This document shows, in pieces, positions 1-64,000 of a stretch of 64,000 nt of DNA (within the stretch, counting starts at the first letter, position 1; each line of letters opens with the position of its first letter). Origin of the DNA: Pyrodictiaceae archaeon (GTDB taxonomy: Archaea > Thermoproteota > Thermoprotei_A > Sulfolobales > Pyrodictiaceae). Location of the stretch: assembly GCA_027036135.1 (NCBI GenBank), contig JALVSY010000016.1:160001-224000 (forward strand). Direction: 5' to 3'. Below the pieces are notes generated by a model. The model had not been told where the DNA came from. It saw only the letters and a program-made list of their open reading frames with translations, and searched no databases. The position numbers and the translations under genes are program-made.

Positions 1-746
1 CTCTGAGGCAGATTAAGCCATTTTATGCTGTACAATAGCCTATAAAGACCATATGCCCCCGCACTAGTTACTATGCCAGAAATAATAGCTGCGCTCGAGC
101 CAGGTAGAGAAGTGTATGTCCTGGGAAGCCAGGTATGAAACGGAAACACTCCAAGCTTTATTGCAAAAGCCACTAATATAAGCGAGAAAGCTACAAGCCC
201 ATAACCTGTTCCAAGTACTGATGAGCCGAAGATCGCTGCTTTTTCTGATGCAAGTATACCTATCGCAACTAGGAGTAGTAGCGAACCTGCATGCATATAT
301 ATGAAGAATTGTAATGCAATTCTCTTATCCCAGAGGTATACTAGGAAGGACGATGCTAGTAGCATTAGTTCCCAGAAAATGTAGAATAGAGTCAGACTAT
401 AGGCATAGGCTAGCCCTATCATGGTAAAGTGTATAGATGTTATTGCTAGTCCAAGCTGCTCTCTCTCCTCCTTCAGCGTCCTAGCAGCCACGAGAGCAGC
501 TGCAGAGACTATTCCGCTGAGTAATACTAAGAGAGCGGATGCGCCGTCAGCAGCTATGCACATAGGTAGGCCTAGTTGCTTTAACCAATAATAGCAGTAG
601 GATCCTCCTTTATAGCCTAGTATTCCTAGTAAAGTAGACAGAATAATGAGTATCACAGTTGCTCTTAGCTTATTGTAGATGCTTGTCACTATAGCTAAGA
701 GCGCCACCGCCATAGAGGCCACGAACCATATTAATGCGTCTAGCAT
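1..746 (-). CDS. NuoM-like proton-translocating subunit (partial, runs off the window)
   Basis: Manual translation from ATG at 746 (MLDALIWF...) is hydrophobic and contains FYIFWELM and AIKLGVFPFHTWLP; follows the NuoN-like gene. Confidence 0.8.
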   Translation of the reverse strand, partial: MLDALIWFVASMAVALLAIVTSIYNKLRATVILIILSTLLGILGYKGGSYCYYWLKQLGLPMCIAADGASALLVLLSGIVSAAALVAARTLKEEREQLGLAITSIHFTMIGLAYAYSLTLFYIFWELMLLASSFLVYLWDKRIALQFFIYMHAGSLLLLVAIGILASEKAAIFGSSVLGTGYGLVAFSLILVAFAIKLGVFPFHTWLPRTYTSLPGSSAAIISGIVTSAGAYGLYRLLYSIKWLNLPQ

Positions 747-752
747 TCCCTG

Positions 753-2024
753 TCACCCTATGAGATTGATTATCCCTGGATAGAGGCCTAGGAAGAGGAG
801 AATTATGACATATATTAGAGAGAAAATATTATATCCTTTCAATATAGAGTCGCGGTTAAGACTCATCAAGTACCTCATTACATAAGCCGCCGCCACCAGG
901 AAAAAGAAGCTAGCAGTAACTGCCATCCATGGATATCCTATTCTAGCAAAGAATGTTATTACTGAAAGCTTCGCAGTAAACCCGTAAAATGGCGGAAGCC
1001 CCATTAAGCTAAGCAAAGCTGGCACAATCGAACCAATAGTATCCTTATCCTTTACAGAGGCGAGTGCTAGAGCTAATGCCATATTACTTGACGTTATAAA
1101 GTATACCACAACATTGAAAGACACTATACCGCTAAGCGCACAAGCAACTCCAAGGAGTAATGTATAGCCAGCATCGCTCACCATGCTAAAGCCAAGCATT
1201 CTTCGTACACTTAACTGCACCAATGCCGAGAACTCGCCAATAGCCATACTAGCCGCAGCTAGTATGGCGAGAACCCAGGCAAGTATTAGTCCCATTGCCT
1301 TGGCCGCACTTATTAGTCTAAAGAACACGTAAAGGGTAGGGGCATCAACAAGGAGTATAGCTAGCGTTATTCCGACTATGGGTGCGTTAGCAGCCACGTC
1401 GGGCAGCCATGGATGGAATGGTGCAAGGCCCACCTCTAATGCGAGGCCCGTTATTAGGAAGATGAGCCCAAATACTAGGCTTGGGGTTGTTACACTGATA
1501 TCTGTAAGGCTATAGACGTGATTTGAAACGAGCAATGCTGTTCCAGCTATTACTAGCGCTCCTGCGAGTATTGACGTAAAGAAGTACTTCACAGCAGCCT
1601 CTTCGGAGCCCTTATAGCTGAGATATATGCCTGTAAGCGATAAAGCTCCAAGCTCTAACCCTAGAATCAGTATTGCCGGGTTAATAGATAAGGTTATTAT
1701 TATACCTGCATACATAGTCCAGGGTATGAGGGGGGCAACTACATGATCTATTTCGCGCCAGAGCATTGCTATAATAAGGCTAGATGATACTAAGAGGAGT
1801 ACAAGCATAGCAATACTATGCTTGTCGAAGCCGAGAAGGGGTAAACCATTAACAGTAATGACTCCGCCTCTCTGTGTAACTAGAAGTACTGCTACTAATA
1901 TTAGTGCAATAAGCGATGACATGGTTGATGTAAGTTTCTTGTCTCGTAGTAGCATCGATATAAGTGAACACAGTACTACTATGAGCGTAAGCGTGATTAG
2001 AGAGGCCTCTGGTCCAAGCATCAC
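753..2024 (-). CDS. NuoN-like antiporter-type subunit
   Basis: EAAVKYF, GLAPFHPWLPD, RRMLGFS motifs; multi-TM. Confidence 0.85.
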   Translation of the reverse strand: MMLGPEASLITLTLIVVLCSLISMLLRDKKLTSTMSSLIALILVAVLLVTQRGGVITVNGLPLLGFDKHSIAMLVLLLVSSSLIIAMLWREIDHVVAPLIPWTMYAGIIITLSINPAILILGLELGALSLTGIYLSYKGSEEAAVKYFFTSILAGALVIAGTALLVSNHVYSLTDISVTTPSLVFGLIFLITGLALEVGLAPFHPWLPDVAANAPIVGITLAILLVDAPTLYVFFRLISAAKAMGLILAWVLAILAAASMAIGEFSALVQLSVRRMLGFSMVSDAGYTLLLGVACALSGIVSFNVVVYFITSSNMALALALASVKDKDTIGSIVPALLSLMGLPPFYGFTAKLSVITFFARIGYPWMAVTASFFFLVAAAYVMRYLMSLNRDSILKGYNIFSLIYVIILLFLGLYPGIINLIG

Positions 2025-2028
2025 ATTC

Positions 2029-3849
2029 TCACCTTAAGAGCGCAAAGGCTGCTATTACGAGGAGAACCATACCAAGAGCGTAAAGTGCATAATACGCACT
2101 CATTCTTCCACTTCTCCTCGGCACTATGGCTTCAAGCTCACTAACAATTATTTTGATGGAATTATCTAGACCTACGTCAACTACGCGTAGCATACCTATC
2201 CCGAGCAGAGTAAAGACGAAGCGCAGCGATGGTACAAGATAATCTACGTAAAACCTATCAATGTAGAAGCCTTCTAGAAGCGTTGAGTAAATATATCTTG
2301 GCACTAAGAGCCTTCTTCTATAAGCCTCAACTACTAGTACTATACCGGTTATTGCCAGCGCTAAGGCTATGCCTATGAAGGCTATATTTGTGCTTAAATG
2401 AAGCCCCGGCCCTATTAAGATGGGTGATGCAAGCGTCAAGAACGAGAGAACTAAGAGAGCAGTTGCCATGGGTACTGGTACTCTCGTTATAGCCTCAATG
2501 CCTTCTTTTCTGGGCCTGGCCAATACTAGGTAGTAGAATAGTTTGAAGCTGTAGGCAGCAGTAATGAGCGAAGTTACTAGTAATACTATGGAGGCGGAAA
2601 GAGAGACTTTACTTACGAATATTATGAGTTCATCCTTTGTCCAGAAGCCATTGAACGGTGGAATACCTGCAAGTGCCATAGTACCGCAGAACAAGCTGAG
2701 GGCAAGAATAGGTGATTTACGTGCAACTCCCATAGTGCGTCTGAGATCTCTTGCTGTCTCGGGGCCGAGTAGGGGCTCTAGCTCATGTATTACTACTCCT
2801 ACGCAGAGGAATAGTAGGGCCTTGAATACCGCATGGCTTATGACGTGGCCTAGCGCGGTATCAACGCTACCTATAATCGCGAGTGCTGCTCCTAGCGCAG
2901 TAAATATGTAGCCTAGTTGGCTTATAGTTGAGTATGCTAGCAGTCTCTTAGCATCATATTGTGCTAGTGCTGAGAGAGCAGCATAGAGAGCCGTTATTGC
3001 ACCAACCCACATAACTATGCTGGGTAGGTACGTTGATGCAATAAGCGGTGAGAGTAATAAAGCGAGCCTCGCTATAAGATAGACGCCTGCTTTAACCATT
3101 GTAGCTGCGTGTATTAGTGCTGATACTGGTGTTGGGCCCTCCATTGCGTCTGGTAGCCATACATGGAGCGGAAGCTGCGCGCTTTTCGCAATAGCTCCTA
3201 TGAGAGCTGAGGCGAAGAACACCGAGGCTACATGAGGCGACGTCTCCTTGAGTGCTATAAGGCTTAATGTATGTGTATGTATGTAAGTATATGCTATTCC
3301 TGCAAGGAAAACTACGTCACCTAACCTTGTTGTGACAAAGGCCTTTACTCCTGCTATGCCAGCTCTCGGGCGCTCGTAGTAATGACCTATTAAGGTGAAG
3401 CTGCATAGCCCTACACCTTCCCAGAATGCATAGAGCGCGGCTATGTTGTTGGTCAGTACGAGGCCCTGCATTGATGCTATGAATAAGAGCATGAAGGCAT
3501 AGTACCTTGCATAACCAGGGTCTCTTTCCATGTAGCTTACGGAATAGAGTATGACCAGGAATCCTATTAGACCGATAATTATGCTAAAGATTTTGGAGAG
3601 GTCATCAACTACTATGCTGAAGACGGCCTTGGCTGGGATAAAGGGAGTGTATATCGAGGCTACATTGTAGACTCCTTCAAGGCCGCTTCGATAGAGCAGT
3701 ATTGAGGCTATAAGTACGACAAAGGATGCGCTAAGCGCTACTAGCTCAGATGCGCGACGCCCTATCACTCTGCCAAGGACTAGTGCTAAGGGCGTCGCCA
3801 ATAATGGTAAGAATACGAGTAATCCCAGATAATCAGCTGGACTCATCAC
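2029..3849 (-). CDS. nuoL: NuoL-like subunit
   Basis: KSAQLPLHVWLPDAMEGPTPVSALIHAATMVKAG, LAYSTISQLGY, HAVFKALLF. Confidence 0.92.
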   Translation of the reverse strand: MMSPADYLGLLVFLPLLATPLALVLGRVIGRRASELVALSASFVVLIASILLYRSGLEGVYNVASIYTPFIPAKAVFSIVVDDLSKIFSIIIGLIGFLVILYSVSYMERDPGYARYYAFMLLFIASMQGLVLTNNIAALYAFWEGVGLCSFTLIGHYYERPRAGIAGVKAFVTTRLGDVVFLAGIAYTYIHTHTLSLIALKETSPHVASVFFASALIGAIAKSAQLPLHVWLPDAMEGPTPVSALIHAATMVKAGVYLIARLALLLSPLIASTYLPSIVMWVGAITALYAALSALAQYDAKRLLAYSTISQLGYIFTALGAALAIIGSVDTALGHVISHAVFKALLFLCVGVVIHELEPLLGPETARDLRRTMGVARKSPILALSLFCGTMALAGIPPFNGFWTKDELIIFVSKVSLSASIVLLVTSLITAAYSFKLFYYLVLARPRKEGIEAITRVPVPMATALLVLSFLTLASPILIGPGLHLSTNIAFIGIALALAITGIVLVVEAYRRRLLVPRYIYSTLLEGFYIDRFYVDYLVPSLRFVFTLLGIGMLRVVDVGLDNSIKIIVSELEAIVPRRSGRMSAYYALYALGMVLLVIAAFALLR

Positions 3850-4138
3850 GGCTTCTCACCTCCTCGGAGAAAGCATCTATAGTCGTGACACCTCTCCTCC
3901 GCGAAGCGGAGAAAGCGACGGCAGCCGCGATGCCCGCCATTACGGTTTCAATGAGGGCTAGGAACACATAGAGCCCTGTATCACCGCCTACAAGGACTAT
4001 GGATGCTGTGGCTGCTCCAGATACAAGTTCGATACCGATAAGTACCCTAAGAAATGAACTATAACGCGTAAGTGTGACTAAGCCAGCCCCTATTAATACA
4101 CCTATCACTGTAGCATAGAGCGGACAAGCCCCGGTCAC
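3833..4138 (-). CDS. NuoK-like small membrane subunit
   Basis: 101 aa, 3 TM, LIGIEL motif, directly upstream of nuoL. Confidence 0.7.
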   Translation of the reverse strand: MTGACPLYATVIGVLIGAGLVTLTRYSSFLRVLIGIELVSGAATASIVLVGGDTGLYVFLALIETVMAGIAAAVAFSASRRRGVTTIDAFSEEVRSRDESS

Positions 4139-4566
4139 GCCAGGTCACCTCGTTGTAAAAGCACTCTTACCAGGAGAAACGCGACAAGAACAATTATCGA
4201 TGATAACCCGACAAGGACGGCGCCTAACCTAGTAACGGGGCTAGGCGTGCTACACGTGAAGCGTGACGAGATTATAGCGAAGGTTAGAATAATTACAATT
4301 GCTGCAAAGATGCCAGCAATCGGCATGGCACCTAGCTCTCTGCCGGCAAGCCTAGGGGCTAGGAACATTATTGCAGCAGTAAAACCAGCTACTAATGAGA
4401 TCTGCATGATAGCTGCCGCATAGGCTCCTATGTTGAGCATGAGCAGTGCTAGGGAGATTAGTGCAACACTAGTAGCTATTATAGCTGCTTCATCACGGTT
4501 AGCCAAGGAGGCATAGACAGCTGATATAATTGCTATAAAGCCTATGAGCAAGCTGACTGCGCTCAT
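4135..4566 (-). CDS. NuoJ-like membrane subunit
   Basis: Hydrophobic, AAIMQI segment, lies between nuoH and nuoK-like genes. Confidence 0.6.
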   Translation of the reverse strand: MSAVSLLIGFIAIISAVYASLANRDEAAIIATSVALISLALLMLNIGAYAAAIMQISLVAGFTAAIMFLAPRLAGRELGAMPIAGIFAAIVIILTFAIISSRFTCSTPSPVTRLGAVLVGLSSIIVLVAFLLVRVLLQRGDLA

Positions 4567-5531
4567 GAGGCAGCACCTCCTAGCATTAGTGATAGGAAGG
4601 CTATGAGGATCGATAGGGGTACTAGGTAGCCCCAGGAGAGCTTAATCATGTCCTTGAGTCTTATACGGGGTGTTGATGCATCAACAATTATTGATAAAAA
4701 TGCTATAACTAAGCCTATAGCGAGTAAGCTTATGACGGCAAAGACTCCTTGAGAGGGCTGTGGAGCTAGCAATAGGGATACGTAGAAGAGAAGAGCCGTT
4801 ACACCATGGACCTCGTGACCTAGTCTCATGAATGCTAGTTTTCTCCCGGAAAATTCGGCTTCAAATCCACCAGCTACCTCGGTTTCGGCTTCAGCTATTG
4901 TGAAGGGATCTTCTCCCAAATCCGCTTGAACTAGAATGAAACCTACTAGAAGAGCGAGGAGCCAGAGGGGGAAGAGGAAAGGCTTATGCGCTAATCCTTC
5001 CCAAAGCTTGGCCCTAATAACATCCATGTCTAGGGAACCTGTGGTGGCATACGCGACGCCTACAAGGCTTATCAAGCCTATATCATAGCTCATTAAGAGT
5101 CCTATGAACCTAAGCCCACCGATGACACTATATGGGCTTCTAGTAGATAGTGATGCAAGGCCGAGAAGTGCTGCTGCTAAAGAGAGACAAACAGGTATCA
5201 ATAAAGCGTTATAGCCTATATCTCCTAGGCCGCCGAGCCCCCAAGGCAGAAGGAGACATGCAAAAGCAGCAAGACTTATACTCCAAACAAGTGCTGCAGC
5301 AGCAACTGCTTCGTGCATTGTAAGTGGAGTTATGTCTTCCTTTCCAAGGAGCTTCACTATGTCTATGAGAGGCTGGGCAAATCCTCGGAGTCCCGTGTAG
5401 GTAGGTCCCATTCTATTCTGCATACGTGCCTCAATTTTACGCTTCAAAGCTTCAAAGCTCAGAGCAAGAGAAACAGCTGTCAACAAGCCCGGATATATTA
5501 GAGCGCTCACAAATAGCTCAAGAACGTTCAT
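4563..5531 (-). CDS. nuoH: NuoH-like subunit
   Basis: RKIEARMQNRMGP, QPLIDIVKLLGKE, PFTIAEAETEVAGGFEAEFSG. Confidence 0.9.
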   Translation of the reverse strand: MNVLELFVSALIYPGLLTAVSLALSFEALKRKIEARMQNRMGPTYTGLRGFAQPLIDIVKLLGKEDITPLTMHEAVAAAALVWSISLAAFACLLLPWGLGGLGDIGYNALLIPVCLSLAAALLGLASLSTRSPYSVIGGLRFIGLLMSYDIGLISLVGVAYATTGSLDMDVIRAKLWEGLAHKPFLFPLWLLALLVGFILVQADLGEDPFTIAEAETEVAGGFEAEFSGRKLAFMRLGHEVHGVTALLFYVSLLLAPQPSQGVFAVISLLAIGLVIAFLSIIVDASTPRIRLKDMIKLSWGYLVPLSILIAFLSLMLGGAAS

Positions 5532-5844
5532 ACTTCCTCCCCGCGACTAATAGGGGAGGGACAAAAGCCACTACAAGCAATGGGAGCAAAGCGAGCCTAT
5601 CCCGGGTAGCGCAGAAGAACGACGCTATGGGCACCGACTCCGCTATGGCAAATACTACCAATACTATGGGGTACGGTGGGTCAAGGCTCTTAGCTTCCTG
5701 GCCTTTTTCACCACATGCATAAGGTAGTGTAGCTTCTCCCCGTCTCCTAGGTCTAGGGGCTAGTATGAATGCTGCTATGTAGTACGCAGTGGATGCTATT
5801 AATATTAGCGTGAAAGCAGCGAGATAGTAAAAATACTGGGCCAA
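5518..5844 (-). CDS. NuoA-like subunit
   Basis: TM followed by PYACGE loop; first gene of the cluster after an AT-rich promoter region. Confidence 0.75.
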   Translation of the reverse strand: MAQYFYYLAAFTLILIASTAYYIAAFILAPRPRRRGEATLPYACGEKGQEAKSLDPPYPIVLVVFAIAESVPIASFFCATRDRLALLPLLVVAFVPPLLVAGRKYERS

Positions 5845-5992
5845 AACCCTTTCCCATTATTAATAGGAATAATTACGTTCTATTTATTTATTGCACCGTT
5901 CACACCAAGAATGGTACTCGCCTACCATACGTACATAATAAAACTTATTCACTGTTATTTTAGTGTACAAGGAAAATAACTAAAGCATAATC

Positions 5993-6469
5993 TTAAGGAA
6001 TTATTGGGCCTGCGTCTGGATAGCCTTGCCTTCGCCCTGTGCCTGCTCGTCTCGTTAATTCCTCGGGGTTTCTTAGCAATAGGTAAAGGTTTTCGGCGTG
6101 CTTTTTTGCCCTATCCACGGCTATTCTGTACAATTCTTTTTCGCTGCTGGTCTCGTCCTCGTGCACTGTTACATCTATTATTGGTTTCTCTAGCTCTAGC
6201 TCAACTAGCTGTATCGCGAGGGAGTAGACTGCATAACTGATTTTGTCGGTGAGGCTCTTCCCTACCCAGCCGAAGACGATGCCCGCCTCGCATTCCTGCT
6301 CCTTCATGAGCCGCTTTATCGCCACGGGTATGTCCTTGATCCCGGGCACTGTTCTTCGCACTATTACTGCGTCAGGCATAAGTAGCTGAAGAGTCTCGAT
6401 CGCGTGTTTAGCCATGTCTACTCTAGCAAAGGTTGTATCTACAATACAGATCTTCGCCAAGGTTCTCAA
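5993..6469 (-). CDS. ribC: Archaeal riboflavin synthase
   Basis: DTTFARVDM, TVPGIKDIPVA, VHEDE, GRRQG motifs. Confidence 0.9.
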   Translation of the reverse strand: MRTLAKICIVDTTFARVDMAKHAIETLQLLMPDAVIVRRTVPGIKDIPVAIKRLMKEQECEAGIVFGWVGKSLTDKISYAVYSLAIQLVELELEKPIIDVTVHEDETSSEKELYRIAVDRAKKHAENLYLLLRNPEELTRRAGTGRRQGYPDAGPIIP

Positions 6470-7139
6470 CCTCCCTTATTATCCGGCTTCCCTCGAGGAG
6501 TACAAGGCCTCTTTCCTCGGCAATTTTCCTAGCCTTCTCTACGCTTAGTGCTGTTCCCTTGTCAAGCATCTCAACTATAACAGTTGAAGGTGTTAACCCT
6601 GCGAGCATTGCTAGGTGCAGAGATAGCTCGGTGTGCCCTCTTCTCTCACTTAGCCTTCTTCCCAGAAGTATCGGTACGTGGCCCGGGGCTACGAAGTTCT
6701 CGTAGAAATAGTGCTTGGCTTCATCGATACTACCGTTTATTATCATGCCGAGGACTTTGTCTAGTTCCCTTATTGTTAATGCTCTATCATTATCCCTTAT
6801 GCCTGTCTTGGCCCTGGCGCTGTTTACCCATATGGAGAAGGCTGGCTTGTCGCCGTAGCCTAGTGTGCGCCTCGTTAGTGGAGCCAGTTCTGGTATTGAG
6901 GCATATATCTCGTGGGCGTATGCAAGGCCCAGTTTCCTCCCAGCAAGGAGTGGCATGGAGTAACATATTAGGCCCCCTGCAAGCGTCCTCATCTCATAGA
7001 TGGTCTCGGGTGTGACGAACGAGGCGTGAATAACATAGTCTACTTCGTTCTCTCTTCTATAATCATCGTGTATTAGGACGGGCTTGCCTAGGCGGAGAGC
7101 CCGGATAGCTTCCTCTAGTACAGAGTCCATAACTACCAA
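6423..7139 (-). CDS. ribB: 3,4-dihydroxy-2-butanone 4-phosphate synthase
   Basis: RENEVD, GLIC, TGIRDNDRA, PGHV, RRGHTE; start placed at TTG after GAGGAGG. Confidence 0.9.
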   Translation of the reverse strand: MVVMDSVLEEAIRALRLGKPVLIHDDYRRENEVDYVIHASFVTPETIYEMRTLAGGLICYSMPLLAGRKLGLAYAHEIYASIPELAPLTRRTLGYGDKPAFSIWVNSARAKTGIRDNDRALTIRELDKVLGMIINGSIDEAKHYFYENFVAPGHVPILLGRRLSERRGHTELSLHLAMLAGLTPSTVIVEMLDKGTALSVEKARKIAEERGLVLLEGSRIIREVENLGEDLYCRYNLC

Positions 7140-7238
7140 GCGCCTCCTCGATAACTGCTCCGGGTACGTGCCCCGCACCACGGCGGAGCCAGAGATTGTC
7201 TACGAGTCCTTACTCCAGCTCGGGCTCCCCTAAACACT

Positions 7239-7997
7239 TTAGCTCTCCACTAATCGTCTTAGTCTCTCCGAGAGACAAGGCTCGATGGGCGGCTCCTCTA
7301 GCCGTGACTCGCAGCACTTACTAAGCACTGTATATGCGACGTGTACGCATTGCCCACAGGGGCAGAGCTCTACACAGCTAAGCCTTAGCCTTGGGGACCC
7401 AGAGCGATCACGGAACCCTATGCCTATATAGTCATTAACTATGCTTACCCCGGCTCCAAATACATAGGGCGTTATTGTTGCTCTTAGTTCATCAACGACA
7501 TGTTGTCGTAGAAGGCTGTAGTTCAGTGCGCCCCCTCCTTCGACGAGGACACTCTTGATATCATAGTTTTCTGCAAGTATTTGTAGTGCTTCCCGTAGGT
7601 CTACTTCACCTCTATCACCAAGAGTATTTATTTTCACGACGTCTGCTCCGAGCTCTCTTATCTTCTCGATCTTCTCCTTGTCATTACTAGCTGTTATTAC
7701 TATTACTTTTGGCCCTGGTTCACGGAAGATGCGTTGATTTGGGCTAACTCTTAGTTTTCCGTCAACGATTACTCGGTAGTACTTTGTTGTCCTGGGCTCT
7801 AGTCGCTTACGCAACGTAGAATCATCAATAATAATCGTGTTTGCTCCGACCATTACTGCTTCGTGAGCGCCTCTTAGGAGCCGGAGCCTGGCCAAGTCGT
7901 AGTTGCAGCTTAGCTCGCTAAATCTCGTGGAGGAGGCTATGCGTCCATCAATAGTCATGGTCGAGAATATCGTGACGTAGGGGCGCTGGCTCATCAT
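7239..7997 (-). CDS. 2,5-diamino-6-(ribosylamino)-4(3H)-pyrimidinone 5'-phosphate reductase (RibD C-terminal/Rib7 type)
   Basis: MTIDGRIA, VMVGANT, LVEGGG motifs; riboflavin cluster. Confidence 0.88.
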   Translation of the reverse strand: MMSQRPYVTIFSTMTIDGRIASSTRFSELSCNYDLARLRLLRGAHEAVMVGANTIIIDDSTLRKRLEPRTTKYYRVIVDGKLRVSPNQRIFREPGPKVIVITASNDKEKIEKIRELGADVVKINTLGDRGEVDLREALQILAENYDIKSVLVEGGGALNYSLLRQHVVDELRATITPYVFGAGVSIVNDYIGIGFRDRSGSPRLRLSCVELCPCGQCVHVAYTVLSKCCESRLEEPPIEPCLSERLRRLVES

Positions 7998-8006
7998 CGT
8001 CGCCTC

Positions 8007-8552
8007 CTAGCTTGGGAGGGCTCTTTTCGCTCTCTTAATAGTGCCACTGGTCCGTACAGGGACTATAACTGCTCTTCTTCGCCCAATTCTGCGCACGAGG
8101 CCCATGGCTGCAAGGACAACGTACTTGGTATCATGCGTGCAGCGTATTATCCCCACCGCTCTCTCCGGATCATAGTAGACTAGCTGAACCCTACCAAGAG
8201 CTACTGAGAGCTGGCCGCCGAGCCTCTCAACAGCCTTGAGTATGGCCTTCTCTACCTCCTGGGGGGAGGGCGGCTCCTCTCCCTCGTACACTATGTAGAA
8301 TGCAATGTATCTCCTCCTACGCTTGGCCCTCAGCTTTGCGAGGAAGTCCTCTGCTTCGCTACTCCGTAGTGCCGCCAGCGCCGCCCTGGCAACCAACTTG
8401 TTCTGTCTAACCACTTTCTCCAATGCTTTCTCAAGAGAACTAATTCTTTCCTCGATAATCCCCGTCCTCTTTGTCACCAGGTAAGAGTAAAGACTAGCTG
8501 CAATACCTACCAAGAGAACCAGGGCCGATAACAAGTACTCAGTACTTATCAC
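8007..8552 (-). CDS. RNase P protein Pop5 with N-terminal TM helix
   Basis: KRRRRYIAF, GIIRC, RTSGTIKRA; adjacent to Rpp30. Confidence 0.85.
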   Translation of the reverse strand: MISTEYLLSALVLLVGIAASLYSYLVTKRTGIIEERISSLEKALEKVVRQNKLVARAALAALRSSEAEDFLAKLRAKRRRRYIAFYIVYEGEEPPSPQEVEKAILKAVERLGGQLSVALGRVQLVYYDPERAVGIIRCTHDTKYVVLAAMGLVRRIGRRRAVIVPVRTSGTIKRAKRALPS

Positions 8553-8555
8553 GCC

Positions 8556-9203
8556 TTATCCCCTTAGCCTCTTCGAGTAAAGTATTGACGAGGGATAACC
8601 GGTCACGGAGAGCGAGGCAATGTTCTCTGGAACCCCGAACGAGACAAGCAGCGCTTTCATCGCTGCTGGGCTCCAAAGTTCCCATTTACTCCGAGCACCG
8701 CTAGTTATTACCAGCATTGCCTCGTACGCTGCTGCACGTCTCGCAATTATCATTATGCCTCGAAGGCTTCGGCGCGGATCATCGCTATAGAGTAATGGTA
8801 GGAGAGATACCTCTACTCCTGCGCCGCTCTCGCGGAGGAGACGGGCCTGACTCTTATCCATATACCTAGCCATCCCGGGCGGGAGTTGCACGAGAGCAAC
8901 TCGAGGATCCTTTGCAGCGTGCCTCGCTACCTCAGCGCTCTTGGGTTTCACAACTACTAGGTCGTAGTAAGGGCTTATTCTCCTCAATACTTTGAGTGCT
9001 TTACCCCAGCTATCAGCTTCTATAGTCATCCTAGTATATGCCTCGAGACCTGCCTCGATAAACGGCTTGGTATAGGCTCTTGCCTCTCGTGGATTAGGAT
9101 TATCTATAGCAACACATCTTACACCCATACCCGCGAGTAGAGGCGCGATTCTGTGCGCATCCTCTAAGCTCCTAGGCGCTACATGGAGATCGCATATCTT
9201 CAA
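8556..9203 (-). CDS. RNase P protein Rpp30
   Basis: DLHV N-terminus, ITSGARSKWELWSP; conserved context. Confidence 0.82.
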   Translation of the reverse strand: MKICDLHVAPRSLEDAHRIAPLLAGMGVRCVAIDNPNPREARAYTKPFIEAGLEAYTRMTIEADSWGKALKVLRRISPYYDLVVVKPKSAEVARHAAKDPRVALVQLPPGMARYMDKSQARLLRESGAGVEVSLLPLLYSDDPRRSLRGIMIIARRAAAYEAMLVITSGARSKWELWSPAAMKALLVSFGVPENIASLSVTGYPSSILYSKRLRG

Positions 9204-9652
9204 GCTAGGAGCCCCAGCTCCCTAAGAATTTCCTCAGCTCTCTTTAGCCGAGGCGCACCACGAAGCTGTATAACTACGTGAACCACGTCGTCTCCATCGT
9301 AGAGCCTTAGCTCGCCCATGTAGGCGTCCTGCTTACTAAACCTGATAAATAGGCGTCCGCTTCGCTCGTCGTAGCGTGAGTCAAAGAGCGCGGTCAAGAT
9401 CTTCTTGTCCTGTTCATTAAGCATCTCGCCTAGCCTCTTAACGAATTCCTCCGCGTCTTTGCCCTCGAGACGTGCAACGATACGTGTAATCGGGTTATTA
9501 TAGTGACCCTCAACAGTCGCTCTCTCAGTCCTAACCTTGTTTCTAAGTGCCTCCGGGACTACGTTCATTAGGGCTTTCTCAACCTTCTCTGGATCCTCAG
9601 TTGCATGCGCATGCGCTGCTAGCTCTACTCGGACAACCCTGGTATAGGCCAT
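9200..9652 (-). CDS. DUF54/COG1325 RNA-binding protein
   Basis: HATEDPEKV, GHYNNPI, RFSKQDAY motifs. Confidence 0.85.
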   Translation of the reverse strand: MAYTRVVRVELAAHAHATEDPEKVEKALMNVVPEALRNKVRTERATVEGHYNNPITRIVARLEGKDAEEFVKRLGEMLNEQDKKILTALFDSRYDERSGRLFIRFSKQDAYMGELRLYDGDDVVHVVIQLRGAPRLKRAEEILRELGLLA

Positions 9653-9880
9653 GTCTTTGCTCCTCCCAGCTATTAGCTATCTTGCCTAAAGGAGATTAAT
9701 AACACGAATAATAAGTTCCCGTCCTTGTCAGCGAGCTGACCAGGAATTACCATGGGCCTTGGAATCTTCTTGTATCAGGCCTTAGGGTATACGGGTTCCT
9801 TAAGGTATTGGTGTGATAAAAGCCCTCGTGGATATGGAGCAAGAAATTCCCTTCACTTGAGCCTTGGTGGTGAAGGGTTT

Positions 9881-10561
9881 TTACTGCAGGTCTTCTTTGT
9901 GGTACTTCTCTCTGATCTCGTCGGGTGCTATGAGGCGTGCACCGCGATGGGCCTCGTGGCGCTTCTTGAGCTCTCTTTCCTTCTGCTTCTTCTTCCACTT
10001 ATACTTGTGTGTTCCCTTGAGGCCTCTGGACTTGCGTAGTCCTCTCATCTTCTTGCCAGCACTGGTTAGTCCTCTGAATACTCTGCCGCGGTTCTGCTTC
10101 TCACATATCCATTTCAGTTCCTTGTCCTCGCATATTGCCGGGTGGTTCCTATCAACCAGTATTACCTCGTACCACTTATACTCTCCATCCTCGGCCACGT
10201 AGTAGCTGTTGAGAACCTCCATGTTGGGGTACTTCCGCGCCGCTCTCTCCTCTGCTATTAAGCGGGTCGACTTGGCAGGTGCGTAGCCATAGACACCCAT
10301 CCGCTTCGGTCTCCTACCCTTGTTTGGCCTAGGCCTGTTTAGGCCTCCCTTACGCACCCGTACCCTTACCACTATTATCCCTGGCTTCGCCTTATAGCCG
10401 AGAGTCCTAGCCCGGTCTATCCTTGTTGGCTTCTCTACTCGGACTACGCTTGGCTGTCTACGCCACTCCATTAGTCTCTTCTTCCAGAGCTGAGCTAGTT
10501 CTGGTACCTCGTATCGCTGTTTCCAAGTCTCACGGAGATAGTGGTAGAGTCCATGAGCCAT
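9881..10561 (-). CDS. rpl15e: 50S ribosomal protein L15e
   Basis: [31 protein letters not shown]. Confidence 0.97.
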
Positions 10562-10670
10562 TAAGCTTCTCCCCGCTCCTTTGCTATTGTGGTTGTATCC
10601 CCAGTGCTAGGGCTCACACACCCCTTTAAAACACTATAGACTAGGAGGCTCCGTGATCACGTAGAAAGTA

Positions 10671-10750
10671 GGAGAGGGTGATGATTTGCCCGCATATCCG
10701 ACGAGCAGCTTCCTATGGGGAAGTGTGCGCCCCGGCTGACTCCCTCCTCT
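10671..10750 (+). ncRNA. Putative C/D box sRNA
   Basis: Intergenic; C box GTGATGA 10678-84, D' CCGA 10698-701, D box CTGA 10736-39, imperfect terminal stem. Confidence 0.6.
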
Positions 10751-10753
10751 AGC

Positions 10754-11980
10754 TTAGCCTTTATGAGCCGCTGCTGCAACTATTTTTATCACGTCGTTGT
10801 CCTGTAGCTCGTAGTCCTCGCCTACACGTGTCTTTGTCTTAGCATTGATGGCGTATAGGAATGTTTTCCCAAGATCCGTGTGCACCATGTATGCTAGCTG
10901 CCTTGCAGTTGTCCCCTTTGGCACGAGGTATGCATCGGGTAGGATTCTACCCTTGCTATCAGTGAACTTGTGTATATCCTCGACAGGGTAAACCACTATC
11001 ATCTCTAGTAGCTCAAAGAAAGTCTTGTTGATTACCTCTTGAACGCCCGTTGAGCCCCATTTCCGTAGTACATGCTCACGTATATACTCTAGTGCCTGCA
11101 ACTGTTTCCTACTCAGCTTGTTCTCGTTGATTATCTCGAAGTCAGGGTCGCCGGGGAGGTATCTTATGAGCCCAGCTCTTGCTGCTCTTCGAAGAGCTAG
11201 CTCAGCAGCAGCACTTGTAGGCACGACTGGGTAGCTAAGCTCTTTCCTGAGCCGCTTAATGCCCTCCTCTGCGCCTGGTAGATCGGCCTTGTTGGCGGCT
11301 ATTATCATTGGTTTTGCGAGGCGCAATCCCCTAGCAAGGTTCCTTAGATCTTCGCGGCTCCAGCTAGTTATAGGCTTCCTTGATAAATCAGCGTATTCCA
11401 GTGCCTTCTCAACGTGGTATCGTCGAATGCTTAGCCCGCTAAGCCTCTGAGTTAGGGCCTCGACAACGTTTTGCCCGGTTGTTGAAACCTTCATGGCGAA
11501 GCGGTCCCAGTCATTGAGTATTATGCTATAGATCCATTCCTCTATCTCGTTCTCTAGCCACCTAACCTCTTCTACCGGGTCATAAGTGCCTGGTGGCACC
11601 GGGTTGCCCTGTGCATCCGTTGAGCCAGACGCATCAACTATCAATATGATAGCGTCTGCTCTGCGAATAGAGTCCAGGAACTTGTTACCCAGTCCTTTAC
11701 CCTCGTGAGCACCGGGTATGAGACCGGGAGTATCAATTATCTTCACGGGGATGAATCTCCACCCATCAATACAGTATCCCGAGGCCGGATCGCAGCGAGG
11801 AAGACCGAGCTCCACGTGTACACAGCGCTTACGTACATACCCTACACCAGTATTAGGCTCAAGCGTAACGAACGGCCTATTACCTAGCTCGACAGAGGCA
11901 AGTGTCGCTGCAGCGAAGAACGTTGATTTACCAACGTTTGTCTTACCTACTAGCCCTGCTAGCCTTTCTGGCGGAGGCAA
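10754..11980 (-). CDS. YchF/Obg-family P-loop NTPase with TGS domain
   Basis: GKTNVGKST, PFVT, DTPGL, NKAD, C-terminal TGS. Confidence 0.92.
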   Translation of the reverse strand: MPPPERLAGLVGKTNVGKSTFFAAATLASVELGNRPFVTLEPNTGVGYVRKRCVHVELGLPRCDPASGYCIDGWRFIPVKIIDTPGLIPGAHEGKGLGNKFLDSIRRADAIILIVDASGSTDAQGNPVPPGTYDPVEEVRWLENEIEEWIYSIILNDWDRFAMKVSTTGQNVVEALTQRLSGLSIRRYHVEKALEYADLSRKPITSWSREDLRNLARGLRLAKPMIIAANKADLPGAEEGIKRLRKELSYPVVPTSAAAELALRRAARAGLIRYLPGDPDFEIINENKLSRKQLQALEYIREHVLRKWGSTGVQEVINKTFFELLEMIVVYPVEDIHKFTDSKGRILPDAYLVPKGTTARQLAYMVHTDLGKTFLYAINAKTKTRVGEDYELQDNDVIKIVAAAAHKG

Positions 11981-12165
11981 GGACTTCCCACCTATACCAT
12001 CTTCTAGAGCGAGGCCTGGGTCAACAAAAATAGTATCTTGTGCCCACTCTGCTACGCTACATGGATGTAATGCTTCATCGACATTGCTTGAAGAAGTCGT
12101 CCTCGCTAGCGCAGGGTTGAGATTGTAAAAAAGAACTGTAATATATCGCAGTAGACGAGGTAGAG

Positions 12166-12594
12166 TTAGTAATCGCCTACTATTTCTTCGTCGCTGAAGA
12201 AGACCTTGTACTCCCTCTCGAACGACTCCTTGCTGTCACTCGCGTGTATCACGTTGGCTCCTATGTCCAGTGCGAAGTCGCCGCGAATAGTGCCTGGTGG
12301 TGCCTGCCTGCCGTCAGTCGGGCCTATCATTAGTCTTACCACGTTTATAGCGCTGTCACCTTCTAGTATCATTGCGACCACGGGGCCGCTTGTAACAAAG
12401 TTGACAAGTTCCTCGAAGAAGGGCTTCCCCTTGTGGACCTCGTAGAGTTTCTCGGCTTCTTCTCTGCTCAGCCACTTCATCTTGAGCGCCTTTATCTTCA
12501 AGCCTTTTCTCTCGAAACGGGCTATTATCTCGCCAACGAGGCCCCTCTTAACACCATCCGGTTTTATCATGACGAAGGTCTTTTCAACCGCCAC
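12166..12594 (-). CDS. ndk: Nucleoside diphosphate kinase
   Basis: [22 protein letters not shown]. Confidence 0.97.
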
Positions 12595-12729
12595 GCCTTA
12601 TCCTCCTCCTGCCGAGGAGCTTGGTTATTGCCCTAGGACTTGTAAACTCTTATGCCGCTCCACGGGACTAGGCAGGCGCGAAAGCTGAATATCTAGGGCC
12701 TTATTGCTAGTCCTATCGGGCAGCAAGCA

Positions 12730-13614
12730 ATGACCGTGGGCGTTATAGGTCTGGGGCGGATGGGCTCAGCGGTTGCTCGGCGTTTAGCCGAGAAGGGCTT
12801 TGAGCTAGTTCTGTGGACGCGGGATCGGGAGAAACTAGGGAAAGTGGCAAAGGAGCTTGGTGCTGAGGCTGCTTCTTCTCCCCGGGAGGTCGCCGAGAAA
12901 GCGGATGATACTCACATAGTGGTTAGTGATGATCATGCACTCTACGGGGTAGTTACTGGCCCGGAGGGTGTTCTTGGTGCCCAGGAGCCAACAACGATAA
13001 TTAACCAGGTAACATGCACTATTAAGGCATCAACGAGCATCGCTGAGATGACCTCTAGCAAGGGATTCGGGTACGTAGAGGCTCCTATAATTGGTGGGCC
13101 TAGAACCGTTGAGCGGGGCGAGGCTATTATACCTTGTAGTGGTGAGGAGGAGGCTTGTGGTACAGAGAGCCTACTTGCTCTTGGCTCTGTGGTGTATCTT
13201 GGTCATCCACCCAAGGCTCTTGCAGCGAAACTTGGCTTCAACCACGTGTTCTTGGGGATAGTTAGTGCTCTTGCCGATGCATTCGCGTTGGCTGAGGCCT
13301 ATGGTATTGAATGGGAGAACTACGTTAACCTAGTTCTATCGAAGACCTGGCTCCGGGGCATAGTTGAGCGCTACGGTGATAGGCTACGACTAGGGGGAAA
13401 GACTAGTTTTGCTTCCAAGCTAGCAGCTAAGGATGCACGATACGTTGCTGAGGCGCTTGCAGAACTAGGACTCGATGCAAGCCTAGCAGCCGCAATAACT
13501 AATCACTATGCAGCAATGATTAGGGAGGGCTACGGCGATGCTGACTACCCATCAGTGGCAGGGTTCTTCGCCATGCTTGGCCGCAAGCTAAGGGAGGGCA
13601 AGGCAAAGAACTAG
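12730..13614 (+). CDS. NAD(P)-dependent beta-hydroxyacid dehydrogenase (3-hydroxyisobutyrate dehydrogenase family)
   Basis: GLGRMG, EAPIIGG, KLGFN, LAAKD. Confidence 0.85.
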   Translation: MTVGVIGLGRMGSAVARRLAEKGFELVLWTRDREKLGKVAKELGAEAASSPREVAEKADDTHIVVSDDHALYGVVTGPEGVLGAQEPTTIINQVTCTIKASTSIAEMTSSKGFGYVEAPIIGGPRTVERGEAIIPCSGEEEACGTESLLALGSVVYLGHPPKALAAKLGFNHVFLGIVSALADAFALAEAYGIEWENYVNLVLSKTWLRGIVERYGDRLRLGGKTSFASKLAAKDARYVAEALAELGLDASLAAAITNHYAAMIREGYGDADYPSVAGFFAMLGRKLREGKAKN

Positions 13615-13660
13615 TACCCACGATGCACCATTCTCGTCGGGCAATGGGTGCACCGAGCGA

Positions 13661-14533
13661 ATGAATAATACAAGCCTACTGGGCTTAGCCGCTATTATAG
13701 CTACTACTCTCTCATGGAGCCTAGCCCCGGTCTTTATTAGCAGAGCATCTAGCCGGAAGAGACTAGACCCAGTAGTGTTTAATGCTGCTCGAATGCTCTT
13801 CGCAATGCTGATACTGGTTCCTCTCGCATACCTAGCCGAGGGATTCCCCTATAAGACTCCGTGGCTTAGCCCAGAGTTCGAGGCTGGTGTATGGATTGGC
13901 GGTGTCTTTAGCACTGTTGTCGGGGACACTCTCTTCGTCTACAGCGTTAGCGTTGTTGGTGCAAGTATAGCTCTACCAGTCTCCTACCTTTTCATAATAT
14001 GGAGCGCTCTCTACGACTACCTAACCGGGTCTATTGGTAGCCGAGTCCTAGTAGCTGCTGGTCTCGCATTCCTAGGTGTGTGGCTTGTAGCCCAAGACAG
14101 TACTAGCAAGGACAAAGGACCAGGAATTGTTCCCAGAGCCATACTTGCTGCTATTGGCACCTCACTCGTATGGGCTGTTAGCATGTATGCCTATAAGCTA
14201 GCCATGAGTGTTAGCGGCGAGTACTCTGTAGCCGCTGCGCGTTCTATAGCAACTGTGCTGGTCTTGTCACCGTATGTGGCTAGAATAAGAGAGCTTAGAG
14301 GTGTATTGCTTGATACTTTTCTCAGTTCGTTCTTTGGCTACTTCTTTGGGACAATTACGTTCCTAGTAGCCCTAGGACTGCTGCCTGCGAGTATAGTTGG
14401 AATCGGCATAGCCCTAACACCCTTTGTTACTCAGCTATTATCTATTCCGCTGGCCCGCGAGAAACCTGGCCTCACAACAATAATAGGTGGACTGCTGCTA
14501 GGCATAGCGATAGCACTTACAGGGACCCATTAG
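13661..14533 (+). CDS. DMT/EamA family transporter
   Basis: About 10 TM in two repeats; C-terminal LAREKP...IIGG. Confidence 0.82.
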   Translation: MNNTSLLGLAAIIATTLSWSLAPVFISRASSRKRLDPVVFNAARMLFAMLILVPLAYLAEGFPYKTPWLSPEFEAGVWIGGVFSTVVGDTLFVYSVSVVGASIALPVSYLFIIWSALYDYLTGSIGSRVLVAAGLAFLGVWLVAQDSTSKDKGPGIVPRAILAAIGTSLVWAVSMYAYKLAMSVSGEYSVAAARSIATVLVLSPYVARIRELRGVLLDTFLSSFFGYFFGTITFLVALGLLPASIVGIGIALTPFVTQLLSIPLAREKPGLTTIIGGLLLGIAIALTGTH

Positions 14534-14609
14534 CGGAGAGCAAGGCTGAGGGCATTACTATAGCTAGGATGTTGGCCAGGTATGGAACAAAATCCTTTAT
14601 GGTGACTGC

Positions 14610-14795
14610 TTAGTGCCGGAGTGGTGTATACTTCTTTGTCCACTTGAGCTTCCTCGGGTCTCTCTTCATCTTCCATAGCTTGAAGCACTTACTGCTACAG
14701 AACCAGAGCACTGTACCATCATTCCTAACGTACATGAGCCCTGTGCCGGGCTCTATCTCGCGGCCACAATATGCACACGTATGTACTATGGGCAT
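14610..14795 (-). CDS. rpl24e: 50S ribosomal protein L24e
   Basis: [26 protein letters not shown]. Confidence 0.96.
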
Positions 14796-14801
14796 GGCTT
14801 A

Positions 14802-15053
14802 TTACCTCCTCCTACCTAGTTTACGTGCCTCACGCTCAGTCTCACGTAGTATAACTATGTCTCCCAGCCTGACCGGACCTAGGACATTACGCGTAAGTAC
14901 TCTACCCTTATCCCTACCCTCAAGTACTCTTACGCGTACCTGTATGACCTCGCCATGTACGCCAGTACGCCCTATGATCTGTATGACTTCTGCAGGGAAC
15001 CCTATCTCCTCTATTATATTGAAGTCTTTTCGCTCGCCGCTCTTCTGGCTCAA
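14802..15053 (-). CDS. rps28e: 30S ribosomal protein S28e
   Basis: [27 protein letters not shown]; start placed at TTG 15053. Confidence 0.95.
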
Positions 15054-15138
15054 AGCGTACCCCAGCGACACGAGTAACTAGTGGGGCCTTTAAGAAGCTC
15101 GCCCTAGTCTCTCGCCAAGCACCCGGGGGCTGAGAAAG

Positions 15139-15867
15139 GTGCGCGAGCTAGCAGAGACAATTTTGTCAAAGGCAGGGCTACGCGATGCTCAGAGACTATT
15201 AATATCGCCTAGGAGGATCCTAGCAACACTATACGCGTTCTCGATATGCAATAGACTAAGCGATTGCTCCTCTGCCACGGGAGCTATAGCCGGTCTTTAC
15301 ATAGAAGCGTTGATTGAAGGAGAGCAGCTTGATACTAGCAGGCTTCCAAGCCATATCCGTGTACATGTTGAGAGAGCACTAAGCGAGGTAGAGGACGCTG
15401 CGCTACGAGCACCTACCTCGCTTTACGCGCAGGTAGGCCTTGACGCGGACTTGCTTGCCAGGATGGGTGCCGTCTCGCTACTCAGCAGGGGACTTGTCAC
15501 GAGGCTTAGGGATTTCTTCGCGTTGTTTGCTGAGGCTCTTAGCTACGCCTATGCGTCTGACTACATAGTGTACACGAAGCCTGCGAAGAGCCTTATCCAG
15601 GTACTCAAGCCCCATACAATAGCTATGGCTAAGTGGGCCATAGAGGAGCTGTCATCATTGGGGATAAGTGCATCAATAAAAGCTGAGAGGACAGCTGGAG
15701 GCCTAGTAGCCTACATCGATATACATGAGTGCTTGGGCTCACGTGTCTCGAAGCTTGCATCCGTTAAGCCTACTAACAACTGTATATTGTACCGACTAAA
15801 CTACGAGTGCGCACTCGGCACAATAGAGTATGAATTATGTATACCGGAGTCTACGAGAACACGCTGA
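15139..15867 (+). CDS. Hypothetical protein, possibly degenerate HD-domain fold
   Basis: 242-aa ORF; DADLLARMGAV resembles the HD-family C-terminal motif but no HD dyad is visible. Confidence 0.5.
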   Translation: MRELAETILSKAGLRDAQRLLISPRRILATLYAFSICNRLSDCSSATGAIAGLYIEALIEGEQLDTSRLPSHIRVHVERALSEVEDAALRAPTSLYAQVGLDADLLARMGAVSLLSRGLVTRLRDFFALFAEALSYAYASDYIVYTKPAKSLIQVLKPHTIAMAKWAIEELSSLGISASIKAERTAGGLVAYIDIHECLGSRVSKLASVKPTNNCILYRLNYECALGTIEYELCIPESTRTR

Positions 15868-15959
15868 CAAGGGGCTACAAGAGGACAAGACTCGGCCAGA
15901 TATAGTTAAAAAGAAATGATTCTGAAATAATTCTACCATGCCCCGTTTAGGACTTGGTC

Positions 15960-16346
15960 TTAGCTAGTAGCTGCCTTAGTCTTTAGCTCGTTAACTGCCT
16001 TAACTATCTCGTCTACTAGATCCTTTGCCTCACCGGGGTCGATTATGCATGCGCTAGCTGCTGCAACCTCTATTCCTGCAGCCTCGCCTAGTCTCTTCTT
16101 ACTTGGCACGTAGACGTATGGTACCTTCTTCTCCTCACATAGGAGTGGCAGATGAGCTACTATCTCTGGTGGGTCAACATCCTCGGCTATTAGTACTAGC
16201 TTTGCTAAGCCTCTCTCAACGCACTTGGTTGTCTCATTCGTCCCTTTCTTTATCTTACCAGTCTTCCTAGCTATTTCGAGCGCCTTATAGGCCTTCTCGG
16301 CTAGTTCCTCGGGTACCTCGAACCTAACATAGAAGGGCTTGCTCAT
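15960..16346 (-). CDS. rpl7ae: Ribosomal protein L7Ae
   Basis: [30 protein letters not shown]. Confidence 0.97.
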
Positions 16347-16378
16347 GGCTCATCCTCCTCCCGGGGCCGGTCGTCGCC
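16347..16378 (-). promoter_or_regulatory. Putative kink-turn in the l7ae 5' UTR
   Basis: GGC-GAC-GA-CC...GG-ATGA-GCC immediately before ATG, covering the GGAGGA RBS. Confidence 0.5.
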
Positions 16379-16445
16379 CCTCCTCTAGTGAGGGCAACAG
16401 CGCTGCTAGGGGTATAGAAAACTAGCGCAAAACTGGGGAAGAGGC

Positions 16446-18227
16446 TTATTCGTGGGAGAATATCGCCACTATATTCCTTACATTGCCTTCCTCGTCGCTT
16501 TCCACGGCGTCTATTCTCGCGAACCCTATTCTAACGAGTTGTACTACCTCGCCTCTTCTAAGGCTCCTTGCAGCCTCTTCTGCAAAGCCGTGTTCGCGAC
16601 GAAGCTCGAGTCCCTCCGGAACAACTAGTTCGAGTGGAGTAGCGTGTTCTGCTACGACCCACTGTATTATAGGGGCATTATGTTTCCTTGCTTCATCGAG
16701 GCTCCTGCTATGGTATTTAGCCTTTATTGGTTTCTTGCCCGTCTCTATTATTTCTATGTTGAACGCCTCCATGAGCCTAATTACCTTGTTTCTCTCCACT
16801 GCCTCTAAGTCACTACTAGAGACATAGATAGTGGCTTTGGGTCCTCTCACCGTTATTTTCCTCGAGCCTAGCTTGCCGTTGGGATGATATGGTATCTCGA
16901 ATACCTCCTCTTTCCAGGGGATCGCCTCGACGAGTACGGGGACGGGATCTATGACGGCCATGATTCTCTTCGCTTTGGGGTCTATTATTGAGCGGTTAAT
17001 TGCTGCTAGGTTGGCGAAGCTTATGCTAGCATCTGTATATTTGACGCCTACTTCTAGTATTAGTCTTCGTATGGCCTCTGCTGTGAATCCTCTTCGACGG
17101 AGCCCAGCTATTGTAGCGAATCGGGGATCGTCTATTCCGCTAGCTGTGCCTGCTTCGTAGAGCCTTTTGAGCGCGGATTTGCTCATTATGAATCCTTCTA
17201 GTTTTAGTCTCCCAAAGTGTATGACCTCGGGGTATTTCCAGCCAAGGCATCTGTATACGTATTTCTGCTTCTCAGTATTCTGCATATGCTCCTTAGCCCT
17301 AAGTATATGGGTTACGCCCATTAGGTGGTCATCAACGCCTGCTGCCAGGTTATAGGTTGGCCATACAACGTACCTATCGCCGACGAGGGGGTGTGGATGC
17401 TTACCTGTATCAATTATTCTGAAGGCTACCCAGTCACGTATACTTGGATCTGGGTGATTTGGATCAGTCTTGACTCTTAGAACAGCCTCGCCCTCTGCAA
17501 AATGCCCCTCAAGCATCCTGTCCCATAGTTCTAGGTTCTCTTCGATGCCTCGTAGTCTTGGAGGATATTTCTCGAGTAGTCCTTTGTCTCTGTACCTCTT
17601 ATACTCTTGGCCCGGCAAGTCATCTATGTAGGCACAGCCTTTCTTTAATAGCTTCCTAGCTATGTCGTAATAAGTTTTCATTCTCAGGCTCTGTATATAT
17701 TCCTCATCCCACTCTATGCCGAGCCATTTTAGGTCCCGGCGTATAAGCTCGTAAGCCTCTGGTAGCGGCGTCTTGGTTCTTGGGTCTGTGTCCTCGAATC
17801 GTAGTATAAGCTTGCCCTTGTACATAACCTTGTACTCGTGGCTGAGTATTGCTGGCCGTGCATTACCCAGGTGTATTGCGAAGTCAGGGTTAGGCGCAAA
17901 GCGCGTAACTACTTTACCCTCCTCGGCACCCGGTAGCGGTGGTAATGTTTTCTCCCTTTCTTCTTTCTGCTTCCTCGTCTCCATTACCCAGCCGTACTCT
18001 TTCTCCAGTAGCTGTTTTTGCTTCTCTAGAGGAAGACTATTTACCTCCTTGACTATCTCCGCAACTATTCTCGCTACTTCGCGCGCATAGGGCCTGAGAT
18101 CAGGACGAGCAGCCATTATCTTGCCCATAACGGGCCCTGTTGCTGCTCGTCCGCCGTGCTCCACGGCATTTAGTAGAGCATAGGCCCTTGCCAGCTTCTT
18201 TACTTCATCTACGCTGAATCCTGATAT
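16446..18227 (-). CDS. gltX: Glutamyl-tRNA synthetase
   Basis: TRFAPNP, HLGN, RFEDTD, MSKS; frame extended to ATA at 18227 to include the conserved AYALLNAVEHGG segment. Confidence 0.95.
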   Translation of the reverse strand: MSGFSVDEVKKLARAYALLNAVEHGGRAATGPVMGKIMAARPDLRPYAREVARIVAEIVKEVNSLPLEKQKQLLEKEYGWVMETRKQKEEREKTLPPLPGAEEGKVVTRFAPNPDFAIHLGNARPAILSHEYKVMYKGKLILRFEDTDPRTKTPLPEAYELIRRDLKWLGIEWDEEYIQSLRMKTYYDIARKLLKKGCAYIDDLPGQEYKRYRDKGLLEKYPPRLRGIEENLELWDRMLEGHFAEGEAVLRVKTDPNHPDPSIRDWVAFRIIDTGKHPHPLVGDRYVVWPTYNLAAGVDDHLMGVTHILRAKEHMQNTEKQKYVYRCLGWKYPEVIHFGRLKLEGFIMSKSALKRLYEAGTASGIDDPRFATIAGLRRRGFTAEAIRRLILEVGVKYTDASISFANLAAINRSIIDPKAKRIMAVIDPVPVLVEAIPWKEEVFEIPYHPNGKLGSRKITVRGPKATIYVSSSDLEAVERNKVIRLMEAFNIEIIETGKKPIKAKYHSRSLDEARKHNAPIIQWVVAEHATPLELVVPEGLELRREHGFAEEAARSLRRGEVVQLVRIGFARIDAVESDEEGNVRNIVAIFSHE

Positions 18228-18720
18228 ACTTGACCACCTCCTCGGGAGCTATAATTACTATATCCTCTTCTCTCTCGCCTATTGGCGAAGAATATATGTA
18301 AACTACAATACCTGCTACGTGAGTCTTTATTCGCCTCATCTCTCTTTTCCGTGTAAGCACGACTCCGAGCGTGTCCCACTTCTTCACCTTTACTCCTTCA
18401 CAAACTTCCAACGCTACCCTTATGCCCTCAACTGGTATAGGTTCAACAGCTGAGCCGCGTTGAACAAATAGACCCGTATTGTACTCGGGGGGAAGCACTA
18501 CTACGAAGCTCTTAGTGACACGCTTCTCAACAAGGTCTATGAAGTCTATCGTGGATCCGTATACTTGTTTACCGAGACAGATAGCGTCCTTCTCATTGCT
18601 ACACCTATTGGTTACTTTCCCTACACCGTCCCTTATTTCGAGGAAAACGTCGGAGACTACATCTTCTACATAGAGCTGGGGGATTGCATAAGGTGATTTT
18701 ACACAATTTTCTTCAACCAA
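18205..18720 (-). CDS. DUF2118-like protein (lipoyl/biotinyl-like fold)
   Basis: EGVKVKKWD...TRKREMRRI...GIVVYI; sits between GGPP synthase and gltX. Confidence 0.6.
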   Translation of the reverse strand: MVEENCVKSPYAIPQLYVEDVVSDVFLEIRDGVGKVTNRCSNEKDAICLGKQVYGSTIDFIDLVEKRVTKSFVVVLPPEYNTGLFVQRGSAVEPIPVEGIRVALEVCEGVKVKKWDTLGVVLTRKREMRRIKTHVAGIVVYIYSSPIGEREEDIVIIAPEEVVKYIRIQRR

Positions 18721-18812
18721 GGCTGATGCCCGCTAAGAATCAATGTCCGCTTAATTATACTCATATCTCGTAGAGAAAATACATACATTGACTGGGCTCA
18801 CGAGGGACCTAG

Positions 18813-19814
18813 TTACTTTGTCCTAGTAGCGGCGAACTCTGCTAGGTCGACTAGTATTTTCTTCGCCTCGTTATCGGGTAGCACGCTTAGAGCTGCTATA
18901 GCTTTGTCCGCGTATTCTCTTGCCAGCTTCTCTGCATAGTCTATTGCCCCGCTCTTCTTGATTAGGCTTGCTGCTTCTTCGAGTTCTTCTCGGCTAGCTT
19001 GCTTATTGCCGAGAATTGATACGAGTTTCTCCTTCTCATCGCCTTCGAGCTGGTTTAGCGCATATATTATTACTAGTGTCTTTTTGCCCTCCCTAATATC
19101 GCTGTACACTGGCTTTCCTATCTCTTCCTCCTTGCCGGCAACGCCTAGTATGTCGTCTCTGATCTGGAAAGCTATCCCGAGATTGCGGCCATAGAGGGCT
19201 AGGCTTGAGAGTATTGATTCATCCTCGGTAGCTACAAGCCCGCCTAGTATGGCAGATGCCTCGAAGAGGGCACCAGTCTTCTTGTATATCATTTGGAAGT
19301 AGTCATCTATATCGACATCCTCTAGTTGCTCGAACATCATGTCGAGGGCCTGGCCCTCGGCTATGACGGCTGATGCGTGTGCAAGTGTCTTTAGTGCCCG
19401 TGTAATCATGTTATGAGGTATGCCTTTTGCTTCTGCATCGCCTAGAACCTCGAACGCTTTAGCGAACAATAGGTCGCCGGCTGTTATAGCCATTGCTTCT
19501 CCCCATAGCTTGTGCACTGTTGGTACTCCTCTGCGGAACTCATCCCTATCCATTATATCATCGTGTATGAGCGTGAAGTTGTGTACTAGCTCAACTGCTG
19601 CTGCGAAGGGGAGTGCTTTCTCGGCGACCTCCCCCAGGGCCTCGGTGACCGCTATGACTATTGCTGGTCTGAGCCTCTTCCCGCCTGCACGTATAAGGTG
19701 GAGAGCAGCGTTGTATAGGTCGTCGGGCTTGCCCTGTACACGGGCATAGATATAGCCATTTACGAGCCCTGCTACCCTCTCAAGGTACTTTACTATGTGC
19801 TCGGGGAGCTTCAT
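18813..19814 (-). CDS. Geranylgeranyl diphosphate synthase
   Basis: GGKRLRP, HDDIMD, GQALD, KKTG, FQIRDD. Confidence 0.93.
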   Translation of the reverse strand: MKLPEHIVKYLERVAGLVNGYIYARVQGKPDDLYNAALHLIRAGGKRLRPAIVIAVTEALGEVAEKALPFAAAVELVHNFTLIHDDIMDRDEFRRGVPTVHKLWGEAMAITAGDLLFAKAFEVLGDAEAKGIPHNMITRALKTLAHASAVIAEGQALDMMFEQLEDVDIDDYFQMIYKKTGALFEASAILGGLVATEDESILSSLALYGRNLGIAFQIRDDILGVAGKEEEIGKPVYSDIREGKKTLVIIYALNQLEGDEKEKLVSILGNKQASREELEEAASLIKKSGAIDYAEKLAREYADKAIAALSVLPDNEAKKILVDLAEFAATRTK

Positions 19815-19850
19815 CTAGTACACCTCTATATCCGAATAGATAGGCATTGA

Positions 19851-20987
19851 TTAAGAGGAGCAGCTTCTACCAGGCTCAACTAGTAGTCTTGTACCCCTAA
19901 GATATAACTCTGTATCTATGCCTCTAGCCTCGAGACGCTGCCTAAGAGTAGGGTCTATATCTAGCTCTGTTTTCCTCAACTCGGCTAGTGTACTAGAACC
20001 CGTAAGGAATAACGCTACCCGTAGCTCAAAGACAAGCTGCTCAAGGAAGTCCCTGACCCCTTTTTCTAATCGTTCCCCATAAGCCCTTATCACGGGCAGG
20101 GCTACCCCGGCGATATCCGCTCCGAGAGCTATTGCCTTGGCGACGTCAAGCCCTGTCCTTATACCGCCACTGGCTATTATGCAGGAGTCTGGAGAGGCCC
20201 AGCGCACCTCTATCAGTGCCTGTAAGGTTGGGATCCCCCAGTCAGAGAAGACTCGAGCCCCCCGAGCCAGCTTATCCATACCTCTGGCCTTCGCCCTATA
20301 CATCTCAACCTTGATCCAGCTTGTCCCACCTGCTCCTGAGACATCGAAGAACCTTACTCCTCTACTACGCAGGGCGAGCGCGACTTCATAGCTAAGCCCT
20401 TGCCCCGTCTCCTTCACAATGACAGGCTTATCTAGCTCGGCTACAATATTAGCTATTTTCTCTAATACCCCCCGATACCCAGTGTCGCCTTCCGGCTGAA
20501 ACGCCTCCTGCCCAGCATTGAGGTGTATCGCGACAGCATCGGCATCAATCATTTCTATGGCCTTCCTAACCTCTGCAACGCTATAGCCTTTAACAAGCTG
20601 AGGTGCACCAATATTAGCCACTAGTGGGATTTCTGGGCCGCACCTACGGGCAATACTAAAGGTTGATGCAAGCTCTGGCCTCTCTATTGCTGCCCGCTGG
20701 CTGCCAACACCCATTGCTAGGCCTAGCTCTTGAGCCGCTTTGGCTATCGCGCAATTTATCTCAGCAGCTACCTCGTGGCCCCCCGTCATACCAGTTATCA
20801 TTATCGGTGCTTCTAGCCTCTTACCAAGAAAGCGTATGGATGTATCTACATTCCCTAGATTGATCTCGGGTAGCGCTGTGTGCCGGAGTTCTACGTGCTC
20901 GAAGAGCGTTGTTTTCCAAGCATGCTCGACATCACTGTCAAGCGCTATGCGTATGTGGTCTAGTTTTCGTAAAGGCGTGTGGTTCAT
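19851..20987 (-). CDS. fni: Type 2 isopentenyl-diphosphate isomerase
   Basis: RKLDHI, GMTGG, GSQR, HLN, KETG, GAGGTSW, SGGIR. Confidence 0.95.
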   Translation of the reverse strand: MNHTPLRKLDHIRIALDSDVEHAWKTTLFEHVELRHTALPEINLGNVDTSIRFLGKRLEAPIMITGMTGGHEVAAEINCAIAKAAQELGLAMGVGSQRAAIERPELASTFSIARRCGPEIPLVANIGAPQLVKGYSVAEVRKAIEMIDADAVAIHLNAGQEAFQPEGDTGYRGVLEKIANIVAELDKPVIVKETGQGLSYEVALALRSRGVRFFDVSGAGGTSWIKVEMYRAKARGMDKLARGARVFSDWGIPTLQALIEVRWASPDSCIIASGGIRTGLDVAKAIALGADIAGVALPVIRAYGERLEKGVRDFLEQLVFELRVALFLTGSSTLAELRKTELDIDPTLRQRLEARGIDTELYLRGTRLLVEPGRSCSS

Positions 20988-21000
20988 AGCACCGTTTCCT

Positions 21001-21825
21001 CTAAGGCCTTATTACTGTCCCGGGCCCTACTCCCTTTATTGCCCCTATAATTCTTCCCTCTTTGAGGCCATTGACTATCCAGACTTCTCTAATGCTACTA
21101 CACCAGTTTTCTCTTATCGCGTCTAGTTTCCGCCTAATACCCCCGGTCACGTCTACGTGGCTGCTTCCACCAGCATGCTTAGTGGCTAGCTCAAGTTCAT
21201 GTAGTCTCAGCTCGGGGATGGGCTCGCCGCTATCTGTGAGAATGCCGTCAACGTCGCTTACATAGATTACTTTTGTCGCGCCAATGCGGCACCCCATCTC
21301 CATAGCTAGCTCGTCTCCCGACACAATACACCATCCCTCATGGCTCTCGCACGGGTATATGTCGCCATAGGTTAGGGGGACCACGTCCTTGCTGAGAGCT
21401 TGTAGGGCTTGTTGCCAGCTACAATTAGGTTGAAGTCCTCTTGGCGAGCATATCGCGTGCGGCGGGTATATGAGTGAAGGAATCCCGTTGAGCGCGAGTA
21501 CGTCTGCCACTAGTAGAGCAAGCTCGTTCATTGCCGCCGCTACAACGTATAACGCGTGTGCTGCTACCGAGTCATGCTCTCGTTGCTGCGCAGCTGCATA
21601 GTGCCCGTAGCTTCCTCCTCCGAGAACTATTGCTAGCTTTGCTCTTGTGTATATCTCTGCTAGCTCCTTCGCAACTCTGTTCATCGTGCCAAGGCTCGGC
21701 GTGAACGCCTCATCTTTACGCGTTATAATGCTTCCCCCTAGCTTTATAACAAAAATACTACTTCGTCTCCTAGCCTTGCCCCTGGCCTGCATACCCCATA
21801 TACCCTCTGGAGAGATGGAGTCCAT
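21001..21825 (-). CDS. Isopentenyl phosphate kinase (start uncertain)
   Basis: IKLGGS, GGGSYGH, SGD, DVTGGI. Confidence 0.88.
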   Translation of the reverse strand: MDSISPEGIWGMQARGKARRRSSIFVIKLGGSIITRKDEAFTPSLGTMNRVAKELAEIYTRAKLAIVLGGGSYGHYAAAQQREHDSVAAHALYVVAAAMNELALLVADVLALNGIPSLIYPPHAICSPRGLQPNCSWQQALQALSKDVVPLTYGDIYPCESHEGWCIVSGDELAMEMGCRIGATKVIYVSDVDGILTDSGEPIPELRLHELELATKHAGGSSHVDVTGGIRRKLDAIRENWCSSIREVWIVNGLKEGRIIGAIKGVGPGTVIRP

Positions 21826-22601
21826 TTACACCCCGGATCTGGGATACCTGCACCATAGAGCATATAGTATGCAGCATTCTCTATGCGCTCATATATTGAA
21901 AGGTCAGGTACTACATTGTCTTGACTATTCTCCCTAAGCTTAGCGGCTACCTCGATAACGTTAAGGCCTAGGAGCCTAGTTATCTCGGAATAGATAGGAT
22001 CCTCCAGCCTCCCTGTTATGTCGTCACCTATGTCTTCTTCGCCTACAAGCTCTAGGACTATCTCCCTATTACTTGGCAAATCTACGGGTTCTTCCCCCCT
22101 CCTATATATCAGGCTTTTTCCACGAATTATTGCTGCACGCATAGCCTCTAGATAATCGAGACCTACTCCACTCTCTCTATCTATATCATTAGCTGCTTGT
22201 AGCACCTCATCCATGGCTAACTCATAGCCACCAAGCTCTGAAACTGCTTGCACTATTGCAAGGCTCGCAGCAGCGTATATCGAGGAAGCGGGGGGGAATG
22301 AGACGCCTTTTACAGATATATCTAGTACCACGTGTAATGGTTGCTCCAGCCTAGCTGAGACTTCATCAACGAATGACTTTATTGCTAGCTCGTATCTCCA
22401 TCCCAGGGATACGCCGCTGGTCTTAACAGATGATGCCCTCTCTGCCTCCTCTATTCCAACTGCTATAGAAACAAGGCTTTGGTCCTTGCTGCGTAGAACT
22501 ATGTATGGATTAGACTTCCCGGGAAGAGGCACGCCATAATAGACTATCACTAGGGGCATACTATATCGCGTCTCTTCTCTGCTAAACCCATTATTACCCA
22601 A
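21744..22601 (-). CDS. Highly divergent mevalonate-kinase-like (GHMP) protein
   Basis: Occupies the usual mvk slot between MEMO1 and IPK; VYYGVP, PPASSIYAAA and SGVGLD are degenerate GHMP-like motifs. Confidence 0.5.
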   Translation of the reverse strand: MGNNGFSREETRYSMPLVIVYYGVPLPGKSNPYIVLRSKDQSLVSIAVGIEEAERASSVKTSGVSLGWRYELAIKSFVDEVSARLEQPLHVVLDISVKGVSFPPASSIYAAASLAIVQAVSELGGYELAMDEVLQAANDIDRESGVGLDYLEAMRAAIIRGKSLIYRRGEEPVDLPSNREIVLELVGEEDIGDDITGRLEDPIYSEITRLLGLNVIEVAAKLRENSQDNVVPDLSIYERIENAAYYMLYGAGIPDPGCKWTPSLQRVYGVCRPGARLGDEVVFLL

Positions 22602-22619
22602 TATCTTTCACCTGCCTAG

Positions 22620-23486
22620 CTAAGTGATCTTTATGGAGGCATATCCAACCACGCTTGTATCCCCGCCAGCTATGTCGCCGCTCGTCGCATAGGCTAGTAA
22701 CTTTGCTTGTTGAGCGCCTCGGAGCAAAGAATAATGTATTGCTGCTACAATGGGCCCGGGCCCGCAAACAGGAAGAGTATTATCCATTATCGTCTCGTAC
22801 ACCTTAGCTGCATCTAGCTCCTCGATCGCACTGATAATCCTCTTATCGTACTGGTATGCTTCGTCACGCGTAACATAGTGACTTAGATCGCTCGTAGCTA
22901 TGACTACGATACGTCTGCCGAACTCTTTCTCCGCCCCATATATTGCCTCGGCTAGCCTCTTAGCGTTCTCTATTGACTGATCATACATAGTTATGGCAAT
23001 TATTCTGAAGTTGTTCCCGAACAAGTATTGCAGGAACGGCAATTGGACCTCGATACTATGTTCGAAGAGGTGGGCTTTTTCATCGATGCTTTCCTCTCCG
23101 AGGAGCTGGGCAAGCTTCTCTACAAATTCTTCATCAACACTAGTCGTGCCTAGTGGGGTAATCCATTCCCCTCCGGGATATACCGCGAGAGGAGCACCAA
23201 GCCCTGTATGATTAGGGCCTATGATAACAAATGTTTCAGCACCACCGCTGAGGCCTAGCTCGTAGTAAGCATGGGCAGCTATGGGCCCGCTATACATTAC
23301 GCCAGCGTGTGGAACTATTAGAGCTTTTATCTCGCCGCCTTCCTCAATCTTCCTGCTTTTCTCGGGTAATTTTCCTGGGCCAAGAGGGTGTTGAAAACAC
23401 CACTCAATTTGTGAGCGTAGCGCGTCCCTGTCTGGCTCATAGAATATGCCTGCTACTGATGGGAATCGTCTAATTCGCTTAAGCAT
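22620..23486 (-). CDS. MEMO1 family protein
   Basis: VAGIFY, PHAG..YSG, GPNH, EHSIEVQLPF, SDLSH, CGPGP, VVGY. Confidence 0.92.
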   Translation of the reverse strand: MLKRIRRFPSVAGIFYEPDRDALRSQIEWCFQHPLGPGKLPEKSRKIEEGGEIKALIVPHAGVMYSGPIAAHAYYELGLSGGAETFVIIGPNHTGLGAPLAVYPGGEWITPLGTTSVDEEFVEKLAQLLGEESIDEKAHLFEHSIEVQLPFLQYLFGNNFRIIAITMYDQSIENAKRLAEAIYGAEKEFGRRIVVIATSDLSHYVTRDEAYQYDKRIISAIEELDAAKVYETIMDNTLPVCGPGPIVAAIHYSLLRGAQQAKLLAYATSGDIAGGDTSVVGYASIKIT

Positions 23487-23618
23487 TCATGTACGCCCAT
23501 TAGTACTTGCGTGTACAGAGCTATATTTATGGTAATAAGGAGGTTACGATGATTAGAGATTAAGTGTATATGCCGAAAAACAATCATGAACTAAGTTATT
23601 TGGAGACCTGGCTCAGTG

Positions 23619-24251
23619 TTACCAGCGTCTCCGCGGCCTGAACTCGAATGCCTCCGGAGGCTCTGGGAGGTCTTGGTCCGCTCTAAGCTTTCCTTGTTCT
23701 CTTAGGATTTCCCGTGCTAGAACCCAGTATGTGAGTGCTAGGCTTCGTCTACCCTTGTTGTTTACTGGTATGATTAAGTCGAGGTTGTCTATCCTATTAT
23801 CGGTGTCTGCTAGAGCTACAACTGGTATACCCATGCGGGCTGCCTCGTCGACAGCTTGGCTATCTGCTCTGGGGTCGCTCACCAGTATCACATCTGGCTC
23901 AAGGTACCACTCAAGGCTCGGGTTTGTAAAGGTGCCAGGCATTATTCTCCCGAGAACTGTTTTGCAGCCAACATAGGTGCAGAATTTCTGTACTGGTTTC
24001 TGCGCGTACTGCCTAACGGCGACTGCGACTATTTTCTGGGGCTCGAATCTTGCAAGGAATTTCGCGGCTATGCGTAGGCGTTCATCGGTCTTCCTTATAT
24101 CGAGTATGTAGAGGCCATCGGGCCTGACTCGGTATACGAAGCGGCGCATATATGCTGTACAGATGTGTGTACCTATGTGCATACCAGCTGATAGGTACCT
24201 CTCTAGTGGTAATAGGAGCTCAATAGTTTCCCTAGCCTGCTCGCCGCTCAT
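23619..24251 (-). CDS. rps2: 30S ribosomal protein S2
   Basis: [22 protein letters not shown]; start at ATG 24251. Confidence 0.95.
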
Positions 24252-24415
24252 AGTACTGCTTCCCCTCTGCGGAGACATGGATACCGGGTCTAAATATGCA
24301 TGATGCTCTACGTCCTCCGCGTCTGCCTCTAGGCCCCTGCTGAGCCCCGAGAGGCTTAGGAAAAACACGGGATACTAGCAATGAACGAAAGAGCATTGAG
24401 GAGAATATTATGCCC

Positions 24416-24616
24416 TTAGAGTATTCGTTTAAACTTCCTTACCTCATATATTGCTGGTACATGCGCTAGGAGGGTTTTCCTGCAACAATACCTCTTGACG
24501 CCGAGATCGTCTAGAACTTTTTCTGGGTCTTCTCCATTCTTTACTCTGCGATAGAACTCTTCCCAATATTGTGCCAAAGGTGCGCCGCAAGTAAAACAGC
24601 GAATAGGGACTATCAT
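24416..24616 (-). CDS. rpoN: RNA polymerase subunit N (Rpo10)
   Basis: [13 protein letters not shown]. Confidence 0.97.
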
Positions 24617-24623
24617 TTCCTTG

Positions 24624-25085
24624 TCACCTGTAGCTCTTCTGCCATCTCCTTCTAGCGCTCCTACGCATCGGCTTCTCTGGCTCAGTCTGCCTGGGGTCGC
24701 CAGATAGCATCGATCTATCGTATTCCTCGTATATCTTTCTCAGAGCCTCGCTACCAGTGTAGGCGACTAGGCCTCTTGCTATAGCCATCCTCACTGCATC
24801 TGCCTGGCTCATGTAGCCTCCACCGTGGACATTAACCTTTATGTCAACGCTGTTAGCTATATCCTCGCCAGCGAGTAGCAGGGGCTCCATCATCTTCCAG
24901 CGCGCCATCTCAATAGGCCATATCTCTAACGGGATACCATTTATCCATACACGTCCCTTACCGGGCTTTATCACTGCTCTCGCGATGCTCGTCTTCCTCT
25001 TACCTGCAGCCACTACTATCCGTACAGGTTTCTCTGTTTGCAGGTATGCGCCGAGGAGCCTAGGTCTCGCGGCCTCGCTGCTCAT
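24624..25085 (-). CDS. rps9: 30S ribosomal protein S9
   Basis: [23 protein letters not shown]. Confidence 0.97.
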
Positions 25086-25564
25086 TGCTTACTAAGCACC
25101 CCCCTCCATCCCAGCTTCTGTGCGAGTTCTCCTACACGTATAAACTTATGTCCCAGCCTGCTGGCATCAGCGAAGCTGAAGCGTGTGAACTCTTTGTTTT
25201 GGAGCTCCTTTGGCACACCTATGTATATTCTTAGTCTTCGCATTGCTTCACGGCCTTTCTGTTTCTCCTTGGGCAGCATACCCGTTATTGCCTTTTTCAC
25301 TATGAATATTGGTGAACGTGGCCTATGTGGTCCCCACTTATAGGGGTTAACATGTACCTTTAGTTCCCACCATATGCGATAGCTGTGGAATACCCTGAGA
25401 GGATCGCCACTTATCACTGCTTTCTCCGCATTAACTATGTATACTCTATAGCCTTCCAGAAGCTTCTTGGCAACGGCTGCCGCCATTCTTCCAAGTATCT
25501 GGTCTGTGGCATCAATGTATAGTACTCTCTCCGGCGGCTTAGGTGCCTCAACCTGCATAGTCAT
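25082..25564 (-). CDS. rpl13: 50S ribosomal protein L13
   Basis: IDA..QILGR, NAEKAVISG, GMLP. Confidence 0.95.
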   Translation of the reverse strand: MTMQVEAPKPPERVLYIDATDQILGRMAAAVAKKLLEGYRVYIVNAEKAVISGDPLRVFHSYRIWWELKVHVNPYKWGPHRPRSPIFIVKKAITGMLPKEKQKGREAMRRLRIYIGVPKELQNKEFTRFSFADASRLGHKFIRVGELAQKLGWRGVLSKQ

Positions 25565-25584
25565 GGGTAAGCACCCCGAGTAAG

Positions 25585-25956
25585 TTATATGATTATCTTT
25601 ACGTTGCTGCCACGCGGGTTCTCTTCTGCTAATTGGAGTATGTGAAGTACGCGGCCTCCAGCGCTAGTTATTTTGCGAACAGCTTCAGCGCTAAATGCTA
25701 TTGCAGCAACAGTTACTGGGTGATCGATGCTACCTGCTCCTAGTACCTTTCCAGGGACTACTACGGTGTCGCCAGCATTTGTGTATCTGTTTATCTTGCT
25801 TACATTAACCTCTACTCGTAGTCTCCTGGGTCTCTCTAGGAGCTCCGCTACGTATCGCCATATTGCTGCCTTGTACTTGTTAGCAGTACTTCTTAGCCGG
25901 CGTATAGTCATTCGCAGCACTATGTTTGTTGGCCCCGTTCTCTTCGTTACCTGCAT
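25585..25956 (-). CDS. rpl18e: 50S ribosomal protein L18e
   Basis: VNVSKINR, VVPGKVLG, NPRGSNVKII. Confidence 0.96.
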   Translation of the reverse strand: MQVTKRTGPTNIVLRMTIRRLRSTANKYKAAIWRYVAELLERPRRLRVEVNVSKINRYTNAGDTVVVPGKVLGAGSIDHPVTVAAIAFSAEAVRKITSAGGRVLHILQLAEENPRGSNVKIII

Positions 25957-25970
25957 GTCTCTTCACACCC

Positions 25971-26822
25971 CTAACTTTGTCCCCGGCGTAGCTCCCTTAT
26001 CTGTGCTAGGAGGTTTTCAGCTTTCCTAACAATTGCGCTAATTGCCTCTAGCAAGATGGTCTCGGGTGGCAATGCACCTGTAGACTCAACCTTGAGTATG
26101 AATTCCTTATCATCATAGGTTAGCTTAGCTCCCTTCTCGCATTTCTTTGTAACACACCAGTAAAGGCCGGAGGTGTTTATGTCGTCGAGTATCCTTAGTG
26201 TGCCTTTGCGCATGTTCTTTATCTTCTCTGCTATCTGGGGGTAGCTCATCTCTATGCACTTAACACACTCATTACTCATCTCATCTAGGTCAAATTCCAG
26301 GACTGGAACATACTTGTGTGCAGCAACGCTTACTGGCATCCACTTTGCATGCTCTTTCCCGTAGCCGAGGCGAGCATATGCTTGGAGGCGGAGCCTCTGG
26401 TCTGGGGCCATTAGGACTATTGGCATATTATCGTAGACTGGTTTTACGTCTGGGTCACTAGTCTCTAGGTCTCCGCTATAGACCATTCTTTCTTCCTGTG
26501 GCCCTGTCTCAACCTCTAACCGAAAAGTTACATAGCAATCAAGGTCTCCTAGTTTCGCATTTACGCATTCTTCTGGCCGCTTATACTTCTCTAGAGCCTC
26601 TTTACTGGTAAGAGGTATCATAGCCAATCTATGAGCTATTATCTCGTCATAGAGCACCGTGTTATTATCGAATACCTCTACAAGGTCAATAGCCATAACT
26701 GGTACATCGGTGTAGCTTGCTCGCCTAACGGCGTTTACGAGGGGGAGGGGATAGCCCTTGATACGTATTCTTATTGTGTTTGCGGCCCTCTCTACTATAC
26801 ATATGCTCCTTTGCTCATCCAT
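25971..26822 (-). CDS. rpoD: RNA polymerase subunit D (Rpo3)
   Basis: NAVRR, DEIIAHRLAMIP, GKEHAKW, VESTGAL. Confidence 0.95.
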   Translation of the reverse strand: MDEQRSICIVERAANTIRIRIKGYPLPLVNAVRRASYTDVPVMAIDLVEVFDNNTVLYDEIIAHRLAMIPLTSKEALEKYKRPEECVNAKLGDLDCYVTFRLEVETGPQEERMVYSGDLETSDPDVKPVYDNMPIVLMAPDQRLRLQAYARLGYGKEHAKWMPVSVAAHKYVPVLEFDLDEMSNECVKCIEMSYPQIAEKIKNMRKGTLRILDDINTSGLYWCVTKKCEKGAKLTYDDKEFILKVESTGALPPETILLEAISAIVRKAENLLAQIRELRRGQS

Positions 26823-26943
26823 ACCACATACCTCGATAACGTAGAGCTGAGGCCCCGTATAGGGCAATAGGTTATGGAAAATACATTGGAGTGATAAACT
26901 GACCCTGGTTTAGAGAATTGAAACTTAAAATGGCTTCATTATG

Positions 26944-27345
26944 TTAGACGCGGCGTCCTCTTCTACCGCCTGGCCTTCTCGTAGTATCGTGCGGCAGCGG
27001 TGTTACATCTTCTATTCTTCCTATTATGAATCCTGCACGTGCAAGCGCCCTTATTGCTGCCTGTGCACCTGGACCCGGCGTCTTTGGGCCGTGACCACCA
27101 GGTGCTCTGACCTTTATGTGAAGAGCGACTATGCCTTTCTCCATTGCCTCTTGCGCGACACGGCTTGCTGCGAGCATAGCGGCGTAGGGGCTTGGCTTCT
27201 CTCTATCGGCTTTTACCACCATGCCTCCGCTGGCGCGTGCAACTGTCTCTGCACCAGTTAGGTCGGTTATGTGGATTATTGTGTTGTTATAGCTCGAGTA
27301 GATGTGCGCAACTCCCCATTTTATCTCACGAGCCGAGAACGCCAT
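26944..27345 (-). CDS. rps11: 30S ribosomal protein S11
   Basis: [23 protein letters not shown]. Confidence 0.98.
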
Positions 27346-27366
27346 GCAGGCTCACCTCTCATGGAG

Positions 27367-27909
27367 CTAGCCTTGCTCCGGAGCTTGTTGCTCGGAAGTA
27401 GTTGTCTCGGATTCCGTGAGACGCGCTCTTAGTGGACTAGTAGGTGCATAATCTATCAAGTCTTCTTCATGTCTTTTGACAAGGTAGCCTGGGCTACGTA
27501 TCCGTCTCCCAGCTATCGCTATGTGGCCATGTACTATTAGTTGACGGGCCTCGTAGATTGAGCGGGCAAGTCCTTTGCGGTAAACTATTGTTTGTAATCT
27601 TCTCTCGAGGAAGTGCTCAGCTGTTAGGCCTAGGACATCGTCTAGGGTTGCATTCTCGGAGAGGACTCCTAGCTCGTGAAGCTTAGCTAGGAGGAATTTT
27701 GCTTGTTTCTCCCTAGCCTCGGGTGAGAGAGCTAGTAGGCGACGGGCACGGTGCCTAAAGTAGCGTGCAAGAGTCTCTAGTTTCCAGAGCTCCCTCTTGT
27801 TGCGAAGCCCGTACTTGCCTACTAATTCTATCTCTTTTACTAGGCGCTCCTTTATCCATGGATGCTTGGGGCCAACCCACGTCTTTCGAGGCTTCTTGGG
27901 ATCACCCAC
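27367..27909 (-). CDS. rps4: 30S ribosomal protein S4
   Basis: MGDPKK, YGLRNKRE, LERRLQT, ARQLIVHGH. Confidence 0.97.
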   Translation of the reverse strand: MGDPKKPRKTWVGPKHPWIKERLVKEIELVGKYGLRNKRELWKLETLARYFRHRARRLLALSPEAREKQAKFLLAKLHELGVLSENATLDDVLGLTAEHFLERRLQTIVYRKGLARSIYEARQLIVHGHIAIAGRRIRSPGYLVKRHEEDLIDYAPTSPLRARLTESETTTSEQQAPEQG

Positions 27910-27928
27910 AGCTTATCACCTACTCCTC

Positions 27929-28402
27929 TTATCTCCTTCTCTTCACTCCTATCGTCATACCCAGGCGGCCGGTTGTGGCTGTTCTCTGGCCACGTACCTT
28001 GAGGCCTAGTGCGTGGCGTATACCTCTCCAGCTCTTTATTCTCTTCTCCCTCTCTATGTCGCGGCGCACATAGTATATAAGATCGGCTCCTATTAGGTGT
28101 AGGTCCTTGCCAGTCTCGTAGTCCTTCCTCCTATTAAGCATCCATGCAGGAACGCCGACAGCAAGAGGGTTTGAGAGAGCACTCTCTATTTTCTCTACCT
28201 CAGCATCTGTTAGGAATCCTATGCGCTTGTTCGGATCTATTCCCAGTAAGCGGCAGAGAGTAAGGGCTAGGTTTACCCCAACACCCTTAATGAGGGCCAG
28301 GCCATATGGAACCTTTAAATCACCGGGTATATCTGTGCCCGCAATCCTAACAATATACCTGTATTGCTGCTCGCTCAGCCCGTACCACCTCGCTACCCAC
28401 AT
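27929..28402 (-). CDS. rps13: 30S ribosomal protein S13 (true start possibly CTG at 28378)
   Basis: IKGVG, WMLNRRKD, RGIRH, VRGQRT. Confidence 0.97.
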   Translation of the reverse strand: MWVARWYGLSEQQYRYIVRIAGTDIPGDLKVPYGLALIKGVGVNLALTLCRLLGIDPNKRIGFLTDAEVEKIESALSNPLAVGVPAWMLNRRKDYETGKDLHLIGADLIYYVRRDIEREKRIKSWRGIRHALGLKVRGQRTATTGRLGMTIGVKRRR

Positions 28403-28625
28403 CCCGCGGAGAAGCCTATGCAGACCCCCTCTATAAGTGAAGCTGCTCAGCCGCCACGGTAGGCGTCAATGCCCCCTAGGGGCTCGAATGGGCAAGTCCT
28501 CATCACAGCAGCTTTATTCCTACCTATAATAGTGTTTCCCCGCCATTCTTAGATATACTCTTCTTGCATTGCACCCTCTCTGAATGAGAGAATAGGAGAA
28601 GAACGAGTTTGATATATGCATGCTC

Positions 28626-28700
28626 TGGTGCCGCCGCGGGGATTCGAACCCCGGACCGCCCGGTCTTCAGCCGGGCGCTCTCCCGCTGAGCTACGGCGGC
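28626..28700 (-). tRNA. tRNA-Phe(GAA)
   Basis: Full cloverleaf GCCGCCG...CT-GAA-GA...TTCGAAT...ACCA. Confidence 0.96.
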
Positions 28701-28887
28701 ACCCGTGAAGATTACAGCGATATAGGTCCCCCTTCTTAAGACTTGCCGCTTACAAGACCATACTGGTCTCAGCTTTTCCGGCTATCTTCATCCCGTTGGG
28801 GATGGTCAAGAGACCCTCTTCTCAGCACCACCAAGGCAAATATACCCCTGGGAGGGGAGTATAAGACTTCGTAATTGGGCTTGAGGA

Positions 28888-28966
28888 GCGGCGGTCGTCT
28901 AGCCTGGACTAGGACGCCGGCCTTCCAAGCCGGTGATCCCGGGTTCAAATCCCGGCCGCCGCACCA
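28888..28966 (+). tRNA. tRNA-Gly(TCC), integration site of the island
   Basis: Full cloverleaf with CT-TCC-AA loop and encoded CCA. Confidence 0.96.
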
Positions 28967-29300
28967 ATTCCACATACCTTACAGGGACCTTCTCCTGCAA
29001 TTCATACAACTCCTACGTTTCATACATCACATTAAGCTGTGAAACACAAGTATACGAATCCATCCAGAGTATTAGGGTATTAGAAGAGCCCCGTGTTGGC
29101 CTGGTACTCTCAGTCGGACTCAAACATGTTAGACCATAAAACGGGTCTGCGTATTCTGCGCTTACCCTTAGAAGTATGGGAAGCGGGCTATTATGAGGGC
29201 TCTCAGTGTTATAACGTATCACGCTCTGGCATTGTTTGAGCGGCAGCAGGATACCTGGCGACAGCCTCCTACACTATTCTCCGGAAGGTTAGTTTCATGT

Positions 29301-29750
29301 CCCGAGTTCAAGCAGCTAATAGCAGCCACCAAAAGGCTGCGAGCGCTAAGCATACTTTAAGATAACGACATCATAGACTATGGCCCAGCTCTAAAGGTGC
29401 TGACAATCGCCAAGCAAGACGAGCATTCAGAACAAGTGCTATCACACTTCGTGGTGTGAGAGTTCCGTAAAGATCTTAAAGAAGATGTTAGGCATAAGCT
29501 TTTGCAGGCATTAGGCTTGAGTAGAGCTGGGACTTCGGACACTACCTATCTGAGAGGAGGAAGAAGTCCAGAAAGGGTGTTGTGAAGAAGCAAATCACGT
29601 ACTACCACAACCTGCTCGAATAATATCTCGAAGACAGAAAGCTTGCGAAGAGTCTGGTGGAATAGCAGTTACTACCGCAGCTTGTAGGAGGACCGGAAGC
29701 CATCTTAAACAGATACACTCCACTTGAAAAACCTAGAGCTGCTATCTGAG
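29301..29750 (+). pseudogene. Decayed archaeal tyrosine-integrase fragment
   Basis: Manual translation KRLRALSIL*DNDIIDYGPALKVLTIAKQDE...HFVV*EFRKDLK then, after a frameshift, YLSERRKK...ITYYHNLLE*YLEDRKL; resembles (from recall) the N-terminal region of crenarchaeal integrases. Confidence 0.55.
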
Positions 29751-29759
29751 CCATGCTTT

Positions 29760-30420
29760 TCTTTAAGAGTGCAAGAGTAAACTCTTTCTTTGCTCTTGAT
29801 GCTGTCTGGGTAATAATTTGCCCGTCTCTATGTTATTTCAAAAGGTTTTCTAGCTTATTAAGTTATGTCAAAACTCTTTCAAAACATCTAATGGTTTCTT
29901 CATAAACAACATGGTTTTATATACGCTCTATTTATTGAAGTATTTAGCTGCATAGAAACAGCTCTCGGCAATGTATTCCTCACAAGAATGTATGTCTTAA
30001 ACTATTTTATTCTAATTCAGCCTCTAGCCATCTTACATATCTTTGTTTTAAATATTGTCTAAGATTTACTAATATTCTTAATTAACTGTTTGATTAAAGT
30101 AGCTATTCTATGAACGCTTATTCTATTCCTGATGATACATGTATAGATGTATTCCATTAATCCATCATAGTCAAGTCCTAGTTTTCAAGTAAGTGGACAC
30201 ATGCATATAATCGCTACTATATCTCATAGTAATGTTTTTATCTAGCTAAATATTTCTTCATTAAAATTACTGATTTCTTTGTTATCAATGTTATGTTGAA
30301 TACTAAAAATGATTTTGGAGAAGTTTCCTAATTCATTAATACATGCTTCGCAGCTGCTCAATGCCCTCTTTTCTTTGATTTTATTCTACATGTTCTATGT
30401 ATCATACTTTTCTACATCAG
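29760..30420 (-). pseudogene. AT-rich decayed coding remnant, unknown family
   Basis: One minus-strand frame reads protein-like but has several TAG/TGA stops. Confidence 0.3.
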
Positions 30421-30690
30421 GCCAGGATTAAGTACCAGCATTAGGTGAACTGGAGTTCCTAGCAGAAACATATCAGGATTTGAAATTTGAGGCGGGAATG
30501 AGAGAACTATCATTAGGCCTAAGACTTCATAGGGGGAAACTAGTGCCGAGTTGAATCTTCGCAGGCATATAAGCTAAAAACAAAGTGTCACATAGCACTA
30601 GAGTTGTGTGAAAGAGGCAAAGAATGATAATAGGCATGGGTTCAAAGTTCAAAATACATTATCAAGATTAATTGATGTGCCGGCACCCCA

Positions 30691-32277
30691 TTAAGCATCA
30701 AACACCTTCTGGTTACTCCTCGTTAGCCAATATGTTAGCTTAATTTTCTCCAAGCCAAGCGTCATAAGTGAGGATCTATCTTCCATAAATCGATTTATAC
30801 AAATAAGCTTTAGATGAATATCACGTAGTACTTGTGGGCTTAATTCCCTGGCTCTCGAAAGAGTGTTGCGGGCTTCTTCTAATACATGACGCAGCCCAGC
30901 CAAGTACGGGTTGGGGCATCTATAGTGTTGAGGTTGGGGACTACAATGGAGCCTCAGAATGAAATCGTATATATCCTCTCTCCGGAGCCTAAGAGCTAGC
31001 GATCCTCTCGGTTCCCCGGATGACAAGCCGCGACGGGCATATCTAGGGCCTATCGGGATGGCATCAGGGTCAAAACGCTCTAATTCGAGGCTATTTATTA
31101 CACAGTCCAGGCTACTAAGTTCTCTAATTGTATTATCGAGGGTCTCCGCGGCATATTTCGTATTCAAAGTATAGAGAGCTCTGGCGGCATCCCCTAGCAT
31201 CGACCTAATCCTCTCAAGTACTGTAGGCAAGGCACTTACTATTCTATTAAGGCATTTTGAGGAGAGCGTAGTCGCAATATAGTAATATATTTTATAGAAG
31301 TTAAGGAGACTTAGGTCCTCTCCACTTAGGACATCATCTATGTAAAGAAGCATAATACTTGTATTAACGTCCCTCCCAGCAAGACTATATTCTGTTACAA
31401 ATGTTACTATCCCGTTCAAACAAGACTTGGGCTCAAGCTCGTCTGTATTAATGCCCATAAGCGCTAAATCGTTAACATTAATATTGACATCTCTTATAAC
31501 TCTTGGAAGTGTTAAGTCATCATATATATAAGGAGTAAAGCCTGAAGGAACTAGTATGTCAGCTTTGAAAACTGTGATAGTACGTGGCCTAATACTGGTA
31601 TTTCCGAAAGGAAGCTCTACTCTTACACCAGTCCAGCTAGATTGCCTTGAGGTAGTTCGGACCTTTAGACAGATAAGGCCTTGATGCAGCGATATAAATA
31701 TCAGTTTATGTTTTACCTCATTATATTCAACTGTACCTCCATCAAGGAGTGAGGCCAGGGCATACCTAAAGTTCCGGTAGTGTGGCGGCGGCTGTGTAGC
31801 CGCTTGAAGGAGGGCACGGCTTGAAATTCTCTGTGTTTTCGTGCTAGTTTCACGGGCAATTATAGTGTTCGTTAGCGGAGTATATTCGCCGTTTATTTCG
31901 ATAATCTTATCTGTGAGAACTTTTTCGGCAAGAACGGATCGAAGCATATCGTGTTGCTGCCAGCCGATTATATAGGTTTGCATATAGGGTATCTGCATCT
32001 GAAACGGCATGCGCCAATTGCCAAGTACTAGGAACACGTTGCGCATAGCGAGGCTGTGGACAGGAACTTTCGTACCCTTTATGCCTAGCGCATAAGCGCT
32101 ACTAGCAGAGAGAGGCTCTAGGTGAATGCTACATCCGTGAAAGGATACTGGCTTAGCCAGTTTTTCCAATGTGGCTTCCTCAAGTACCCAATTGAGTTGC
32201 TCTCTTTCGATTGCATAGGATAATGCTTTTTTAACTTTTAATCCATGGCTACGTTGACCACTCACATCCACCCGCAC
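30691..32277 (-). CDS. Hypothetical 528-aa protein co-oriented with the methyltransferase
   Basis: Long ORF about 50 bp downstream of the MTase; no motif recognised. Confidence 0.7.
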   Translation of the reverse strand: MRVDVSGQRSHGLKVKKALSYAIEREQLNWVLEEATLEKLAKPVSFHGCSIHLEPLSASSAYALGIKGTKVPVHSLAMRNVFLVLGNWRMPFQMQIPYMQTYIIGWQQHDMLRSVLAEKVLTDKIIEINGEYTPLTNTIIARETSTKTQRISSRALLQAATQPPPHYRNFRYALASLLDGGTVEYNEVKHKLIFISLHQGLICLKVRTTSRQSSWTGVRVELPFGNTSIRPRTITVFKADILVPSGFTPYIYDDLTLPRVIRDVNINVNDLALMGINTDELEPKSCLNGIVTFVTEYSLAGRDVNTSIMLLYIDDVLSGEDLSLLNFYKIYYYIATTLSSKCLNRIVSALPTVLERIRSMLGDAARALYTLNTKYAAETLDNTIRELSSLDCVINSLELERFDPDAIPIGPRYARRGLSSGEPRGSLALRLRREDIYDFILRLHCSPQPQHYRCPNPYLAGLRHVLEEARNTLSRARELSPQVLRDIHLKLICINRFMEDRSSLMTLGLEKIKLTYWLTRSNQKVFDA

Positions 32278-32326
32278 CCGTTCTGGGAGGGTTGGAGAAC
32301 CGTGCTAATATCGACAGAGAATACCC

Positions 32327-33730
32327 CTATAGGGTTAGCTCTCGTCGTCCAATAAGCACTGTCACAGTGTTGCTGCCAGAAGTCTTGCTTCTATCACCTA
32401 TTGGCTTAACGGGCATATTAATAGTTTCCTCGGCTGTAAATCTGTAGCCAGCAGACTCTATTGCGTCGATCATTAATCTAAGCTTGCGTCGTTGCTCCTC
32501 GTGAAGAAAAATGGCTACTGTTGCTCCTCTACGCAGCACTAGGGCTATAGACCTAAATGCGTCATGCAGCTTACGGAGGTACTCGTTAACGCCTAGGCCT
32601 CGACGGGGGTTTACGACGATCTCGTACCTATAGGCATTTAGTGCCCGTTCTCTATCCTCGCTGCGAAGAGCATCAAGCAGCCATGCCAGGTGTAAAAAGC
32701 TAAGCTCATAATACTGTATCTCGTCAAAATGCGGCGGATCAGTTACGAGAGCATCGAAATACTCTCCCGGAAACATTTTGCTAACCTTACTGGCATCAGC
32801 CCATAGTATAGAGGCATTATAGTCTAGCCAGCGTAGCCTAGAGGCAGATCGCTCAGTATAGACAGCCTTGGCCCCGAGGGATTCCCTGGCTACACGCATA
32901 ACTCGGCTCCTAAACCTTAGAAACGGATTATACTCTGCATGGCGGCGCGGTACCCAGTAGCTATTAATAGCCCATGCGCCAGTACCGCGGCGCGCCATAC
33001 GGCTAGCATTATACGCTATAGCAGCCAAGGATAACCAAAGCAACGATCCGACAGACCCCTTTACGCTATACCCGCGCCTGCGGAGGAAACTGGCGATACC
33101 AGCCATCCCCGCTAGCATAAGGGGTGAGTAAAGCTCGTGTACATACTGGACATTCCTTCGCTTGTCGAAGTCAGCTTTATCAGAATAGCGGAGGGGCAGC
33201 CTAGGATACGGGTCTAAAACATCATCGATTAGATCGTCATAGTTAACCTCAACACTACACCCGGATATAGTGTAGACAATACACCTACGCTCGTCCTCGT
33301 CGCACTCACGGCGAAGAATAAGGCTACGAGCACCTCTACACTTAACCGAGAAGAGTTCCTTCCACCGAACCCGCTCAACCCTGCCATAACGGATCACGCG
33401 CAGCTTAACATTCTCAAAGGCCTTCCAAAAAGCACTTGTGGGCTTCCTAACTCTGCCAACAAGAACACGTGATATAAGCCAAGCGTAAAAATTAACGTCA
33501 AGCATTACAACCTTATAGCCCCAAGAGAGTAGGTGCCTACCTATGCTGCCAGCACCAGCAAAGGGATCAAGAACAAGCTCTCCACCTTTCAATAAGCCTA
33601 ATAATATGCCACGGAGACTCTCTACCGCTACACCCGCCTTGCGCCCCCAGTAGCGTATAGCAGAACGCGTTATAGCCACACCCACTAGCCCCCATGCGTG
33701 CAAGGAGCATGCTGTGGACTCTATACCCAT
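32327..33730 (-). CDS. Amino (m6A/m4C) DNA methyltransferase
   Basis: Motif I DPFAGAGS near the N-terminus; motif IV TDPPHFDEIQYYELS. Confidence 0.85.
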   Translation of the reverse strand: MGIESTACSLHAWGLVGVAITRSAIRYWGRKAGVAVESLRGILLGLLKGGELVLDPFAGAGSIGRHLLSWGYKVVMLDVNFYAWLISRVLVGRVRKPTSAFWKAFENVKLRVIRYGRVERVRWKELFSVKCRGARSLILRRECDEDERRCIVYTISGCSVEVNYDDLIDDVLDPYPRLPLRYSDKADFDKRRNVQYVHELYSPLMLAGMAGIASFLRRRGYSVKGSVGSLLWLSLAAIAYNASRMARRGTGAWAINSYWVPRRHAEYNPFLRFRSRVMRVARESLGAKAVYTERSASRLRWLDYNASILWADASKVSKMFPGEYFDALVTDPPHFDEIQYYELSFLHLAWLLDALRSEDRERALNAYRYEIVVNPRRGLGVNEYLRKLHDAFRSIALVLRRGATVAIFLHEEQRRKLRLMIDAIESAGYRFTAEETINMPVKPIGDRSKTSGSNTVTVLIGRRELTL

Positions 33731-33861
33731 AGCCTAGCTACTGATAATGAACAGCTATATATGAATGCTGCATGCATGCAAAGGGTTAGATGGTAATACC
33801 GTAAAGTTGTGCCACAAAAATACGGTACATCACAGTATAATACCAGTGATACCCAGAGGGT

Positions 33862-36800
33862 ATGGCATTATCTAGGCGATATTTATTCAAACCTGGCCCG
33901 AAAAATATAGCTCAAAAAGGAGTCAACAATTTGCAACGTGTAAAAACGTTCAACAGCGATTATGACCTTGTACGTGTATACAAGGCCTTACTAAGACACG
34001 AAGTCGAACAGCTGCGGAAAAAGGCGAATTATTATCTCGACGGAAACACCGTAGACAAGATCGTATCGTCGGTCACGCAGAATGTAAAAACAATAGTCAA
34101 CCAACTCCTAGATAAAGGCCTGCTTATTCGCATAGGCGACAAGTACACAACAATGCATGCAGAACTCATCCGGAAAATAACTGACCTATCACTAAGGCCA
34201 GGAGAAATCCAAGTCTACGAGTGGCGTCTCTTGGAGCCCCGTGAAACGCCATTACCAAACTTTGCGGCATACCGATACGATGATACAGAGGGTGAAATCG
34301 CAGGCTACCTAGAGAGAAATAATGTAGATCTCGGTGTAGCTAGGAAGGCTGCAAGAGCACTTGTCAATGGACTAAAAGCTTTGGGAAGCGGGCTCTCTAG
34401 CTACCAGTATAAAATGATAAGACATGCCCTCCAGCATCAATGGCCAATAACGCTTGTACTTTCAGCGCCTACAGGCTCCGGTAAAACTCTCATATTCACC
34501 ATAATAGCGCTAGCCTATACATTAGCAAAGAAACTCACCCGTGATCCCAGAAGTAGAGAACCCTATGTCCTCCTCGTTTATCCTCGAAAAGCTCTAGCAA
34601 CAGACCAGCTATACAGACTCATAAAGTTACTATATCATGTGAATAAGGAGCTAGAAAAAGCTGGCCTAGGGGATGCTAAGATAGACGTGGGCATTCTCGA
34701 TGGAGATTCCCTACTAACAGCAACGCATGCAATAGAAGAAGGTAGAAAGTATGTCCGCGGAGTTCAGCAGATTGAGACAAGTAATGGTAATCTGGAATGT
34801 GTATACAGCACTGAAGACGACACTGTTGAATGCAAAGTTAATGGTCAGCCTCTAGGCTACAGGCTTGTAACAGACCTACGTTGCGATATGCTCAGACGAC
34901 CACCGTCAATACTAATTACAAATGTATGGATGCTAGAGGAACACATAATAAGATCTAAGTCCAACGCAAGGCTATGCAATACACAGCTAGGTATCGATGA
35001 CATATTATTCAATGCAAGGCTACTAGTACTAGACGAAGCACACGTTTATAAAGGCTTTCAGCAAGTTGCAATAGCCTCTCTAGTACATAGGTACGTAGTT
35101 GAACTTGCACGCAGAATAGTTGGTATGAGATTAGAGGAATTCAAAGCAAATAATAAGAATGCTGCAGAACTTATAGTGGGATCTCTAATTAATTCGGGAG
35201 ACTTTGCTATAATTCTAAGCTCGGCAACAATAACCACGGTAGACGAGGGTTGTCTAAGCACTAAGAATCCTGGCATTAAAGCTAAGTTTGAGAAAGACAT
35301 AGAGAATTTTGTAAGGTATACAATATCCCCCGGAGTTTACCGACTCATTGGTGACCGTAGGGCAATAGTATCTGAGAACTATGACTGCATAGAAACCAAT
35401 AGCAAAGACACAAGACTAACCATAGTATTAATTCTAGCTCCTAAGCCGGGTGTTTCAGCGTCAACACTACAGCAAGAGGTAATACTAACGACACTAGCCT
35501 GGTCAACAGCGTTTAAAGCTAAAACAAGGCGTCCAATAAAGTTCATAAGCTTCTTCGATAATAAGGATGAACTCTCGAGAGTGTACCGCTGGATAACAGA
35601 TATCATAATAAGAGAGCGCTGCGAGCACTGTGACCACCTGGCAATACCAGACTACAATAGCACACGTCCGCAGTGCGGAGTAAAACCAACGCTGCAAGCC
35701 AAGGCGGCATGGAAAAAATACATTGCATCAGTAATCGCGAAGCTAAACGTAAATATTAACAGCTTACAGCAAGTACCGAGGCTACATAATATAGCAGTAG
35801 AGGACATCATAAACGCGTTCTACAATAACCACGAATTCTGGGTAACATTTCCCCTTAACGAAAACATAAAAACAGCAGCCGACTTAGTAAGACAGATTGT
35901 CAATGTTGCTGGTGAAGTCTGCAAGGGCAGGGAGATAATAGGAGTCCACCATGGAGACCTAGATACCACAACACGGCAAGAAGTAGAACGTAAGTTCAAA
36001 AAGGGAGAGCTACTGGGCCTACTTTCAACACAAACCTTAGAGCTAGGCATAGACATAAACGACGTTGGAGTAGTAATACAGTTTAAACCACCACGTAAAG
36101 CAGAAAACTTTGTACAAAGAATTGGTAGAGCTGGCAGAAGTCGTGCAAGCTTCTATACAACACTAGGCATATTAGTCCTAAGCAGTATAGATACTGCATA
36201 CCTAATAGAAGACCATGCAAGAGAACAACTATTCCATGTCAGACCTGAGAAACCCCCCTACTCCAACTATAATATGGTGCTAGCAACTACATTACGCTAC
36301 ATACTCTACGTTCTATCAAAGTATAATGACGAAACACAACGACTATTAGCAAAGGCTATGTCACGTTATAACATAGCTATAGATAAGTTTGCTGATATAC
36401 AAAAGATACTAACAAGACGGCAAAGTCTACGTCAAGCATTAGCAGATTTACACGATATTATAGAAAGCCAAGAATTTAGGGACACCGTTGTTGATCTACT
36501 AGTGACGATGTATCAAGATAGCGACGTAACGAGAGACATGGTGCTAGGGGCCTATAACACCATACTAGCTGACATAGATAGTATATTACGAGGAGCAGAA
36601 GTAAAGGTAGAAGATGTTTACCAGATACTTGATTATCTTCGAGAAAGGGTTATAGAGCTAATTAATAAGTGCATAGAGCGAATGAAGAGTGATATAGCTA
36701 AACTTAGCAAAAAAGTCAATAAAATATATTATGTAAAAATCTTAGAGAGAGGTATTGAAGAGCAACGGCGAGCAATAAATAACCTGCTTGATGAACTCGC

Positions 36801-37032
36801 TAGAAAAATTGAGGGACTCGTTGAAAGTTGTAATAAGGCACGAATAGGCTGTGAGGATATAAACTATGTAGTTAGTAGCCTTAAGGAACTTTTAGAAACA
36901 AGTTTCGAACATCCCATACAAGTTATAGAGCACCTTGATAAGTGTAGAGAGATTAAAGTAGACGAAATAAATAAGGAGTATCCTAGTTGTAGAAAAATTT
37001 TATCGTTTGTTGAAAGTTTATGTACGTACTAA
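33862..37032 (+). CDS. SF2 DEAH-box helicase (DrmA/MrfA-like)
   Basis: APTGSGKT, YPRKAL, DEAH, SAT, HHGDL, TLELGIDI, QRIGRAGR. Confidence 0.93.
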   Translation: MALSRRYLFKPGPKNIAQKGVNNLQRVKTFNSDYDLVRVYKALLRHEVEQLRKKANYYLDGNTVDKIVSSVTQNVKTIVNQLLDKGLLIRIGDKYTTMHAELIRKITDLSLRPGEIQVYEWRLLEPRETPLPNFAAYRYDDTEGEIAGYLERNNVDLGVARKAARALVNGLKALGSGLSSYQYKMIRHALQHQWPITLVLSAPTGSGKTLIFTIIALAYTLAKKLTRDPRSREPYVLLVYPRKALATDQLYRLIKLLYHVNKELEKAGLGDAKIDVGILDGDSLLTATHAIEEGRKYVRGVQQIETSNGNLECVYSTEDDTVECKVNGQPLGYRLVTDLRCDMLRRPPSILITNVWMLEEHIIRSKSNARLCNTQLGIDDILFNARLLVLDEAHVYKGFQQVAIASLVHRYVVELARRIVGMRLEEFKANNKNAAELIVGSLINSGDFAIILSSATITTVDEGCLSTKNPGIKAKFEKDIENFVRYTISPGVYRLIGDRRAIVSENYDCIETNSKDTRLTIVLILAPKPGVSASTLQQEVILTTLAWSTAFKAKTRRPIKFISFFDNKDELSRVYRWITDIIIRERCEHCDHLAIPDYNSTRPQCGVKPTLQAKAAWKKYIASVIAKLNVNINSLQQVPRLHNIAVEDIINAFYNNHEFWVTFPLNENIKTAADLVRQIVNVAGEVCKGREIIGVHHGDLDTTTRQEVERKFKKGELLGLLSTQTLELGIDINDVGVVIQFKPPRKAENFVQRIGRAGRSRASFYTTLGILVLSSIDTAYLIEDHAREQLFHVRPEKPPYSNYNMVLATTLRYILYVLSKYNDETQRLLAKAMSRYNIAIDKFADIQKILTRRQSLRQALADLHDIIESQEFRDTVVDLLVTMYQDSDVTRDMVLGAYNTILADIDSILRGAEVKVEDVYQILDYLRERVIELINKCIERMKSDIAKLSKKVNKIYYVKILERGIEEQRRAINNLLDELARKIEGLVESCNKARIGCEDINYVVSSLKELLETSFEHPIQVIEHLDKCREIKVDEINKEYPSCRKILSFVESLCTY

Positions 37033-37048
37033 CTAAATCTAATTGTAG

Positions 37049-39451
37049 GTGAGTACGATGACTATGACAGCTCGAAGGGGAAGGAAAAAGAGACATCGTC
37101 GTGGCCAGCCTTTCCTCTATAGAGTATTGAGTGTCCTCGGTAGGCATTATAGTATTGCTGTAGACGGCAGTAAATACGTAGCTGGAAGCTATGGTTACAA
37201 CATTACGATAGAGCGTTATAAAAATCCATGGGATGGACCAAGAGAGGAGGCTGTGGTACTACTGCCAACATCGATAGTTGCACGGTATAGGCCGTTCAAC
37301 TTTATAGTAAGGGAAAATAACATTTATTTTGTACCGCCAAGGTTTTATCCGTGGCCTAACCGTGGGTTATACGTTCTAGGTGGAATTATCTCTAAAAGAG
37401 ATACAAAGATCGAAAACAACACTCTACGCATAAGGCCACGTATTGTTGTGGCTTATCTCAATAAACCTGTGCATTACATATTCTTCGGTACCCGATCGGA
37501 ACTCGAGGAATATGCGCATGAGATGCTTGTAAAGACTGCTTACGACTTAGAGCCCGTTAAGACCAGTATCGCGACGTTAAATAGGCTCTTCATGCTTAGA
37601 AGAATTAGAACATATAATGTAAACATTAACACAAATGATAATATCGCTATAATGTATATGCTCGTGAGTATAGATGAGGCTGGGCAAGCCAGACTCGCGG
37701 GTATTACAATGGTTAAGGTGGGCCCCTATCCGGGCTCTAGGCTTGTTGGCGTCATCGCTGATCGCCAAGCTCCCTATGCCACCTTAAGACTTGTAGCTGC
37801 AGGATTCACATTAGACGAACTTTCAAGCATGTTCCATGGGATCTTAGACCTTGATGACATACTGATAGATCTTTCGATATCCGGTCAAAATATAAACAGG
37901 TTGCGTAAGGAAGCATGGGCGTTAAGGATCTTAAAGGCGCTGAGGAATAGCAAGTATGTATTGAGGTTTAGCGATTTAAGAGACTATAAAGTTCAGATAG
38001 GCAGTAGTAGTGGCATGTACTTTAATGTTGAAGGAATTAGCATTAATGATCTGGGTGAGGCTTATGAAGTCGGTCATTTGCTGCGAGCAATAGATTTAGT
38101 AGCTACGCTTCACACTTTCACCGAGACTATTCGTGGTAGATCAAGTACCCTAGTTAAGGCACACTTATCGCCTAGCAATGGCAGTATCGCGGTAGACTAC
38201 GTAGATGGTGTAGATGCTATACTAAGATTCGCATCCTTTATGCTGACGTATCGAAGTAACTTCGTGGTACCACAGTTGGTTTATCCCCATGCATATATGG
38301 ATATAGCAATTAGTAGTAGCAAGGCACTAAGGTTCAGACTCGAGAATATTGACGAAAAAGTACTCACGGCAGTAGCGTTTACGGCTTCGGCAAAGAATCC
38401 AGAGTTTGCAGATATAATGGCTCTACGGCTAGCACTACAGAAACACTTTTACCCGCCAGGCTTGCAGGGCTCAGCTCCACTGCCTTGCATTAGTAAACGA
38501 AGCGAAGAACTACACGGATACGTAAACTTTCTAGACCTAGGCCTTCTGCTTGCACGGAAAATCCTATGTACACACACAACAAGCGTGAAAGACAAGAAGA
38601 GATTAGGCTGTAATCAGATTAATAACTATTATGCCCGCATTGAGAATATACTAAAGCTCGCAGAAGCGCTACGAAACGGTGATCTCGAGGAAATACGTAA
38701 TAGAATTAGCGAATGTCGTGCGAAAAGCTTCCTTAGATACAGCCTCGCCTGGAGCCTAGCCTATGCTATCCTTAAGGGTCTAGCCCAGGTTCAGGGTGGA
38801 GCATTACTAGATTCAGTAATACTTGCCTGCAGAAGAACAGGACAGGACTGTGACTCCGACTGTGAGGTACTTGTAGTTGAAGCTGGTGAGCAGGGCCTAG
38901 GCTTTATCGACGCTATTAAGGCAGACCCAAATCTACTCCTTAAAGCAGCCTCAGTAACGAAGAAAATCATAGACCAGTGTAACCCCGCAAACATGATGAA
39001 ACGAAAACAATCTACGATAAATACATTGGCTAAAACCCATAGTGAAGTACAAGAGCTTGATAAATGCTTCTATGAGTTCCTCGATGAGCTAAAGAGGATA
39101 AATATAAATAGACCGTCAATCGACATAGCTAGAGTCGCGTTCCACAAGTATCTAGAGCTTTGTAGTGATCCAAAGTACCAGCATCTATGCAGCCCAGCAT
39201 GCGTATGGACAGCTAGAAAAATAATATCACGTGAAAGTCAAGCCTCAGAATTCCTACGATCACTACTTCCCGAAATTTACGGTGCATATATACCAAGCTG
39301 TTGGGATGGCTGTCTGATCTGTATCCATGTCTCGCAAAGGGTGTTAGCCAGCGGGTTAACAAATCATGAGCAGATGATATATGTCTCGAAGACGCTAGCT
39401 CACATACTACTATCAGCGCTTTTAACTGGTAAGGGAGGCGGCAAGCAATGA
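37049..39451 (+). CDS. DUF1998-like (DrmB-like) Zn-binding protein
   Basis: SLAWSLAYAILKGL...VLVVEAGEQGLGF and C-terminal CWDGCLIC; likely start ATG 37058 after GGTGA. Confidence 0.7.
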   Translation: MSTMTMTARRGRKKRHRRGQPFLYRVLSVLGRHYSIAVDGSKYVAGSYGYNITIERYKNPWDGPREEAVVLLPTSIVARYRPFNFIVRENNIYFVPPRFYPWPNRGLYVLGGIISKRDTKIENNTLRIRPRIVVAYLNKPVHYIFFGTRSELEEYAHEMLVKTAYDLEPVKTSIATLNRLFMLRRIRTYNVNINTNDNIAIMYMLVSIDEAGQARLAGITMVKVGPYPGSRLVGVIADRQAPYATLRLVAAGFTLDELSSMFHGILDLDDILIDLSISGQNINRLRKEAWALRILKALRNSKYVLRFSDLRDYKVQIGSSSGMYFNVEGISINDLGEAYEVGHLLRAIDLVATLHTFTETIRGRSSTLVKAHLSPSNGSIAVDYVDGVDAILRFASFMLTYRSNFVVPQLVYPHAYMDIAISSSKALRFRLENIDEKVLTAVAFTASAKNPEFADIMALRLALQKHFYPPGLQGSAPLPCISKRSEELHGYVNFLDLGLLLARKILCTHTTSVKDKKRLGCNQINNYYARIENILKLAEALRNGDLEEIRNRISECRAKSFLRYSLAWSLAYAILKGLAQVQGGALLDSVILACRRTGQDCDSDCEVLVVEAGEQGLGFIDAIKADPNLLLKAASVTKKIIDQCNPANMMKRKQSTINTLAKTHSEVQELDKCFYEFLDELKRININRPSIDIARVAFHKYLELCSDPKYQHLCSPACVWTARKIISRESQASEFLRSLLPEIYGAYIPSCWDGCLICIHVSQRVLASGLTNHEQMIYVSKTLAHILLSALLTGKGGGKQ

Positions 39452-39915
39452 CAAACACCAGAATACAAAGGTACACCGGCAAAAACCTTTACACAAAACT
39501 CGTGAAAGAGCTGGAAAAAGCTAGAAAATTAATAATAGCAGTTACACCATTCATAGACCGAGATAGCGTAGACAAGCTAACAAAGTTGGCAGCAGGAGGA
39601 ACAAGAGTCTACATAGTGACCTTAAATGATCCCCGAAAAACAATGAAGACGCTACAGTACATAGCAGAAAAAGCGAGCGAAGTTCAAAACCTATGGTGCT
39701 ACGCTTTACGCAGCATACATGCAAAGATATACATAGTAGACCTCGAAAAAATGCTAACAGGCTCCGTAAACCTGGTAAAGACGGCTAATAAAAACATAGA
39801 GAACCTTGAGGTAATAGACGATCCCGATTATATAGCCATAGAAGCAGTAAAACTAATTTCAACAGTGCTACGAGAGGCAAAATCCTGCAAGGAAGCAGCC
39901 GCGGAGAAACAATAA
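39448..39915 (+). CDS. Stand-alone phospholipase D-family nuclease (DrmC-like)
   Basis: TPF, HAKIYIVD (HKD), TGSVNL, NLE; ATGA overlap with the upstream gene. Confidence 0.88.
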   Translation: MTNTRIQRYTGKNLYTKLVKELEKARKLIIAVTPFIDRDSVDKLTKLAAGGTRVYIVTLNDPRKTMKTLQYIAEKASEVQNLWCYALRSIHAKIYIVDLEKMLTGSVNLVKTANKNIENLEVIDDPDYIAIEAVKLISTVLREAKSCKEAAAEKQ

Positions 39916-40147
39916 CGGTACCACAACTTTATATAGCATACCTTGAGAAAGCTAAATCTCGGCATGTACCGTTTTCCACTTGTCAGCTACCATATGTGGT
40001 GGGGAACAAGCAGGGTTAGTTTAACGATTATGAGACAATTCCATTATAACAGTGATAGCGTTGCATAGAGTTTATAAGGCTAATGTTCTACAATTACGTG
40101 TTTATGTCACCTAGTATAGCATAAAAACTATCTTTTCTACAACATAT

Positions 40148-40175
40148 GTGATCCCGGGTTCAAATCCTGGCCGCC
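40148..40175 (+). repeat. att copy of the tRNA-Gly 3' part
   Basis: GTGATCCCGGGTTCAAATCCTGGCCGCC, 27/28 identical to 28933-28960. Confidence 0.88.
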
Positions 40176-40312
40176 ACCCAGCTTCTTCCCTTACCGTCTT
40201 ACACGCTGAGATTTCTCTAGAGCTAACTTCAATTATCGGTGCCGGGGTCCTTAGCTTAGTTACTCCTACCCCTCTATATCATTATCGAGGCAATTCCTTA
40301 GCTGGGGTATCT

Positions 40313-41728
40313 GTGAAGTTAATACCACATCAGCTCCGTCGTCGAAGAGTTCTTTGCGTAAGGCAGTATTCGCGTAGCTTCTATAGCGTAGTAGATAGTT
40401 ATTACAAACTATTGGATAATCTTGGCGCTAGATATGTTTATGAATGTAGGAAGGGAGTATGCTACTCCTACATAGTTGTGAATAATAACTCCTCCGTAGC
40501 TCTTCTCGAAGCCCCAGGGCTCGTCATAGAAGAGGCGAAAAAGCCGCAGGACTGCATATCGGATAACGTGATGCCGTTACCGCTATCCGAGGCCGGGTTT
40601 CTCGATACGGGTCTAGTTGAGCCGCCGAGTGGCGAGTGTTTTGTGCTTGGCTTTGTTGGGTCGAAGAGGCTTTGCATAGAGATTGATGATGTGTGGCGAC
40701 ATATATGGGTTCTTGGATCAACTGGTTCTGGTAAGACTCATACAGCTGCTAGACTAGCTCGCTGTCTATCAGGTAAGGGATTAGGTATCCTTGTTCTCGA
40801 CTGGCATGGGGAGTATGCACGGTTGCTCAGAGAGATAGGCGTTGAGTATAAGCTGCTAAGCTATCCCTCGGCGCCGAGCCTGCCTTTAGTGAATACTGAT
40901 ATGCCCTTAGAGGTCTCGATAGATATTCTTGAGCACGTGCTTAGTCTCAGCCCGTTTCAGACATCGATACTCTCTCTTTTGCTAGCGCTAGTCTCGGGTG
41001 TACTAACGCCCGAGGAGCTTAAACGTACCGAGAACGCGCTCGGCTCAACTATGTTTAATACTATTAGTAAGGTTTTTGAGCGGAAGCCTATTAGCCGGGG
41101 AAGCAGCCTCCGCGATCTCTACACACTACTTCTCAGCGCCTACGAGGAGGTCTCGACACAGATAACGCGCTCTGAGAGGGAGATTTGGTCCGCGCTTATC
41201 CGTAGAATACAGATATTCATAACGAGTGGGTACGAGGACCTTTTCAAAGTCTATGACTCATTCCCGGACACGATAAGGGATCCGAGAGGAGTAGTAGTTG
41301 TTGACTTATCGTCGATTCGTTCCCTTAGAGCTAGGAGACTTTACGCATACTTCCTCCTCTATGGGCTCTATTTCTCAAAGCTAGGACACGCTGCTTCGCC
41401 GGGGCTTGTAGTCGTTATTGAAGAGGCCCATAACCTCCTCGACCTGGATATCGTTCCTGTAATGCTACAGGAGGCCAGGAAGTATAAACTCGGACTAATA
41501 ATAGTAACCCATACGCCATCCCTCTTACCAGTGGTTGCACAAACTAATCTAAACACGCTGATAATCCATAGGATGATGGGGGAGAAGGACAAGGAGTTCC
41601 TTAGCCACGTTATAGGTGTTAGAGAGCTAAGTGAGATAGCCTCTTCCCTAAGACCTGGCGAGGCAATAGTCTTTACTAGGCAAGGCCCCGTAATAGCCAC
41701 AATAAGGCTGGACGCCGAGTGCACATAG
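40313..41728 (+). CDS. HerA/DUF87 family ATPase
   Basis: RHIWVLGSTGSGKT, LDWHGEY, VVIEEAHN, EARKY; start moved downstream of the att repeat. Confidence 0.85.
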   Translation: MKLIPHQLRRRRVLCVRQYSRSFYSVVDSYYKLLDNLGARYVYECRKGVCYSYIVVNNNSSVALLEAPGLVIEEAKKPQDCISDNVMPLPLSEAGFLDTGLVEPPSGECFVLGFVGSKRLCIEIDDVWRHIWVLGSTGSGKTHTAARLARCLSGKGLGILVLDWHGEYARLLREIGVEYKLLSYPSAPSLPLVNTDMPLEVSIDILEHVLSLSPFQTSILSLLLALVSGVLTPEELKRTENALGSTMFNTISKVFERKPISRGSSLRDLYTLLLSAYEEVSTQITRSEREIWSALIRRIQIFITSGYEDLFKVYDSFPDTIRDPRGVVVVDLSSIRSLRARRLYAYFLLYGLYFSKLGHAASPGLVVVIEEAHNLLDLDIVPVMLQEARKYKLGLIIVTHTPSLLPVVAQTNLNTLIIHRMMGEKDKEFLSHVIGVRELSEIASSLRPGEAIVFTRQGPVIATIRLDAECT

Positions 41729-41808
41729 TGCCTGAGGCGTATTATCTTTAAACTAGATCTCTGCTGCTAAAGAGAGTAAGTGGAAGGAAAGAGAGTGGGT
41801 ATCCTCCC

Positions 41809-42363
41809 TTGAGCCTAGAGAACCTAACCGAGTCAAAGAAGCGGATCCTGGAACTCCTAGCCGAGAAGAAGGAGGCAGACATACAGACAATAGCAACCAC
41901 CATGGGGCTTCGCTCATCAACTGTTAGGAAGTACCTAGCAGAGCTAGAGCGCAGCGGCCTCGTAGAACGAATGGGCTCAGTTGCAAAGATAACTGAGAAA
42001 GCACTACAACTCCTTGGAGTAGAGGCAGCCAAGGCAGAGAAGCCAAGCGAGGAACAACCAGTAGAGGAGGCCGTGACGCCTAAGCCGAGCGAGCAGCTCA
42101 TAGAACCCTTCTACTTCCTAGTCAAGGGCTCAGTAGTACCACTAAAGATTAAGAGCAAGCGCCAACTAGCAGCCGCAATAGTCTATGGCCTCGTAGAGCC
42201 AGAAGAACTTAGCTACGTTCTGCGAACAGGGTACCTCACAACATGGCTCCGAACCGCTCTGAGAGAAGAGGAGCTAGCAAAGAAACTAGAGGAGCTAAAA
42301 GGCTTAGAACCACCACAACTCTACGACGAGGCCACGAAAATACTAAGAGAACACCTAGACTAG
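41809..42363 (+). CDS. Winged-helix DNA-binding protein
   Basis: IATTMGLRSSTVRKYLAELERSGLVE. Confidence 0.78.
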   Translation: MSLENLTESKKRILELLAEKKEADIQTIATTMGLRSSTVRKYLAELERSGLVERMGSVAKITEKALQLLGVEAAKAEKPSEEQPVEEAVTPKPSEQLIEPFYFLVKGSVVPLKIKSKRQLAAAIVYGLVEPEELSYVLRTGYLTTWLRTALREEELAKKLEELKGLEPPQLYDEATKILREHLD

Positions 42364-42532
42364 GGAAGTGCACCGATAAACCGATGCCTAAAACAACATA
42401 CAGACTTTTTTAATGTGATTCATCCCAGCCTCAATGATATTCTTGTGTTAAGCAATTATCAATAAGTCTACATTCAGCGTTCTTGACGCAAGCCTCTCCA
42501 GCCCAAGGCGTGAGAACCACAGGGATCAAGGT

Positions 42533-43414
42533 ATGTGGTGCGGGGGGTGGGATTTGAACCCACGCAGGCCTACGCCAGCGGGTCCTCAGCCCGCCCCCTT
42601 TGACCAGACACGTTCAACTCCCTTGGGTAGCTATGTTTCAATCCCTAATGGGTTGCAGCAGGATGAGGGCTCTGATACTGGCGGGGTTGCTGCAACTCTG
42701 CAGGGGTTCCTCGAGTGGTGCAAGAGGCATGCTAGTGATAAGACGTGTACCCAGTACGCTAGAAGGGTTGAGGAGATACTCTCTGGCAGGGCGGGGCCCG
42801 ATAAGAGCAGGTGGCACATCACTGCCTGGAAGCGTTTCAACAAGTGGCTGTGCGAGGAGAGGGGTAGGAGCGAGGCCTGCGAGGAGTATAGGCGGTGGAA
42901 GAGCAGGAGCAGTAGGCCAGACTTCTACGTGCCCAGCCTGGGAGAGGTCAAGGCGGCGCTGGTCTCCGCGGCGGAGCCTTACCGCACCGTGTACAGGGTG
43001 CTAGTGGAGAGCGGGCTAAGACTAACAGAGGCCACTAGGCTGCTCAGAGAGATAGAGGGGCTAAGACTGGTTAGGTTAGACGGGTTCGTGCGGATAGAGC
43101 TCGCCTGGGAACGGGGCACAAAGAAGGCCTTCTGGGCCTACCTGGTCGAGAAGCCGCCCAGGGTCGACGTATCAGCGGAGCAGGTCTCAAAGTACGCTGA
43201 CAGGGAAGACCTACTGCCACCAAAGTATATGAGAAAGTTCGTGGCCACCCAGCTAGCCAACCTAGGCTGCGACATGGACACAATAGACTTCATACAGGGC
43301 AGGACACCGACAAGGATACTAACAAAGCACTACGCAGACCTAACCGCGCGAGCAGACAAGTGCTACAAGCGCTACGCGGAATGGCTACGAAACAGCCTAC
43401 TAGGCTCCCTGTAG
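42533..43414 (+). CDS. SSV1-type integrase, C-terminal (catalytic) fragment
   Basis: Starts in the att repeat; ESGLR, RGTKKAF, KYMRKF, FIQGR, HY. Confidence 0.92.
   Translation: MWCGGWDLNPRRPTPAGPQPAPFDQTRSTPLGSYVSIPNGLQQDEGSDTGGVAATLQGFLEWCKRHASDKTCTQYARRVEEILSGRAGPDKSRWHITAWKRFNKWLCEERGRSEACEEYRRWKSRSSRPDFYVPSLGEVKAALVSAAEPYRTVYRVLVESGLRLTEATRLLREIEGLRLVRLDGFVRIELAWERGTKKAFWAYLVEKPPRVDVSAEQVSKYADREDLLPPKYMRKFVATQLANLGCDMDTIDFIQGRTPTRILTKHYADLTARADKCYKRYAEWLRNSLLGSL
42534..42605. repeat. att site, copy of the tRNA-Leu 3' portion
   Basis: Identical to 59454-59525. Confidence 0.95.
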
Positions 43415-43975
43415 GCCCTCTTTGAAGGCTTTTGCGCTTTGCTTTGCTGCCCTGATCGAGGCGATTATCCCGCCCAGCACTAGGAGTGCTAGACCGAGCC
43501 CTATAAGCCCGTCTGCTAGCCCAGAGACTTGTTGCTCGGTCTTAGTTATGCTCTCCTTGTAGTAGAGCGTGGCATGGATACTGGCATACTTGGTCGTCAC
43601 TAGGCTAAAGGCATTGCTTAGGCGGAGCTGGTAGTCCCCAGGGCCTGGCAACAGTATATCTCTCTCAGCGAAGCCAGCTATTCTCTCACTATATACTTTC
43701 TCACCGCCAGAGGTGAGAACAATTACATCGACGTCCTTGTTGCCGCCACTATACACCGTCACTATGACATGGAGACGTGGATCCACGGAGCCAGGCGGCA
43801 CCGTGAAGTCCCAGTAATAATAGTGGCCAGGATCGATGCTGAGCTTGGTATCCGCTATAGTATATTCATGTGGAACCACGATAGTCTTGCGAACCGTCGA
43901 GGGGTTAAGCGTAAAAAACGCGCCAGCAGCTATGAGGAGCAGGCCAAGTATCGCTATCTTAGACTCAGGGCGCAA
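43400..43975 (-). CDS. Membrane protein with beta-sandwich (GOLD-like) ectodomain
   Basis: N- and C-terminal TM; GDYQLRLSNAFSLVTTK. Confidence 0.65.
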   Translation of the reverse strand: MRPESKIAILGLLLIAAGAFFTLNPSTVRKTIVVPHEYTIADTKLSIDPGHYYYWDFTVPPGSVDPRLHVIVTVYSGGNKDVDVIVLTSGGEKVYSERIAGFAERDILLPGPGDYQLRLSNAFSLVTTKYASIHATLYYKESITKTEQQVSGLADGLIGLGLALLVLGGIIASIRAAKQSAKAFKEGLQGA

Positions 43976-44319
43976 AAGAAGAGCACCGATAAGGTGTTAC
44001 TTTTTAAGCAGGTGTGTTAAGCACTGCGCCCAGCCAGGCACATAGAGCAACAAAACAAAATATATAAGACACGCACATCATAATTCACGTATCCATATCA
44101 GTCTCCATGCATCACACAAATCATAATAGGCTAGGCCATTTGGCCGTACTACAGTATATTATTAGATATGAAGATATAAACCTGTCAGGCATTTTAGTTT
44201 ATGTCTTTCCGCGCCGATATAGTAATTCCTCATACTCATGTATTACGCATGATGCTAGGTAGCAATATTATCGCTCTTTAGCCTTAAGTGGTGTTAGCAA
44301 TCACCACGACATACTATGG

Positions 44320-45114
44320 GTGGCTAAGCTGGCGGTACTCATTTTCATAGATGAAAGCGGCAAGCCAGGGCTAAGGGAAGAGGATCCCTTTGTTCTAGCA
44401 GCATTAATAGTACATGAAAGCGTCTTCTTCGACCTCGAGAACGAGGTTTCAGCTATTGTGCAAAGTACTCTAGGTTCTTACGGGCTACCAGGCGTAGAGC
44501 TACACGCCAAGGATTTGATCCAGGGCAAGGGCGACTTTAGAAGCGTACCTGTAACAGCGAGAGTCAATGTCTATAGATCGGTGATCGAAGCCGTCGCCAG
44601 ATACGCCGACGAAGGCTTCGTAAAGGGCATAATCATCGAGACCTATAAGGATTTCGTGACCAGACCATCAGAGGAACAAGCAAGGAAATGCATAGCTAGA
44701 GAAGCTTATCACCTCATGTTAGAGCGTGTTGCCTGGGCACTCTATGACCACCATACAGAGGGCATCGCGCTCTTAGTCATAGATGAGAGCGAGCTAGATA
44801 ATCATATAAGGGACGTGGTTGAGGAAGAAATCCTCAAAGGCAAGTATACATCTAGAGTACCCACATCAAAGAGAATATTGCTCGATCCCGTATTCGCTAG
44901 ATCGCAGCATTATCGTAGCCTACAGGTTACAGACCTCATAGCATACACTGCTCGGAGAGCCGCAACCATGAGAAGAAGAGCACCAACCAATACCGACACA
45001 TATTTCTCAATAAGAGATACCCTAGAGACTATAAAGAAGAGAATCCTGCGAAAGAGTCCCCAAGGCACACTCTATGGATACGGCTACAAGACATGGAATA
45101 TTGTGAGTTGCTAG
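44320..45114 (+). CDS. DUF3800 family (RNase H-like fold) protein
   Basis: IFIDESG, ELHAKD, VIDE, LQVTDLIAY. Confidence 0.85.
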   Translation: MAKLAVLIFIDESGKPGLREEDPFVLAALIVHESVFFDLENEVSAIVQSTLGSYGLPGVELHAKDLIQGKGDFRSVPVTARVNVYRSVIEAVARYADEGFVKGIIIETYKDFVTRPSEEQARKCIAREAYHLMLERVAWALYDHHTEGIALLVIDESELDNHIRDVVEEEILKGKYTSRVPTSKRILLDPVFARSQHYRSLQVTDLIAYTARRAATMRRRAPTNTDTYFSIRDTLETIKKRILRKSPQGTLYGYGYKTWNIVSC

Positions 45115-45117
45115 AGA

Positions 45118-45172
45118 CCCGCGGGACGGCCGCGGGGGACCGTCCCGCGGGCGGCGGCCGACAGGGACCGCC
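45118..45172 (+). ncRNA. Tandem hairpin element directly 3' of the DUF3800 gene
   Basis: 12-bp perfect stem plus 5-bp stem; both loops read CCG-NNN-GGGA. Confidence 0.55.
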
Positions 45173-45411
45173 TGATGGCAGATCTTGCTAGACTTCTCTA
45201 GAACGCTGCTAGGTTTCCCGTAGAAGGGCCTACTATTACTATCCTCTTTTATTCTCTACCCCTAATCATTATAAAGGGTAATACTGAAAAAGTAATATCA
45301 AAACGCTTCCTCATAAAAATACCCTCGCCCAGCTCTCCTTCTATATGTAACCTGTGTCCACGTCTCCTTAACTATACTCTAGAGTCGATCAGAGCAGAGT
45401 GGAGAGGAGCC

Positions 45412-45582
45412 GTGGGATGCACACAGGCAGAAATCCTAAGACTCTTGACTCTAATAGAGAAGCGGGTAATCCTGGCAGCTAAGGATATGCAGGACTTGAA
45501 GAGGAGATGGCAGGTACTAAAGGCCTCGATTGAGGAGAAATCGCTCGAGGAGCTAGAGAGCCAGCTAGGAGTATTTGTCTAG
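45412..45582 (+). CDS. Small helical hypothetical protein (56 aa)
   Basis: GTG after GAGGAG; MGCTQAEILRLL...SQLGVFV; below the ORF-track cutoff. Confidence 0.5.
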   Translation: MGCTQAEILRLLTLIEKRVILAAKDMQDLKRRWQVLKASIEEKSLEELESQLGVFV

Positions 45583-45791
45583 CCGAAGCTTGTTTTTATG
45601 ATTCTTTCCAAGTAATCATAGTTTTCCTTTATTCTTTTTCTAAGATCACGTGCTACGAAGATGAATGATACCATTTCTTCTTCATAAGCGGCTTCTTCTA
45701 GTTCGTCCACCATCTTTAGTGCATTGCCTAGTAGGTTTAAGAGACCTACAGCTACGTTATATGTTCTCGGTGCCTGCGCTATAGCTGACAT
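45579..45791 (-). CDS. Small hypothetical protein
   Basis: 70 aa, GGTGA RBS, directly follows the wHTH gene. Confidence 0.6.
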   Translation of the reverse strand: MSAIAQAPRTYNVAVGLLNLLGNALKMVDELEEAAYEEEMVSFIFVARDLRKRIKENYDYLERIIKTSFG

Positions 45792-45795
45792 GATT

Positions 45796-46062
45796 TCACC
45801 TGTCGCCCTCTACTACTTGGTACATTTGCATTAGGAGCTCTGCTACTTTGCGCCCTTTCTCTGTGAGCCTGTATTTTGGGCTACCGTTGATAATTACTGG
45901 CTCTACGAGGCCTAGTTCTTTGAGGCGCTTCATTATACGGGACGCTGTCGACCCGCCTACTATGCCTCTTGTTTGTAGGTCGTTTGTGTTCATGGGCTCC
46001 TTGTAGAGGGCTAGGATTACGTCCTCTATCTTCTCGCGGGTGCAGAGGCGGAACAAGAGCAT
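45796..46062 (-). CDS. Winged-helix regulator
   Basis: STASRIMKRLKELGLVE...YRLTEKG. Confidence 0.85.
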   Translation of the reverse strand: MLLFRLCTREKIEDVILALYKEPMNTNDLQTRGIVGGSTASRIMKRLKELGLVEPVIINGSPKYRLTEKGRKVAELLMQMYQVVEGDR

Positions 46063-46271
46063 CCCCGCTTACTATTAGCGGTTAATAGCAATCTATTAAC
46101 TGTAACCCGTTAGCCTTGAGCCTCTCTGCGCGAACACTTAGAAGAGCTGGGTCTATTAAATAACTAATAGCTGTTAATAGGAAATACCGCGATGTTGCTC
46201 TCTAATATATTTAGTATGTATTTCTCTGGGAGAGAGTCTTTCGCTTTCTGTTAGCGGTTTGCGGCTAATAG

Positions 46272-46724
46272 CTATTTATTAGAGCTGTACGCGTCTAGAA
46301 AAGCCTCGAGGACTCGGGCCACGAGCTCTGAGCGGTTAAGCCCATGCTTCTTCGCTATCTCGTCTATCTTTTGGATAACCTCGTCAGCCAAGTAGACCGA
46401 GATTACTCTCCTGTAGCCCCTGCGCCTAGGGCTTGTCTGGAATAAGCGACTCAAGTCCCACTCGATCTTGATATGGACTATTTTCTGCTGGGGCTGTTGC
46501 TTCTCTTGTTTCAGCGAGACCTTGCTCTTATTCATAAGCCTGAGTGCTAGTGGCGCTAGCTTTTCGCGCTTAGAGGGCTCTAGCTCTGAGATGTCGACCA
46601 CGTAGTAGTCTCCCCATTCACGGGCCTCGAGCTCTATGCCTAGCTTCCTCATACAATCGATGAAGTCCCTCTTTACTATGAGTGTCTGAGGGTCTAGTGC
46701 GTCTATCACGTATTCTTCGCACAT
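46272..46724 (-). CDS. Protein with C-terminal ribbon-helix-helix domain
   Basis: VISVYLADEVIQKIDEIAKKHGLNRSELV. Confidence 0.8.
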   Translation of the reverse strand: MCEEYVIDALDPQTLIVKRDFIDCMRKLGIELEAREWGDYYVVDISELEPSKREKLAPLALRLMNKSKVSLKQEKQQPQQKIVHIKIEWDLSRLFQTSPRRRGYRRVISVYLADEVIQKIDEIAKKHGLNRSELVARVLEAFLDAYSSNK

Positions 46725-46844
46725 TGCGGTTTCCCGCTAATAGATAATAGTGGTATCAGCTTTTTTTAGGTTTGCGGTTAGCGGTAAAGTGCAATATATT
46801 TAAATATTGCCGTTTGCGGTTTACAGTAAACGGAAACCCGCGAG

Positions 46845-47102
46845 GTGAGAAATGTGGAACGCCTACTCCCCGCAAAAATCCAGATCCTAGCTTTTTTGGA
46901 GAAAAATGGCCCAGCCCGCGGAACAAAAATATCAAGAGAACTAGGCATCAGCGTATCAGCAACCTATGCGGCTCTTAGAGAGCTACGTGCTGCAGGCCTA
47001 ATAAAATACGATGAAGTAACAAAGCAGTATGAGATTACCGACAAGGGCAAGGCGGAGCTTGAGAGGATTAGGCGGGAGCTTGCTGTGGGGGTGGTGGCCT
47101 AG
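46845..47102 (+). CDS. Winged-helix regulator
   Basis: ISRELGISVSATYAALRELRAAGLI...YEITDKG. Confidence 0.85.
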   Translation: MRNVERLLPAKIQILAFLEKNGPARGTKISRELGISVSATYAALRELRAAGLIKYDEVTKQYEITDKGKAELERIRRELAVGVVA

Positions 47103-47104
47103 CC

Positions 47105-47896
47105 ATGGCTGAGCACGGGGTAAGGTTCTACGCTAGCGCTGCCCCTGGCTGGTGGCCTTACCAGCTGGTATCGCTGGGGAATAGGCGGCTCCCGCCCCGC
47201 AGGATAGGCTACTACAGCGTGCTGGTCGACAACGGGATGTTCGCCTACACCAAGACATCAAAGCAGCCACCCAGCCTCGATAACTGGTATCATCGCTTAC
47301 TGCTCTTCCTGCAGGAGATAGAGCGCCTAAGGAGACCCAAGGAGATCCTAGTCATCCTGCCAGACTGGCTCTACGAGCCCAGCTTCGTCTTGGACGCATT
47401 GGAGCACCCATTGGCTGCGAGGATATGTGCGCGCTACAGGTGCCTAGCCGTGGTGCATAGCGACAACAAGTGGGGCGGTTACCGCGAGGCAGCAGAAGAC
47501 CTTGCCAGCTACCACGACATGCTCTACGGCCTAGCAGCCCCGCTGAAGCTGACATGCTCAAGGTTCAGCATCAAGGCAATGAGGCGGATAATACGCAGAG
47601 AATGCCAGCTAACCATCACGGAGCAGGTCTGCAGCGTGGCTAAGAGATACAAGCTAGCATGTCATGGCCTAGGAGCATTACTGAATCCACAGCACATAGC
47701 GAGGCTAGCGGAGCTAGGGCTTAGCAGCTTCGATAGCAGCTCGTGGACGCGTCCGAACAACTCCGTGATCGCGAAGACCGCTAACTGGTCGGCGAAGACT
47801 AGCACGGAGAAGGAGCGCTTCTTCCAGGCAGTCCTGCAGCGCCTAGGCGCTCACGTAGAACTCACAGGCATAAAGACCGTCGAGGTGATGGCCTAG
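47105..47896 (+). CDS. TGT/DpdA-like base-exchange transglycosylase
   Basis: LVDNGMF, LPD, HGLG, SFDSSSW motifs of the TGT-like fold. Confidence 0.68.
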   Translation: MAEHGVRFYASAAPGWWPYQLVSLGNRRLPPRRIGYYSVLVDNGMFAYTKTSKQPPSLDNWYHRLLLFLQEIERLRRPKEILVILPDWLYEPSFVLDALEHPLAARICARYRCLAVVHSDNKWGGYREAAEDLASYHDMLYGLAAPLKLTCSRFSIKAMRRIIRRECQLTITEQVCSVAKRYKLACHGLGALLNPQHIARLAELGLSSFDSSSWTRPNNSVIAKTANWSAKTSTEKERFFQAVLQRLGAHVELTGIKTVEVMA

Positions 47897-48450
47897 TGTT
47901 CACGAGCATCTACAGGGTCTATGGCGAGAAGGGTAGGCTGGAGATAGAGGCTGTGGGGGACAAGCTGCGGGTAACAGTCATCGATGCTGGCAGGGCCCTT
48001 GACGCCGATGTCAGCGCTGCCAGCTTCTTCGAGGCCCTCTTCAACCTAGTAGTCGACGAGAGCGAGGCCGAGGATACGCGGCTATTGATGCAGAGGCGCT
48101 CGACGTGCTACTATGATGAGAGGTGCAGCGAGCTCTGGGTACCAGACACTAGCCTAGTAGCCCACACGCTCTACGCTCTACGCAGCATCCTAGCCAAGGC
48201 GCCTGCGAGGCCAATCAAGCGCCTCGAGGAAGAATGCAGCGGCGGAGAGGACTGCTACCTGTGGAGCCCCGAGGAAGCAAGGGCAGCAGCCAAGGCAGCG
48301 ATACTCCTAGACCTAGCCGCCATGCTGCTAAGGAGCCCAGAGACCGTAGACAAGCTGCCAAGAGACGTAGACATGCTGGTCAAGGAGCACCAAGGCCCAC
48401 TCATGAAGCTCCTAAAGCAACAAGCAGAAGCCAAGGCCGCCGAGGGATGA
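47896..48450 (+). CDS. Hypothetical viral protein
   Basis: 184-aa ORF, coupled to the upstream gene, GAGGTGA RBS. Confidence 0.7.
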   Translation: MFTSIYRVYGEKGRLEIEAVGDKLRVTVIDAGRALDADVSAASFFEALFNLVVDESEAEDTRLLMQRRSTCYYDERCSELWVPDTSLVAHTLYALRSILAKAPARPIKRLEEECSGGEDCYLWSPEEARAAAKAAILLDLAAMLLRSPETVDKLPRDVDMLVKEHQGPLMKLLKQQAEAKAAEG

Positions 48451-48453
48451 GTG

Positions 48454-48627
48454 ATGAGGGTCGTGACGTTCAAGATTGATGAGGATGAGTTGGAGAGGCT
48501 TGACAGCTTTGCACGATTGAAGGGCTGGACAAGGAGCGAGGTAATCAGGAAGGCACTGGATCTCTACCTGAGACTCGAGGAGTACAAGGTGCAGCCACGC
48601 TACAAGATAGTGAGGCTGCTATCATGA
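48454..48627 (+). CDS. Ribbon-helix-helix (CopG-like) protein, 57 aa
   Basis: MRVVTFKIDEDELERLDSFARLKGWTRSEVIRKAL; below the ORF-track cutoff. Confidence 0.85.
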   Translation: MRVVTFKIDEDELERLDSFARLKGWTRSEVIRKALDLYLRLEEYKVQPRYKIVRLLS

Positions 48628-48857
48628 CTGATGTCCTTGTTGCGGCTGCGAGGGACAAGGTGGTCATAACTATTGGCAGGGTCTCTGTGCGGCTCAGCAT
48701 GGCTGAGGCGAGGCTGCTCCACTACAAGCTATCAGCACTACTAGCGACCACGAACAAGGACTACGACAACTACATTGAGGACTGCGAGGTAGCCGACGAG
48801 GACACCGAGGACATTGATGGAAGCATCATAGAAGCAGGAGAATGCATAGAGAGGTGA
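48624..48857 (+). CDS. Small acidic hypothetical protein
   Basis: ATGA overlap with the RHH gene. Confidence 0.65.
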   Translation: MTDVLVAAARDKVVITIGRVSVRLSMAEARLLHYKLSALLATTNKDYDNYIEDCEVADEDTEDIDGSIIEAGECIER

Positions 48858-48864
48858 CGGGGTA

Positions 48865-49224
48865 GTGGTGGCGCAGCTGGATGCCAGTATTAGGGCTGTG
48901 TACGAGCTAGCGGCTTTCAGCGAGACGGAGAAAAAGACATTGAAGCTGATAGCGGAGTATCTGCGCTATCGCAGGGAGAACAGCGAGCCAGACAAGCCAC
49001 CACCCAAGTGCTTCACGTACAAGGGGCTGCGCTGGTACTATAACAAGCAGCGATGGTACAAGACTCTGGAGTGGCACACCGTGGAGCGCAACATTAGGAG
49101 ATTTGCTGAGCTAGGCTGGCTCTCTAGGAGAATATTCGGTACACCCAGGGGCGGCAAGACCGCGCTATTCTGCCTAACAAGCAACCTGGAATACATCTTA
49201 GAGAAGCTGGGGTGGCTGCAGTGA
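48865..49224 (+). CDS. Putative winged-helix DNA-binding protein
   Basis: WHTVERNIRRFAELGWL followed by a beta-wing; GAGGTGA RBS. Confidence 0.6.
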   Translation: MVAQLDASIRAVYELAAFSETEKKTLKLIAEYLRYRRENSEPDKPPPKCFTYKGLRWYYNKQRWYKTLEWHTVERNIRRFAELGWLSRRIFGTPRGGKTALFCLTSNLEYILEKLGWLQ

Positions 49225-49412
49225 CCAGCACCCTTGAGCGCATCTCTCGCGAGAAATGGGTAGAGACCGTGGAGAGGAACCTACGAGACCTAGCAGACCA
49301 GATAAAGGAGCTAGAAGCACTACTGGCACGAATAACAGAGACCTATGGCCGCCTAGCCCTACTAGTAGAGCTAGAGAAGAAGAGAGGTGACCACAGATAC
49401 CCTGGTACATAG
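49212..49412 (+). CDS. Small coiled-coil protein
   Basis: Heptad pattern LRDLADQIKELEALL. Confidence 0.6.
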   Translation: MAAVTSTLERISREKWVETVERNLRDLADQIKELEALLARITETYGRLALLVELEKKRGDHRYPGT

Positions 49413-49588
49413 TAGTAGTCTACGACGTAGACCAAGTACGCGATGTCCTGAAGTTCCTCAGCAAGCACGGCAGCGTAAAAGCAATAGCTATACTCGCATC
49501 CCTCGAGGACGCCAGGGTCATAGGCGGGCTAAGGGCGAAGACCAGGGCAAAAATAATCAAGGGCTATATGCCTTTGCCCGCTCCATAG
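49397..49588 (+). CDS. Small protein (63 aa) with probable ATA start and Cas2/VapD-like N-terminus
   Basis: GAGGTGA + 6 nt + ATA; (M)PWYIVVVYDVDQVRDVLKFLSKHG. Confidence 0.45.
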   Translation: MPWYIVVVYDVDQVRDVLKFLSKHGSVKAIAILASLEDARVIGGLRAKTRAKIIKGYMPLPAP

Positions 49589-49622
49589 GTTTTGTGTTAG
49601 AAAAGCCTGGGGATAGGTATAA

Positions 49623-50468
49623 TTACTGCTCATCGTCTATGCCTAGTCTCTTCCTAAGCATCTTCACGAGTAGCTGGTCTCCCTCTTCCTCTACTAGGTC
49701 TACTATGTTTCTGAGCTTGCGCCTAGCGTAGCGGCTGTAGGCGTTCCTTATGATGCTGTAGTACTCGTACACAGGGTCTGGGAGATACACGGTGAAGTAG
49801 TCCCTGAACAGTTCTTGGCGCAGAAGCCTATCATCGTATATGCCCTCTATGTTCCTAGCAGCCATTATCACGGCTGTCTTGAGCCTCTTACCCTCATAGG
49901 TCTTTACACCGTGTTTATTCACCCTAGCTATGACCGCGTCCGCGTCCTCACGTATCCTGGGCGGCAGCTTCTTCTTACTAGGCGTTGTCATTATCAACAC
50001 GCTTACATCGGTCCTGGCCACGTCGTACCAGTCCAGTAGTGCCTCTAGGTACCGCCTCATCACTGGGTCGAACCACATATACGTGGAGCCCCAGAGCCCA
50101 GCATCGTCCCAGATGATTATCTCTGCGCCGTGCTCCATCTTCTCCAAGAGGTCGCGTGGAGAGAACACTAGCGCCATGAGGGCTCTCTGGTAGGCCTCGC
50201 CGCACTCCATGTCCTCGGCGCGCATATAGTAGGTGGCCACGGACTTTATGCTATAGGTGCTCTTCCCGCCACCCTTCTTCCCGTAGATTATTACGCCGAG
50301 GAACTCCTTGTCTACGAGGGCCTCGTGCATGAACCTGTGAAAAGCGTAGGGGGTGGCTCTGCACCCTAGCTCGTTCCTCAAGCCCCCTATCTCTTCCCAG
50401 AGGTCTGCGAGCCTCTCCTTCTGCTCCTCGCTTAGCTGGCTAAATATCTCCAGGGCTTGCATCTCCAC
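49623..50468 (-). CDS. P-loop AAA+ ATPase (SSV1 B251-like)
   Basis: GKKGGGKST, IIWDDAG. Confidence 0.8.
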   Translation of the reverse strand: MEMQALEIFSQLSEEQKERLADLWEEIGGLRNELGCRATPYAFHRFMHEALVDKEFLGVIIYGKKGGGKSTYSIKSVATYYMRAEDMECGEAYQRALMALVFSPRDLLEKMEHGAEIIIWDDAGLWGSTYMWFDPVMRRYLEALLDWYDVARTDVSVLIMTTPSKKKLPPRIREDADAVIARVNKHGVKTYEGKRLKTAVIMAARNIEGIYDDRLLRQELFRDYFTVYLPDPVYEYYSIIRNAYSRYARRKLRNIVDLVEEEGDQLLVKMLRKRLGIDDEQ

Positions 50469-50778
50469 CCACCAGTGTCTCCCTCTTCCTTATCAATAGT
50501 CCCAGCTTGTCGAGGACGCCTATGGCCTCAGCAACCCAGTTATCGAGGTCTCTTAGACTATAGCCCTTGGGGTCTGGCAGCCTCTGCCTAGCCCTAGGCG
50601 GTAACAACATGTATAGAGTATATACTGTCGACCTATACTCCGCGAGCCTGCGCTCATACTCAGCCCTCATCACTTTGCCATGTAGCTTACTCCTAGCCTC
50701 GGCTATCCTGTCAAGCTGGCGCGCAAGAGCCCAAGTATAATCAATTGTCTCCCTGTAGCGCTCCTGTACGTAGCTCAT
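50440..50778 (-). CDS. Hypothetical viral protein
   Basis: 112 aa, overlaps both neighbours. Confidence 0.7.
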   Translation of the reverse strand: MSYVQERYRETIDYTWALARQLDRIAEARSKLHGKVMRAEYERRLAEYRSTVYTLYMLLPPRARQRLPDPKGYSLRDLDNWVAEAIGVLDKLGLLIRKRETLVGGDASPGDI

Positions 50779-59604: not shown

Positions 59605-59731
59605 TGGCGCCGGGGGCGGGATTTGAACCCGCGCGCCCCTTGCGGGGCAGTGGGTCTCCCGCTACCAACTGGGGAGCCGGAAAATACTCTGGTCTCGAGC
59701 CCACCGCCTTGGACCGCTCGGCCACCCCGGC
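59605..59731 (-). tRNA. tRNA-Ser(CGA) with 38-nt intron (59656-59693) at position 37/38
   Basis: Cloverleaf restored on intron removal; relaxed bulge-helix-bulge (CTCG/CGGG helix, AGA bulges). Confidence 0.9.
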
Positions 59732-59836
59732 GCCCAGAGGGTACTTTCGCCATTATAGTAACGTGTTGTACTGTTTTACTCACTTATTTTTTACTCGGCA
59801 AAGGGGGGATGGTGGTTATTCGTGTTTACAGGTAGG

Positions 59837-60763
59837 CTAGACGGGGACGTATACGGGGTTTTTGTCTGTAGCGTAATCCTTTATCGTTTCTAGTAACTCC
59901 CTTATTGGTTTTGGCAGGCTGAACATCCATGTATGTGTTTCCTCGTCGTAGAAGCGTAGACTAGTTCCTATTCTCTCTCTTAGCCGCTTGGCAACCTCCT
60001 CCCTGCTAAGCTCCTTAGGGCTTAGCTTATCCGAGCCAGTAACGAACCCCCAGAGCCCATTATAGCTCCTAACATATGTTACATACGGCGTGGTTATCCT
60101 GAATACCCTGGCTATACTATTTTTTACAACAGCGTATACGCGGGGCGTTAGTGTAGGCGAGGTTGCCTGAGTAACCATGATACCCTCTCCTCTTAGCACC
60201 TCTCTTACTTTCTCATAGAACTCAACTGTGTAGAGTTTAGTAGCAGGGCCACCCTCAGTGGGATCCACTAGATCCAGGATTACCACGTCGAAGTACTCGC
60301 CGCGCCTAGCAGCATTAGTTATGTACTCCCGGCCATCACCTATTACGAGCCTAACCCGCTTATCATTAAAGGAGCCCTGATGCCATTCTCCTAGATGCTT
60401 CTTAGCGAACTCGATAACATCCCTATCTATATCAACCATGACTACTTCTTCAACACTCCTATGTCTTAGTACCTCGCGTATTGTAGCCCCCTCACCGCCC
60501 CCCAGTACAAGTACTCTCCGTGGCCTCGGATGAGTTATCATAACTGGGTGAACAAGGGCCTCATGATACCAGTGCTCGTCGAGGAGACTACTCTGAACCT
60601 TGCCATCAATTACAAGTGACTTACCAAGCCCGCTAAGCTCAGCCACCATAACCTCTTGGAACCTAGTACGCTTCTCTGCCAAAACACTCACTATTTCGCG
60701 GAAACAGCCCTCTCCCTCACTAATCCACTCAACTACAAGCTTCCAAGGCAGCTTCATTGCCAA
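59837..60763 (-). CDS. speE: Polyamine aminopropyltransferase (spermidine synthase)
   Basis: YHEALVHP, LGGGEGA, VDID, DVVILDLVDP. Confidence 0.93.
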   Translation of the reverse strand: MAMKLPWKLVVEWISEGEGCFREIVSVLAEKRTRFQEVMVAELSGLGKSLVIDGKVQSSLLDEHWYHEALVHPVMITHPRPRRVLVLGGGEGATIREVLRHRSVEEVVMVDIDRDVIEFAKKHLGEWHQGSFNDKRVRLVIGDGREYITNAARRGEYFDVVILDLVDPTEGGPATKLYTVEFYEKVREVLRGEGIMVTQATSPTLTPRVYAVVKNSIARVFRITTPYVTYVRSYNGLWGFVTGSDKLSPKELSREEVAKRLRERIGTSLRFYDEETHTWMFSLPKPIRELLETIKDYATDKNPVYVPV

Positions 60764-60841
60764 TAACGACCTCTCCACAAAATCTACGAAAACCAAAAGA
60801 AGGGGGTTAAAATGAGCCAAGCCCCGTCACTGATAACGAGA

Positions 60842-60906
60842 GTGGCTCGGACGCGCGGGTTCTCCTCATCCCCCTATCAGGCGGTGGATCACTCCACACA
60901 GCCCAC
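60842..60906 (-). ncRNA. Possible C/D box sRNA
   Basis: D' CTGA, C' GGATGA, D CCGA, terminal GTGG/CCAC stem; C box is poor. Confidence 0.35.
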
Positions 60907-60971
60907 ATACTCCATATAATGGTCTTAAGACAGCAACATGAAGGGGTATTTTAAGGAAGCGAGAAGAGGAT

Positions 60972-61265
60972 ATGCCAGAGGGCATTTACTACAAGGAAAA
61001 GAGGGTATGTGTTAGGGTAGAGAATGCAGGAACTGAGCTAAGGATGGGTAGCACTTGCTTTAGGGCAGTGACACTTGAGAGAGCAATAGCTCAAGCTCAG
61101 CACAGTCCCGATGTAGCCAAAATGGATTGCAAGGGTTGTGAATACTCGATACTGACGACGCCATGTGGCATGTTGAGAGGAGTAAGCAACTGGCTAATAG
61201 AAATACATGGAGCTGAGACTCTAGTAGTAGACCGTATGCTGAGTGCGGCTTTGCACACAGGGTAA
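60972..61265 (+). pseudogene. FkbM-family methyltransferase C-terminal fragment
   Basis: VAKMDCKGCEY and WLIEIHG present; SAM-binding N-terminus absent. Confidence 0.6.
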
Positions 61266-61357
61266 TGAAACGGTTCAACAGCCTCGTGTCATTGATTCTC
61301 TTTCACCTAGCCTAGCCCCAGGGCTCTCCGCATTGTTACTGCCCCTGGGGCGCTTCT

Positions 61358-61843
61358 GTGCCTCACAGGAAGAGGAGCAACCCACGGCTAAGATGGAGAA
61401 AGAAGTACGAGGCGCTCCTAGGCATAGAGAATGCCGCCCAGGAGCTGGGAGAGTACCTTATCCACTACATTGACCGAGCGCTTGGTCTCCTCGCTAGCGG
61501 CGAGCATAAGAGGGCTAAGAGGCTCGCTAAGAGGGCTCTGCGCAGAGGCCACGCAAGCCTAGTCGGGGTCAGAAGGGATAAGAAGGGATTGGCGCAGCTC
61601 GTAGACCACCTCGTAGTCAATGGCAGGGGCGGGATAAGACACTACGGCATCCACGGCGCACGGGGCTGGAGCCCCGAACATCCCGATGAAGTCCAATTTA
61701 AGAACAAGCGGGGAGAAGACCTAGAATGGGAAGAAATAGGCGAGGTAGAGAAAGAGGGCAGGCTCTGGCCAGAGAGAACGAGGCGCTGGAAACGGGCAGG
61801 CAGGAAGAGCAACCCTAATAAGAAGAGACGTAGCTACTCCTAG
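61358..61843 (+). CDS. Basic hypothetical protein
   Basis: 161 aa, K/R rich; RKRSNP at N-terminus and RKSNP at C-terminus. Confidence 0.5.
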   Translation: MPHRKRSNPRLRWRKKYEALLGIENAAQELGEYLIHYIDRALGLLASGEHKRAKRLAKRALRRGHASLVGVRRDKKGLAQLVDHLVVNGRGGIRHYGIHGARGWSPEHPDEVQFKNKRGEDLEWEEIGEVEKEGRLWPERTRRWKRAGRKSNPNKKRRSYS

Positions 61844-62031
61844 CTCGGTGGAGAGCCCCGCGGGCGAATGACGCCGCCGGGTGGCGGGGAGCCACTGCGG
61901 GGCGAATGATCCGAGGCCTTGTTCTCCCATAAGCACTTATTACTAGTGTTCTCCGGGATTATCCCCCTCGGAGAGCCCGGGGGGATGTGCGCCGAGGAGC
62001 GGCTGAACCCCGCCGACGGCGAATGACCCGC
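61844..62031 (+). ncRNA. Putative structured RNA with kink-turn-like loops
   Basis: GGCGAATGA x3, GGAGAGCCC x2, nested GC stems. Confidence 0.4.
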
Positions 62032-62141
62032 ATGCTTTCTTCTCCTTGCTTGGTTCTAGTCTTGCCTGTTTCTCCGCACATTGCTTACTTGGTCTTTCTT
62101 GGATGCTTCTATTCCGTGTCTAGCAGGCATAGGGGATTTGT

Positions 62142-62403
62142 ATGAGTACAAGTATAGCGATCAGCCATGGTTATACAGAGTGGCTGAGAGACGTGGACAA
62201 GGAGACAGCTAGGCTGATAGTGCTTTGGGCAATCCAGCTCTACGGGCCCAAGAAGCTAGGCATAACGCGCTCATACGCGCACCAGCTCCGCCGAGGAGAA
62301 CGACAACCCAGCCAAGAGCTCCTAAACCGAGCACTAGAAACAATGACAGCAAAAGACTTATTGCAACTCGTAAGAATACTCGGAGACTACCATGGAGAGT
62401 GCT
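62142..62403 (+). pseudogene. HTH-containing ORF reading into tRNA-Val (possible orphan Int(N) fragment)
   Basis: KKLGITRSYAHQLRRGERQPS HTH; frame stays open through the tRNA. Confidence 0.45.
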
Positions 62404-62481
62404 GGGCCCGTCGTCTAGCCTGGTTAGGACGCCGCCCTCACACGGCGGAGGTCCGGGGTTCAAATCCCCGCGGGCCCACCA
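62404..62481 (+). tRNA. tRNA-Val(CAC)
   Basis: Cloverleaf, CT-CAC-AC loop, CCA. Confidence 0.96.
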
Positions 62482-62623
62482 TTCCTCTAAGTAATTCCTA
62501 CATGCCTCGTCCTTGGAGGAAATGTTCCGGGCACAAAGCATATATAGGGTCTTCGTGGCAAAAGCGCCTCTGGCCGAATCCTTGCCTAGAAGGAGGCCGA
62601 GAAGAGAACTCGGGGGAACAGCG

Positions 62624-62920
62624 TTGAAGTTCTGCCCGCGATGCGGCGGCTTAATGATACCAGTAGGCAAGCAAGGAGACAAAATTATACTCAAGTGTAC
62701 AAGATGCGGCTACGTAGAGGTCGTTGATAGTAAGCAGCTCAAGGATTATACGCTAAAGGAGGAGACACCTGCTGAGGAGCGAACGATAACAACGCTGAAA
62801 GTCAGTGAAGCTAAGAAGAAGCCGCCTAAATCGCTTGAGGAGTGGGAGCAGGAGCGAGAGGAGTACCGAGAAGTATTGCAGGAACTGCTGCAAGAAGAGC
62901 TTGAAGGCGGTGAAGAATAG
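62624..62920 (+). CDS. TFS/RpoM-like zinc-ribbon protein with acidic tail
   Basis: TTG start; KFCPRCGGLM...KCTRCGY; no second zinc ribbon. Confidence 0.8.
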   Translation: MKFCPRCGGLMIPVGKQGDKIILKCTRCGYVEVVDSKQLKDYTLKEETPAEERTITTLKVSEAKKKPPKSLEEWEQEREEYREVLQELLQEELEGGEE

Positions 62921-63046
62921 CATACAACGATAGTAGGTGTATGCATTCAATTGCATGTTACTAGCCGAATAATACCTGGCTTCCTGCCTATTTTGATAAA
63001 GACTTTAGACCCGTATTCTTGGCAGTAAATAGTTAATGGTGTTGGT

Positions 63047-63134
63047 GCGGGGGTGCCCGAGCCAGGTCGAAGGGGGCGGGCTTAAGACCCGCTGGCGTAG
63101 GCCGGCGTGGGTTCAAATCCCACCCCCCGCACCA
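63047..63134 (+). tRNA. tRNA-Leu(TAA)
   Basis: 88-nt cloverleaf, CT-TAA-GA loop, CCA. Confidence 0.96.
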
Positions 63135-63283
63135 ATAACTTAACCATCAAATACGTTTGCTCATTTATCTAACCTCTCGATACATATCTATTCCTGGCTG
63201 CTATTCATAATGCTTAAATAGTGTGCTGTACTGCTAGCCTTTCCCATAGATTTCTTCTATAGTTGCAGTCTCTTGAGGGAGCC

Positions 63284-64000
63284 GTGGTGCAGGTTGAGAG
63301 AAGGATAGGGTTTCGTGAAGCCTTTAGCATTGGAGTCGGGGGCATGATTGGTGGCGGGATATTCGCGGTCCTGGGTCTCAGTCTAGAGCTTGCTGGGGCG
63401 GCAGCCCCGGTAGCCTTTCTCTTGGCAGGCATCATAGCTCTAGTGACCGCATATTCCTATGCTAAGCTTTCCTTGCGTTTTCCTAGTCGCGGTGGTACTG
63501 TTGAGTTCCTTGTACAGGGTTTCGGCACGGGGGTTCTCTCGGGCGGGTTAAACGTGCTCTTACTTGCCAGCTATGTTGTAATGATATCGCTGTATGCCTA
63601 TGCTTTTGGAAGCTATGGCGCGAGCACCGTTCATGGCGGCTGGCTTGTATCACATATTCTTGCGAGCCTAGCAATACTCGCATTTACTATTGTTAATGCC
63701 TTTGGTGCCTACGTGAGTGGGAGTGTTGAGGACGCTCTTGTCTTCTTCAAGCTAAGCGTACTAGTACTAGTAGCGGCGATAGGGCTGCCGCTTGTGGAGT
63801 GGGCAAAGTTCTCGCCGAGCCACTGGCCCTCGTCGCTGAACATACTAGTTGGTGGCTTGATAATATTCCTGGCATACGAGGGCTTCGAGCTAATAGCGAA
63901 CGCGGCAGCCGATGTTGAGTCGCCCAGGGTCCTGCCAAGGGCGTTCTATGCATCAGTGATCGTCGTTATCACCGTGTATGTGGTCATAGCTTTGGTTTCA
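63284..64000 (+). CDS. APC-family amino acid permease (partial)
   Basis: GVGGMIGGGIFAVLG, YSYAKL, FLAYEGFELIAN; open to the window end. Confidence 0.9.
   Translation, partial: MVQVERRIGFREAFSIGVGGMIGGGIFAVLGLSLELAGAAAPVAFLLAGIIALVTAYSYAKLSLRFPSRGGTVEFLVQGFGTGVLSGGLNVLLLASYVVMISLYAYAFGSYGASTVHGGWLVSHILASLAILAFTIVNAFGAYVSGSVEDALVFFKLSVLVLVAAIGLPLVEWAKFSPSHWPSSLNILVGGLIIFLAYEGFELIANAAADVESPRVLPRAFYASVIVVITVYVVIALVS

Follow-up and report, generated by a model that had tools for sequence, protein, structure and literature searches.

A tRNA-Gly island of a Pyrodictiaceae archaeon carries a split YprA/MrfA-type helicase together with a PLD nuclease and an amino-methyltransferase, probably as a defence system

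The window analyzed here is a stretch of 64,000 nucleotides from a Pyrodictiaceae archaeon (assembly GCA_027036135.1, contig JALVSY010000016.1), and all positions given below refer to it. Within the window, 11.2 kb of foreign DNA are inserted at a tRNA-Gly gene and carry a locus of five genes. On the minus strand lie the gene for an amino (N6A- or N4C-type) DNA methyltransferase (32327..33730, 467 aa) and, 49 bp downstream of it, an ORFan of 528 aa (30691..32277). The plus strand encodes an SF2 DEAH helicase of the YprA/MrfA family (33862..37032, 1056 aa), a DrmB-like protein of 800 aa (37049..39451) and a PLD-family nuclease with a single HKD motif (39448..39915, 155 aa, no N-terminal extension). 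The stop codon of the helicase gene is separated by 16 bp from the GTG start codon of the following gene, whose stop in turn overlaps the start of the nuclease gene by 4 bp (ATGA). A divergent intergenic region of 131 bp (33731..33861) lies between the methyltransferase and helicase genes; A/T-rich TATA-like boxes can be read about 25 bp ahead of both start codons and are putative promoters. The five open reading frames, their motifs and the 16-bp gap, which a first-pass annotation of this DNA had described, were all recovered as such and their coordinates confirmed.

The same annotation had placed the locus on an island of atypical composition at a tRNA-Gly gene, and this assignment holds. 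The integration target is tRNA-Gly(TCC) (28888..28966, plus strand; detected by ARAGORN and by the Rfam tRNA model at 63 bits). The 3' 28 nt of this gene form the attL core (28933-28960, repeat D3), and a copy of the tRNA 3' end that is identical at 27 of the 28 positions constitutes attR and the right border of the island (40148..40175, plus strand). The 28-nt repeat has two matches in the window against none expected from 100 shuffles. In genome G635, which belongs to the same genus, the site is empty: the left flank, matched at 95% identity up to window position 28967, runs directly into the right flank, matched at 92% identity from 40148 onwards, with an overlap of 35 bp between the two pieces, so the 11.2 kb represent an insertion. 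The GC content is 0.428 across 28968-40147, compared to 0.495 in the left and 0.523 in the right flank. An AT-rich stretch of 1.7 kb at the left end (28968..30690, GC 0.39) contains no ORF of at least 80 aa and no recognized Rfam family, and a tblastn search with ORF proteins of related loci recognized no integrase remnant in it (nothing below E 0.02). No integrase is present in the island. Because of this and the gene-free stretch, the island may be an immobilized, possibly decaying element.

The helicase comprises RecA1 and RecA2 domains followed by a helical C-terminal part. The motifs APTGSGKT, DEAH and QRIGRAGR can be read in its sequence, and the residues of Walker A, DEAH and motif VI are invariant among 14 helicase sequences. 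It is matched by the Pfam families DEAD (4e-13) and Helicase_C (1.5e-17). Among the PADLOC models, DpdJ scores best (3.9e-32, 109 bits), followed by DruE (3e-22) and DrmA (5.4e-16, 56 bits), the DrmA models matching the protein only in part; the best NCBIfam matches are to these same three proteins, the DpdJ model reaching 6e-28 and 97 bits, where its cut-off is 800 bits. When a profile of the helicase family (A7) was compared with the PDB, YprA/MrfA (6znp) was the top match at 3e-42 and the 2108-aa helicase 9tu7_Y the second, and the DrmA chain 7s9v_A was absent among the best 60 matches. As judged from these comparisons of sequence, the helicase is nearer to DpdJ and MrfA than to DrmA.

The 800-aa protein, in which the motifs GLGF and CWDGCLIC had suggested a DUF1998-like protein, was matched by no Pfam family, MZB included, and by no PADLOC model, those for DrmB included; within its family, one of eight members gives a Pfam MZB match, at E 0.15. 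Its assignment was obtained through the fold. An AF2 model built on eight sequences has a pLDDT of 69, with values mostly of 70-95 past residue 500, and contains an OB-CON-DUF1998 (MZB) fold at residues ~335-795; residues 1 to ~330 are beta-rich and of uncertain fold. When this model was compared with 48,161 chains by VIA-align, the DUF1998 part of MrfA (6znp_A; Z 11.1, rmsd 4.5, 188 aligned residues) and DrmB (7s9w_B; Z 10.6, rmsd 4.2, 244 aligned residues) were the only two to reach a Z of at least 8, the next match being at Z 5.6; a separate comparison put the same two in front. Foldseek by itself gave weak matches (6znp at E 5.7e-3, 7s9v_B at E 0.063). The fold contains E611, G616, G618 and C751-W-D-G-C755-x-x-C758. 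C751, C755 and C758 are invariant in the eight sequences, so that only three of the four expected zinc-cluster cysteines are fixed; C714 and C718 are confined to the subfamily of the window protein, and in the A5 subfamily a fourth cysteine follows the motif. The model thus supports a DUF1998/DrmB fold for this protein.

A YprA-related SF2 core and an OB-CON-DUF1998 module, which together characterize the YprA/MrfA family, are both present, the module being recognized by its fold and encoded in the next gene. Taken as a pair, the helicase and the 800-aa protein make up one YprA/MrfA-type helicase that is split between two genes: the first supplies the RecA motor and the second the OB-CON-DUF1998 'canopy', the arrangement also seen in DrmA and DrmB. 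This possibility had been raised as an alternative reading, that of a split MrfA/DruE-like helicase, and it is borne out both by the best match of profile A7 and by relatives that have helicase, DUF1998 and PLD parts on a single chain. P0021 (1641 aa) and P0023 (1593 aa) are proteins of this kind, each a single polypeptide with helicase and PLD domains, and the middle part of P0021 matches the profile of the DUF1998 protein (A1) in hhalign with a probability of 99.8% and E 1e-28.

The nuclease contains one HAKxxxxD...GSxN motif, and H91, K93, D98, G105 and N108 are invariant across nine PLD sequences. It is matched by Pfam PLDc_2 (3.3e-12) and by the PADLOC models DrmC (1.1e-9) and DpdK (1.7e-6); the NCBIfam models DISARM_DrmC_I (19 bits, cut-off 133) and DpdK (3.4e-6, 27 bits, cut-off 100) score low. 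Its 155 aa leave no space for the 4-helix bundle found in most DrmC proteins (Bell et al. 2025, section 8). Complex modelling predicts binding of the nuclease to residues 335-800 of the 800-aa protein, its canopy half. Three runs gave ipSAE values of 0.87, 0.87 and 0.86 compared to 0.02 for the best control. Of 157 solved complexes, 116 pass the ipSAE mark, as do 2 of 215 mismatched pairs; this calibration applies here only roughly, because the complex was modelled from shallow alignments made for this analysis. The runs share at least 97% of their contacts, with a partner pLDDT of 90.

In the methyltransferase, motif I (DPFAGAGS) precedes motif IV (TDPPHF), and its family has an N-terminal RYWGRK motif. 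In an alignment of 11 members (A6), D55, F57, G59 and G61 as well as T330-D-P-P333 are invariant. On the basis of the DPPH and FxGxG motifs, the enzyme is an amino- and not a C5-methyltransferase. The Pfam matches are weak (N6_N4_Mtase at 7.8e-5, below the cut-off; D12 class at 3e-3), and PADLOC assigns MTase_II at 1.4e-10 and, weakly and partially, PglX at 1.3e-8.

No Pfam, PADLOC or NCBIfam family matches the 528-aa protein. A search of 5.8 billion clusters, with 7999 candidates scored, returned no protein other than the query; 351 genomes gave no credible match, and hhalign comparisons with the accessory families A3 and A4 remained below 1% probability. Its models are of low confidence (pLDDT 33.7 with AF2 and 0.34 in the ESM Atlas). 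In related loci, the equivalent slot is occupied by unrelated genes of 418-541 aa. Since the gene has no relatives, it is only its adjacency that ties it to the system, in which it is possibly a lineage-specific accessory subunit.

The helicase, the DUF1998 protein, the PLD nuclease and a methyltransferase of the A6 family co-occur in about 20 archaeal loci. The DUF1998 protein adjoins the helicase in 21 of 22 distinct helicase loci and an A6-family methyltransferase is present in 18 of the 22, sharing an operon with the helicase in most loci. Conversely, when 351 genomes were searched, all 13 with a full-length A6 match (E 1e-80 or better) had the helicase alongside. Gene order in the relatives is unknown gene, helicase, DUF1998-PLD and methyltransferase. 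The relatives usually encode the DUF1998 protein and the nuclease as one fusion protein (loci L004, L005, L006, L023, L029, L030, L052, L053, L055, L059). Integrase, AbiO/Nhi-like, HEPN and KAP-NTPase genes are found in the neighbourhood of related loci. Of the five genes that the first-pass annotation had grouped together, four thus recur in other loci but not the 528-aa gene, an ORFan in whose place the relatives carry unrelated genes. The system family was found in none of 28 genomes of the archaeon's family; for its class the figure is 13 of 351 genomes, G000 itself counted. So far it has been found in archaea only. Such a mobile, patchy distribution is typical of defence genes.

Several known systems share parts of this gene set. 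MrfA is a single chain of about 750 aa with the exonuclease MrfB as its repair partner. MrfA/YprA (PDB 6znp) is the top match for the helicase core in sequence and for the CON/DUF1998 part in fold, but on this mobile island its counterpart is divided over two chains (1056 + 800 aa) and accompanied by a PLD nuclease and a methyltransferase. Class 1 DISARM systems contain the SNF2 protein DrmD and the adenine methyltransferase DrmMI, class 2 systems DrmE and the C5-methyltransferase DrmMII. The island resembles DISARM in having a DNA methyltransferase, in a PLD-family nuclease with an invariant HKD motif that PLDc_2 and the PADLOC DrmC model match, and in a separate DUF1998 gene beside the helicase, recognizable as DrmB-like by fold only (Z 10.6). 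However, the class-defining partners are absent, as the island has no SNF2 protein and no PADLOC or NCBIfam model, DrmE included, matches the 528-aa protein. Moreover, the methyltransferase is from another family, with motif I before motif IV and DPP[FYH]; the DUF1998 protein is extended N-terminally by about 330 residues; the nuclease is small, and relatives have it on one chain with the DUF1998 protein; and the DrmA models match weakly and the DrmB models nothing. Dpd systems share with the island the best sequence model for the helicase (DpdJ) and a small PLD protein without 4-helix bundle (DpdK). Nevertheless, the DpdJ and DpdK scores are far under the family cut-offs, the island helicase is split, a methyltransferase is present in place of the 7-deazaguanine genes DpdA-C, whose models match none of the five island proteins scanned, and the island keeps the cysteine cluster that canonical Dpd has lost (Bell et al. 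2025). In Druantia DruE and ARMADA ArmC, too, a YprA-family helicase is combined with a DUF1998 module and carries a nuclease at its C-terminal end. The PADLOC DruE match of the island helicase (3e-22) and its second-best profile match in the PDB, 9tu7_Y, are points in common with these systems. The lineage of these two systems is defined by a BrxA-like helicase insert (Bell et al. 2025), and the island is set apart from their definitions by the partner-gene models, since those for DruA-D/H or BrxHII-like partners match none of the five proteins, and the PglX model covers the methyltransferase only in part. The claim that the locus fits neither DISARM class, with an amino-methyltransferase and neither SNF2 protein nor C5-methyltransferase, therefore stands, and no named system is matched by PADLOC or NCBIfam. 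Its description as a new DISARM-like crenarchaeal variant survives in part: the core genes co-occur and no named system fits, but 'DISARM-like' is valid only in a broad sense because by sequence the helicase is nearer to DpdJ/MrfA than to DrmA.

Taken together, we infer with a probability of about 0.7 that the island carries a defence system of restriction-modification type, built around a YprA-family helicase as DISARM and Dpd are. Four other readings were weighed against it. The methyltransferase and the 528-aa protein could form a separate or orphan modification module, next to a helicase-DUF1998-PLD unit that is methylation-independent or Type IV-like. The divergent transcription, the four of 22 loci in which no A6 methyltransferase was found within the DNA fetched, and the restriction of phages without methylation sites by DISARM, as described in Bravo et al. 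2022, are in line with two such units, which we nonetheless consider unlikely in view of the adjoining A6 methyltransferase and helicase in all 13 genomes that have the methyltransferase at full length and of their common operon in most loci. Less probable again is a fossil, that is, an immobilized island with intact genes that are no longer used; the missing integrase, the 1.7-kb gene-free stretch and the mismatch in one att copy would agree with this, whereas all five ORFs are open, the catalytic motifs are intact, and long contig pieces in a second-study run (X3) carry the island with no differences. Still more doubtful is a DNA-repair module similar to MrfAB, in which a YprA-type helicase and a nuclease would remove damage. 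MrfA is indeed the top PDB match by sequence as well as by fold, but a dedicated DNA methyltransferase is tightly linked in each of the 13 genomes where it has a full-length match, a PLD protein stands in place of an MrfB-type exonuclease, and the inserted island is missing from close relatives, with a patchy distribution (13/351 genomes) and defence-gene neighbours in related loci. An ordinary class 1 or class 2 DISARM that annotation tools missed through divergence alone is the least probable reading, for although helicase, separate DUF1998 protein, PLD nuclease and methyltransferase form the same core set and the gene order of the relatives resembles the class 2 order drmE-A-B-C-M, there is no DrmD in the island, the DrmE model fails on the 528-aa protein, an amino- rather than a C5-methyltransferase with a partial PglX match (1.3e-8) is present, DpdJ outscores DrmA on the helicase (109 against 56 bits), and the nuclease lacks room for the 4-helix bundle of most DrmC proteins.

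The preferred reading, a restriction-modification-type defence system, is supported by the intact catalytic motifs of methyltransferase, nuclease and helicase. In such a system, the methyltransferase would mark the host DNA, most likely as m6A given its DPP[FYH] motif. The helicase-DUF1998 complex would load on and translocate along unmarked or structurally foreign DNA, a step modelled on the mechanism described for DrmAB in Bravo et al. 2022, and would bring the PLD nuclease to it. Because one HKD unit yields an active site only when joined by another, two complexes are probably required for cutting. However, DrmC is dispensable against some phages in published DISARM (Bravo et al. 2022), so the effector may be something other than the nuclease. 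The 528-aa protein, probably co-transcribed with the methyltransferase, might serve as a sensor, specificity or regulator subunit and would then replace the unrelated 418-541-aa genes of the relatives.

Table S1 of Bell et al. 2025 already lists Sulfolobales helicases, so the novelty is smaller than the first-pass annotation had assumed. The probable defence system of this locus belongs to a small, undescribed archaeal group with a distant relationship to DISARM and Dpd of bacteria.

The five open reading frames of the island were found where the first-pass annotation had placed them, namely an ORFan of 528 aa (30691-32277) and a methyltransferase of 467 aa (32327-33730) on the minus strand, and a helicase of 1056 aa (33862-37032), a DUF1998/DrmB-like protein of 800 aa (37049-39451) and a PLD nuclease of 155 aa (39448-39915) on the plus strand. 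The claimed gap of 16 bp between the helicase and the 800-aa frame is present, and the latter overlaps the PLD frame by 4 bp (ATGA). All motifs that had been noticed by eye (APTGSGKT, DEAH, GLGF, CWDGCLIC, a single HxK(x)4D...GSxN, DPFAGAGS and TDPPHF) are contained in the translations. Pfam assigned DEAD and Helicase_C domains to the helicase, PLDc_2 to the small protein and, below threshold, N6_N4_Mtase to the 467-aa protein.

The same annotation had described the locus as an island on a tRNA-Gly gene, and the borders, the composition and an empty site all agree with this. tRNA-Gly(TCC) at 28888-28966 is the integration target, and a copy of its last 28 nt with one mismatch is located at 40148-40175; this repeat gave two matches within the window as compared to none in 100 shuffles. 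In G635, a congeneric genome with an empty site, the match to window positions 25000-28967 (95% identity) abuts the match to 40148-42605 (92% identity), the two overlapping by 35 bp. As the flanks are contiguous in this genome, the 11.2 kb between the repeats were inserted into the tRNA-Gly 3' end. The GC content is 0.428 in the island, 0.495 in the left and 0.523 in the right flank. To the left lies an operon for ribosomal proteins and an RNA polymerase subunit (Rpb3/RpoA-type), to the right a HerA/FtsK-type ATPase and a winged-helix regulator; since both flanks are present in G635, they are chromosomal.

No integrase is encoded in the island. The stretch 28968-30690 is free of ORFs of at least 80 aa, an integrase remnant was sought in 28961-30700 and not found, and an Rfam scan of 28000-41000 returned two tRNAs and no other RNA family. 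Contigs from three metagenome runs of two studies contain the island at a depth equal to that of the flanks, and a fourth run contains a relative of the flanks that is 90-95% alike, with the island almost absent. A clean excision joint (28967 to 40148) was not detected in the contigs of the metagenome runs. The one long joint, connecting 28963 to 38289 in run X4, was distrusted as an excision product, its shorter side being just 22 nt long.

Several features of the surroundings were recorded along the way. The chromosomal ATPase frame outside the island (40148-41728, plus strand) has as its best NCBIfam match CedD, a DNA-translocating ATPase (3.7e-46), at 158 bits against a cut-off of 600; as the frame begins inside the tRNA-Gly repeat, its true start is probably further downstream. 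The gene at 42533-43414 (plus strand) is intact and encodes an 'archaeal phage integrase' of 293 aa (PF16795, 4e-39); its 5' end overlaps an apparent tRNA 3' part on the minus strand (42536-42605; no ARAGORN call). This stretch of about 70 nt occurs in many copies, 93-100% identical, in all four genomes of the genus, and the similarity to G635 stops there. Together with a DUF3800 gene at 44320-45114 and a dip in GC content at 44-47 kb, this integrase looks like part of a second integrated element, 2.4 kb past the island. The tRNA-Phe gene (28626-28700, minus strand) is 37 letters longer in the X1 run, with the additional sequence at 28664-28668 of its contigs' counterpart, which may reflect an intron-bearing copy or one from a different strain. 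Finally, positions 1-6000 of the window have a GC content of 0.43-0.49, below the 0.50-0.53 of what follows.

The DUF1998 fold proposed for the 800-aa protein was borne out by structure comparison. Pfam, PADLOC and NCBIfam gave no match, Pfam at E values up to 10 on the whole protein and on its last 200 residues yielded nothing useful, and a word-based search returned the protein itself alone. A PDB sequence search with the profile of its family (A1) retrieved designed helical proteins only, at E 0.16 or worse. The protein is also rare: among 1.84 billion representatives, eight proteins are matched at E ≤0.001, a number that includes the query, a 145-aa fragment and a doubtful match (1.9e-4) in a protein of 4267 aa. 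In the A1 alignment of eight family members E611, G616, G618 and C751-W-D-x-C755-x-x-C758 are invariant. An AF2 model built from this alignment reached a pLDDT of 69, mostly 70-95 past residue 500, with a beta-rich part in the first 330 residues. Foldseek alone found no match at E ≤0.001 and only weak ones to MrfA (6znp_A, E 5.7e-3) and DrmB (7s9v_B, E 0.063). When the model was compared by VIA-align with 48,161 representative PDB chains, exactly two chains had a Z score of at least 8, and the next one followed at 5.6. These two are MrfA 6znp_A (Z 11.1, rmsd 4.5 Å, 188 residues aligned), where model residues 335-792 are placed onto 493-749, the DUF1998 end of MrfA, and DrmB 7s9w_B (Z 10.6, rmsd 4.2 Å, 244 residues aligned). 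As only MrfA and DrmB chains reach this level, the DUF1998 assignment is confirmed by fold for residues ~335 to 795.

The helicase was analyzed in a similar manner. PADLOC assigned it best to DpdJ (3.9e-32), followed by DruE (3e-22) and DrmA (5.4e-16); NCBIfam agrees with DpdJ, yet at 97 bits against a cut-off of 800. The family profile (A7, 14 sequences), in which the residues of Walker A, DEAH and motif VI are invariant, has YprA, also named MrfA, as its top match in the PDB (3e-42). This is followed by 9tu7_Y, a DEAD/DEAH helicase of 2108 aa (1.9e-36), and Lhr (2.4e-34), and DrmA is absent among the best 60 matches. Taken together, the two proteins make up one YprA-family helicase that is divided into a motor and an OB-CON-DUF1998 canopy. 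The split MrfA/DruE-like helicase that had been offered as an alternative reading holds as well.

Most relatives have the PLD domain fused to the C-terminus of the DUF1998 protein, as in the fusion loci L004, L005, L006, L023, L029, L030, L052, L053, L055 and L059. Two metagenome proteins, P0021 (1641 aa) and P0023 (1593 aa), even combine helicase and PLD domains on one chain. In P0021, to which this comparison was confined, the part between both domains matches the A1 profile with an hhalign probability of 99.8% (E 1e-28). As these single-chain proteins are related to the three genes of the window, the family has one-, two- and three-gene forms. Separate DUF1998 and PLD genes are seen least often, with 7 relatives in the set of 1.84 billion representatives. 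The 800-aa protein, like the five representatives closest to it (P0002, P0003, P0005-P0007), stops before the PLD; thus, the three-gene form is a trait of a small subfamily and not the result of a fresh frameshift. Complex modeling of residues 335-800 of the 800-aa protein with the PLD nuclease gave ipSAE values of 0.87, 0.87 and 0.86, whereas none of three controls exceeded 0.02. The runs have at least 97% of contacts in common, and the pLDDT of the partner is 90. Among solved complexes 116 of 157 attain the ipSAE mark, among mismatched pairs 2 of 215; this calibration is only rough here because the alignments were custom-made and shallow. The models support a predicted binding of the PLD nuclease by the 800-aa protein. 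The listed PLD contact residues are mostly 125-142; H91, K93, D98 and N108 of the HKD motif are not among them, and residue 99, beside D98, is.

The methyltransferase family (A6, 11 members) is characterized by an N-terminal RYWGRK, motif I DPFGGxG and, some 270 residues on, T-D-P-P-[F/Y/H], whose last position is H in the window protein and in locus L004. The alpha-type order is recognized by motif I preceding motif IV across a long insert, and DPP[FYH] suggests an exocyclic-amino methyltransferase. Judged by its motifs, adenine-N6 is the likelier target of the window enzyme. A6 matches at E ≤1e-10 occur in 69 of 351 genomes, mostly motif-only and within proteins of about 900-1000 aa. Full-length matches (E ≤1e-80) are present in 13 genomes, and the helicase family adjoins in every one of these (13/13).

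For the 528-aa protein neither Pfam (E up to 10) nor PADLOC or NCBIfam returned a family, and a word-based search found the protein itself alone among 7999 scored candidates of 5.8 billion protein clusters. Six non-self matches in 351 genomes (E 9e-4 to 9e-3) fall within short frames, of which five contain stop codons; they were taken for noise. Structure models were unusable (ESM Atlas pLDDT 0.34; single-sequence AF2 pLDDT 33.7), and the ESM Atlas search gave no usable match. It is very unlikely that a frame of 528 codons arises by chance in DNA of 44% GC, and the gene follows the methyltransferase gene after 49 bp; for both reasons we regard it as a real island gene, and as a guess it is the accessory gene of the system. 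The accessory genes of the relatives form two further families, A3 (418-512 aa, linked through locus L034) and A4 (524-541 aa), with no Pfam or PADLOC family either. Each pairing among A3, A4 and the 528-aa protein had an hhalign probability below 1%, and an ESM Atlas search with an A3 member yielded nothing.

When the 800-aa protein and A1 were used as queries, 3 of the 401 sampled phylum genomes contained the family. At class level it occurs in 13 of 351 genomes, the genome holding the window included, as compared to 0 of 28 in that genome's own family and 0 of 4 in its genus. Five contigs of one metagenome assembly contain it as well. Named records comprise Metallosphaera yellowstonensis MK1, Sulfolobaceae and Stygiolobus, and further MAG records are labeled Desulfurococcaceae, Jordarchaeales, Bathyarchaeia and Thermoproteota. 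A search with A2 found no related locus among genome contigs or viral contigs. The frames of the related loci were scored with HMMs from the A alignments, and 22 loci with a helicase were counted, leaving out repeats of other loci (L048-L051) and fragments (L007, L054). A gene positive for A1 or A5, another DUF1998 protein profile, directly follows the helicase in 21 of them, the A6 methyltransferase is present in 18 and an A3 or A4 accessory gene in 15; the commonest order is accessory gene, helicase, DUF1998-PLD, methyltransferase. Of the five-gene co-occurrence that had been asked about, the part concerning helicase, DUF1998 protein, PLD and methyltransferase therefore stands, but the 528-aa gene matches nothing elsewhere.

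Related operons lie among other defense or mobile genes. Locus L023 encodes an AbiO/Nhi-like protein of 600 aa (5991-7793, minus strand) and an MTase_II/HmaB-like methylase of 933 aa (2319-5120, minus strand), L005 a HEPN (Swt1-like) protein (2263-3696, minus strand) and a KAP-family NTPase (11237-12703, plus strand), and L004 a tyrosine integrase (806-1801, plus strand). A second subtype (L056, L057, L058, L028, L031, L032 and L034) has a longer helicase of 1111-1280 aa, followed by a protein of 580-734 aa with no recognizable PLD or MZB domain, and a methyltransferase is usually close by. These followers match A1 or A5 weakly in L031, L032 and L034 (~E 2e-6) and, in the genome search, in L028 (E 3e-5), but not in L056-L058.

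DISARM, Dpd, Druantia and ARMADA are all built around a YprA-type helicase. The anatomy of the locus, with its split YprA helicase, PLD nuclease and methyltransferase, resembles DISARM, but it fails the DISARM class definitions, just as the first-pass annotation had held that it fits neither class, and also those of Dpd, Druantia and ARMADA. In Bravo et al. 2022, DISARM is described as DrmA helicase, DrmB DUF1998 protein, DrmC PLD and methyltransferase with auxiliary genes, where a trigger loop autoinhibits DrmAB, 5'-overhang DNA activates it and DrmC is dispensable in some cases. According to Bell et al. 2025 (bioRxiv 10.1101/2025.09.15.676423), DISARM is the sole branch in which separate genes consistently encode helicase and OB-CON-DUF1998, and most DrmC proteins have an N-terminal four-helix bundle, which the Dpd-associated PLD lacks; their Table S1 labels helicases of Sulfolobales and Thermoprotei as 'Dpd-like helicase' or 'DISARM-like helicase'. 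The experimental work named in these two papers concerns bacterial systems throughout, and a full-text literature search found no title or abstract describing this operon.

The locus is best filed within the DISARM/Dpd branch of YprA-helicase defense systems. Its group is archaeal and uncharacterized; the form contained in the window, fully split and with an ORFan as accessory gene, is the rarest. Whereas domain identity and gene linkage are shown, we infer the defense function and every further step of the mechanism. With somewhat less than even odds, at a rough probability of 0.45, the locus and about 20 relatives may constitute a distinct archaeal class of YprA-helicase defense systems in Thermoproteota, reaching Asgard and Bathyarchaeia MAGs. 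Its marks would be a dedicated amino-methyltransferase family (RYWGRK...DPFGG...TDPP[FYH]), a PLD physically tied to the DUF1998 canopy (fused, docked or in a single helicase-DUF1998-PLD chain) and a rapidly replaced accessory gene from three unrelated families including the 528-aa ORFan, which would set what the system senses.

On present evidence the value of the locus is comparative, as a divergent relative of known systems and not a new principle. It bears on how DISARM, Dpd, Druantia and ARMADA find foreign DNA. One motor occurs here in all splitting states (three, two or one gene), with a canopy-attached nuclease and a swappable accessory gene, and thus offers a natural series for defining the key contacts and the role of the accessory gene. 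The group would also extend the few defense systems known in hyperthermophilic archaea.
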